46,062 nucleotides of DNA from Actinomycetota bacterium (GTDB lineage Bacteria > Actinomycetota > Acidimicrobiia > Acidimicrobiales > VFJN01): contig JBKPHE010000045.1 in the NCBI GenBank assembly GCA_046744485.1, positions 1 through 46,062 of the forward strand. Reading direction: 5' to 3'. Positions 1 through 46,062 of this stretch are shown piece by piece; position 1 is the stretch's first letter; every line of letters starts with the position of its first letter. The notes below the pieces were generated by a model that was not told the origin of the DNA, did not search any database, and saw nothing but the letters and a program-made list of their open reading frames with translations. The position numbers and the translations under genes were made by a program.

Positions 1-40
1 CGGGCTCTACATCCGTCACCTCAGCGGAAAGGGGAATCTC

Positions 41-337
41 ATGCTCGCAGCAGAGTTCGGCACCGGACAGGTCTTCCTGTCGATGCTGTATTTCTTTCTG
101 TTCTTCATCTTGATCTGGCTGCTGATCTCGATCTTCGCCGACATTTTCAGGAGTCCTGATCTGTCAGGATGGGGGAAAGCCCTCTGGGTCCTGTTCGTGA
201 TCGTCCTGCCGTTCGTGGGGGTGTTCACCTATCTGATCGTCCGGGGGCCCAAGATGAGCGAGCAGGCAATAGCCGGGGCACACCGTCGGGACGAGATGTA
301 CCGGATGTATGTCGGAGACCTGACGCCCAGGCCATAG
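41..337 (+). CDS. Small membrane protein with PLDc N-terminal-like domain (no C-terminal SHOCT visible)
   Basis: Two hydrophobic helices around 'DIFRSPDLSGWGKALW..IVLPFVGVFTYLIVRG'; purine-rich RBS (aagggg) upstream. Confidence 0.8.
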   Translation: MLAAEFGTGQVFLSMLYFFLFFILIWLLISIFADIFRSPDLSGWGKALWVLFVIVLPFVGVFTYLIVRGPKMSEQAIAGAHRRDEMYRMYVGDLTPRP

Positions 338-541
338 GGAGACATCGACGTACCAGCTCGACCGCGGTGCCGGCCACCGTCGTCGGCTCGCACGCGGATC
401 GGCATGCACGGTCGATGGGGCACGCCGCCCGATCGACCGTGGCTCACCCGGGGCGAGAACTACCGTCCCGGTGGGTGATTCGGGCCTGCGGCTCGCCCGC
501 CCGGGTCCGGACCCCCAGTGGCCTGCCCGAGGAGGGTCCGC

Positions 542-1045
542 ATGTCGACTTACTCAGTGCCGCCCGAAGAGACCCCGCCCGACGACGAGGTGCGCGCCGG
601 ACCACCCCCGAGGGCGCGGGGCACCGGGCCGCTGCGGCTCCTGGCCTTCGCCGTGGTGCTCGGCGGCGTGATCCTGCTCGTCGCCGGCGCCTTCACGTGG
701 TTCGTCGTCCGCGACCAGCTCTCGGACGAGAAGATCACCGTGTCGGATGATGCCGACCACTTCGGCGGCGATCCGGTCGACGGTCCCCTGACCGCCTACG
801 CACAAGCCGACGTCATCAACGAGCACGCCCTCGAGGCGACCGACGGCCTCACCTATGCCCAACTCGATCAGGATGATCCGCGTCGCGACACCGTGATGAC
901 GGCGTCGTTCCTGAGGGCTTCGCTGTTCACCTCGGTCGTGTCGTTCGGCGTGGCGGCCTTCGCCTTCGGGCTCGGCCTCCTGTTGATCCTCATCGGCTGG
1001 GCGCTGCTGCGCATCGAGCGATCGCTGCGCACGGCGCCGGCCTGA
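542..1045 (+). CDS. Conserved actinobacterial membrane protein (family often mislabelled 'aromatic ring-opening dioxygenase LigA')
   Basis: ggagg RBS before ATG 542; TM helix, then 'QLSDEKITVSDDA..GPLTAYAQADVI..HAL..MTASFLRASLFTSVVSFGV', then TM helix. Confidence 0.75.
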   Translation: MSTYSVPPEETPPDDEVRAGPPPRARGTGPLRLLAFAVVLGGVILLVAGAFTWFVVRDQLSDEKITVSDDADHFGGDPVDGPLTAYAQADVINEHALEATDGLTYAQLDQDDPRRDTVMTASFLRASLFTSVVSFGVAAFAFGLGLLLILIGWALLRIERSLRTAPA

Positions 1046-1049
1046 CCCA

Positions 1050-1499
1050 TCACTCCGCGGACGCTTCCAGCTCCTGGAACAGCGTGATGTGTAGGCCGGC
1101 CGGGGCGTCGAGGCGGGCGTTGAGCGAGCGCCACGGTGTCTCGACGGGCGGAGCCACGAGCGTCGCCCCGGCGGCGACCAGGTCGGACGTCGCTCGGCGG
1201 GAATCGGCGACCTCGAACGCCACCCGGAACTTCGGCGCGACGTAGCGGCCCACCTCGACGTCGTCGATCATCCGGTGCTGGGCCGGGTTCGCGAGCTCCA
1301 GCGTTGCCCGTCCGACCTGCAGGATGACGACGCGCTCGCTCCCGCTGCCCTCGAACGCAGCCTCCTCGGGCAGCCCGAGCACATCGCGGTAGAAGGACAC
1401 GGCCTCGTCGAAGTCGTGGGCCTCGACGACGAGCCGTAGCTGCAGCACCGGGTTCGGGGCCGACGACTGCTGAGGCATGTCCGGGAACGGTCCAGCCAT
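1050..1499 (-). CDS. VOC/glyoxalase family protein
   Basis: 'QLRLVVEAHDFDEAVSFYRDVLGL', 'TLEL', 'RVAFEV', 'PVETPW', 'LFQE'; start may be ATG 1478. Confidence 0.85.
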   Translation of the reverse strand: MAGPFPDMPQQSSAPNPVLQLRLVVEAHDFDEAVSFYRDVLGLPEEAAFEGSGSERVVILQVGRATLELANPAQHRMIDDVEVGRYVAPKFRVAFEVADSRRATSDLVAAGATLVAPPVETPWRSLNARLDAPAGLHITLFQELEASAE

Positions 1500-1513
1500 G
1501 GGTGCACCTCGTC

Positions 1514-1754
1514 TCAGTGGTCGAGGAAGCGCTCGAGGATGGGCACGACGATGTCGACCTGGTGGAAGAGGCCGTTGTGCGCGGTGCCGGGGACGACCGC
1601 CAGCTGGGCATCGGGCAGCAGGGCCTGCATCTCGGAGGCGTGCTCGGCCGTGACGAAGTCGCGGTCCCCGATGAGGACGAGGGTCGGCGCCTTCACGTCA
1701 CGCATCTCGGCTTCCGACCAACCGCGGAGGCTGCCGACCGACTGTTGGGGTCAC
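1514..1754 (-). pseudogene. Alpha/beta hydrolase remnant (C-terminal part only)
   Basis: Frame reads 'GWSEAEMRDVKAPTLVLIGDRDF..EHASEM..PDAQLAVVPGTAH' (acid Asp and catalytic His region); in-frame TGA just upstream; no GxSxG nucleophile region. Confidence 0.75.
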
Positions 1755-1758
1755 GCGG

Positions 1759-1789
1759 GTTTGACGACGCCGCCACCGAGAACTCATCG
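1759..1789 (-). promoter_or_regulatory. Candidate SigG/ECF56-type promoter CGATGA-N18-GTCAAAC
   Basis: Minus strand reads cgatga gttctcggtggcggcgtc gtcaaac; resembles the recalled mycobacterial SigG consensus CGATGA-N18-GTCNNTA; precedes the hydrolase remnant and VOC gene. Confidence 0.5.
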
Positions 1790-1924
1790 CTGGGCCTCTC
1801 GCCGACCTGAATCGTTCGCCGCGCACGGACGCCGCCAGCCAGGCGCCGCTGCGTGCACCGGGTTCCAGGCCGGACCGACACCCGTAAACTGTCCTGAAAC
1901 TGAGGCGTCGGGGAGGGCCGACCC

Positions 1925-3421
1925 ATGGGTCGGGACATCGAGACGACCGAGTTCACTCGCGACGACCGGCTTCAGTTCCGCGAGAAGGTCAAGGCGAACC
2001 TCGCGGCACTCCGCACGCTCGTCGACAGCGGTGGCTTCGAGACGGGCCGGCGGACCTGCGGCATCGAGATGGAGGTCTACATCACCAACCCCGAAGGGTC
2101 ACCGGTGCCGATCAACGCCCAGCTCCTCCAGCGGATGGCGTCGGCCGACTTCCAGACGGAGGTGGCGCAGTTCACCATCGAGTTCGACGTCAAGCCGCGA
2201 CTGCTCACTGGCCACGTGTTCGACACGATCGACACCGAGCTGCGCCGCTCGCTCAACCATGCTCACGACGTCGCCGAGGACCTCGGTGCCAAGGTGATGA
2301 TCATCGGGATACTGCCGACGCTCAAGGCCATCGACGTCGCTGAGGAGGTCATGTCCGCGAACGAGCGCTACAAGGCGCTCAACGACATGATCCTCAGCGC
2401 TCGCGGCGAGGACATCGTGATCAGGATCGACGGCACCGAGGTGCTCGAGGCCAAGTCCAAGACGATCCTGTTCGAGGCCGCGTGTACGTCGATGCAGTTG
2501 CACCTCCAGGTCGACCCGCACGACTTCGGCCTGTACTGGAACGCGGCCCAGGTGTTGTCCGCCCCCCTCGTGGCGGTGGGGGCGAACTCGCCCTTCTTCC
2601 TCGGCAAGCAGCTTCATCACGAGACCCGCATCACGCTCTTCGAGCAGGCCATTGACACCCGCACCGAGGAGCTCGTCCAGCAGGGGGTGCGACCGCGGGT
2701 GTGGTTCGGCGAGAAATGGCTCGACGAGGGCGAGGGCCTGTGGGACCTCTTCGACGAGAACGTCCGCTATTTCCCGGCCCTGCTGCCGGTCTGCGAGGAC
2801 GAGGATCCGGCCGAGATGATCGCGGCGGGTGAGGTGCCGCGGCTGCCGGAGCTGACGCTGCACAACGGCACGATCTATCGATGGAACCGTCCGGTGTACG
2901 AGGTCGTGCGGGGCCGCCCGCACATGAGGATCGAGAACCGCGTCCTGCCGGCTGGACCGTCCGTTCCGGACTCCGTCGCGAACGCCGCCTTCTGCTACGG
3001 GCTGCTCCACGGGCTCGCGTCGCGACCGCGGCCACACGTCTGGGAGCAGATGAGCTTCGCGGCGGCCGCCGAGAACTTCTACACGGCGGCACGAGATGGG
3101 CTGGGCGCGCGGCTCTACTGGCCGCGCGTCGGCGCGCAGGTTCCCGTGTCGGAGCTGATCCTGCGGCACCTGCTGCCGGTGGCCCGTGATGGGCTACTCG
3201 ACTGGGGTGTCGACGTGGGTGACGTCGACTATTACCTGGGCATCATCGCCGAGCGCACCCTGTCCGGCCTGAGCGGTGCCGCCTGGCAGATCGCCACCTG
3301 GCACAAGCTGGTCCACGACGACAGGCTCAGCCGCGACGATGCCACTCGGGAGCTGGTCCGGATCTACGCACAACGCTCGTACGCCAGCACGCCCGTGCAC
3401 ACCTGGCCGGTCGGGGGGTAA
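1925..3421 (+). CDS. Glutamate--cysteine ligase family 2 (GCS2)-like carboxylate-amine ligase
   Basis: 'GIEMEV', 'EAACTSMQLHLQ', 'ANSPF', 'HNGTIYRWNRP', 'RIENRVLPAGP'. Confidence 0.9.
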   Translation: MGRDIETTEFTRDDRLQFREKVKANLAALRTLVDSGGFETGRRTCGIEMEVYITNPEGSPVPINAQLLQRMASADFQTEVAQFTIEFDVKPRLLTGHVFDTIDTELRRSLNHAHDVAEDLGAKVMIIGILPTLKAIDVAEEVMSANERYKALNDMILSARGEDIVIRIDGTEVLEAKSKTILFEAACTSMQLHLQVDPHDFGLYWNAAQVLSAPLVAVGANSPFFLGKQLHHETRITLFEQAIDTRTEELVQQGVRPRVWFGEKWLDEGEGLWDLFDENVRYFPALLPVCEDEDPAEMIAAGEVPRLPELTLHNGTIYRWNRPVYEVVRGRPHMRIENRVLPAGPSVPDSVANAAFCYGLLHGLASRPRPHVWEQMSFAAAAENFYTAARDGLGARLYWPRVGAQVPVSELILRHLLPVARDGLLDWGVDVGDVDYYLGIIAERTLSGLSGAAWQIATWHKLVHDDRLSRDDATRELVRIYAQRSYASTPVHTWPVGG

Positions 3422-3463
3422 TGGTCGCTGCCGGTGCTCCGGCAGCCGATAGCTTTGTCGCCC

Positions 3464-4519
3464 GTGACAATCGGGCTGTACCACCGCTTCGACGGCTATG
3501 AGGACCTCAAGGCGCTCTTGGAGGGATCGGACGAGGACGTCCTCGTCGCGTTGGCGGACAAGCCGGCGCTCATCCGGATCCCGGCCGCGAGCACCACCGA
3601 TGCACCGAGGGCCCGGTTGATCGCATGCCTCATGCACGGCAACGAGCCGTCGGGATTCCAGGCGGTGGTGGAGCTCCTGCGGCGCGGGGGTCGATTCCCC
3701 TTCGACCTGTGGGTGCTGATCGGCAACGTCCGCGCCGCGATCCAGGACGGCCTGTACGCACACCGTCACCTTGACGACCAGGAAGACTTCAACCGGGTCT
3801 GGGACGTGGGTCCCGCCACCACCAGGATGCGACGAGGCGCAGCCGCCATTCTCGAGGAGCTTCGATCGGCGGACCTCGAGGCGGCCGTCGACCTGCACAA
3901 CAACAGCGGCCGGAACCCCTACTACGCAATCCTGACCCGGCTGAGCCCGGAGGGTCTCCTGCTCGCGTCGCTGTGCGCCGACACCATGCTCCATTGGCGG
4001 CTGCGCGTCCACACGCTGATGGAGGCACTCGCGACCACCTGTCCGACCGTGTCCGTCGAGTGCGGGCTCCCGCACCTGCCGGAGGGGACCGCGTTTGCGT
4101 CCGCGGTGGTCCACCGCTTCCTCGCGGCCGACACCTTTGCGGCGCCCTCCGGCGACGAGCGGGCCCGGCCCCTGCGCATGGTCGAGATCCTCCATCGCGT
4201 GACCGTCCGTCCTGAGGTCGTGTTCTCGTTCGACGCCGCTGCCGACGGCGAGACCGACTTCGTCATCGACCCGGGGCTGGACGCCTACAACTTCGACGTG
4301 CTGCCCGCGATGCACACGATCGGCCACATCGACCCGGGCGCGGCGATGCCGCTGTTCGCCAGCGACATGGCCCGGAGGGACGTCACCGACCAGCTGTTCC
4401 GCGCGACGCCCGACGGACGGGTGGTCGTCGCCACGGACCTCCTGCCGGTCATGATGACCACGGCGGTTCAGCAGACACGTCGCGACTGCCTCTTCTACAC
4501 GTCGGGACTCCTCGACTAG
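3464..4519 (+). CDS. Succinylglutamate desuccinylase/aspartoacylase (M14-like Zn) family protein
   Basis: 'HGNE', 'DFNR', 'DLHNNSG', 'VECG'; start GTG 3464 or 3434. Confidence 0.85.
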   Translation: MTIGLYHRFDGYEDLKALLEGSDEDVLVALADKPALIRIPAASTTDAPRARLIACLMHGNEPSGFQAVVELLRRGGRFPFDLWVLIGNVRAAIQDGLYAHRHLDDQEDFNRVWDVGPATTRMRRGAAAILEELRSADLEAAVDLHNNSGRNPYYAILTRLSPEGLLLASLCADTMLHWRLRVHTLMEALATTCPTVSVECGLPHLPEGTAFASAVVHRFLAADTFAAPSGDERARPLRMVEILHRVTVRPEVVFSFDAAADGETDFVIDPGLDAYNFDVLPAMHTIGHIDPGAAMPLFASDMARRDVTDQLFRATPDGRVVVATDLLPVMMTTAVQQTRRDCLFYTSGLLD

Positions 4520-4644
4520 CCGACGATGCCTCAGGAGCCGGGATCGCGGCTGCGGGACAGGGCGACTGCGGCGTCGAGCGGTCGCTCGCGTGTCCGGGCT
4601 TGGGTCTCGGTGCGTGACGGACGGCGCATGTGCTTCCCCTCGAC

Positions 4645-5433
4645 TCAGCTCTGGAGGACGGCGAGCACGCCGAAGTGATCCGAGGGCCAGACGCCGTCCG
4701 CCGGCTCGTCCGCCACCACCCGGCACTCGACCGGGCGTCCCCCACCGTTCCGACCGTGAAAGCCGCTGAAGATGTAGTCGAGGCGTCGGTCCGGCTCCTG
4801 GTCGAGGGCGGCGTGCGGGTTGCGGTTCGACCAGGTGATCCCGGGCCCGCCGTCGCCAGCCAGCCGCCAAGCATCCTGGAGGTAGATGCTCGTGCCGTCG
4901 AGCGAGGCGAGCCCGGAGAGGTAACGGACGGCACTCGAGTCGGGTTCGGCATTGAGGTCGCCGGCCACGACCGGCCCGAACGGGGCCGCCGGGTCGGACC
5001 GCTCGGACACGAACCGCACCAGCTCCTGCACCTGGCGCTCCCGGAGGGCGGCGTCGTGGAGTTGCCAGGCCAGGTGGGTCGAGAACACGTCGACATTCCC
5101 AGTGCGAGCGTGGACGACGACCCGCTGCACCTCCCGGTCGTCAGGCACGTAGGGCAGTTGGGTGCTCGAGTTGGTCTCGATCGGCCAGCGGCTCAGCACG
5201 GCGTTGCCGAACCTGGCGGTCCCGGCGGCCGGCGGCTCGCCCGCGTACGCCACCGACCAGGCGCCGAGCGCGGAGGCCAACCACTCGGCCTGGTTGCCCC
5301 GCTCGCTCGCCACCACCTCCTGCAGGCAGACCACGTCCGGCGCCCATCGGCGGATCACGCCCAGGATCGCCTCCCGCCGCGCTCGCCACTCGCCGGAGAG
5401 GTTCCAGATGTTGAGCGTCAGGACCCGGAACAC
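4645..5433 (-). CDS. Endonuclease/exonuclease/phosphatase (EEP) family phosphoesterase
   Basis: 'TLNIWN', 'CLQEV', 'AGDLNAEP', 'RLDYIF', 'SDH'; GTG start overlaps the 3' end of the upstream HD gene. Confidence 0.88.
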   Translation of the reverse strand: MFRVLTLNIWNLSGEWRARREAILGVIRRWAPDVVCLQEVVASERGNQAEWLASALGAWSVAYAGEPPAAGTARFGNAVLSRWPIETNSSTQLPYVPDDREVQRVVVHARTGNVDVFSTHLAWQLHDAALRERQVQELVRFVSERSDPAAPFGPVVAGDLNAEPDSSAVRYLSGLASLDGTSIYLQDAWRLAGDGGPGITWSNRNPHAALDQEPDRRLDYIFSGFHGRNGGGRPVECRVVADEPADGVWPSDHFGVLAVLQS

Positions 5434-5945
5434 ACCAGTGACCGCAGCAGCGGCTCGTAGCTGGCGAGCCCGGGTACCACCGCACCGTCGACCTTGCCGG
5501 CATCGTCCCAGCGACGCAGAGCGACGGCGTCGGCCCAGCCCCGCGTCGCCTCGAACGCCCCGAGCTCGCCGGGGGCCATCGGTCCGCCCTGCCGGCGAAG
5601 GCTGCGCTGCGACCCCGCGGACAGCCCGGCGTGGTACTGGGGCTCGACGGCACAGAGGTACCGCTTGGCCGCCACGTGCAGGGCGATCGGGGTGGTCACC
5701 GAAGCCGGGAACAGCTCCGCCAGGAAGGCGGACCCCGTGCGTTCGTGGGGCCCTGCCGACCCACCGACCAGCGCCAGCAGATGCCCGGCGTCGTGCAACA
5801 GCGCGGCGGCGACGAGTGGATCGCCGGCGCCGCCCGATGCGGCCAGCGCCGCGGTCTGGAGTGCGTGGTCGAGTTGGCCGACCTCCTCGTCGTAGCGCTC
5901 CGCCCCCCAGCGGTGGTAGAGGTCGAGCACCTCGTCGGTCGTCAC
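5418..5945 (-). CDS. phnZ: PhnZ-like HD-domain diiron oxygenase (phosphonate C-P cleavage)
   Basis: 'Y.EEVGQLDHALQTA', 'AALLHDAGH', 'HE..G', 'LHVAAKRYL', 'SL.RQGGPM', 'LRRWDDAGK'; GTGA overlap with upstream gene. Confidence 0.85.
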   Translation of the reverse strand: MTTDEVLDLYHRWGAERYDEEVGQLDHALQTAALAASGGAGDPLVAAALLHDAGHLLALVGGSAGPHERTGSAFLAELFPASVTTPIALHVAAKRYLCAVEPQYHAGLSAGSQRSLRRQGGPMAPGELGAFEATRGWADAVALRRWDDAGKVDGAVVPGLASYEPLLRSLVCSGS

Positions 5946-6727
5946 CGGACCGGCCGACCCTGGAAGTCGCCGATGAGCGACACGGCCACCCGATCTCCTG
6001 TGGGGGAGAAGGCGGCCAATTCGGCGGCCCTCTGCCGGTAGTAGTCCTCCCGCAGATTGCCCTCCGAGCGGGCGTTGTACGTCGGGTACAGCGCCCGCCG
6101 CGGCCGGGTCGACGAATTGGGGCCGCTGCGATGCGGCGTGCGGGAGTGGAACCACAGCGCATCGCCGGCGCGCACTGGCAGCGGCTGCCACGCCATCGAG
6201 TCGACGACGTCGGCCCGGATGCAGCCGGCATCGTCGGTGGGCCAGAGGCGGTCGTGGGCGCCGGACACGACCTCGAGGCAGCCGTTCGCTTCGCCGGCGT
6301 CGTCGATGGCGACCATGCACGAAACATGGACGTCGACGAATCGGTACGCCGGCGCGTCCTGGTGGGCCGAGTAACCGGCGCCGCCGGGAAGCTTGTAGTT
6401 CAACTTGTCCTTGTAGAGCACGGCGGGCTCGCCCAGCAGTGCGCCCGCGACGTCGACCAGCACACCCGAGCACAGCATCGACCGCAGGCCATCGTGGTGC
6501 GGCACCATGTTCTCCGTGCGGCACAATGCCGGCCCGCTCTCGGTCTGCTCGCGGTGATGCAGCCACCCACCGCCATCGGGCCATGCCGCCACCTCGTCGG
6601 CCCACGCCTGTAGCCGGTGCGCCCACGCTTCGCCGTCGGCAGGCCGGACGTGAACCCAACCGGTGCGCACGAACTGCCTGACGACGTCGGCCCCGGTGCC
6701 GTCCTCGAACACCCGGTGCGTGCCCAT
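5942..6727 (-). CDS. phnY: PhnY*-like Fe(II)/2-oxoglutarate dioxygenase (phytanoyl-CoA dioxygenase family)
   Basis: 'KDKLNYKLPGGAGYSAHQD' (HxD), 'NGCLEV', 'PHRSGPN', 'RRALYPTYN'; coupled to the PhnZ-like gene. Confidence 0.82.
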   Translation of the reverse strand: MGTHRVFEDGTGADVVRQFVRTGWVHVRPADGEAWAHRLQAWADEVAAWPDGGGWLHHREQTESGPALCRTENMVPHHDGLRSMLCSGVLVDVAGALLGEPAVLYKDKLNYKLPGGAGYSAHQDAPAYRFVDVHVSCMVAIDDAGEANGCLEVVSGAHDRLWPTDDAGCIRADVVDSMAWQPLPVRAGDALWFHSRTPHRSGPNSSTRPRRALYPTYNARSEGNLREDYYRQRAAELAAFSPTGDRVAVSLIGDFQGRPVR

Positions 6728-6792
6728 CCCGCGAGCCTAGGTGGCACAACTGGTGGGCCCGGCTCCGAGCCGCCGGCGGAGCTGCCCAGGGG

Positions 6793-7596
6793 CTACCGGC
6801 CCTGGTAGCCGACCGGCTCGGGGAGCTGCTCTCCCCGGTTCTCAGGCTTCCGTTGCCGGATCACCTTCACGCCCTTTTCGATCGCCCAGTAGATCCAGTA
6901 GCCCACGAGAGAGACGAGTGCCGGCGCCGCGATGACCGGCAGGGCATAGCCCGCGATGAGCCCTGCCGCGCGCTGGCCGCCCCAGAGCAGGGCGGCGACC
7001 GCGGGGGCCACGAGCGCAGCGACGATCAGCCAGGGGGTGAGCGTCACGAGCCCCCATACCAGCGCTCCGATGCCGGCGGCCGCGAGCACCGCCCAGAGGA
7101 CGACCCCCACCTTCGCGGCCAGCGGCCCGCGAAATCGGGTCGCGAGGGTGACGGCCGTCCACATGACGCGGCTTTGCACCGGGGGCACGTCGAGATCGTC
7201 CAGCATCTGGAGGAACACACGGTCGGCACGCAAGCGCGCCTCGAACTCCATCCCGTCGGTGACCAGCTCGTCGTGCACGAGCGCCGCCGGTGTGTGGCGG
7301 CCATAGCGGCTCACGAACCACGACATGTAGCGGGGGATCGAGGCGAAGTCCGTGGACGGCAGGGTGTCACGGGTGACCGCGATCGCCTCCTCGCCCCGGG
7401 GGTTGTACTGGAAGCCGAGGCCCTCGGGGATGCGAAAGTCCTTGTCGCCGATCTGCTCGAAGACGAAGCTCGCCGGCTTGCCCGGCTCGTTCAGTGCCGA
7501 GAACGGGCCGGTGGCAGTGAGCCACGACCACGGCGTGGCTCCCTCGACCTCGAGTCGTCCGCTCGCTCGCACCGATCGCGTGATGCGCATGTTCAT
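6793..7596 (-). CDS. DUF1353 domain membrane protein
   Basis: 'TDFASIPR', 'YGRHTPAALVHD', 'ADRVF' followed by 3-4 TM helices; ggagg RBS before ATG 7596. Confidence 0.8.
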   Translation of the reverse strand: MNMRITRSVRASGRLEVEGATPWSWLTATGPFSALNEPGKPASFVFEQIGDKDFRIPEGLGFQYNPRGEEAIAVTRDTLPSTDFASIPRYMSWFVSRYGRHTPAALVHDELVTDGMEFEARLRADRVFLQMLDDLDVPPVQSRVMWTAVTLATRFRGPLAAKVGVVLWAVLAAAGIGALVWGLVTLTPWLIVAALVAPAVAALLWGGQRAAGLIAGYALPVIAAPALVSLVGYWIYWAIEKGVKVIRQRKPENRGEQLPEPVGYQGR

Positions 7597-7764
7597 GTCC
7601 GCCTCCACGAGGGACGCCGAGCGAGGCCGGGGGCTCTCGTCCGCCGCCCCGGACGCTTTGTCTGCTCTCATGCCCTCGACGTCGATGGTACTCCCCACCA
7701 GTCAGCGAGGCGTGCGGCCTGGATGCTGGTGCCGGCCGCCCCGGCCGTTGCAACATGGCGGGCG

Positions 7765-8730
7765 ATGCCTTCGACGGCCGACGTGCCCTACTCCCGGGGA
7801 GCCCACCGGATCGCGAACGGGGTCTGGGCGTACCTCCAGCCCGACGGCGGGTGGGGACTGTCCAACGCCGGGCTGGTCGCCAGCGACGACGGCGCCAGCT
7901 CGTTGCTGGTGGACACGTTGTTCGATCTCGACCTGACCGGCGAGATGCTCGCTGCCCTGCGGAAGGCGACCCCTGCCGCCGAACGGATCGCCACCGTCGT
8001 CAACACGCACGCCAACGGCGACCACTGCGACGGCAATGCTCTGGTCGCCGGCGCCGACATCGTTGCCTCACAGGCGTGCGCGGCAGAGATGGCCGCGTTG
8101 CCGCCCGCCGCGCTCGCCGGTCTCATGCGGGCGGCGCCCGACATGGGCGACGCCGGGGCGTTCCTGCTCGACATCTTCGGCGACTACCACTTCGACGGCG
8201 TCGAGCTCGCCGCGCCCAATCGGACCTTCACCGGCGAGCTCGAGCTGGCGGTCGGCGATCGGCCCGTGCACCTGATCGAGGTCGGGCCCGCCCACACCGA
8301 CGGCGACGTGATCGTTCACGTACCGGATGCGGGCGTGGTGTTCACAGGCGACATCCTCTTCCACGGCGGCCACCCGATCGTGTGGGCAGGACCGATCGCC
8401 AACTGGATCGCAGCCTGCGATCGGCTCCTCGGACTCGAGGGCGTGACCACGGTCGTGCCCGGCCACGGCCCCGTGACGACCCTCGAAGCGGTCGCACAGC
8501 TCAAGGGCTATTTCGAGCACCTCACCACCGAAGCCCGCGCTCGCCGCGACGCCGGGATGAGCCCGCTCGAGGCGGCGGCCGACATCGACCTCGGCCCGTA
8601 CCGGGAGCTGCGGGAACCGGAGCGGCTCGTTGCCAACGTCGCCGCCCTCTACCGAGAGATGGGCGCCGACGTGGCCACCGATCCCGCCACGATCGTCGGG
8701 CTCATGGCCGCCGCGCGCAGCCAGTCCTAG
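7765..8730 (+). CDS. MBL-fold metallo-hydrolase
   Basis: 'SNAGLV', 'VDT', 'THANGDH', 'AHT.GD', 'FTGD', 'VPGHG'. Confidence 0.88.
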   Translation: MPSTADVPYSRGAHRIANGVWAYLQPDGGWGLSNAGLVASDDGASSLLVDTLFDLDLTGEMLAALRKATPAAERIATVVNTHANGDHCDGNALVAGADIVASQACAAEMAALPPAALAGLMRAAPDMGDAGAFLLDIFGDYHFDGVELAAPNRTFTGELELAVGDRPVHLIEVGPAHTDGDVIVHVPDAGVVFTGDILFHGGHPIVWAGPIANWIAACDRLLGLEGVTTVVPGHGPVTTLEAVAQLKGYFEHLTTEARARRDAGMSPLEAAADIDLGPYRELREPERLVANVAALYREMGADVATDPATIVGLMAAARSQS

Positions 8731-8826
8731 GCGGCCTGCCCCCGTGGCGAAAGCATCCGATGAATCCGGGCTTGCGTGCGTCACGTAGTACGCGAGTAAG
8801 TGTCGGTCGCAGGAAGGGGGCACAAG

Positions 8827-9108
8827 ATGAAGCGAGCGTTCATGGTGTCGGCGGTGGTGGTGCTGACATCGCTTGGACTTGCATCTGCGGCGTCGGCGGA
8901 ACCGAACCAGCCCAGCCAGGGCGAGAACTCCACTGGCCGGAACGACGCCGGATTCGGCGGAGGTCCGCATTGCCACGTGCTGGTGGTCGACAGCGCCCAG
9001 GAGCGGTTCGACCTCATCCGGGTGTTCCCGTCGCACACGGCTCACATCCATACGGGCCTCGTTGATGGGGTGTTCGTCGCAGACGCGGACTGCGACGGCG
9101 CCCTGTAG
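8827..9108 (+). CDS. Small secreted protein with His/Cys motifs
   Basis: aggaagggg RBS; signal peptide MKRAF...ASA-A; 'GPHCH', 'HTAHIH', C-terminal Cys. Confidence 0.7.
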   Translation: MKRAFMVSAVVVLTSLGLASAASAEPNQPSQGENSTGRNDAGFGGGPHCHVLVVDSAQERFDLIRVFPSHTAHIHTGLVDGVFVADADCDGAL

Positions 9109-9415
9109 CTCGCGCCACATCGACTCGACCAGAACGAGCGGGTAGGCCAGCATGCCCGCTCGTTCGCTGTCGCCACACTCGTCAGCGAGGCAAGTTTCCG
9201 GTCGGCGCTCTCGCTGTCAACCGGGTCGCCCTCCGTGCCGCGCTCGGCGCCTTCGCCACCGGGCCCGTCGAGCGCAACCGTCCCTGACCCCGACGATGTC
9301 GTCCATCGGTGATTGCGGGGCGACGGCGGTGGGTAGGCCTGGTGCGACGTCTGCGGCGCGGGGCGGCGTCGCAGACGCCCGCCACCGGCGCCGGGACACC
9401 TCGGGAGGCACTCTG

Positions 9416-9592
9416 ATGGCTGATGACAAGTTCGACGAGGTGAAGGGTCGAGCCAAGGAAGCCGCTGGCGACTTGACCGGCAACCGTGACCTCGAGCGCG
9501 AGGGGAAGGTCGATCGGGCGTCAGGCTCGATCAAGGACAAGCTCAACGACATCACCGACAAGCTGAAGGGGATGCTCCGCCGCGACCGTTGA
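9416..9592 (+). CDS. csbD: CsbD family general stress protein
   Basis: '[33 protein letters not shown]'; ggagg RBS. Confidence 0.88.
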
Positions 9593-9631
9593 CGCCGGGC
9601 AGGAGCAAACCGCCGGCCTGGCCGATGTCGC

Positions 9632-10471
9632 TCAGGCCTCCTCGAGGACGAGCAGCCCGTTGTGGGTGGTCGACGTGGGCACATGCGTGGCTCGGTACAC
9701 CTCGCGCACGCCCGGCCCCAGTGCGCCGCGCATGACGAGCCACATGACGAGCTCGATGCCCTCCGAGCCAGCCTCCCGCAGGTACTCGACGTGGGGGATG
9801 CCGGCGATCGACTCGGGGTCGGCCACCAGCCCGTCGAGAAACCTGGTGTCGAAATCGACGTTGATGAAGCCGGCCCGCTCGCCCTGCAGTTGGTGTGACA
9901 TGCCGCCGGTGCCGAAGACGACCACCCGCTCGTCGCCCTCGAAGGCATCGATCGCCCGGCGGATGGCCTGGCCCAGCCGGTAACAGCGGTGGCCGGTCGG
10001 CGGCGGGTACTGGACCACGTTGACGCAGACTGGGATGACCCGGCTCGGCCACACCGTCGGCTGGCCGAACATGACCGACAACGGCACCGTGAGCCCGTGG
10101 TCGACCGGCATCTCGTTGACGAGGGTGAGGTCGAACTCGTCGATGATGAGCGACTCGGCCAGGTGCCAGGCCAGTTCCGGATGGCCCTGAACGACGGGCA
10201 CGGGGCGGGGGCCATAGCCCTCGTCGGCGGGCGGGAACTGGTCGGCCAGCCCGAGGGCGAAGGTGGGGATCACCTCGAGCGAGAACGCGGAGGCGTGGTC
10301 GTTGTAGACCACGATGCAGACGTCGGGCCGCACCTCGGCCATCCAGGCGCGGGCCGGCTCCAGCTTGGCGAAGTAGGGCGCCCAGTAGGGCTCATCGGTC
10401 TTGCCCTTGTCGATCGCCGCCCCGACCGCGGGCACGTGCGAGCACCCGACACCGCCGACGAGCCGGGCCAT
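9632..10471 (-). CDS. ligB: Protocatechuate 4,5-dioxygenase beta subunit
   Basis: 'SHVPAVG', 'YNDHASAF', 'ADEGYGPRP', 'VDHGLTVPL', 'GGMSHQLQG', 'GSEGIE'. Confidence 0.93.
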   Translation of the reverse strand: MARLVGGVGCSHVPAVGAAIDKGKTDEPYWAPYFAKLEPARAWMAEVRPDVCIVVYNDHASAFSLEVIPTFALGLADQFPPADEGYGPRPVPVVQGHPELAWHLAESLIIDEFDLTLVNEMPVDHGLTVPLSVMFGQPTVWPSRVIPVCVNVVQYPPPTGHRCYRLGQAIRRAIDAFEGDERVVVFGTGGMSHQLQGERAGFINVDFDTRFLDGLVADPESIAGIPHVEYLREAGSEGIELVMWLVMRGALGPGVREVYRATHVPTSTTHNGLLVLEEA

Positions 10472-10866
10472 CAGCGGGCCTCCCACTCGTCGCGGCGGCG
10501 GTTCCCGTCGGGAGAACGACCCCCGTCGCGCATCATGTGGGCGAAGTCCTCGGCGGTCATGCCGGTGTGCTCACCGGCCAGGTCCTGGAAGGTCATCCCG
10601 TCGCACGCTGCCAGCTTGTACGTGTAGTACACGTTGCCACCGAGCTCCAGGAGCCGCAGCCACTCGCGCCGCAGCACGGCCTCCCGCTGCTCGTCGTCCA
10701 GAGCGAAACGGTCGAGGTAGGCGCGCTCGTCGTTCCGGAAGGCATCGCGGTTGGCCGGCTGGTTGAGCGACATCAGGAACTTGTTGAGCGCGTAGCCCCT
10801 CCGGCTGCGCCCTCCGTCGAACACAATCGTCCCCGGGATGTCGTCGTACTCGTGGGGTGCCGGCAA
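10471..10866 (-). CDS. ligA: Protocatechuate 4,5-dioxygenase alpha subunit
   Basis: 'DIPGTIVFD..RSRRGYALNKFLMSL..NR..F..DERAYLD', 'GGNVYY..KL'; TTG start after ggaggg; stop overlaps ligB ATG. Confidence 0.92.
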   Translation of the reverse strand: MPAPHEYDDIPGTIVFDGGRSRRGYALNKFLMSLNQPANRDAFRNDERAYLDRFALDDEQREAVLRREWLRLLELGGNVYYTYKLAACDGMTFQDLAGEHTGMTAEDFAHMMRDGGRSPDGNRRRDEWEAR

Positions 10867-10910
10867 CGGACCACTCCCTCCTCGATGGGCGGTCGTCAGA
10901 CTAGCATCCA

Positions 10911-10934
10911 GCTGTTGACAAGATTGTTCACAAT
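10911..10934. promoter_or_regulatory. Tandem palindromic operator (GCTGTTGACAAG + ATTGTTCACAAT) in the divergent ligA/ligJ promoter
   Basis: AT-rich palindromes in GC-rich DNA; same motif at 14205, 19590 and 31101; resembles FadR/VanR-type GntR sites. Confidence 0.78.
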
Positions 10935-10948
10935 GTGAGCGGAACGCG

Positions 10949-11965
10949 ATGATCATCGATTGCCACGGGCACTACACCACGGCCCCGCCTCCACTCGGCG
11001 AGTTCCGCGAGGCGCAGAAGGCGGCCCTGGCCACCGACCCCGATCATGTCGGGGAGAAGGGCGTGGTCGCGATTGGCGACGACCAGATCCGGGAGAGCTT
11101 GGAGGGCGCCCAGCTGCGGTACCAGCGTCAGCGGGGCACCGACCTGACCCTGTTCTCCCCGCGGGCGTCGTGGATGGGCCACCACATCGGCAACATTCAC
11201 ACGAGCCGGTTCTGGACCGAGCACTGCAACGAGTTGATCCGGCGGGTCTGCGACCTGTACCCGCAGAACTTCGCCCCGGTGTGCCAGCTTCCGCAGTCCC
11301 CGGGCGCAGCGGTCGAGCCCTCGGTGCGCGAGCTACGGCGGTGCGTCGACGAGATGGGCTTCGTGGGCGCCAACGTCAACCCCGACCCCTCGGGCGGGTA
11401 CTGGGACGGCCCGCCGCTGGGCGATCGTTACTGGTACCCGCTGTACGAGGCACTGTGCGAGCTCGACGTCCCGGCCATGGTCCACGTGAGCGCCGCCTGC
11501 AACCCGCAGTTCCACACCACGGGGTCGCACTACCTCGGCGCCGACACGACGGCGTTCATGCAGTTGCTCACCTCCGACGTGTTCGCCGACTTCCCTGAGC
11601 TGCGCATCGTCATCCCCCACGGCGGCGGCGCCGTTCCCTACCACTGGGGCCGGTTCCGCGGCCTGGCGCAGGACATGGGCAAGCAGCCCCTCGAGGAGCT
11701 GCTGCTGGGGAACGTGTACTTCGACACCTGCGTGTACCACCAGGCCGGCATCGACTGCCTGCTGGCGGTGATCCCGGCGGAGAATGTCCTGTTCGCCTCG
11801 GAGATGATCGGGGCGGTGCGCGGCATCGACCCCGAGACCGGTCACCACTTCGACGACACGCGCCGGTACCTCGACGCCGCCGGGCTGGGCGAGGCCGAGC
11901 GCACCAAGATCTTCGAGACCAACGCCCGCCGCGTCTACCCGCGCCTGGAAGGAATCGCCGCATGA
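10949..11965 (+). CDS. ligJ: 4-oxalomesaconate hydratase (amidohydrolase fold)
   Basis: 'IIDCHGHYTTAP', 'FSPRASWMGHH', 'NPDPSGG', 'HGGGAVPYHWGRFRG', 'FASEMIGAVRG'. Confidence 0.93.
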   Translation: MIIDCHGHYTTAPPPLGEFREAQKAALATDPDHVGEKGVVAIGDDQIRESLEGAQLRYQRQRGTDLTLFSPRASWMGHHIGNIHTSRFWTEHCNELIRRVCDLYPQNFAPVCQLPQSPGAAVEPSVRELRRCVDEMGFVGANVNPDPSGGYWDGPPLGDRYWYPLYEALCELDVPAMVHVSAACNPQFHTTGSHYLGADTTAFMQLLTSDVFADFPELRIVIPHGGGAVPYHWGRFRGLAQDMGKQPLEELLLGNVYFDTCVYHQAGIDCLLAVIPAENVLFASEMIGAVRGIDPETGHHFDDTRRYLDAAGLGEAERTKIFETNARRVYPRLEGIAA

Positions 11966-12648
11966 ACGCCCGCCACGTCGTCGTCCGCACGATCGAACGC
12001 GCCGACCGCAGCGCTGTCGACGGCCTCGGCGGGCTCGGCACCGCCACGGTGCACGAGGCCATCGGGCGGCGCGGGTTTGCCGGCCCCCAGCTCCGCCCGA
12101 TCCAGCAAGGCACGCGGCTTGCCGGCACCGCCGTCACCGTGTCGAGCCACCCGGGCGACAATCTGATGATCCACGCCGCGGTGGAGGTGTGCCAGGAGGG
12201 CGACGTGCTCGTGGTTACCAACACGGCCCCGTCGACCCACGGCGTGTTCGGCGAGCTGCTGGCGTCGTCGTTCATGGCCCGGGGGGTGCGGGCGCTCGTG
12301 ACCGACGCCGGTGTGCGCGATACGGCGGAGCTGCGCGAGATGGGCTTCGCCGTGTGGTCGCAGCACGTGTCGTGCCAGGGGACCGTGACGGCCAGCCCCG
12401 GCTCGGTGAACGTCCCGGTCGTCCTCGGAGGGCAGGTCGTGGTGAGCCCCGGCGACGTCGTGTGTGGCGACGACGACGGGATTGTGGTGGTGCCGCGTGA
12501 CGAGGCGGCCTGGGCGCTCGAACGTTCGCGCGAGCGCGCGGCCAAGGAGGACGGCACGCGCGCCCGCCTCGCCGCGGGCGAGCTCGGCGTCGACATCTAC
12601 GGCCTGCGTGCCACGCTCGAGGCGCTGGGCGTGGAGTACGTCGGATGA
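11962..12648 (+). CDS. ligK: 4-carboxy-4-hydroxy-2-oxoadipate aldolase/oxaloacetate decarboxylase
   Basis: 'ATVHEA.GR.G', 'PGDNLMIHAA', 'DAGVRD', 'GSVNVPV', 'GELGVDIY'. Confidence 0.9.
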   Translation: MNARHVVVRTIERADRSAVDGLGGLGTATVHEAIGRRGFAGPQLRPIQQGTRLAGTAVTVSSHPGDNLMIHAAVEVCQEGDVLVVTNTAPSTHGVFGELLASSFMARGVRALVTDAGVRDTAELREMGFAVWSQHVSCQGTVTASPGSVNVPVVLGGQVVVSPGDVVCGDDDGIVVVPRDEAAWALERSRERAAKEDGTRARLAAGELGVDIYGLRATLEALGVEYVG

Positions 12649-13451
12649 CGGCGGTGGCGCGGGTCTGCGTCTTCGGGCTCGGCGAGGCCGGTTCGCTCAT
12701 CGCCGGCGACCTCGCCATGATCCCGGAGGTCGAGGTCCACGGCTACGACCCGGCCGAGGTGGAGACCCCGCCCGGCGTGGTGCGCCATGGCCACCCCGAG
12801 GCGGCGGCGGTCGGTGCCGACCTGGTGCTCGGCATCACCGCGGCCGCCGACGCCACGGTGGCGCTCACCCAGGCGCTCGACGCCATCCCCCGGGGGGCGG
12901 TCTACGCGGACCTCGCTACGGCGTCTGCCGGGCTCCAGCGGAGCTTGGCCGCGACTGCGGCCGCCGCCGGCCTGGGCTTCACCGACGTGGCGCTCATGTC
13001 ACCGGTGCACGGAACGGGACTGCGCACGCCGGCGTTGGCGTCGGGCCCAGCCGCCCGGGCATTCGTCGCGGCCATGGCACCGCTCGGCATGCCGGTGGAG
13101 CACGCGGGCGACGAGCCCGGGATGGCGGCGACCCGCAAGTTGCTGCGCAGCGTCGTCGTCAAGGGGTTGACGGCGCTGGTCGTCGAATCGATGCAGGCCG
13201 CCGAGGCGGCGGGGCTCGCGACCGAGACCTGGGACAACATCGTGGGCCAGCTCAGCGCGGCCGACGAGGGGCTCATCCGGCGGCTGGTCGCCGGGACCGG
13301 GCGGCATGCGGCCCGCCGCGTCCACGAGATGGAGGCGGCCGCCGAGCTGCTGGCGGAGCTGGGCGTAGAGCCCATCATGACCAATGCCACCGCAGCGCAG
13401 CTCCGCAGCGTGGCGGCCGACGCCGCGGCCGTCCCTTCGCTCCCGGGCTGA
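12645..13451 (+). CDS. NAD(P)-dependent 6PGD/beta-hydroxyacid dehydrogenase-like protein (DUF1932 C-terminus)
   Basis: 'GLGEAG' Rossmann motif, 'KLLRSVVVKGL', 'HAARRVHEM'; ATGA overlap with ligK. Confidence 0.85.
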   Translation: MTAVARVCVFGLGEAGSLIAGDLAMIPEVEVHGYDPAEVETPPGVVRHGHPEAAAVGADLVLGITAAADATVALTQALDAIPRGAVYADLATASAGLQRSLAATAAAAGLGFTDVALMSPVHGTGLRTPALASGPAARAFVAAMAPLGMPVEHAGDEPGMAATRKLLRSVVVKGLTALVVESMQAAEAAGLATETWDNIVGQLSAADEGLIRRLVAGTGRHAARRVHEMEAAAELLAELGVEPIMTNATAAQLRSVAADAAAVPSLPG

Positions 13452-13473
13452 CGGTCGCAGCGTGTGCCCAGGG

Positions 13474-14118
13474 TCACGCGCGCGTGTCGAACGCCTCCCA
13501 GTGGCGCAGGACGTCGATCACCGACGCCAGGTGGGCGCGCATCGCCGCCTCGGCGGCGGGCGCGTCGCCGGACGTCACCGCGTCGACGATGGCACGGTGC
13601 TGGGTGAGTGACTCGGCCGCACGGCCGGGCACCAGAGCCAACCGGAACTGGTGGTGGGCGGCACGGTTCCGCAGATTGGCCACCAGATCGTCGGCCACCT
13701 GGTGGCGGGCGATGCGGCAGAGCGAGCCGTGCAGGTTGCGGTTGAGCTTCGAGTAGGCGAGCTTGTCGTCCTGCTCGACGGCTTCGGTCATCTCGGCGAG
13801 CACGGCTCGGAGCCGGTCGCGCTCGATGTCGCTGGCTCGTTCGGCCGCGAGCCGGGCGATGAGACCTTCGAGCGCGGCCCGGGCCTCCGTGATCTCGACG
13901 GCCTCGGCGACGCTGATGCGGCGCACGGTGGCGCCCCGGTTGGCCTCGCGCTGCACGAGGCCCTCGGCGTCGAGCTCGACCAGCGCGGCCCGGATCGCCG
14001 CCCGACCGACGCCGTACCGCTCGGTCAGCTGTAGTTCGATCAGCCGTTCACCGGGCGGGAAGGCACCTTGGAGGATGTCATCTCGTAGCCGGTCGGCTAC
14101 GGGGGTCGCGATCACCAT
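13474..14118 (-). CDS. GntR family (FadR/FCD) transcriptional regulator
   Basis: 'LRDDILQG.FPPGERL.E..L..RYGVGR..IRAAL..L.AEGLV'; FCD His motifs 'N..LH', 'QHRAI', 'MRAH'. Confidence 0.92.
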   Translation of the reverse strand: MVIATPVADRLRDDILQGAFPPGERLIELQLTERYGVGRAAIRAALVELDAEGLVQREANRGATVRRISVAEAVEITEARAALEGLIARLAAERASDIERDRLRAVLAEMTEAVEQDDKLAYSKLNRNLHGSLCRIARHQVADDLVANLRNRAAHHQFRLALVPGRAAESLTQHRAIVDAVTSGDAPAAEAAMRAHLASVIDVLRHWEAFDTRA

Positions 14119-14204
14119 GGTCCGGTCAGTCTCTCAACTGGGCTGCACACGTTGGCGGATTCGCCGGGCCACGTGGGTTCGTGGAGCGCCGCATGACGGG
14201 GGAG

Positions 14205-14228
14205 ATCGTCAACAGTATTGTGCACAAC
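14205..14228. promoter_or_regulatory. Tandem operator (ATCGTCAACAGT + ATTGTGCACAAC) between gntR and ligC
   Basis: Same 12+12 bp architecture as 10911-10934. Confidence 0.72.
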
Positions 14229-14249
14229 ACGCCATCGTAGAGGAGGGGC

Positions 14250-15200
14250 ATGGCTCAGCGCATGGGGGTCGTGGTGGCCGGTGAGGGCGCGATCGCCCGC
14301 CAGCACATGGCCGCGCTGCGCCGCATCGAGGACGTCGAGGTGATCGGCGTTGCCGGGGGCGACCGCACGGCCACCGCCAGCTTCGCGGCCGAGTTCGGCA
14401 TCCCACGCCACGGGGTCGACCTGGAAGAGATGCTCGACGAGCCCGGGGTGGACGCCGCCATCCTCGCCAGTCCCACACCGGTCCACGCCGCACAGGCCAT
14501 CGAGGTCATGGACGCCGGCAAGCACGTCCTGATCGAGATCCCGATGGCCGACTGCCTGGCGGACGCAGAGGCCGTCGTCGCCGCCCAGCGGCGCACCGGC
14601 GTCACGGCCATGGTGTGCCACACCCGCCGGTTCAACCCGAGCCACCAGTGGGTCCACCGCCGGATCGTCTCGGGCGAGCTGACGCTGCAGCACCTGATCG
14701 TCTCGACGTTGTTCTTCCGCCGCGAGAACAAGAACGCGCTCGGCCAGCCTCGCTCGTGGACCGACAACCTCCTGTGGCACCACGCCTGCCACACGGTCGA
14801 CCTGTTCATCCATCAGACCGGTGAGATCCCGGCGAAGGCATGGGCGCAGCAGGGACCGCCGCATCCCGAGCTCGGCATCGCCATGGACCTCACGGTCGGG
14901 TTGCAGGCCCCGTCCGGGGCGCTGTGCACGCTGGCGCTGTCGTTCAACAACGACGGGCCACTCGGGACGACGTTCCGCTACATCGGCGACACCGGCACGT
15001 ACATCGCCCGGTACGACGACCTGGTCGACGGCTACGACGAGGCGATCGACGTGTCCGACGTGGACGTCTCGACGGACGGCATCGAGAACCAGGACCGCGA
15101 GTTCGTCGCGGCGGTGCGCGACGGGCGTGAACCGGCCGCGAGCGTCGCGCAGTGCCGGCCGACCATGCAGACGCTCGACCGCCTCGAGCAGAGCCTGTGA
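14250..15200 (+). CDS. ligC: 4-carboxy-2-hydroxymuconate-6-semialdehyde dehydrogenase (Gfo/Idh/MocA)
   Basis: 'AGKHVLIEIP', 'HTRRFNPSHQW', 'FFRRENKNALGQPRSWTD.LLWHHACHTVD', 'LSFNNDGPLG'. Confidence 0.92.
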   Translation: MAQRMGVVVAGEGAIARQHMAALRRIEDVEVIGVAGGDRTATASFAAEFGIPRHGVDLEEMLDEPGVDAAILASPTPVHAAQAIEVMDAGKHVLIEIPMADCLADAEAVVAAQRRTGVTAMVCHTRRFNPSHQWVHRRIVSGELTLQHLIVSTLFFRRENKNALGQPRSWTDNLLWHHACHTVDLFIHQTGEIPAKAWAQQGPPHPELGIAMDLTVGLQAPSGALCTLALSFNNDGPLGTTFRYIGDTGTYIARYDDLVDGYDEAIDVSDVDVSTDGIENQDREFVAAVRDGREPAASVAQCRPTMQTLDRLEQSL

Positions 15201-16390
15201 ACACCCTGCCCGGCGTGCCCGCACAGGTGCCGGTGGTGATCATCGGGGGTGGCCCCGCCGGGCTGTTGCTCGCCCGGCTGCTGGCGCTCCGGGGTGTCGA
15301 GTCGGTCGTCCTCGAGCGCCAGAGCCGCGAACACGTGTTGGCCCGGGTCCGGGCGGGGGTACTCGAGTGGGGCACCGTCGAGACGCTGCGGGCGGCGGGC
15401 GTCGGGGAGCGCATGGACCGAGAAGGCACGGTCCACGACGGCGTCGGCCTCAGTTTCTCGGGCCGTCACGTGCGGATCGACTTCAAGGGCCTCACCGGCA
15501 AGGGCGTGATGGTCTACGGCCAGACCCAGGTCACCAAGGACCTGTACGCCGCGGTCGACGGCATGGGCGTGCCGGTCTTCGACTGCGCAGCGGACGTCGT
15601 CCCCCACGACGTGTCCGGCACGGCTCCGTACGTCACGTTCGTCAGGGAGGGCACGAGCCATCGCATCGACTGCGACCACGTTGCTGGCTGCGACGGTTCC
15701 CACGGCGTGAGCCGCACTGTGATACCGCCGTCGGTGCTCCGCACCTACGAGCGGATCTATCCCTTCGGCTGGCTCGGCATCCTGTCCGAGACACCCCCGG
15801 TCGACAAGGAACTGATCTATGCCCACAGCGAGCGGGGCTTCGCCCTGTGTTCGATGCGCCACTCGATGCTGAGCCGCTACTACGTGCAGTGCGAGATCGA
15901 CGACGGGCTCGACGACTGGCCGGACGAGCGGTTCTGGGTGGAATTGCGCGGCCGCCTGCCCGGCGAGGTAGCGGGCCGTCTGGTGACGGGCCCCTCCATC
16001 GAGAAGTCGCTGACGCCGCTGCGCAGCTTCGTTGCCGAGCCGCTGCGGTACGGGCGGCTCTACCTGGCCGGCGACGCCGGCCACGTCGTCCCACCCACGG
16101 GCGCCAAGGGCCTCAACCTCGCCGTCTCCGACGTCTGCTACCTGGCCACCGCGCTCGCCGACGCGGTGCACCGCCGCACGACCGGGGGCCTTGACCAGTA
16201 CTCGGGGCGGGCCCTGGCCCGCGTCTGGAAGGCCGTCCGCTTCTCGTGGTGGTTGACCATACTCATGCACCACTTCCCCGGCAGCGCCGAGTTCGACCGC
16301 CGCATCCAGGAAGCCGAGCTCGACTACCTGGCCGGCTCGGAGTCGGCCCAGCGGGCGTTCGCCGAGAACTACACGGGACTGCCGCTGTGA
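15197..16390 (+). CDS. pobA: 4-hydroxybenzoate 3-monooxygenase
   Basis: 'GGGPAG', 'RVRAGVLE', 'VYGQT', 'GCDG.HG', 'YPFGWLG', 'AGDAGH.VPPTGAKGLNLA', 'AENYTGLP'. Confidence 0.95.
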   Translation: MNTLPGVPAQVPVVIIGGGPAGLLLARLLALRGVESVVLERQSREHVLARVRAGVLEWGTVETLRAAGVGERMDREGTVHDGVGLSFSGRHVRIDFKGLTGKGVMVYGQTQVTKDLYAAVDGMGVPVFDCAADVVPHDVSGTAPYVTFVREGTSHRIDCDHVAGCDGSHGVSRTVIPPSVLRTYERIYPFGWLGILSETPPVDKELIYAHSERGFALCSMRHSMLSRYYVQCEIDDGLDDWPDERFWVELRGRLPGEVAGRLVTGPSIEKSLTPLRSFVAEPLRYGRLYLAGDAGHVVPPTGAKGLNLAVSDVCYLATALADAVHRRTTGGLDQYSGRALARVWKAVRFSWWLTILMHHFPGSAEFDRRIQEAELDYLAGSESAQRAFAENYTGLPL

Positions 16391-16413
16391 AGGCGGCGAG
16401 AAGGGAGACCGAC

Positions 16414-17532
16414 ATGCCGCACCGCACCGCCCCACCGTTCCGCGCCGACCACGTGGGGAGCCTGTTGCGCCCGCCAGAGGTGCTCCAGGCCCGGGAGGAG
16501 GCCGCCGCCGGGCGCATCACCGCCGAGGAGCGGCGGGCCATCGAGGACGAGGCCATCGCCGAGGTGGTCAAGATGCAGGAGGACATCGGCCTCCAGTCCG
16601 CCACCGACGGCGAGTTCCGCCGCCGGTTCTGGCACATGGACTTCATCTACCAGCTCGGGGGCATCCACCCGGGCGAGGACACGCTCAGGATCCATTTCCG
16701 CGACGAGCGGGGCGAGCTGTCGGCCGAGACACCGGTGCTGGTCATCGACGAGCGGATCTCGCTGCCCCACCCCATCTTCGGCGACGACTTCGCCGCGCTC
16801 GCCTCGATGACCACCACGGCGACGCCGAAGCTGACCATCCCGTCGCCGAGCATGGTCCACTATCGGGGCGGCCCGGCGGCGCTCGATCCCGACGTCTATC
16901 CCGACATGGACCAGTTCTGGGACGACCTGAGCTCCGCCTACGCGCAGCAGGTCGCCGCCGTGGCGGAGCTGGGGTGCACCTACCTGCAGTTCGACGACAC
17001 CAGCCTGGCGTACCTCAACGACCCGCAGCAGCGCGCCATGCTCACCGAGCGGGGCGACGACGCGGAGCACCAGCACCTGCGGTACATCCGCCAGATCAAC
17101 GCCGCCCTCGCCGACAAGCCCGAGGGCATGAGCGTCACGACCCACCTGTGCCGGGGCAACTACCGCTCGGCGTGGGCGGCGGAGGGGAGCTACGACTTCG
17201 TCGCCGAGGCGCTGTTCAACGAGCTGGCGGTCGACGGGTTCTTCCTCGAGTACGACGACGAGCGGTCGGGCGGCTTCGAGCCGCTGAGGTTCGTGCCACC
17301 GGGAAAGATGGTGGTGCTCGGCCTCGTGACCACCAAGCGCCCGGCGCTCGAGAGCAAGGACGTGCTCAAGCGCCGCATCGACGAGGCTGCGCGCCACGTC
17401 CCGCTCGACCAACTCTGCCTCTCGCCGCAGTGCGGGTTCTCGTCCACCGTCGAGGGCAACCTGCTCACCTACGACGACGAGGTCGCCAAGCTCCGCCTCA
17501 TCGTCGAGGTCGCCGGCGAGGTCTGGGGCTAG
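16414..17532 (+). CDS. Cobalamin-independent methionine synthase II (MetE catalytic-domain-only) family protein
   Basis: 'RADHVGSLLRP', 'TDGEFRR', Zn ligands 'HLCRGN', 'LEYD', 'SPQCGF'; lacks the N-terminal MetE half. Confidence 0.88.
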   Translation: MPHRTAPPFRADHVGSLLRPPEVLQAREEAAAGRITAEERRAIEDEAIAEVVKMQEDIGLQSATDGEFRRRFWHMDFIYQLGGIHPGEDTLRIHFRDERGELSAETPVLVIDERISLPHPIFGDDFAALASMTTTATPKLTIPSPSMVHYRGGPAALDPDVYPDMDQFWDDLSSAYAQQVAAVAELGCTYLQFDDTSLAYLNDPQQRAMLTERGDDAEHQHLRYIRQINAALADKPEGMSVTTHLCRGNYRSAWAAEGSYDFVAEALFNELAVDGFFLEYDDERSGGFEPLRFVPPGKMVVLGLVTTKRPALESKDVLKRRIDEAARHVPLDQLCLSPQCGFSSTVEGNLLTYDDEVAKLRLIVEVAGEVWG

Positions 17533-17533
17533 A

Positions 17534-17592
17534 CCGCAACGTTCCGGCGTTCGTTTGCGCCGGTTTTCGGCGTTTGGGAACGCCGGTTGCGG
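17534..17592. terminator. Imperfect inverted repeat between convergent genes (terminator or REP-like)
   Basis: ccgcaa..ccggcgttc pairs with gaacgccgg-ttgcgg. Confidence 0.45.
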
Positions 17593-17613
17593 GGCGGGTC
17601 AGGTGGGCTCGCC

Positions 17614-18486
17614 TCAGCCGAAGTCGTAGAGGCGCTGGGGGTTATCGACGAGGATGCGGTTGCGGGTGGCCTCGTCGGGCGCGAACTCGGCGAGCAGGTC
17701 GACCAGGTCGCCGTCGTCGGGCATGTGGCGCACGTTGGGATGCGGCCAGTCGGTTCCCCATAGCACGCGGTCGGGAGCGGCGGCGATGAGCGCCCGGGCG
17801 TAGGGGACCACGTCGTCGTACGGCGGCGGGCCCGCGGCCGTGAGTCGCTCGGCGCCCGACACCTTGACCCAACAGCGGTCGTCGGCGACGAGTCGCAGCA
17901 GCGCCTGGAACGGCTCCTGATCGAGCCCGGAAGTGGCGTCGACCCGGGCCATGTGGTCGATGACGCAGGGGCAGGGCATGCGGTCGAGCAACCCGGCATA
18001 CGTGGGCAGGTCGGCGGCGTCGAAATGGAGGACGACGTGCCAGCCGCGCGGCGCGACCCGCGCCACCGTGCGGTCGAAGCGCTCCAGGTCGGGGGCGCCG
18101 CCGAGGTGGGCGACGAAGTTGACGCGCGTTCCCCGGACCCCGGCCTCGTGCAACTCGTCGAGCTCGGCGTCGCCGGTGGCGTCGTCGATCATCGCCACAC
18201 CCGCGTAGCGCCCCTTGCCCTGGAGAAGTGCGTCGAGCAAGGCGGCATTGTCGGTTCCGTGGCAGCTCGCCTGGACGAGCACCGCCCGCTCGAGCCCGAG
18301 GCGGTCGTGGAGCCGCCGCAGGTCGTCGGCGCCGGCGTCCGGCGGGGTGTACCGGCGGGTGGGCGCGAAGGGGAAGCGGTCGGCCGGGCCGAACACGTGG
18401 CAGTGGGCGTCGCAGGCGCCGGGTGGGGGAGTGAACGCCCGCGGCGCATGGGGGTCGGGATGCGGCGCAGGGATCGTGCCCTCCAT
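17614..18486 (-). CDS. ligI: 2-pyrone-4,6-dicarboxylate lactonase
   Basis: 'DAHCHVFGP..RFPF', 'VQASCHGTDN', 'IDHMAR', 'WVKVSGAER', 'WGTDWPHPN'. Confidence 0.92.
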   Translation of the reverse strand: MEGTIPAPHPDPHAPRAFTPPPGACDAHCHVFGPADRFPFAPTRRYTPPDAGADDLRRLHDRLGLERAVLVQASCHGTDNAALLDALLQGKGRYAGVAMIDDATGDAELDELHEAGVRGTRVNFVAHLGGAPDLERFDRTVARVAPRGWHVVLHFDAADLPTYAGLLDRMPCPCVIDHMARVDATSGLDQEPFQALLRLVADDRCWVKVSGAERLTAAGPPPYDDVVPYARALIAAAPDRVLWGTDWPHPNVRHMPDDGDLVDLLAEFAPDEATRNRILVDNPQRLYDFG

Positions 18487-19574
18487 CACGGTTTCCGCGG
18501 GAACACGGTGCCGTCCATGAGCTTGCGGGCCGTGCGGATGATGCCGGCCCGCTCCACCACGGGGACACCGTCGACCAGCGCCAGGTCGACCGCGGCGTCG
18601 AACGTCCCAGTGGGGTGCTCGATGGTCACGACCCCTCCGTCGTCCCTGGCGTCGGCATTGCCGAGCTTGGCGACCTCGGCCGCCGGTCCCTCGGGAAGGA
18701 GAGCCGCAGTCGCCACTGTCACCGCCCCGAGCACCCCGATGGCATCGTGGCACCGGTGGGGGATGAACGTGCGGGTGGCGATTGCGCCGCCCGCCCGTGG
18801 CGCGGCCACGAGCGTCAGCTTCGGCACCGTCGTCGCCGCCACGTCGCCCAGGTTCATGAGCGGCCCCGCCGCCAGGCGGACCCGCTCGAGGGTCTCGCGC
18901 AGGGGGTCGTCGGCCTCGAGCTCGGCGCAGCTCTCATGGCCGGTGATGCCCAGGTCGCCGGCGCTTAGGACCACCACGGGCATGCCGTTGTCGATCAGCG
19001 TCACCGCGAGCCCTTCGACCTGGTCGACGGCCCGGCCCGTGGGGAGGAGCGCGCCGCAGGACGAGCCCGCGATCCCCTCGAAGTCCAGCCGAATGGGCGC
19101 GGCCGTGCCGGGAACGCCGGAGATCGACGCAGGGCCGTCGTAGCGGGGCCGACCCTCGGCGAGCGGCACTGTGGCGGTGGCCTGCCCGCCCGTGTTGACC
19201 ATGTGGATGCGGATGGCGGCCGTGTCGCCGGCCGGCTGGGCCACCAGATCGCGCTCGAGCGCGAACGGCGCGACGCCGGCGAGCAGGTTGCCGCAGTTCT
19301 GCCGGTCGGTGACCACGGCATCGTCGACGACCACCTGGAGGAAGTGGTAGTCGACGTCGGCCGTGTCCGCCGTGGCCGGCCCGACCACGGCGACCTTGCT
19401 CGTCAGGGGGTGCGCGCCGCCCATGCCGTCGATCTGCCGTGCGTCGGGCGATCCCATGATGCGGAGCAACAGGTCGTCGCGGTTGGCCTCGTCGGTGGGG
19501 AGGTCGTCGGCCAGGAAGTAGAGGCCTTTGGACGTCCCCCCTCGCATCACCATGCACCGGATCCCGTCGCGCAC
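18486..19574 (-). CDS. ligU: 4-oxalomesaconate tautomerase (PrpF/FldA family)
   Basis: 'MRGGTSKG', 'RQIDGMGGAHPLTSKVA', 'NCGN', 'HDAIGV', 'EHPTG', 'RTARKLMDG'; GTG start at 19574, likely leaderless. Confidence 0.9.
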   Translation of the reverse strand: MRDGIRCMVMRGGTSKGLYFLADDLPTDEANRDDLLLRIMGSPDARQIDGMGGAHPLTSKVAVVGPATADTADVDYHFLQVVVDDAVVTDRQNCGNLLAGVAPFALERDLVAQPAGDTAAIRIHMVNTGGQATATVPLAEGRPRYDGPASISGVPGTAAPIRLDFEGIAGSSCGALLPTGRAVDQVEGLAVTLIDNGMPVVVLSAGDLGITGHESCAELEADDPLRETLERVRLAAGPLMNLGDVAATTVPKLTLVAAPRAGGAIATRTFIPHRCHDAIGVLGAVTVATAALLPEGPAAEVAKLGNADARDDGGVVTIEHPTGTFDAAVDLALVDGVPVVERAGIIRTARKLMDGTVFPRKP

Positions 19575-19589
19575 GGCGCCAGTGTGCAC

Positions 19590-19613
19590 GATGTTCACAT
19601 AATTGTCGACAAT
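19590..19613. promoter_or_regulatory. Tandem operator (GATGTTCACATA + ATTGTCGACAAT) between ligU and the ABC/box operon
   Basis: Perfect palindrome ATTGTCGACAAT at 19602-19613 plus an adjacent partial copy; weaker TTTGCGCGCAAT near 19648. Confidence 0.78.
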
Positions 19614-19697
19614 ATCGGCGCTCGCCGGGCTCAAGAGCTAGGGTTCCTTTGCGCGCAATCGTGGTGACGATCGCGTGTACCACGAAGGGGGGACGAC

Positions 19698-20945
19698 ATG
19701 AGCAGGGGACTGTCGAGGATCATCGGCGCTGCGGCCGTGTTCGCGCTGGTGGCCGGCGCCTGTGGCGACGATGACGATGACGACGCCGGGGCCCCGGGGG
19801 AGACAACCGAACAGGGCGAGGAACCATCGGGTGAGCCGATCACCATCGGCGTGGTCACGTCGCTCACCGGGCCGTTCACGCCGTGGGGGCTCCAGGTGCG
19901 AGACGGGATGCAGCTGGCCGTCGACGAGATCAACGCCGACGGCGGGGTGGACGGCCGGCCGCTCGAGCTGGAGGTTGCCGACGACCAGATGAGTCCCGAG
20001 GAGGGGGTGAGCGGCGTCGAGCGCCTCGTCGAGGCCGGCGCGGTGGCCATCGGCGGCGTCATCTCGAGCGACGTCGGCCTGGCGACGGCCCGCGTCGCCG
20101 AGGAGTCCGAGACGCCGCTGTTCCTGGTCAAGGCCGGGAACGAGCAGATCCTCACGCGAGACAGCCGCTACACCTTCCGCACCTGCCTGCCGGCGGCGCC
20201 GATGGTGGCCGGGCCGATCGCCCAGTTCGCCGAGGAGGAGGGGTTGACCAGGGTCGGCGCCATCATCGCCGACTACGGCTGGGGCCAGGCCTTCCGTGCC
20301 GCCGCCGAGGAGGAGTTCGGTGCCCTCGACGGCGTGGAGCTGCAGGTCGAGGTGGCGCCGGTCGACGAGACGGACTTCACGACGTACCTGCGCAACCTCG
20401 AGTCGTTCGACCCGGAGCTGCTCGTGGCGACCGGGCACCCGCCGGGCTCCGGTCCGATCACGGTGCAGTCGGCGGATCTCGGGCTCGACGTGCAGGTCAC
20501 GGGCGCCTACGCCGTGCTGTCGGAGGTGGTATCCGCGGCGGGCGACGCCGCCACCGGCCGCTACACCGACTTCGACTGCGCCGACTACGAGAGCGAGGAG
20601 TACCAGGACCTCGCCCGCCGCTACCTGGAGTCGTCCGACAACACGTTCATGGAGGATGACGCCGTCGCTGGTTTCGGGATCGTCACCATGGTCGCCCAAG
20701 CCGTCGAGGAGGTCGGCGACGACCCCACGGCGATCGCCGAGTACCTCCACGAGCAGACCTTCGACCTGCCGGGCTACCCCTTCGAGATGGGCTGGACCGA
20801 ATGGGGCGAGCTGGCCAGCGCCCAGCCGCTGTTCTCCGTGATTGGCGAGGGCCCGGCACCGGAGGGCGTCAACGATGGCGGAGACTGGTATCCGGAGACG
20901 CTGATCCGGCCCGACCCGCTGGAACCCTACGAGCCCTCTCAATGA
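19698..20945 (+). CDS. ABC transporter substrate-binding lipoprotein (LivJ/LivK-like, probably aromatic acids)
   Basis: Lipobox 'AGAC' plus Asp-rich linker; 'IGVVTSLTGP', 'AVDEINADGGVDGR', 'YTFR'. Confidence 0.88.
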   Translation: MSRGLSRIIGAAAVFALVAGACGDDDDDDAGAPGETTEQGEEPSGEPITIGVVTSLTGPFTPWGLQVRDGMQLAVDEINADGGVDGRPLELEVADDQMSPEEGVSGVERLVEAGAVAIGGVISSDVGLATARVAEESETPLFLVKAGNEQILTRDSRYTFRTCLPAAPMVAGPIAQFAEEEGLTRVGAIIADYGWGQAFRAAAEEEFGALDGVELQVEVAPVDETDFTTYLRNLESFDPELLVATGHPPGSGPITVQSADLGLDVQVTGAYAVLSEVVSAAGDAATGRYTDFDCADYESEEYQDLARRYLESSDNTFMEDDAVAGFGIVTMVAQAVEEVGDDPTAIAEYLHEQTFDLPGYPFEMGWTEWGELASAQPLFSVIGEGPAPEGVNDGGDWYPETLIRPDPLEPYEPSQ

Positions 20946-20967
20946 TGCTGCGACGGCCGGCGTTGCC

Positions 20968-21703
<736 letters not shown>

Positions 21704-21720
<17 letters not shown>

Positions 21721-22402
21721 GCTGTCGGCCGGCTATCTCGGCGAGAACGTCATCCACCAGGTCTCGTTCGCGGTAGCCGAGGGCGAGGCGGTCGCGGTCA
21801 TCGGCTCGAACGGCGCCGGCAAGACCACGCTGTTCCGCGCCGTGTGCGGGCTGCTGCGGCCGTCGCACGGGAGTGTCCGGCTCGACGGTCGGCCGATCAC
21901 CCGGCGCCGGGCCCACGACATCGCGAGGGGTGGGCTCGCTTACGTGCCGGCCGAGCGCCACCTGTTCCCCGAGATGACCGTGGCCGAGAACCTCGATCTG
22001 GGCGCCTTCCCCCGGCGGCCCCGCGCAGACCGCCGGGCGCTGGTCCTCGAGCTGTTCCCCCGCCTCGACGAGCGCCGTCGCCAGCGCGCCGCCACGCTCA
22101 GCGGCGGCGAGCAGCAGATGCTCGCCGTCGGCCGCGCGCTGATGTCGGAGCCGCGCGTCCTGCTGCTGGACGAACCGACCACGGGCCTGGCGCCGAAGCT
22201 CGCCGCCGACGCCTACGGCGCGCTCGAGCCGCGGCCCCGGCACGGGCTCACCATCCTCGTCGCCGAGCAGCAGGTGCCGCTGGCGCTCGGGTTCGCCGAC
22301 AGGGGCTACGTCCTCGAGGACGGCCGCATCCAGCTCCAGGGCAGCTCGGCCGAGCTCGCGGAGAACCCCGACGTCCAGCGCGCTTACCTGGGGGTCGCAT
22401 GA
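21704..22402 (+). CDS. ABC transporter ATPase (LivF-like)
   Basis: 'GSNGAGKTT', 'LSGGEQQM', 'LDEPTTGLAP', 'AYLG'; start 21698-21704 uncertain. Confidence 0.9.
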
Positions 22403-22427
22403 GCGAGCGTCGCGTGAGGGCGGTCGC

Positions 22428-23288
22428 GTGAGGGCGGTCATCTTCGACGGCGTCGTCCTCGGCCTCCAGTTCGGGCTGCTCGGCGTCGGCCTGACCCTGG
22501 TGTACGGCCTCGGGGGCGTGCTCAACCTGGCCCAGGGCCAGCTCGCCGTGCTCGGTGCCATCGTGGCCGCCCTGAGGATCGACTCCGGAAGTGCCGCCAT
22601 TCCCGCGGTGCTCACGGGACTTGCCGTGGCCGGGCTCGTGGGGCTGGCGCTCGACCTCACGCTGATGCGCCCCGTGTACCGCCGCACCGGCGAGGACCGC
22701 GTGCTGCTCGGCCTGCTGCTCATGCTCGGCGTGGCGTTCATCATCGACGGCGTGCTCGTGTGGCGCTACCCGATCGAGGCGCTGACGCTACGGATCGGCG
22801 GAGACCCCGTCGACATCCTGGGGGTGAGGATGCGCACGGGGTCGCTGCTGGCGTCGGCGATCGCCCTGGCGGTGGGGGCGATTCTCGTTGTCTTCCTGCG
22901 CTACGCCATGGCTGGCAAGGCCGTGCGCTCCGTGATCCAGGACGAGGAGGGCGCCCAGCTCTGTGGCGTGAGCCCGGCGACCGTCCGCGCCTTCGTCTTC
23001 GCGCTGAGCGGTGTGCTGGCGGCGCTGGTCGCGGTGACCCGCTCGATGACATCGCCGGTCAACGTCAACGCCGGGATCGACTTCACGATCCTGGCCCTGA
23101 TCGTGGCCGTCGTCGGCGGGCTCGGCAGCGTGTCCGGGGCGTTCCTGGCCGGGATCTTGCTCGGGATCGTCAACACCGTGAGCGCCCACTACATCGGCAC
23201 GTACATCACGACGGTCGTGCTTCTGGGCGCGGCAGCGGTCACGATCGTGTTGCGCCCGTCGGGGCTGCTGGGCGCGGGGCGGGAGTGA
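22428..23288 (+). CDS. ABC transporter permease (LivH-like); 5' end disturbed by a 14-bp tandem duplication
   Basis: 'GLTLVYGLGGVLNLAQG', 'VVGGLGS', 'RPSGLLG'; original ATG probably 22399. Confidence 0.85.
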   Translation: MRAVIFDGVVLGLQFGLLGVGLTLVYGLGGVLNLAQGQLAVLGAIVAALRIDSGSAAIPAVLTGLAVAGLVGLALDLTLMRPVYRRTGEDRVLLGLLLMLGVAFIIDGVLVWRYPIEALTLRIGGDPVDILGVRMRTGSLLASAIALAVGAILVVFLRYAMAGKAVRSVIQDEEGAQLCGVSPATVRAFVFALSGVLAALVAVTRSMTSPVNVNAGIDFTILALIVAVVGGLGSVSGAFLAGILLGIVNTVSAHYIGTYITTVVLLGAAAVTIVLRPSGLLGAGRE

Positions 23289-24328
23289 CCCGCCGGGCGG
23301 CGACCGTGGGCAGGGTGGGCACCTCGGCGGTGCGCGCCTACGCACCCGTCGTGTTGGCCGGCGCCGTGACGGCGCTCCTGCCGCTGCGCTACGGCGACTC
23401 GCGGCCGATGATGGGCGTCGTCATCGGCGGTGTGCTGTTCGCCTGCTACGCCGTCGGGTTCAACCTCATCTTCGGGAGTACCGGCCAGCTCTTCCTGTGC
23501 ACGGGTGCCCTTGCGGGCCTCGGTGGGTATTCGTCGGCGATCCTGAGCGACCGGCACGGCCTCCCCATGGTGCTGACGATGCTGCTCGCCAGTCTCGTGG
23601 CGGCCGTCGCCGGTGGGCTGTTGAGCTGGATTGCGGTGAGCCGATCGCTGGGCGTGATCTTCACCGGCATCGTGACCCTGGCGTTCGCCCTGTCGTTCCA
23701 GAACCTGCTGCTCGGTCAGCGCGACCTCACCGGCGGCGAGACCGGGCTGGTGGTAGAGGCCGGATCGGACACCTTGCTCGGTGAACAGGTGGCGCCGTTC
23801 TACGTGTTCGTCGCGCTCCTCACCGCTTACCTGGCCCTGTTCCGGTCGCTGCAGCGGTCGCACGTCGGATGGGCGTTCCGCGCCCTGCGTGACGACGAGA
23901 TCGCAGCCGAGCTGGCCGGGGTCGACGTCAAGAAGTATCGGGTCCTGGCGGGCACGCTGGGCTCGGGGATGATCGGGCTCGCCGGGGCGCTCTACGCCCA
24001 CAGCGAGGGCTTCATCAGCCCGTCGACGTTCAGCTTCGGCGAGGTCGACGTGCTCGTCATCGTCATGCTCGCGTTCGGCGGCATCGGCAGCCTGCTCGGC
24101 CCGGTGGTCGGCGCCGCCGCATTCACCGTCCTCGAGGAGTGGATGGACTCGTTCAACGAGTACCGGCTGATCATCTACGGGTCGGTGATCCTGGTCCTGT
24201 TCCTCGTGCTGCCGCGCGGCGTCGTTCCAACCGTGCAGGGGCTGGTCGAGCGCATGCGCCGGCGGTGGGCCCGGCGCGTCCCGGCCCCCGCAGCCCGTCC
24301 CCCCGTCGATACCCTCACCCCCAGATGA
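23285..24328 (+). CDS. ABC transporter permease (LivM-like)
   Basis: 'NLIFGSTGQ', 'TGGETG', 'ALRDDEIAA..GV', 'GGIGSLLGPVVGA', 'PRGV'. Confidence 0.88.
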   Translation: MTRRAATVGRVGTSAVRAYAPVVLAGAVTALLPLRYGDSRPMMGVVIGGVLFACYAVGFNLIFGSTGQLFLCTGALAGLGGYSSAILSDRHGLPMVLTMLLASLVAAVAGGLLSWIAVSRSLGVIFTGIVTLAFALSFQNLLLGQRDLTGGETGLVVEAGSDTLLGEQVAPFYVFVALLTAYLALFRSLQRSHVGWAFRALRDDEIAAELAGVDVKKYRVLAGTLGSGMIGLAGALYAHSEGFISPSTFSFGEVDVLVIVMLAFGGIGSLLGPVVGAAAFTVLEEWMDSFNEYRLIIYGSVILVLFLVLPRGVVPTVQGLVERMRRRWARRVPAPAARPPVDTLTPR

Positions 24329-25980
24329 CGATCGAGCTCCGGACCGATCCGTCCTCGTACCGGCACTGGGAGCTGTCGGTCGACGGGCCGGTGGCGACGC
24401 TCACCATGCGGGTCACGCCCGATGCCGGCCTGCGCGACGACTACCAGCTCAAGCTCAACAGCTACGACCTCGGCGTCGACATCGAGCTGCACGACGCCGT
24501 CCAGCGGCTGCGCTTCGAGCATCCCGAGGTCAAGGCGGTGGTGCTCACCGGCGGGCTCGACAAGGTCTTCTGCTCGGGTGCGAACATCCAGATGCTGGCG
24601 GGGTCGACACACGCCGACAAGGTGAACTTCTGCAAGTTCACCAACGAGACGCGCAACGCCATCGAGGACGCCACCGCCCACTCGGGCCAGACATGGATCG
24701 CGGCGGTCAACGGCACCGCTGCGGGCGGTGGCTACGAGCTGGCCCTGGCGTGCGACGAGATCCTGCTCGTCGACGACCGGTCCTCGGCCGTGTCGCTGCC
24801 CGAGGTGCCGCTCCTGGCGGTGCTGCCCGGCACGGGCGGGCTGACGCGGTTGGTCGACAAGCGCGGCGTGCGGCGCGACCGGGCCGACGTGTTCGCCACC
24901 CGGGCCGAGGGCATGAAGGGTCGGCAGGTGGAGACGTGGGGACTGGTCGACGCCGTCGTGCCACGGAGCCGTTTCGACGAGGCGGTGCAGGAACGGGCGC
25001 GGGCGCGCGCCGCCACATCCGACCGCCCGGATGGCGGGCCCGGGGTGCCGCTGGTGCCCCTCGGGAGCGAGCTCGACGGTGACCGGCTGCGCTACAGCAC
25101 GGTGTCCGTGCGCATCGACCGGGGGCTGGGCGCAGCGTTCGTCACGGTCCACGCGCCGACCGGATCCGAGCCGTCCGATCCCGCCGGCCTGCTCGCCGCC
25201 GGATCCTCGGCCTGGGTGCTGTCGGTCGTCCGAGAGCTCGACGACGCCATCCTGCGGCTCCGGTTCGACGAGCCTGAGGTCGGCACGTGGGTGCTGCGCA
25301 CCGAGGGCTCCCCGGCCCACGTCGTCGCCGCCGAGGAGCCGTTGGCCACCGAGCCCTCCGAGCATTGGCTGGCCCGGGAGATTCGCCTGTTCTGGTGCCG
25401 CACCCTCAAGCGCCTCGACCTGTCCGCCCGGACGCTGGTGGCGCTGGTCGAGCCCGGTAGCTGCTTCGCCGGGTTGCTCGCTGAGCTCGTCCTCGCCGCC
25501 GACCGGTCGTTCATGCTCGATGGCACGCAGCCGGACAGCGACCTGCCGGCTCCGCACCTCCGGCTGACGCCGGCGAACGATGGCTGGTTCCCCACCTCCA
25601 ACGGGCTCAGCCGCCTCGCCACCAGGTTCTGGGGGGACGACGAGGCCCTCGAGGCAGCTCGGGCACGGATCGGCAAGGACTTGGTCGCAGCCGAGGCCGC
25701 CGATGCCGGCCTGGTGACGTTCACGCCCGACGAGATCGACTGGGACGAGGAGGTGCGGCTCACGCTCGAGGAGCGCGCGGCCTTCTCGCCCGACGCCCTC
25801 ACCGGCATGGAGGCCAACCTTCGCTTCGCCGGGCCCGAAACCATGGAGACCAAGATCTTCGGCCGGTTGTCCGCCTGGCAGAACTGGATCTTCCAACGCC
25901 CCAACGCCGTCGGCAGTGAAGGTGCCCTGCGGCGCTTCGGCACGGGCTCGCGGCCGTCCTACGATCGGACAAGAACATGA
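24325..25980 (+). CDS. boxC: 2,3-epoxybenzoyl-CoA dihydrolase
   Basis: 'KLNSYDLGVDIELHDAVQRLRFEHPEV', 'NFCKFTNETRN', 'PDALTGMEANLRF..ETMETKIFGRLSAWQNWIFQRPNA'. Confidence 0.95.
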   Translation: MTIELRTDPSSYRHWELSVDGPVATLTMRVTPDAGLRDDYQLKLNSYDLGVDIELHDAVQRLRFEHPEVKAVVLTGGLDKVFCSGANIQMLAGSTHADKVNFCKFTNETRNAIEDATAHSGQTWIAAVNGTAAGGGYELALACDEILLVDDRSSAVSLPEVPLLAVLPGTGGLTRLVDKRGVRRDRADVFATRAEGMKGRQVETWGLVDAVVPRSRFDEAVQERARARAATSDRPDGGPGVPLVPLGSELDGDRLRYSTVSVRIDRGLGAAFVTVHAPTGSEPSDPAGLLAAGSSAWVLSVVRELDDAILRLRFDEPEVGTWVLRTEGSPAHVVAAEEPLATEPSEHWLAREIRLFWCRTLKRLDLSARTLVALVEPGSCFAGLLAELVLAADRSFMLDGTQPDSDLPAPHLRLTPANDGWFPTSNGLSRLATRFWGDDEALEAARARIGKDLVAAEAADAGLVTFTPDEIDWDEEVRLTLEERAAFSPDALTGMEANLRFAGPETMETKIFGRLSAWQNWIFQRPNAVGSEGALRRFGTGSRPSYDRTRT

Positions 25981-25989
25981 GGTGCCCTC

Positions 25990-27399
25990 ATGACCGTCGT
26001 CGACATCGACGCCGCGATCCCGAACAACGTTGATCTCGCCGGTGACCGCCGTCTCCGACGGGCTCTCGAGTCGTGGCAGCCGCGCTTCATCGAGTGGTGG
26101 AAGGAGCTCGGGCCGGTTGCCTTCCAGGACCACGACGTGTACCTCCGCACCGCCATCGCCGTCGGCCAGGAGGGTTGGGCCAACTTCGACTACGTCAAGA
26201 TGCCGGACTATCGCTGGGGCATCTTCCTCGCCGACCCGGAGGCCGATCGCCGCATCGGCTTCGGTGACCACCGCGGCGGGCCGGTGTGGCAGGAGGTGCC
26301 CGGTGAGCACCGGGCCGACCTACGCCGGCTGGTCGTCGTCCAGGGCGACACGGAGCCGGCCTCGGTGGAGCAGCAGCGTGCGTTGTGCCTGACGGCGCCG
26401 AGCCTCTACGACCTGCGCAACCTCTTCCAGGTCAACGTCGAGGAGGGCCGTCACCTCTGGGCCATGGTGTACCTGCTGCACCGCCACTTCGGGCGCGACG
26501 GCCGGGATGAGGCCGACGAGATGCTGGAGCGCCACGCCGGCGACGAGGACAACCCGCGCATCCTGGGGGCGTTCAACGAGCCGACGCCCGATTGGCTGTC
26601 GTACTTCTTCTTCACCTACTTCACGGACCGCGACGGGAAGTTCCAGCTCGCCTCGCTGCGCGAGAGCGGTTTCGAACCGCTGGCGCGGACCTGCGACTTC
26701 ATGCTCAAGGAGGAGGCGCATCACATGTTCGTGGGCGCCACCGGCGTGGGGCGCGTGGTGGAGCGCACGGTCGAGCTGATGCGCCAGCACGACACCGACG
26801 ACGTCCGGCCCCACGGCGGGATCGACGTCGCCACGCTGCAGCGCTACCTCAACCTGCACTACAGCGTCTCGCTGGACCTGTTCGGCGCGGAGACGTCGAC
26901 CAACGCGGCCAACTACTACGCCGCCGGGCTCAAGGGCCGCTTCCGGGAGGCCGCGCGCGACGACGACCATCGGTTGCTCGACGCCACCCGCGCCGTGCCG
27001 TGCGTGGTCGGCGGGCGCCTCGGCGAACGGGAGGCGCCGGCGCTCGCCGCCCTCAACGAGACCCTTCGCGACGACTACGTCGCCGACTGCCGGAAGGGTG
27101 TCGAGCGGTGGAACCGGGTCTTGGCCGAGGTCGGGTGCGAGCTCGTGCTGCCCCACGTCGGCTTCCACCGGGCGGTCGGCGAGTTCGCCTCGCATCGCGT
27201 GAGCCCCGACGGCCGGATGCTCACCGAGGACGAGTGGTCCGCCTGTGCTCCGGGCTGGTTGCCGACCGACGACGACCGCGCCCACGTCGAGTCGCTCATG
27301 GTCGGCGTCCACGAGGCGGGGAAGATGGCGAGCTGGATCGCGGCGCCGTCGGCGGGCATCCACCAGAAGCCGGTGGACTACGACTACGTGCGGATGTGA
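25990..27399 (+). CDS. boxB: Benzoyl-CoA 2,3-epoxidase subunit (diiron)
   Basis: 'IPNNVDL', 'QGDTEPASVEQQ', 'NVEEGRHLWAM', 'TDRDGKFQL', 'EEAHH', 'DYDYVR'. Confidence 0.95.
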   Translation: MTVVDIDAAIPNNVDLAGDRRLRRALESWQPRFIEWWKELGPVAFQDHDVYLRTAIAVGQEGWANFDYVKMPDYRWGIFLADPEADRRIGFGDHRGGPVWQEVPGEHRADLRRLVVVQGDTEPASVEQQRALCLTAPSLYDLRNLFQVNVEEGRHLWAMVYLLHRHFGRDGRDEADEMLERHAGDEDNPRILGAFNEPTPDWLSYFFFTYFTDRDGKFQLASLRESGFEPLARTCDFMLKEEAHHMFVGATGVGRVVERTVELMRQHDTDDVRPHGGIDVATLQRYLNLHYSVSLDLFGAETSTNAANYYAAGLKGRFREAARDDDHRLLDATRAVPCVVGGRLGEREAPALAALNETLRDDYVADCRKGVERWNRVLAEVGCELVLPHVGFHRAVGEFASHRVSPDGRMLTEDEWSACAPGWLPTDDDRAHVESLMVGVHEAGKMASWIAAPSAGIHQKPVDYDYVRM

Positions 27400-27418
27400 C
27401 GCGTCCGGAGGGGGACAC

Positions 27419-28996
27419 ATGGGCCACTACAACGCCGCCGCATGGCTGCTCGATCGCCAGCTCGACGGTGGTCACGGCGACCGGACCGCGTACCGGATCG
27501 ACGGGCGCTCGGTCAGCTACGACGACCTGTGCGACGAGGTGTGGCGGGCCCAGAACGCCCTGCACGAGCTGGACGTCCGCCGGGGGGAGCGGGTGGCGCT
27601 GGTCGTCGACGACGAGCTGGCCTTCCCGGCCTGGTTCCTGGGTGCGCTGCGCGCCGGCGTGGTCCCGGTGCCCCTGTCGACCATGCTCACCACCGACGAG
27701 CTCGCGGCGATCGTCGCCGACGCCGGCGCGGGTGCCGTCGTGGTGTCGGCCGGCTACCGGGAGCACCTCGCCGCCATGGCGGCGGGGCCGTCGGAGCTCC
27801 GCAACGCGGTCGTGATCGGTGACCCGGCGGACGCGGGTGCGCTTCCGGTGCACGGCTGGTCGGCCTTCACCGACCGCTCCGAGGCGCCCGTGGCCCGGAC
27901 CGGGCCCGACTCGCCGGCGTTCTGGCTCTACAGCTCGGGGACCACGGGTTCGCCCAAGGGGGCGATGCACCGCCACGCCAGCCTGCAGGCCACGGCCGAG
28001 ACCTACGCCCGGTCGGTCCTCGAGATCGGGCCCGACGACCGCTGCCTGTCGGTGGCGAAGCTGTTCTTCGCGTACGGGCTCGGTAACTCCCTGACCTTCC
28101 CGCTCTCCGTGGGGGCGAGCGCCGTGCTCAACCCCCGACGTCCGACGCCGGCCGACGTGCTCGACCTGGTCCGGGACGAACGGCCCACCCTGTTCTTCGC
28201 CACCCCCGGCTTCGTCGCCGCGCTGCTCGACGCCGCGCCGGCCGACGACGCCTTCGCCTCGGTGCGGTCCACGGTCACCGCCGGCGAGGCGCTGCCGGCG
28301 GACCTGCACCGGCGGTTCCACGCCCGCTTCGGCCATCCCGTTCTCGACGGGATCGGCACGACGGAGGCGCTGCACATCTTCCTGTCCAACACCAAGGGCG
28401 CCGAGCGAGCCGGCACCAGTGGCACACCGGTTCCCGGCTACGAGGCCCGGCTCGTCGATGACACCGGCGGCGAGGTCACCGCACCCGACACGCCGGGGCA
28501 CCTCCAGGTGCGGGGGCCGTCGCTCGCCACCGGGTACTGGTGCCGCGACGCCGCCACGCGGGCCGCGTTCCTGGGGGAGTGGCTGGTAACGGGCGACGTC
28601 TACGGCCGGTCGGCCGACGGCTACTGGACGTTCCTCGGCCGCAACAACGACATGATCAAGGCCGGCGGCATCTGGGTGTCGCCCGCCGAGGTCGAGGGCG
28701 TCCTCGTCGAGCATCCCGACGTGCTCGAAGCCGCGGTGGTGGGCGGCCGGGACGCGGACGGGCTCGAGGTCACCGTCGCCTTCCTGGTCCCCCGCGCCGG
28801 GCACCACATCGACCCCGCCGGCGTCGACGCCCACTGCCGCGGCCGGATGGCGGCCTTCAAGCGCCCCCGCCGCATCGAGGTGGTCGACCAGCTCCCCAAG
28901 ACGGCCACCGGCAAGGTCAGGCGGTTCGCCCTGCGCGAGCGGCTGGCGGTCATCCGGCCCGGTGGGGCGTCCGTCATCGCCGGCGAGAGCGACTGA
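27419..28996 (+). CDS. Benzoate-CoA ligase family protein
   Basis: 'YNAA', 'AFWLYSSGTTGSPKG.MH', 'AKLFFAYGLGN', 'DGIGTTE.LHIFLSN', 'PKTATGK'. Confidence 0.92.
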   Translation: MGHYNAAAWLLDRQLDGGHGDRTAYRIDGRSVSYDDLCDEVWRAQNALHELDVRRGERVALVVDDELAFPAWFLGALRAGVVPVPLSTMLTTDELAAIVADAGAGAVVVSAGYREHLAAMAAGPSELRNAVVIGDPADAGALPVHGWSAFTDRSEAPVARTGPDSPAFWLYSSGTTGSPKGAMHRHASLQATAETYARSVLEIGPDDRCLSVAKLFFAYGLGNSLTFPLSVGASAVLNPRRPTPADVLDLVRDERPTLFFATPGFVAALLDAAPADDAFASVRSTVTAGEALPADLHRRFHARFGHPVLDGIGTTEALHIFLSNTKGAERAGTSGTPVPGYEARLVDDTGGEVTAPDTPGHLQVRGPSLATGYWCRDAATRAAFLGEWLVTGDVYGRSADGYWTFLGRNNDMIKAGGIWVSPAEVEGVLVEHPDVLEAAVVGGRDADGLEVTVAFLVPRAGHHIDPAGVDAHCRGRMAAFKRPRRIEVVDQLPKTATGKVRRFALRERLAVIRPGGASVIAGESD

Positions 28997-29001
28997 CCGC
29001 C

Positions 29002-29559
29002 ATGTCCGGCCCGGTGGGGGACATCGATCTCGACGCCGTCGTCGCCATCGATGTCCACACCCACGCGGAGGTGTCGGCCGTGACCGGCCGCGGTTCATTG
29101 GCGCCCGAGCTGGAGCGGGCGGCCGACGAGTACGGCGTGATCGCACTGTTCCACACGGGGCAGACCGGCATCGGTGCCGGTGTGCCCGGGGGTGCCGGCC
29201 TGCGCCTGAAGTACTCCAACCCGTTGGACGTCGACGACGTGGCCGCCGACTTCCCCGACCTGCGCATCGTGCTGGCGCACCCGTCGTTCCCGTGGCAGGA
29301 CGAAGCGCTCGCGGTGGCCACCCACAAGCCGCAGGTTCACATCGACCTGTCGGGATGGTCACCCCGGTACTTCCCGCCCCAGCTCGTCCACTACGCCAAC
29401 ACACTGTTGGCGGACAAGGTCCTGTTCGGGTCGGCCTTCCCGATGATCACCCCCGACCGCTGGCTGGCCGACTTCGAGACGCTGGACATCAAGCCCGAGG
29501 TCCGGCAGAAGATCCTCAAGCACAACGCGGCCCGGCTACTCGGGCTGTCCCAAGGCTGA
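29002..29559 (+). pseudogene. CouO-like beta-ketoacyl-CoA hydrolase (amidohydrolase) with an in-frame internal deletion
   Basis: 'AIDVHTHAE' joined after about 25 aa directly to 'ALFHTGQTG'; only 185 aa; 'GSAFP' in place of the conserved GSD(F/Y)P. Confidence 0.78.
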
Positions 29560-29566
29560 GCGGGAG

Positions 29567-31093
29567 ATGCGCGACCAGGGGCTCGGGTCGTGGCCGGTTC
29601 GCCGGCGCCGCCTGTCACCGGACCACCTTGCGTTCGTGCACGGCGATACCCGCCGCACCTACGCGGACCTCGACAACCGCACCCGCCACCTGGCGGCCGC
29701 GCTGCGGGACCTCGGCCTCGAGTGCGGCGACCGGGTGGCCTACCTCGGACCGAACGACCCGACCCTCCTCGAGACCCTGTTCGCTACCACGGCGCTGGGC
29801 GGCGTGTTCGTGCCGCTCAACTGGCGGCTCACCGCGCCGGAGCTGACCTACATCGCTGCCGACTGCGGCGCGGCGGTGCTCGTGCACGCCGCGGCGATGG
29901 CCGACACAGCCACCGCCGTAGCGGCCGCCGGGTCGACGGCGGTGGAACGCCTGGTCGAGCTGGGGCCCGCGTACGAGAGGCTGGCAACCGGCGACGCGGC
30001 GGGAACCACCGCTGCGGCGGCCCCGATCGACGCGCTGGTGGAGCTCGGCGACCCCGCCGTGATCATCTACACGTCCGGCACGACCGGCCGGCCCAAGGGG
30101 GCGACCCTCAGCCACGGCAACATCACGTGGAACTGCTTCAACGTGCTCATCGACACCGACCTGGCCTCGGACGAGGTGGCGCTGGTGTGCGCGCCGCTCT
30201 TCCACGTGGCGGCGCTCGACATGGTGTCCCTGCCGATGATCCTGAAGGGCGGCACGATCGTCCTCATGGGCGCATTCGAGCCGTCGCGCGTGCTGGATCT
30301 CATCGAGCAGCATCGGGTGACGGTCATGTTCGGGGTGCCGGCCATGTTCAACGCCTTGTCCCAGCTTCCGGCCTTCACCACCGCCGACCTGTCGAGCCTG
30401 CGGCGCCTGCTGTGCGGCGGGGCACCGGTGCCCCTGTCCACCATCCGGACCTACCTCGATCGAGGCATCCCGTTCCTCCAGGGCTACGGGATGACCGAGA
30501 CGTCGCCCGGCGCCCTGTTCCTCGGCGCCGAGCGCGCCTCCGACAAGGCGGGCAGCGCAGGGGTGGCGTCGTTCTTCACCGATGTCCGCGTGGTGCGCCC
30601 CGACGGAAGCGAGGTGGAGCCGGGCGAGAAGGGCGAGGTGGTCGTCGCCGGCCCCAACGTCATGCGTGGCTACTGGGACCGTCCCGATGCCACCGCCGAG
30701 GTGATGGACGGCGAATGGTTCCGATCCGGCGACGTGGCCGTCGTGGACGACGACGGCTACGTCACGATCGTCGACCGGATGAAGGATGTGATCATCTCCG
30801 GCGGCGAGAACATCTACCCGGCCGAAGTGGAGGACGTGATCTACAGCCACCCCGATGTGGCCGAGTGCGCGGTGATCGGTGTCCCCGACGAGCGCTGGGG
30901 CGAGGTGGGCCGCGCCATCGTGGTCCGGCGTGCCGGCACGGCCCTCGACGAACGGGCCCTACTCGAGCACCTCGACGGGCGGCTGGCCCGCTTCAAGCTG
31001 CCGCGGTCGGTCGTGTTCGCCGACCGGCTGCCCCGCAGCGGCGCCGGCAAGGTGATCAAGGCCGAGCTGCGTGCCACATTCGGAACGGCATAA
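29567..31093 (+). CDS. Acyl-CoA synthetase (CouL/hydroxycinnamoyl-CoA ligase-like)
   Basis: 'MRDQGLGSWP', 'YTSGTTGRPKG', 'PLFH', 'QGYGMTETSP', 'SGGENIYPAEVE'. Confidence 0.85.
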   Translation: MRDQGLGSWPVRRRRLSPDHLAFVHGDTRRTYADLDNRTRHLAAALRDLGLECGDRVAYLGPNDPTLLETLFATTALGGVFVPLNWRLTAPELTYIAADCGAAVLVHAAAMADTATAVAAAGSTAVERLVELGPAYERLATGDAAGTTAAAAPIDALVELGDPAVIIYTSGTTGRPKGATLSHGNITWNCFNVLIDTDLASDEVALVCAPLFHVAALDMVSLPMILKGGTIVLMGAFEPSRVLDLIEQHRVTVMFGVPAMFNALSQLPAFTTADLSSLRRLLCGGAPVPLSTIRTYLDRGIPFLQGYGMTETSPGALFLGAERASDKAGSAGVASFFTDVRVVRPDGSEVEPGEKGEVVVAGPNVMRGYWDRPDATAEVMDGEWFRSGDVAVVDDDGYVTIVDRMKDVIISGGENIYPAEVEDVIYSHPDVAECAVIGVPDERWGEVGRAIVVRRAGTALDERALLEHLDGRLARFKLPRSVVFADRLPRSGAGKVIKAELRATFGTA

Positions 31094-31100
31094 CCGCAGG

Positions 31101-31124
31101 ATTGTTGACAATCATGCGGACAAC
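31101..31124. promoter_or_regulatory. Tandem operator (ATTGTTGACAAT + CATGCGGACAAC) upstream of the aldehyde dehydrogenase
   Basis: Same motif as the other three sites; contains a TTGACA -35-like hexamer. Confidence 0.75.
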
Positions 31125-31168
31125 TCATAGCGTCCGCCGTTGGAGCAATCCGCGGAGGGGGTGGCCCG

Positions 31169-32614
31169 ATGGCAGTCGAGACCGAGCGGCTGTTCGTCGG
31201 CGGTGCATGGCGCGATGCCGCCGGCACCTTCGATGACTTCAACCCAGCGACCGGCGACGTGTGGCGCAAGGTGGCCGATGGCGGGGCGGATGTGGCGACC
31301 GACGCCGTCGAGGCCGCCCGGGCGGCCCAGCCCGAATGGGCGGCGCTGCCACACGACCAGCGGGCGAAGGTCCTCATCGACGCCATGGGGGCGATCGGCG
31401 ACCTGCAGGACACGCTGGTCGAGGCCCTCGTCGACGAGGGTGGGGCCTGGATCGGCAAGGCCATGTTCGAGACCGGCTTCGTCGTCGGCACCGCTCAGGC
31501 CGCCGCGGCGGCGGCACACATGGTCGCCGGCGAACTGATCCCATCGGATCACGGCAAGGTGAGCATGGTCGTCCGCGAGCCCGTCGGCGTCGTCTCGGTC
31601 ATCACGCCCTGGAACTTCCCGCTGCTGCTGTCGATGCGGGCCGTCGCGTTCGCCCTCGCCGTCGGCAACGCCGTGGTCCTGAAGCCGTCGGAGGAGACCC
31701 CGCTCTCGGGCGGCGTGCTCGTCGCGAAGATCTTCGAGGCCGCGGGCCTACCGCCCGGCGTTCTCAACGTCGTCACCTGCTCCCGCGACCGGGTGGCCGA
31801 GGTCGGGGAGGTGATCGTCGGTCACCCCGCCGTGGGAGCGGTCAGCTTCACCGGCTCGACGGTGGTGGGCCGGGAGATCGCCGCACTGGGCGGCCGTCAG
31901 CTCAAGAGGGTGGCGCTCGAGCTCGGGGGCAAGGACGCCCTCATCGTTCTCGACGACGCCGACCTCGACCGCGCCGTCGGCGCCGCCACCTTCGGCGCGT
32001 TCATGCACGCCGGCCAGATCTGCATGGCGACCGAGCGAATCCTCGTCGACGCCGCCGTGGCCGAGGAGTTCACCGAGCAGTTCGTTGCCAGGGCCGCCGA
32101 GCTCGGCGTCGGCGACCCTCACAGCAACGTCATCGGGCCGGTCATCAACGCCAAGCAAGCGGTCAAGATCCGGCGGCACATCGACGACGCGATAGCTCAG
32201 GGTGCGACGCTGCGCACCGGGGGCGGGAACGACGGCCTGTTCTTCGAACCGACGGTGCTGGACGGCGTCGCCACGGACATGTCGGTCTGGACCGAGGAGA
32301 CGTTCGGCCCGGTCGCACCGGTGGTCACCGTCTCGGGGGAGGAAGAGGCCATCAAGCTGGCCAACGACTCCGAGTACGGGTTGTCGGCCGGCATCATCAC
32401 CGCCGACGAGGAGCGAGGCCTGTCGGTCGCCCGTCGACTGGAGACGGGCATGGCTCACGTCAACGACACCTCGGTGTACGACGAACCCAATGCACCGTTC
32501 GGCGGTGTGAAGAGCAGTGGGCTCGGTCGCCACGGCGGCAAGGCCGCCATCGAGGTGTTCACCAGGACGCGCTGGCTCACGCTCGAACGGGGCGGGCGGC
32601 TCTACCCGTTCTGA
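31169..32614 (+). CDS. Aldehyde dehydrogenase (aromatic aldehyde/vanillin dehydrogenase-like)
   Basis: 'TPWNFP', 'KPSEETP', 'FTGST', 'LELGGK', 'GQICM', 'EETFGP', 'PFGG'. Confidence 0.9.
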   Translation: MAVETERLFVGGAWRDAAGTFDDFNPATGDVWRKVADGGADVATDAVEAARAAQPEWAALPHDQRAKVLIDAMGAIGDLQDTLVEALVDEGGAWIGKAMFETGFVVGTAQAAAAAAHMVAGELIPSDHGKVSMVVREPVGVVSVITPWNFPLLLSMRAVAFALAVGNAVVLKPSEETPLSGGVLVAKIFEAAGLPPGVLNVVTCSRDRVAEVGEVIVGHPAVGAVSFTGSTVVGREIAALGGRQLKRVALELGGKDALIVLDDADLDRAVGAATFGAFMHAGQICMATERILVDAAVAEEFTEQFVARAAELGVGDPHSNVIGPVINAKQAVKIRRHIDDAIAQGATLRTGGGNDGLFFEPTVLDGVATDMSVWTEETFGPVAPVVTVSGEEEAIKLANDSEYGLSAGIITADEERGLSVARRLETGMAHVNDTSVYDEPNAPFGGVKSSGLGRHGGKAAIEVFTRTRWLTLERGGRLYPF

Positions 32615-32633
32615 GGTTGCCCGGCGCGGGCGT

Positions 32634-33221
32634 TCACTCCTCCACGTCGGTGCGGCTGCGACCCGACAGGATGATCAGCTCCTCGTGCAGCTCGAACCAC
32701 ACGGTGTGGTAGCTGTCCTTGAGCGGTGCCGCCAACATCGAGTGGTCCCCCTCGCCGACGAGCGTCAGCGCCCTCCGGAGTCGTCGCGGGTACAGGTCGA
32801 AGCGGTTGAGCGCGACCGAGAGGGGAGCGAGGGCGATCGACACCTGCGCGTCGGTGCGGTGGAGCCGGGCGATCACCCGTTCGTCGTGGCGGCGGTCGCT
32901 GTGGTCGTTGATCGTGAGCTCGCCGCCGACCGGCCGCATCTGCCAGTCGGTGACGATCTGCTTGACCTCGTCGTTGATCGGCACGAAGGACTCGTATACG
33001 GCGTCGATGACCGGGCCCGCCCGTTCTCGTTCGCGTGCGTAGAGCTCATCGGCGCGGCTGCGGCCGAGTTCGGTCACCCGGTAGCCGAGCTTCGTGTGCT
33101 CCACGAGCCCGGCCGCCTCGAGGTCTGCGATCGCGGCGGTCGCGTCGGCGTCAACCGCCGCGCCGAGCGCCTCGTGCGTCGCCCGCCCCTTCAGGCAAAG
33201 CACCTGTAGAAGGTGATCCAC
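32634..33221 (-). CDS. Winged-helix protein, Rv1126c-like family
   Basis: N-terminal wHTH ('LKGRA..YRVTELG'), 'TDWQ', 'NDHSD', 'DSYHTVWFELHEELI..GRSR'. Confidence 0.7.
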   Translation of the reverse strand: MDHLLQVLCLKGRATHEALGAAVDADATAAIADLEAAGLVEHTKLGYRVTELGRSRADELYARERERAGPVIDAVYESFVPINDEVKQIVTDWQMRPVGGELTINDHSDRRHDERVIARLHRTDAQVSIALAPLSVALNRFDLYPRRLRRALTLVGEGDHSMLAAPLKDSYHTVWFELHEELIILSGRSRTDVEE

Positions 33222-33270
33222 TACTCGTCCTCCCGAGGTGTTCCGTGCCCTGGCGGTTGCAGGATCGAAG

Positions 33271-33771
33271 CTATTCCCGGAGCCCGCCCTGCAGGGAACG
33301 GATGCCGCAGAGCAATGCCCTGCGCAGCGCCGTTCGGTCCTCGTCGCCCAGGCCGCTCACCATGCGTGCTTCGACCTCGTGCACGTCGGCATCGCAGCGC
33401 GCCAGCAGCGACCGACCCTTGGCGGTGAGCCGGGCCTGGAGGATTCGACCGTGGTCCGGGTGGGCGCGACGGCGAACGAGGCCCCGTTCCTCGAGTGTGA
33501 GCAGCACTTCGTTCATCGACTGCGGGGACACCAGGGCGCGACGGGCGAGCTGGGCATTGGAGAGGCCGCTCCGACGGTCGAGCACGCTCAGCGTCGTGTA
33601 CTGGTTGACCGACAGCCCCTGCGCCTTCAGCACTGCGCCGATCGCCCGTCGGACGACGCGATCCATGCGCCCCACGAGGTACAGCAACGTCGGCTCGTTG
33701 CCGTCGTCGGCGATCTCCATCGCGCGCTCCGCTTGCTCGGCCGCCACCGTGCCCGGGGATCGCTTCGCCAT
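33271..33771 (-). CDS. MarR family transcriptional regulator
   Basis: 'GLSVNQYTTL..L..SNAQLARRALVSPQSMN..L..LEERGLV.R..DHGR..LT.KGR'. Confidence 0.92.
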   Translation of the reverse strand: MAKRSPGTVAAEQAERAMEIADDGNEPTLLYLVGRMDRVVRRAIGAVLKAQGLSVNQYTTLSVLDRRSGLSNAQLARRALVSPQSMNEVLLTLEERGLVRRRAHPDHGRILQARLTAKGRSLLARCDADVHEVEARMVSGLGDEDRTALRRALLCGIRSLQGGLRE

Positions 33772-33797
33772 GGTGCTCTCAGCCCCTGCGCCGCGCC

Positions 33798-34631
33798 TCA
33801 GGCGCGGTCGAGCACAATGTCGAACGTCGTCGCCAGCTCACCGGCGGCGTCCGGCTCGAAGCGCCGGATGAGGCTGTCCCGCACGCCGAACACCGCGTCG
33901 TCGCGGAGGTGCTCGGTCTCCTCGTCGAACACGTGCGTGATCAGCTCCTTGTAGCCGTCGGCCCGGATCCACATGTGGGTGTGACCGGCGCGCATCCAAT
34001 TCCGGCCGTGGGCCTTGAGGAGGTCGCCGGCCGGCCCGTCCGAGGGGATGGGGTAGGGCACCGGCCGGACGGTGCGGATCTCGTAGCTGCCGTCGGCGTC
34101 GGTGGTGTAGATGCCCCGCAGGTTCTCGGGCGACTGCGCGTCGGGTTGCTGGACCGCATAGAACCCGGCGGTGCTGTTCTGCCAGCAGTCCAGGGTGGCG
34201 CCGGCGATCGGGTCGTGATCGATGTTCGTGACGGTGCCCCGGATCACGACGCGGTCGCCGTCGTCGGCATCGACGAGCATCGACTCGCCCTTGGCGCGTT
34301 GGGGGGACCCTGACACGTAGAAGGGTCCGAGCACGGTGTTCTCGGTCGTCCCCTCGACGCCGTCGTGCGTCAGCATCTCGACCAGGCTGGACACGCCCAG
34401 CGTGTCGGACAGGAGGATGAACTCCTGGCGGCTTTCGTCGCACTTCTGGCCCGTGGCCGTCAGGAACTGGATGCCGGCGAACCATTCGTCGCGCTGCAGG
34501 TTGACCTCCTCGGCGAACGCGTGCAGGTGGCGGATGGCGGCCTCCGTGATCTCGCGCAGGCGTGGGTTCGGCGAGTCCTCGTAGCGCGACAGCACGTCGG
34601 CCAAGAGCTCGGCGCGCGCTTTTTCGGTCAT
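33798..34631 (-). CDS. Intradiol ring-cleavage dioxygenase (hydroxyquinol/catechol 1,2-dioxygenase-like)
   Basis: 'RQEFILLSDTLGVS', 'TVLGPFY', Fe ligands 'GFY', 'YPIP.DGP', 'R..HTH', 'DAVFGV'. Confidence 0.9.
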   Translation of the reverse strand: MTEKARAELLADVLSRYEDSPNPRLREITEAAIRHLHAFAEEVNLQRDEWFAGIQFLTATGQKCDESRQEFILLSDTLGVSSLVEMLTHDGVEGTTENTVLGPFYVSGSPQRAKGESMLVDADDGDRVVIRGTVTNIDHDPIAGATLDCWQNSTAGFYAVQQPDAQSPENLRGIYTTDADGSYEIRTVRPVPYPIPSDGPAGDLLKAHGRNWMRAGHTHMWIRADGYKELITHVFDEETEHLRDDAVFGVRDSLIRRFEPDAAGELATTFDIVLDRA

Positions 34632-34679
34632 GGTGCGCTCTCCTTCGACCGGTCCCTTTGGGGGACCATCACTGTCCGA

Positions 34680-35526
34680 TCATTCTGGCGGTTCCACCGG
34701 GTCGTCCCCGGCGAGGATGCGCCGTGCCCGGGCGTCGAAGACGTCCAGGCTGGCGGGGTGGGTGAGGATGTAGAAGCGGTTGTCCTTGACTGCCTTGCAC
34801 ACCTGGTCGGCGATGTCCGCGGGGTTGTCGGCCAGCTGTGCGAGCTGCCGGCGCCTGGCCTTGTACGCCGTGACCTGCGCCATCTGATCGGTGTCGAGGC
34901 TGTAGGCGAAGCGCTCTGGCCGGTTGCGGTCGGCGGTGGAGATGTTCGTCCGAACCCAGCTCGGGCAGAGCACCGACACCCCGACCTTGCTGCCCTCGGC
35001 CGCGAGCTCGAAGCGCAGTGTCTCGCTCAACGCCACCACCGCCGCCTTGGACGCGTTGTACGGGCCCATGCGTGGCAGGTGGTAGAGCCCTGACGTCGAC
35101 GCCGTGTTGACGATGTGGCCGACGTCGTTGGCCCGCAGGTGCGGCAGGAACGCCCGAAGCCCGTGGATGACGCCGAAGAGGTTCACGGCGAGGACCCATT
35201 CGAAGTCCTCCAACGGCAGCTCGGCGATGGGCAGGCCCCGGCTACCCACACCGGCGTTGTTGCAGACCAGGTGGACGTCGCCGAAGTGCTCGAACGCCGT
35301 AGCGGCCAGCGCCGCCACGTCGGCCTCGACGCTCACGTCGGTGGGCACGGTGAGCACGTCGGCGCCGCTGCGGCGCAGCGCCTCGCCCGCCCGCTGCAGG
35401 ACCGGCCGCTCGATGTCCGCCAGCACCAGCCTCATCCCCTCGGCGGCGAAGCGCTGCGCCATGGCCAGGCCGATGCCCGACGCACCGCCGGTGATGACCG
35501 CAACCCTGCTTTCGAGGTCCTCCATG
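34680..35526 (-). CDS. Short-chain dehydrogenase/reductase
   Basis: 'TGGASGIG', 'NNAG', 'NTAS', 'YNASK'; start about 35525-35531, not fixed exactly. Confidence 0.9.
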
Positions 35527-35544
35527 GTCACGGCCCGCGCACCC

Positions 35545-36300
<756 letters not shown>

Positions 36301-36307
36301 CAGCGCG

Positions 36308-37024
36308 TCATACCTCCTCCTCCGTGCCCAGATAGGCGCGGACGACGTGGGGGTTGCGGAGAACCTCGGCCGTCGGGCCCGAGGCGATCAGCTTGCCGAA
36401 GTCCAGCACGGCGGTCGTCGCACAGCAGGCTGACACCAGGCTCATGTCGTGATCGACGAGGACGACCAGGGCGCCCGTCTCCTCGGGGATCCGCCGGATC
36501 AGCTCGGCCAGCCGCGCGGTCTCCTCGTCGGGCAGCCCGGCCCCCGGCTCGTCGAACAGGATCACCCGCGGGCGCCCGACCACCGCCCGCGCCACCTCGA
36601 CCAGGCGGCGCTGGGCGGCGCCGAGGCCCCCGACGAGCCGGTGGGCGACGTCGGAGAGCCCGGTGAAGCCGATCGCGTCCGAGACTTCGTCGCGGCGCGT
36701 GGTGCGATCGCCGCCGGTGTGCTCGTGGACCAGGAGGACGTTGTCGAACACCGAGAGCTCGGCGATCGCCTGCTCGGTCTGGAACGTGCGCCGGAGCCCC
36801 CACCGGGGCCGCTTGAAGTCGGGGATCGCCAGCAGGTCCTCGCCGAAGGCATTGACCCGGCCCGCGGACGGTCGGACGAACCCGCTGAGCACGTTGAAGA
36901 ACGTCGTCTTGCCGGCACCGTTGGGCCCGATCAGGCCGCACGTGCCGGCGGCGCAGTCGAGCGTCATCGCGTCGATCGGCACGACGCCGCCGAAGCGGAC
37001 GGTGAGGTCCTCCACCTCGATCAC
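36308..37024 (-). CDS. ABC transporter ATPase (LivG-like)
   Basis: 'VRFGG', 'GPNGAGKTT', 'RTFQ', 'DEPGAGL', 'VDHDM', 'AYLG'. Confidence 0.9.
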   Translation of the reverse strand: MIEVEDLTVRFGGVVPIDAMTLDCAAGTCGLIGPNGAGKTTFFNVLSGFVRPSAGRVNAFGEDLLAIPDFKRPRWGLRRTFQTEQAIAELSVFDNVLLVHEHTGGDRTTRRDEVSDAIGFTGLSDVAHRLVGGLGAAQRRLVEVARAVVGRPRVILFDEPGAGLPDEETARLAELIRRIPEETGALVVLVDHDMSLVSACCATTAVLDFGKLIASGPTAEVLRNPHVVRAYLGTEEEV

Positions 37025-38100
37025 GGTGCCGTCTTCCGTCGGGAGAACACCCGGCCGATGCGCCGGCCGAGGTTCGCCAGGTCCTTCGGCACCTGGTCGG
37101 CGAGGCCGCCTGGGGCGGTCAGCAGCACCTGCAGCACCCCGATGCCGAACAGGATCGTGAGCAGCTCGGTCGAGATCCCCCAGTCGTCGAGCAGCGCCGG
37201 CAGGATCCGCAACAGGAACGCGGCCACGATCGCGCCCCACAGGCTGTACACGCCCCCCATGAGGACGACCGCCAGCAGGGTGACCGACGTCTCGACCGGG
37301 AACTGCTGGACGCTCACCCCGCCGGCGGATGCCGCGAGCAGGCCTCCGGCCACGCCCGCCATGAACGAGGCGAGGGCGAACGCCCACAGCTTGTACAGGA
37401 CCGTGTTCACTCCCGCCGAGATGGCGGTTGCCTGGCTGTGGCGAATCGCGGCCCACGCCCGCCCGGGCTTGCGCCGCACATGCCACGCGGCGAGCAGGAA
37501 CATGAGTAGGGCCACCACGACGCAGTAGCGGAAGTAGGCGGCGTCGGTCTGCGCCAGCGACGGGCGGGGCATCCGTGACGAGGCGCCGCCCGCCGCAGAG
37601 TTGCCGAAGAACCCGCCGCCGCCATTGGGGAACAGCACGGCGCGGAGCACGATCGTGATGGCCCCCGCCGCCATCAGCGTGATCAGCGCGAGGTAGAGGC
37701 CGGAGAGGCGCAGCGCGGGCAGCCCGATCAGCGTGCCAACGGCGGCGGTGAAGAACCCGGCGGACAAGATCAGCACCGGGAACGGCAGCGACGTGGCGTA
37801 GCTGAGGCGCAGCGCCACCCACGCCCCGACCGCGGCCAGGACGACCTGGCACAGCGACACCATCCCGACCCGGCCGATCAGCAGGCCGAGGCCGAGCGCC
37901 ACCATGCTGTAGATCGCCGCCCCGGTGACGACCAGCATCCAATAGCTGTCGAGCAGCGGGGGGAGCCCGAAGAGGAGGAAGGCGATGAGCCCGGCGACGA
38001 TGGCCAGCCTGAGTGGTCTGCGCCTGGCTGTGCCGGGCGGGGCGACCGGTGCCGCGGGGACGACCTCGTCGGCCGCCACCGCGTGGACGTCCGTGCTCAC
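37021..38100 (-). CDS. ABC transporter permease (LivM-like)
   Basis: 'LPALRLSGLYLALITL', 'YKLWAF', 'MGG.YSLWG', 'PGG'; start uncertain. Confidence 0.85.
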   Translation of the reverse strand: MSTDVHAVAADEVVPAAPVAPPGTARRRPLRLAIVAGLIAFLLFGLPPLLDSYWMLVVTGAAIYSMVALGLGLLIGRVGMVSLCQVVLAAVGAWVALRLSYATSLPFPVLILSAGFFTAAVGTLIGLPALRLSGLYLALITLMAAGAITIVLRAVLFPNGGGGFFGNSAAGGASSRMPRPSLAQTDAAYFRYCVVVALLMFLLAAWHVRRKPGRAWAAIRHSQATAISAGVNTVLYKLWAFALASFMAGVAGGLLAASAGGVSVQQFPVETSVTLLAVVLMGGVYSLWGAIVAAFLLRILPALLDDWGISTELLTILFGIGVLQVLLTAPGGLADQVPKDLANLGRRIGRVFSRRKTAP

Positions 38101-38105
38101 CGCGA

Positions 38106-38999
38106 TCAGGTCCGTACCAGTGGCCGGCGGCGGGCGAAGAACAACAAGGCCACGATCGCCAGCACGAACGGCGTGATGGTCCGGTAGTCGGCGAGCGGCC
38201 GCGTGCCGATGTGGACCCTGGTGAAGGCCGTGAGGCACGACTGCACGATGCCGATGACGAACCCGGCGGCGAGGGTGACCCACAGCGAGTGGAGCCGGCC
38301 GATCAGCGCCGCCGCCAGCGCCGGGATGACGAGGAACGTCACCCCGACGATGTCGAGCCCGACGAGATCGCCGAGCAGCACGCCCGAGATGCCACAGACG
38401 ATGCCCGACCCGAGCCAGGCCGCGGCCTCGACCCGGCGGACCGGCACGCCGAGCATGGCCGTGATCTCGCGGTCGTCGGCCAGCGCCCGCATCGCCGTGC
38501 CCACCTTGGTGACGCGCAGGAACACCGCGGTGCCGGCGGTGACCACGATGGGGAAGATCATCCCCAGGATCTGCGTCCAGTTCACCCGCACGTCGGCAAT
38601 CTCGAAGTAGTGGAGCCGCGTCGGCAGGATGTAGGTGCGGGTGGTCGACGGGGGCCAGACCCACAGCATCACCCCCAACAGGATGAGCAGCAGCCCGATC
38701 GTGGCCGTCGCCTTGACCAGCGGGTCGCGGGCGGCGAACGGCGGCCCGAACACCAGCCCGTAGGCCAGCGTGACGACGCCACCGAACGCCACGCACGCGG
38801 TGTACGCGATCCACTGGTTCACGCCACCGAGCAGCGACCAGGAGATGAGCGCGCCCGTGGTGGCGATGGCGCCGTAGGCGAGGTTGAGCACACCCGTCGC
38901 CCGGTACAGGACGACAAGGCCCACCCCGTTCATGGCGAACACCCCGCCGAGCGCCAACCCCAGCACGAGGAACGGCTTGAGGTCATCTAGGCCTGGCAT
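38106..38999 (-). CDS. ABC transporter permease (LivH-like)
   Basis: 'GLVVLYRATGVLNLAYG', 'GTAMRALAD', 'ALAAALIG'. Confidence 0.88.
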   Translation of the reverse strand: MPGLDDLKPFLVLGLALGGVFAMNGVGLVVLYRATGVLNLAYGAIATTGALISWSLLGGVNQWIAYTACVAFGGVVTLAYGLVFGPPFAARDPLVKATATIGLLLILLGVMLWVWPPSTTRTYILPTRLHYFEIADVRVNWTQILGMIFPIVVTAGTAVFLRVTKVGTAMRALADDREITAMLGVPVRRVEAAAWLGSGIVCGISGVLLGDLVGLDIVGVTFLVIPALAAALIGRLHSLWVTLAAGFVIGIVQSCLTAFTRVHIGTRPLADYRTITPFVLAIVALLFFARRRPLVRT

Positions 39000-39067
39000 G
39001 GCTCCTCACCGAGCACCCTGATCTCCTGGATTTGAACGCTGTGGGGGCGGCTAGCTCAGCCGCCCAC

Positions 39068-40423
39068 CTACCCTTCGCCGGTGTTCAGGCTGCCCTCCTC
39101 CTCGGCTTGGCGAATCTCTGCGAGGTTGTTGTCGGGCAGCTCCGCGATCTTGAAGCACTCCTCGAGCTGGACCATCTCGCCGTCCCGGGGCGCGACGGTC
39201 AGGTCGACGTTGTTGGACACGTTGGCGCCGGTCCCGCTCTCGAAGTACCACGGCTGGCACCAGATGTCGCTCACGAAGTTCTTGATGCCCCGGAACGCCT
39301 CGTTGACGCTCTCCTTCGTGATCTCGCCCTCGATCCCCATCAGGGCGTCGGTCGCGACCCGCCCGGCGAGGTAGCCCATCTGGGCGAAGCTCGACAGGTT
39401 GATGTCGGGCGCGTACTGCTCGCGGATCTCGTTCATGTGCTCCTGGTCGGGCGCGCCCGAGTCGAGCACGTTGAACTCGGCGTTGATGAGGAACTTGTCG
39501 TTCCAGTCGGGCCCGAGCGCCTCGGCCACCGACGGGTCGTTGGGCGGGGTCGAGCTGGCCCAGATCACCGAGTCGACCAGGCCCTGCTGCTCGATCGCCT
39601 GGAGCAACGGGACGGCGTTGGGGCCCGTGTAGTCGAGCACGACGCCACCCCCGTCGCCCGCCTCTTGGACGAGGCGCTGGGCGAACCCGGCCGGGTCGGC
39701 GAACGGGGGATCTTCGAGGATGCTGACGCCCTCGAGGCCGTTCTCCTCGGCGAAGTCGACCACGCCCTGGTTGATCTGATCGAAGCCGGGCTGGTTGGGT
39801 GAGGCGACGACCATCCGGCCCTCCGCGCCGGCCCGCAGGGCCGCCTGCGCGCCGCCAAGGCTGGAGTAGTAGGGGCCCATGTTCACCGCGGAGAAGTTCG
39901 GGCTGGTGAAGCAGTCCTGCGACACGCCGGCGATGATCAGGTAGTAGTTCTGCTCGGCGTAGTAGTCGCGGTTGACGCTGCACTCGATGAGGCTCGTGCT
40001 GCCCACGATGCCGAGCACCTGGTCCTGCTCGACGAGCTTGCGGGCCAGTGACGCGATCTGTGTCGGGTCGACCTGCTCCTCCTCGGCGATGTACTCGATC
40101 GGACGACCGTTGATCCCGCCGTTGTCGTTGACGCACTCGAAGTAGGCGGCCGTCATCCCGGTGATCCAGGTGAAGTCGGCGACCGGCGAGTTCGTGGCCA
40201 TCGCGCCGATCTTGATCGGCTCGCCGGTTGCTGCCTCACCCGTCCCGGCCCCGCACTGGCCCGATTCCTGGATGTTGCTGCCGCTCCCGGTTGCCGGCGC
40301 GACCGTCTCCTCCGTCGTATCGGTGTCGCCAGACGCAGTGTCCGCCGAGTCGTCGTCGTCGTCTCCGCACGCCGCGAGCAGCAGGCCGCTGATTGCGACG
40401 ATGGCCAACAGTGACCGTTTCAT
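39068..40423 (-). CDS. ABC transporter substrate-binding lipoprotein (LivJ/LivK-like)
   Basis: ggaggg RBS; 'MKRSLL..LAAC-GDDDDD'; 'ATGEPIKIG', 'VNDNGGINGRPIE'. Confidence 0.88.
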   Translation of the reverse strand: MKRSLLAIVAISGLLLAACGDDDDDSADTASGDTDTTEETVAPATGSGSNIQESGQCGAGTGEAATGEPIKIGAMATNSPVADFTWITGMTAAYFECVNDNGGINGRPIEYIAEEEQVDPTQIASLARKLVEQDQVLGIVGSTSLIECSVNRDYYAEQNYYLIIAGVSQDCFTSPNFSAVNMGPYYSSLGGAQAALRAGAEGRMVVASPNQPGFDQINQGVVDFAEENGLEGVSILEDPPFADPAGFAQRLVQEAGDGGGVVLDYTGPNAVPLLQAIEQQGLVDSVIWASSTPPNDPSVAEALGPDWNDKFLINAEFNVLDSGAPDQEHMNEIREQYAPDINLSSFAQMGYLAGRVATDALMGIEGEITKESVNEAFRGIKNFVSDIWCQPWYFESGTGANVSNNVDLTVAPRDGEMVQLEECFKIAELPDNNLAEIRQAEEEGSLNTGEG

Positions 40424-40524
40424 GGCTCCCCCTCCACCGGTCATTGCCACGGTGCCCGGCCAGGCCGCTCGCACCCCTGCACTACCTGTTCGCTGCCCCG
40501 TCCGCAGGCGTGGCGGGGTAACGG

Positions 40525-40542
40525 TATCAGCTTGCCTGAGAT
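40525..40542. promoter_or_regulatory. Candidate MarR operator TATCAG-CTTGC-CTGAGAT in the divergent promoter
   Basis: Imperfect palindrome TCAG-N5-CTGA upstream of the operon that contains the marR gene; single occurrence. Confidence 0.35.
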
Positions 40543-40647
40543 TGTGAGCCGCTTCCTCCGAAGCGTTCGCTTCCGGCGAACGCGGCGCTTCGTTGCCGGG
40601 CCGCATGCCCGGATACTGAGGTCGAAACCGAAGCCAGGGGGCCTCTC

Positions 40648-42696
40648 ATGCTCGAGCCAAGCCGCGGTCCGGCCACGGGAGGGGTGCTGCTGGTGGGCAG
40701 CGTCCCGCTGCGCAGTGCCGAAGAGGTGTTCCAGGTGATGGCGGCGGAGCTCGGTGACCGGGTCACGCAGCTCCCCGACGGCGAGACCGGTCCCCGTTCG
40801 GACTGGATCGTCTGGCAGTACCCCGTTCTGAGCTCCCGCCCCGAGTTCGAGGTCTGCCCGCCGGGCGACCAACCCCATCGGGCGCTGCCGCGCCTGAGGG
40901 TGCGCGACGGCGAGTCGCTCGACACGTTGCGCTTCGACGACCTGGGCTACGCCGAGGCTGCGATCTCGTCGTACGGCATCTTCGCTCGCCGCAAGCGCGA
41001 CGGGCAGATCCCCCCACACTGCCGGTTCCAGGTCTCGCTGCCCACGCCGCTGGCGCCGATCGCGGCGTTCGTCGCGCCCGAGGACCAGGCCCGCATCGAG
41101 CCGCTCTACGAGGAGCGGATGCTCCACGAGCTGGACGGGATCTTCGACGCCATCCCTCACGACCAGCTTGCGATCCAATGGGACACGAACTTCGAGTTCG
41201 CGATGCTCGACGAGGTCATGCCCGTGTGGTTCGGTGACCCGCGGTCGGGCATCGTCGAGCGGCTGGTCCGCCTTGGTCGCAGCATCCCACCGGGCGTGCA
41301 CCTCGGGTACCACTTCTGTCACGGCCACGAGGCGCACCACCGGGATCGGCCCTATCACGCCCAGCCGCTCGTCGACGTGGCCAACGCGCTGTCCCTCAGC
41401 CTCAGCCGCTCGCTCGACTGGCTCCACCTCCCGGTCGCGGGCGACCGTGTCGACCTCCGGTTCTTCGAGACCCTGGCCCAGCTCGCGCTCCGGCCCGAGA
41501 CGCGGCTGTACCTCGGGTTGCTCCATCCGTCCGACGGTGAGCTGGGCGCCCGGGCCCGGATCGTCGCCGCGCAGCGCTTCGTGCACGACTTCGGCGTGGC
41601 CACCGATTGCGGCTGGGCCCGCCACCGTCCCCAGGACGTGGCGTCGCTGATCGAGCTGCACCGATCGGTGTCGGCTCCGATCCAGCCGGCGACGCATCGC
41701 CCCCGCGCCTTCGCGTGGCCGGCCGGCTGGGAACGCGTGCCCGACGACGACTGGACGCACCAGCCGGTCGACGCGTTCGGCGAGGCCTACGACAACGTCG
41801 ACCACCACACCTGGTACCGGAACCTCGACGCCACGGTCGAGGAGCTGTCCCACCTACTGAACGACGGCGACATCCTCGTCGACTACTCGGGCGGCACCGG
41901 CATCCTGCTCGATCGCCTGAAGCTGCGGATGTTCGATGCCCGCGCCGGCGCGGTGATCGTCGACAGCTCGCCGAAGTTCCTCCGGGTGGCCCTGGAGAAG
42001 TTCCGCGACGACCCCGACGTCGGGCTGCGGCTGCTTCGGTTCCTGAAGCCCGAGAAGCGGCTGCAACGACTCGACGAGGTGCTCGGTCCGGAGCTCCTCG
42101 AGCGCCGGGTCGACGCGATCGTCTCCACCAACGCGATTCACCTCTATCCCGACCTGGCCGACACCGTGGCGTCGTGGCTGCGCGCCCTGCGCCCCGGGGG
42201 CCACGTCCTCATCAACTCCGGCAACATCCGCAACCCGCGTGCCCGCCGCAACGAGTGGATCCTCGACGAGACCGTGTGGGTGGTCGGCGACCTCGCCGAG
42301 GGCCTCGTCCGCAACGATCCCGCGTACGCCAGGTACCGCGCCGACGTCGACAACCAGGAACGCATGGCCGCCCACGCCGCCTACCGCGACCGCGTGTTCC
42401 TCCAGCCCCGCCCCCTGGACTTCTACCTCGAGACCCTGGAGCTCTCGGGCCTCAAGGTCGAGTCGGTACGGGAGGCGAGCATCGAGGCGCGCGTCGACGA
42501 CTGGTACGAGCTGCTCCGCACCTACCACGACGCAGTGCTCGGCTGGGTCGGTGGCACCGAGAAGATCGCCGGTGCGCCGCCGTCGCCCGAGGCGGTCGCC
42601 GACCGGCTCGCGTTGATCCGCCATGCCATGGACGTCCTGTTCCACGGACGGGCGAAGTTCCAGGCCTGCTGGACGTACATCACCTGCGTCAACTAG
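40648..42696 (+). CDS. Fusion: divergent UROD/MetE-like Zn TIM barrel plus class I SAM-dependent methyltransferase
   Basis: N-half 'LVGSVPL', 'PDGETG.R..W', 'RFQVSLPTP', 'IQWD', 'HFCHG', 'ATDCG'; C-half 'VDYSGGTG', 'IVDSSPKFL', 'NAIHLY', 'LRPGG'; one uninterrupted ORF of 682 aa. Confidence 0.8.
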   Translation: MLEPSRGPATGGVLLVGSVPLRSAEEVFQVMAAELGDRVTQLPDGETGPRSDWIVWQYPVLSSRPEFEVCPPGDQPHRALPRLRVRDGESLDTLRFDDLGYAEAAISSYGIFARRKRDGQIPPHCRFQVSLPTPLAPIAAFVAPEDQARIEPLYEERMLHELDGIFDAIPHDQLAIQWDTNFEFAMLDEVMPVWFGDPRSGIVERLVRLGRSIPPGVHLGYHFCHGHEAHHRDRPYHAQPLVDVANALSLSLSRSLDWLHLPVAGDRVDLRFFETLAQLALRPETRLYLGLLHPSDGELGARARIVAAQRFVHDFGVATDCGWARHRPQDVASLIELHRSVSAPIQPATHRPRAFAWPAGWERVPDDDWTHQPVDAFGEAYDNVDHHTWYRNLDATVEELSHLLNDGDILVDYSGGTGILLDRLKLRMFDARAGAVIVDSSPKFLRVALEKFRDDPDVGLRLLRFLKPEKRLQRLDEVLGPELLERRVDAIVSTNAIHLYPDLADTVASWLRALRPGGHVLINSGNIRNPRARRNEWILDETVWVVGDLAEGLVRNDPAYARYRADVDNQERMAAHAAYRDRVFLQPRPLDFYLETLELSGLKVESVREASIEARVDDWYELLRTYHDAVLGWVGGTEKIAGAPPSPEAVADRLALIRHAMDVLFHGRAKFQACWTYITCVN

Positions 42697-42727
42697 AGGT
42701 GACGACACCTCTACCAGGGGGAACCCG

Positions 42728-43882
42728 ATGAAGCGCAGCACCGAACGCATCCTGACCACGCACGCCGGCAGCCTGGCCCGGCCGACCGAGCTGCTCGACA
42801 CGATGAAGGAGCGGGAGAACGGGCGTCCGTACGACGCCGAGCTCCTCGATCGTCAGGTGCGCGACGCCGTGGCCGACCGGGTGCGCCAGCAGGTCGAGAA
42901 CGGCATCGACGTCGTGACCGATGGGGAGATGAGCAAGGTCAGCTTCCTCGGCTACGTGAAGGACCGCCTCGCCGGCTTCGAGCCCGACATGGAGACGACG
43001 CGGATGGCGCCGTCGTGGCAGAAGGAGGTCGACGACTTCCCGGAGTACTACGCGGAGTACTTCAAGAAGTACTCGTCGACCGTCACCCCCCTTCGCCGCA
43101 TCATCTGCCGGGGCCCGATCCGCTACGTCGGCCAAGAGCTGGTGCAGACCGACATCGACAACCTGCGGGCGGCCATCGAGCCGTACGACGTGACGGAGGC
43201 GTTCATCCCGTCGACCGGCCCGAGTGGCTTCGGGGCCAACGAGTACTACCCCAGCCACGAGGAGTACCTCGCGGCCGTGGCCGAGGCCATGCGGGAGGAG
43301 TACCTGGCGATCGTCGACGCCGGGTTCGTCCTCCAGATCGACGATCCGTTCCTGATCGACATGCTGGGCGATCCGACGATGGAGCAGGGCGAACGGGAGC
43401 GCATGGCGTGGGTGCACGTCGAGGCGCTGAACCACGCCTTGCGGGACATCCCCACGGACCGGATCCGCCATCACACCTGCTACGGCCTGAACCACGGCCC
43501 CCGGATGAACGACATCCCGCTCGTCGAGGTCGTGCCCTACATGCTCGCCATCAACGCGGGGGCGCACAGCTTCGAGGTGGCGAATCCCCGCCACTACCAC
43601 GAGTGGCGCATCTGGGAGGACGTGAAGCTCCCCGAGGGCAAGATCCTGATCCCCGGCCTGATCGGGCACGCGACCAACTACGTCGAGCACCCCGAGCTCG
43701 TCGCCGACTACATCGTCAAGTACGCCGGGCTGGTCGGTCGCGAGAACGTGATCGCGGGTTCCGACTGCGGCTTCTCCTCCCGCGCCACCTACTCCCCCGA
43801 GGTGCACCCCACCGTGGTGTGGCCGAAGTTCCGGGCCTTGGCCGAGGGGGCCGCCCTGGCCACCAAGGAGCTGTGGGGCTGA
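42728..43882 (+). CDS. Cobalamin-independent methionine synthase II/epoxyalkane:CoM transferase-like protein
   Basis: 'RILTTHAGSL.RP', 'TDGEMSK', Zn ligands 'HTCYG', 'FEVANPRH', 'SDCGF'. Confidence 0.88.
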   Translation: MKRSTERILTTHAGSLARPTELLDTMKERENGRPYDAELLDRQVRDAVADRVRQQVENGIDVVTDGEMSKVSFLGYVKDRLAGFEPDMETTRMAPSWQKEVDDFPEYYAEYFKKYSSTVTPLRRIICRGPIRYVGQELVQTDIDNLRAAIEPYDVTEAFIPSTGPSGFGANEYYPSHEEYLAAVAEAMREEYLAIVDAGFVLQIDDPFLIDMLGDPTMEQGERERMAWVHVEALNHALRDIPTDRIRHHTCYGLNHGPRMNDIPLVEVVPYMLAINAGAHSFEVANPRHYHEWRIWEDVKLPEGKILIPGLIGHATNYVEHPELVADYIVKYAGLVGRENVIAGSDCGFSSRATYSPEVHPTVVWPKFRALAEGAALATKELWG

Positions 43883-43889
43883 GACGCCG

Positions 43890-44090
43890 TCAGACGGTGA
43901 TGACGACCTTCGCTCGCGCGTGTTCGACCTCGAGGTATCTGATCCCCTCGGGCAGGTTCAACGGGTAGGTCCGGTCCACCACCGGGGCCACCGTCCCGGA
44001 CTCGGCGAGCTCCCTCAGCGCCGCCAGGTTCTGGCGGCTCGGCTTCGCCGTGAGCACGAGCAGCCGATGACGGACGAAGGCCGACATCAC
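43890..44090 (-). pseudogene. C-terminal remnant of an MDR-family NAD(P)-dependent oxidoreductase
   Basis: 'L..LRELAESG.VAPVVDRTYPL..PEGIRYLE..HARAKVVITV*'; no upstream body. Confidence 0.8.
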
Positions 44091-44098
44091 CTGCCCCC

Positions 44099-44272
44099 GA
44101 CGGGGAACTTAAGACGTTCTCGTCGCCGCACCGCTATGTCTGGCCGTCCGAGCTGGACCTCATGGCACGACTCGCCGGAATGACCCTGCGCGAGCGCTGG
44201 AGCGACTGGCACCGAGCGCCCTTCACGAGCGAGAGCCGCAGCCACATCTCCGTGTGGCGGAAGTCGACCTAG
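44099..44272 (+). pseudogene. C-terminal remnant of a class I SAM-dependent methyltransferase
   Basis: Manual translation: DGELKTFSSPHRYVWPSELDLMARLAGMTLRERWSDWHRAPFTSESRSHISVWRKST*; absent from the ORF track; no N-terminus. Confidence 0.78.
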
Positions 44273-44465
44273 AGTTGCGATCCGCGAGCACGGTGTTATG
44301 TGTGCCCGGGTCTACGGGTTCTTCGCGCCATGCGGCTCGCTAAGACCATTGCGAATGTTGTTCTGATCACGCCGGAGCGTTTGGGTCCATCCGACAGCTC
44401 GGTACCGACGGCCTCGTGAGCGTCTACGAGCGAGTGACTGCATGACCGGTGACAACCACCCTCGT

Positions 44466-45766
44466 TCATCCTCCTTCCACGGCCCGTTCGGCGACGATGG
44501 TGGCACGGAGTCGAGCCCGCCAATCTTCCAGGTAGGCCAGTCGTCGACGCAGGTCCGGGTCGACGCTCGGGCCAGACGCGGAGGGTGGGTCTGCGCCGGG
44601 ATGTTGCCAGCGCCAGCGGTTGTGGTATCCACAGCGCAGCTGGCCGTTGTCGACGGTCGTCGTGCCGCCGGCGGTCCAGGCGTGGATGTGGTCGCCCTGG
44701 CAGCTTTCCGCGGGCTGCTCGCAGCTGTGGTGGGTGCAGCGCTGATCGCGAACCTCGAGCACGCGGCGGACGGCGCCGGTGAACCGGCGGGCGCGACCCA
44801 GGTCGATGACGCGGGAGGGCCCGTCGAACACGACCCGTTCGATCAACGCCTCGTCCAGCAGGGAAGCAACCGTGCCGGGGCTGACGACGGTTCCGCCGGC
44901 GAGCTGGCAGATGCGGCCCTTGAACGTCTCGTAGCCCACGAACACGCTGAGCAGCGGCTGGGGGCGCTTGCCATCGGCCGGTGCGGTCGCGGCTCGCCTG
45001 GCCAGTTCCACCAGGGCGTCGTGACGCCGCTGGGCCGGGGTGCGGGTCAGATGGCGCGCGGTGGCGGCGTCGCCGTGTTCGGCGCGGGCCGCGGCCCAGT
45101 CGGCCTCGAACAACTCTTGTTCGATCCGCCGCAACGCTGCATCGACGGTCGCATAGCCCAGCGGGGTCAACGTTCCATCCAAGATCCCGGTGCCCCGCAG
45201 CCCTGGTGACAGGTGAACCCGGCGCAGAGCCTGGTCGTGTTCGGCGTCGCGCTCGACACCGTCGGGGTCGGCGTGCTGGCGCCAGTACTCGGTAGCCCGA
45301 ACGAAATCGGCCCACGACATGGTTCGGGCATGATCGACCAGGAGGGCCTCGTCGCGCTCGAAGTACGCGGCGGTGCGGCCGCCCGCCAGCGAGGCCAACA
45401 CCATGGCATGGCGCAGCGAGATGTCTCCGGCGGAGAAGGCCTCGGCCGTGGCGGGCATGGTGCGCAACCGGCGGCCCAACCACACCTCGCCCCGGGCCTG
45501 ACCGACCGGGAGGCGGCAGCGGTGCGCCACCCACGCCCCACAGGACGGGAACCGTCGTCGGCCCACACCCGGCGAGCGTCCGCCGCCGCGGTCATCCGGG
45601 TCACAACCGCCGCCAGCCGGGCCTGCTGGCGATGCAGCCTGACCACTACCTCCGCCAATTCGGTGTCGCCCAGTGCGTCAGGGTCGAGCTCCAGCAAGCT
45701 GTAGAAGGTGGTGTTCAACGGGGCCGTGATTTCCTCGACGATCTCCTTTCCGGTTGATCCGAACAT
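44466..45766 (-). pseudogene. DUF222 (13E12-repeat-like) HNH endonuclease with a 1-nt frameshift near 45548
   Basis: N-terminus 'MFGS..ARRVWADDGSR' continues in another frame as 'SCGAWVAHRC..RTPAQRRHDAL..RDQRC..C..DHI..GGTT..NGQLRCGYHN'. Confidence 0.85.
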
Positions 45767-45774
45767 GCGTTCGA
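45759..45774. promoter_or_regulatory. LexA SOS box CGAAC-ATGC-GTTCG over the HNH start codon; adjacent -10 TATAGT (minus strand, 45774-45779)
   Basis: Exact actinobacterial consensus CGAAC-N4-GTTCG at 45760-45773. Confidence 0.82.
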
Positions 45775-45896
45775 CTATATCACTCAACGCATGATCGTGC
45801 AGCCACTCATTCGACATTTATCGACCTGCATCAACGGCTCTACGCGCTGATGCGTGGTTGGCGGGGTCGTATTGATGTGACCGGTCGATGTTGCCA

Positions 45897-46062
45897 GAGG
45901 CTGTTGCATAGACCTGCTGTTGGGGGTGCTCGCGTTGGGACCTGGGTGTCGTCATGATCGTTGCGTGGCGTTCAACTTCCGGGCGGTGGATCGCGATCAG
46001 CAGTTCTTGATGCCGCCGAGCATGGCCGAGTGGCTGCCTGAGGATCACCTGGCGTGGTTTGT
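45897..46062 (+). mobile_element. Left end of an IS1182-family insertion sequence (runs off the window)
   Basis: GTG 45965 begins MAFNFRAVDRDQQFLMPPSMAEWLPEDHLAWF (DUF772-type N-terminus); putative left IR GAGGCTGTTGCA at 45897. Confidence 0.8.

Follow-up and report, generated by a model that had tools for sequence, protein, structure and literature searches.

Gene neighborhood and regulation of M1

The window, as we call the whole 46,062-nucleotide stretch of DNA analyzed here, hosts an island of lig, pobA and box genes together with three MetE-like genes, termed M1, M2, and M3 (Table 1). M1 is an open frame of 372 amino acids. It starts exactly 23 nt behind the pobA stop codon, separated by an AG-rich spacer, and the stop codon of the ligC-type dehydrogenase gene overlaps the pobA start. 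Since the amidohydrolase gene on its 3' side (ligI-type) is convergent, M1 closes the ligC-pobA-M1 run. The names ligC, ligI, and ligJ are our assumption from context, with the profile scans identifying broad families only. Members of the listed aldehyde dehydrogenase family also flank M1 in many other loci.

Table 1. Coordinates of M1, its neighbors, and candidate regulatory sites within the window.
Feature	Position	Strand	Basis
Amidohydrolase (ligJ-type), ligK aldolase, DUF1932 dehydrogenase	10949..13451	+	NCBIfam/Pfam scans
ligA and ligB, protocatechuate 4,5-dioxygenase subunits	9632..10956	-	TIGR02792, NF009903 over cut-off
Second operator copy TTGTTCACAA	10924..10933		ligA/ligJ gap
GntR/FCD regulator, divergent from ligC	13474..14118	-	Pfam scan
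Palindrome TTGTGCACAA, candidate GntR-type operator before ligC-pobA-M1	14218..14227		gntR/ligC gap
ligC-type Gfo/Idh/MocA dehydrogenase, opens the run	14250..15200	+	PF19858, PF01408
pobA, 4-hydroxybenzoate 3-monooxygenase	15197..16390	+	TIGR02360, 599.4 (cut-off 538.7)
M1, single-barrel MetE homolog, YxjH/PRK06520 family	16414..17532	+	NF005085, alignments, predicted structure
Amidohydrolase (ligI-type) and 4-oxalomesaconate tautomerase (ligU), convergent on M1	17614..19573	-	NF033377 over cut-off, Pfam
Degenerate third operator copy, 5' of ligU	19592..19613	-	Judged by eye
boxC, boxB, benzoate-CoA ligase	24325..28996	+	NCBIfam scan; near M1 only in close relatives
Aromatic aldehyde dehydrogenase	31169..32614	+	Closest in structure to 4-hydroxybenzaldehyde, salicylaldehyde, and vanillin dehydrogenases
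M2, divergent MetE-fold barrel (H-x-C/H/C) fused to SAM-methyltransferase	40648..42696	+	HHalign, Pfam
M3, other "methionine synthase II" subfamily, H-x-C/E/C	42728..43882	+	PF01717, alignment

The palindromic pattern TTGT[G/T]CACAA is present at two sites versus 0.26 matches expected, and those at 10924 and 14218 are the only two in the 3.5-Mb genome. Of 18 related loci scanned, 11 contain at least one of the two sites, and the GntR/FCD protein encoded next to the palindrome likely binds it. A promoter and terminator scan, which is weak for this organism, returned no terminator between 9000 and 20500. On the transcript level, a 733-nt RNA-library contig of a relative spans the pobA-M1 junction, from which neither co-transcription nor induction follows, and the best expression runs contain at most 14% of the sequence words. 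An Rfam scan detected no riboswitch in the window; SAM riboswitches and T-boxes were absent from eight M1-clade loci and likewise from eight control loci, leaving this comparison uninformative. The preliminary description had seen M1 as the last gene of the ligC-pobA run, 23 nt after pobA and downstream of a shared operator, in a window free of methionine-pathway genes and of LigM/DesA. All of this is borne out by the coordinates and the convergent next gene, by the two palindrome copies of the genome and their recurrence, and by NCBIfam and Pfam scans of the main ORFs.

The host genome, being 78% complete, carries a full-length MetH on contig C58 and three further MetE-like genes on contigs C37, C71, and C118; a full MetE was not found in it. 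Its single GCV_T gene lies on a different contig from the window, the GCV_T family search being too broad to use (75 out of 75 match). LigM was detected in none of the 10 genomes of the genus, and VanA_C matches are weak (≤24 bits in the host, ≤43 bits in three of five relatives). Within five genus genomes, MesX (DUF1852) was not found, with no control genome matching either, and CoFeSP (CdhD family) was over cut-off in none, with the controls matching. A ComA-family gene is present in three of the five, unlinked to M1; this family also matches B. subtilis and C. glutamicum.

Family assignment and active-site residues

M1 is a member of the YxjH/PRK06520 "methionine synthase II" family and does not belong to MesA-D. 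It exceeds the cut-off of NF005085/PRK06520 (435.6 bits, cut-off 313) and stays below those of NF004875 (the PRK06233 equivalog, B12-independent methionine synthase; 322.2 bits, cut-off 576), of canonical MetE (TIGR01371; 30 bits, cut-off 930), and of PRK09121 (31.9 bits, cut-off 392), a model which we take to represent the MesD family; scores against PRK00957 and PRK04326 lie far under cut-off. The best structural match of the AlphaFold model (pLDDT 94.1) is 1YPX from Listeria (Z 40.5, rmsd 1.8, 316 aligned, 44% identity), which also leads the sequence search (E 1.5e-95). MesD 3RPD (Z 33.4, ~20% identity), the catalytic halves of MetE (Z 27-32), and the UROD decarboxylase fold (Z about 20) are matched with lower scores. 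Relatives of M1 in the protein atlas carry automatic methionine-synthase names only. Three apparent fusions (P0003, P0010, and P0046) were left out as probable products of read-through or wrong ORF calls.

Alignment identifies H244, C246, E279, and C340 as the zinc ligands. No exchange of H244, C246, or C340 occurs in any of 36 aligned rows, and all four ligands are found in the complete set of 181 family rows, in agreement with the intact H-x-C/E/C signature noticed beforehand. According to PMC7857596, homocysteine is bound by S433, E484, and D599 of E. coli MetE; S16, E67, and D194 of M1 align with these residues and are kept in 109-110 of 110 M1-clade rows. The same motifs are also present in M3 and other paralogs, and the acceptor is therefore not fixed by them.

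On the donor side, M1 deviates from MetE. It has no N-terminal folate domain, its 372 residues forming one barrel; the folate loop SYGNRYYRKP of split MetE has no counterpart, and the Trp of split MetE aligns with R151. Of 110 M1-clade rows, 108-110 retain each of five residues, namely H74, H149, Y150, R151, and Y200, which we take to sit at the methyl-donor site by alignment to MetE positions rather than from coordinates. All five differ in 20 control-paralog rows, and Y150, R151, and Y200 differ in seven YxjH-like rows, with the M1 clade set apart from the YxjH-like rows at positions 151 and 198-200. Judged from the alignment, R151, Y200, H74, and H149 would be donor-site residues. A literature search covering top-ranked listings and main texts, few of them from subscription journals, revealed no demonstrated reaction for any PRK06520/YxjH member, and none of the papers listed connects the family with the breakdown of aromatics.

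Linkage to aromatic-acid funneling

Within 10 genomes of the same genus, we found eight full-length M1 copies at 85-94% identity, one genome with fragments, and one without the gene; M1 follows pobA in all eight full-length copies. The nearest relatives are labeled Actinomycetota/Acidimicrobiales MAGs. Extension toward the species collection was based on the 80 closest loci, i.e., the best 80 of at least 497, three of which seem to stem from the same genomes as the genus relatives. Among these best 80 of at least 497 loci, lig, pca, or pobA genes are present in 30, pobA is directly adjacent to M1 on the same strand in 24, and 46 have no aromatic label. Over 106 M1-clade loci, pobA was counted in 27, ortho pca genes in 25, meta lig genes in 8, an aromatic aldehyde dehydrogenase in 24, and box genes in 5, the latter all being close relatives of the host. 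Outside the genus, the usual ring-cleavage partner is the ortho pathway (pcaHG, pcaB, pcaDC, CoA transferases, PcaR). The recurrent core around M1 consists of an importer, the aldehyde dehydrogenase, pobA, and M1 itself. As this core is kept while the ring-cleavage partner varies, M1 is linked to the funnel rather than to the products of a particular ring-cleavage route. Less common arrangements were also observed: in two loci (L111 and L114) M1 is the first gene of an operon that also encodes dehydroquinase II and a Zn-dehydrogenase and lies beside pca genes, a Paa-type epoxidase is encoded near M1 in another (L107), and most Actinoplanes copies have unrelated neighbors.

In a random draw of 400 genomes of the phylum, the M1 clade, defined by at least 63% identity, was represented by 24 genomes with 26 loci. 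PobA is encoded in 21 of these 24 genomes versus 46 of the 376 others (denominators including the unpublished genomes G149 and G427), and a stratified test within four families returned p=0.003, a value overstated by the non-independence of kin. Protocatechuate or gallate clusters are found in 7 of the 26 loci versus none of 27 control paralog loci. The linkage to aromatic genes is upheld across genomes, a comparison that the preliminary description had suggested as a check. Some aromatic label is carried by 14 of the 26 loci and none by 12, a cupin label in L108 being unconfirmed; pobA directly abuts M1 in none of them. Among the matches listed for 37-47% identical paralogs, 30 loci were fetched, of which 27 are without aromatic label. 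The other three represent a distinct subclade in which an aldehyde dehydrogenase gene is followed by pobA, the paralog, and pcaC. By coordinates, a similar paralog abuts pobA in two more genomes (G363 and G367), so that this separate subclade of 39-44% identity is found next to pobA in five genomes in total, its proposed donor site being made up of other residues than in the M1 clade.

Linkage extends beyond the phylum. In a draw of about 300 genomes from the class of an alphaproteobacterial match, 35 out of 301 encode homologs, and out of 57 further matches in this class, 40 were evaluated by a strict rule, five of them having lig, pca, pobA, or ligM. Alphaproteobacterial homologs adjoin hpaB-like, hpaD, ligM, pca, lig/gal, pobA, or Rieske genes. 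On a FastTree phylogeny of 181 rows, the aromatic label changes 23 times and is distributed over several separate subclades. The link of the M1 subfamily to aromatic-acid funneling is solid, and it renders the housekeeping methionine-synthase annotation doubtful for the M1 clade.

M2 and M3 belong to families other than that of M1 and constitute a separate module without broad aromatic linkage. M1 and M3 share 24% identity, and M1 and M2 have no BLAST similarity. Two further, clearly different MetE-like proteins had been described for the window, of which M3 matches PF01717. The N-terminal barrel of M2 lacks a PF01717 match, is MetE-like at profile level only (HHalign 92%, E 6e-7), apparently has a His in place of Glu as its fourth ligand, and is fused to a SAM-methyltransferase domain, a fusion absent from the preliminary description. 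Fusions of this type are widespread, with identities of 57-97% over 79 loci, and the barrel is also frequently encountered by itself (2,667 matches). None of the 79 M2 loci, many of them short, contains lig, pob, pca, or box genes; an intradiol-dioxygenase neighbor was seen in nine, all at ≥86% identity. M3 follows M2 in 19 of the 79, and the pair travels together in close relatives. All three genes share the island in the genus, M2 and M3 being 23-26 kb away from M1, but the idea of one catabolic set of three finds no support in view of their different families, this distance, and the M2 loci devoid of aromatic genes. The related suggestion of a catabolic rather than housekeeping role stands for M1, considering the MetH of the host, the aromatic operator, and the conserved linkage, and is unsupported for M2 and M3 as parts of a set.

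Candidate reactions of M1

Methyl acceptance from methoxy-aromatics, addition to unsaturated ring-cleavage acids, and scavenging of the BoxB epoxide had been put forward as possible roles, of which the first fits best and the second is conceivable. We tentatively consider M1 to be a zinc-thiolate transferase moving the methyl group of methoxy-aromatic acids to homocysteine, a possible assignment that is still short of an even chance. Homocysteine is a fairly likely acceptor, which the zinc site would activate. The methyl group would be taken directly from a methoxylated aromatic acid of the vanillate, isovanillate, or anisate type, releasing methionine and protocatechuate or 4-hydroxybenzoate; it is the neighborhood that points to an aromatic donor. 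The aldehyde dehydrogenase would supply hydroxy- as well as methoxy-benzoates, with PobA taking the former and M1, in parallel to PobA, the latter. Given the lack of LigM in 10 genus genomes and the weak VanA_C matches, no known O-demethylase accompanies the aldehyde dehydrogenase of the vanillin/4-hydroxybenzaldehyde group. With regard to chemical precedent, PMC10946705 describes thiols as effective methyl traps for guaiacol derivatives, with cobalamin methyltransferases being required. It is more doubtful that the entire clade represents a widespread one-protein aryl O-demethylase, independent of oxygen, folate, and cobalamin, which converts methoxy-benzoates and homocysteine into hydroxy-benzoates and methionine.

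Several observations restrict the demethylase reading. The linkage is incomplete, given the many loci without an aromatic label and the lack of a directly abutting pobA in the random draw, and the second subclade beside pobA has another set of residues at the putative donor site. LigM is enriched in pobA-positive M1 genomes (7 of 21, versus 2 of 46 pobA-positive others) and shares the M1 cluster in three loci (L122, L125, and L200). VanA occurs in 1 of 21 versus 7 of 46 (p=0.42), showing no significant exclusion, and one locus (L196) has a Rieske gene 39% like a VanA_C-type query. Consequently, a role of M1 as general replacement of LigM or VanA was rejected. Under the added assumption that M1 prefers another position or substrate, e.g., para-methoxy acids or methyl esters, co-occurrence with LigM could be reconciled. 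The vanillin-forming hydroxycinnamoyl-CoA lyase (PRK09120) is absent from all 80 genomes searched, which led us to discard a supply route from ferulate to vanillin. Furthermore, growth-level flux would need homocysteine recycling, and the scarcity of one-carbon genes near M1 counts against the demethylase: among the recycling genes looked for, metF, purU, or folD were found in 3 of 106 M1-clade loci and a MetH-like match in one.

An unlikely reading, yet one to be taken seriously, is that M1 serves as a back-up methionine synthase which needs no B12 and draws on a non-aromatic donor, either an unknown partner or LigM-made methyl-folate. Its co-regulation with aromatic catabolism would then reflect stress on MetH from catechols and oxygenases or a supply of one-carbon units from aromatics. 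The intact homocysteine and zinc residues, the methionine-regulated yxjH of Lactobacillus paracasei (PMC6004538), the LigM enrichment together with the LigM-metF-purU-folD genes in the M1 cluster of L122 and L125, and the lack of a full MetE in the host are consistent with it. Full MetH passes its cut-off in 28 of 42 genomes with M1 or a related clade, in favor of the demethylase reading, whereas seven M1 genomes (G041, G086, G168, G193, G205, G334, and G400) have neither MetH nor MetE over cut-off; however, those MetH-less genomes that were checked possess other MetE-like genes of the core or split type. The missing folate domain and loop, the 14 out of 21 pobA-positive M1 genomes without LigM over cut-off, and the divergence from YxjH-like rows at 151 and 198-200 argue against a back-up synthase, as does the position under an aromatic operator with no riboswitch in the window, the latter being shared by the control loci. 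Rather improbable is a damage-control zinc enzyme that adds thiol or water to, or removes it from, electrophiles such as catechol quinones, enone-type ring-cleavage products, or the methyl esters of these, instead of demethylating an aryl ether. It would explain the diversity of linked routes (4,5- and 3,4-cleavage, gallate, homoprotocatechuate, benzoylformate decarboxylase, Paa-type epoxidase), the frequent position behind a catechol-forming hydroxylase (pobA, hpaB-like), and the coexistence with LigM, and epoxyalkane:CoM transferase, which has the same fold, alkylates thiols. Ring-cleavage products are chemically unlike each other, though, in contrast to a pocket conserved in nearly every clade row; the most constant neighbors are upstream funnel genes and importers, and the amino-acid-binding residues are kept.

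The neighbors are unrelated in about half of the clade loci, among them most of those from Actinoplanes, as expected if M1 had merely hitch-hiked into its place and were functionally unrelated to aromatics. We regard this as quite improbable, given a linkage that recurs with two different routes of ring cleavage and in two phyla, that is spread over three or more separate subclades, that is absent from 27 control paralog loci, and that is mirrored by pobA enrichment at genome level even where M1 is unlinked. Very little speaks for a non-methylating lyase, e.g., a 3-dehydroshikimate dehydratase or an aromatic-acid decarboxylase, in spite of the dehydroquinase II operon of L111 and L114 and the related UROD fold: dehydroquinase neighbors occur in 2 of 140 loci, and MetE-type barrels (Z 27-40) match the M1 model far better than UROD does. 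The dehydratase idea was rejected on account of the two loci and of an alternative candidate gene, since the operon holds its own xylose-isomerase-like TIM-barrel protein. Hardly credible, finally, is the earlier suggestion of a thiol-dependent scavenging of the BoxB epoxide or oxepin in the manner of epoxyalkane:CoM transferase. BoxBC in the window, the unlinked ComA-family genes of the genus, and the epoxidase of L107 might hint at it, but the few box-positive M1-clade loci are confined to close relatives and M1 sits in the pobA run rather than the box run, so that this claim was not sustained.

In comparison with known systems, M1 resembles YxjH/1YPX as an NF005085 member with the same zinc and homocysteine-site residues in a single barrel of ~370 amino acids without folate domain. 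Unlike M1 in its aromatic operon under a candidate GntR-type operator, the L. paracasei gene is controlled by a methionine T-box, shares a transcript with luxS, and responds to methionine starvation with induction (PMC6004538); in addition, the M1 clade conserves Y150/R151/Y200 where YxjH-like rows vary. The sections of PMC7857596 consulted define MesA-D without mentioning yxjH/PRK06520, and those of PMC12366255, PMC10861871, and PMC7005905 deal with other core enzymes and leave their donors open. One catalytic barrel, a Cys2-His-Glu zinc site, and folate independence are shared with MesA-D (PMC7857596; PMC7005905). M1 differs from them by its low identity to 3RPD, profile scores far under cut-off, and a host with MetH; with respect to MesA, MesB, and MesC, this host also has no CoFeSP over cut-off and encodes oxygenases.

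LigM/DesA transfer methyl groups from methoxy-aromatic acids in a tetrahydrofolate-dependent, oxygen-independent manner and feed protocatechuate or gallate. Their likeness to the proposed M1 reaction is one of working principle only, a methoxy-aromatic methyl moving to a nucleophile, whereas fold (GcvT-type) and acceptor (folate) differ and M1, co-occurring with them in some clusters, has no similarity to them. Recruitment to catabolism of a MetE-fold zinc-thiolate alkyl transferase is exemplified by epoxyalkane:CoM transferase (XecA/EtnE). No alkene/CoM genes recur around M1. Plasmid searches contained no protein named XecA/EtnE among the best 40 of 102 matches to M1 and the best 40 of 45 to M3; the names of plasmid M3 homologs do not go beyond "methionine synthase (II family)," and alkene/CoM genes were missing from the two neighborhoods inspected.

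Aryl O-demethylation is a recognized bottleneck of lignin bioconversion (PMC6021390), for which a cofactor-light demethylase would be useful. If the demethylase reading were true, funneling of lignin monomers would be coupled directly to methionine synthesis, with an oxygen- and folate-free unmasking of lignin fragments that would be new, and the YxjH family would gain its first known methyl donor. PRK06520/YxjH members are routinely annotated as methionine synthases, and the clade found beside pobA and protocatechuate genes gives a short list of donors.

Operon contexts of PRK06520-like relatives

Relatives of M1, the single-barrel MetE homolog (YxjH/PRK06520 family) directly after pobA in the window, were found in further operon settings (see the table). 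Three loci carry a gene of a distinct PRK06520-like subclade, which shares the RRRFW motif with M1 and has a different pocket signature, with the L139 copy scoring under the family cut-off. The operon headed by the M1 ortholog at L111 and L114 also encodes dehydroquinase II, Zn-dehydrogenase, and xylose-isomerase-like barrel proteins, adjoins pca genes, and resembles a quinate/shikimate operon. The urea-transporter neighborhood of the 47% homolog on Klebsiella plasmids suggests different donors or functions inside this homolog's family.

Coordinates of the discussed features (loci of relatives in their own coordinates)
Feature	Position	Strand	Context
PRK06520-like gene of distinct subclade	L139:8461-9555, L152:8439-9524, L161:8466-9560		flanked by pobA and pcaC
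M1 ortholog and operon	L111:8496-12099; also L114		first gene of operon, after LysR gene
47% homolog	L300:5998-12757 (with operon), Klebsiella plasmids		immediately 5' of urea ABC transporter operon
Phytanoyl-CoA-dioxygenase-like gene	window 5942-6727	-
DUF1932 NAD-binding protein	window 12645-13451		after ligK
boxC and boxB	window 24325-27399
Amidohydrolase gene	window about 29000-29559	+	between two CoA ligases
M2	window 40648-42696	+

Further catabolic genes of the window

The DUF1932 protein may represent an unassigned step in the 4,5-cleavage pathway; its gene is retained behind ligK in seven of the 80 closest loci (the best 80 of at least 497 M1 matches). Against the methylphosphonate hydroxylase model, the phytanoyl-CoA-dioxygenase-like gene scored 260.8, under the cut-off of 500. 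No boxA reductase was recognized among the scanned ORFs of the window.

Compared with the copy in another genome, G010 (L096), the amidohydrolase lacks ~110 internal codons in frame, which could be genuinely deleted or reflect an assembly artefact. Its pairing with a CoA-ligase gene is reminiscent of hydroxycinnamate beta-oxidation genes, an identity confirmed by no family model.

MetE-like genes elsewhere in the genome and the M2 fusion

Three additional single-barrel MetE-like genes are located on other contigs of the same genome (C37, C71, and C118), bringing its total to six, representing at least four subfamilies. M2 joins a MetE-fold barrel to a SAM-methyltransferase, a fusion kept on many metagenome contigs. 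The fourth metal ligand of its barrel appears to be His, and a MetH-domain-like gene neighbors the fusion in 2 of 79 loci.
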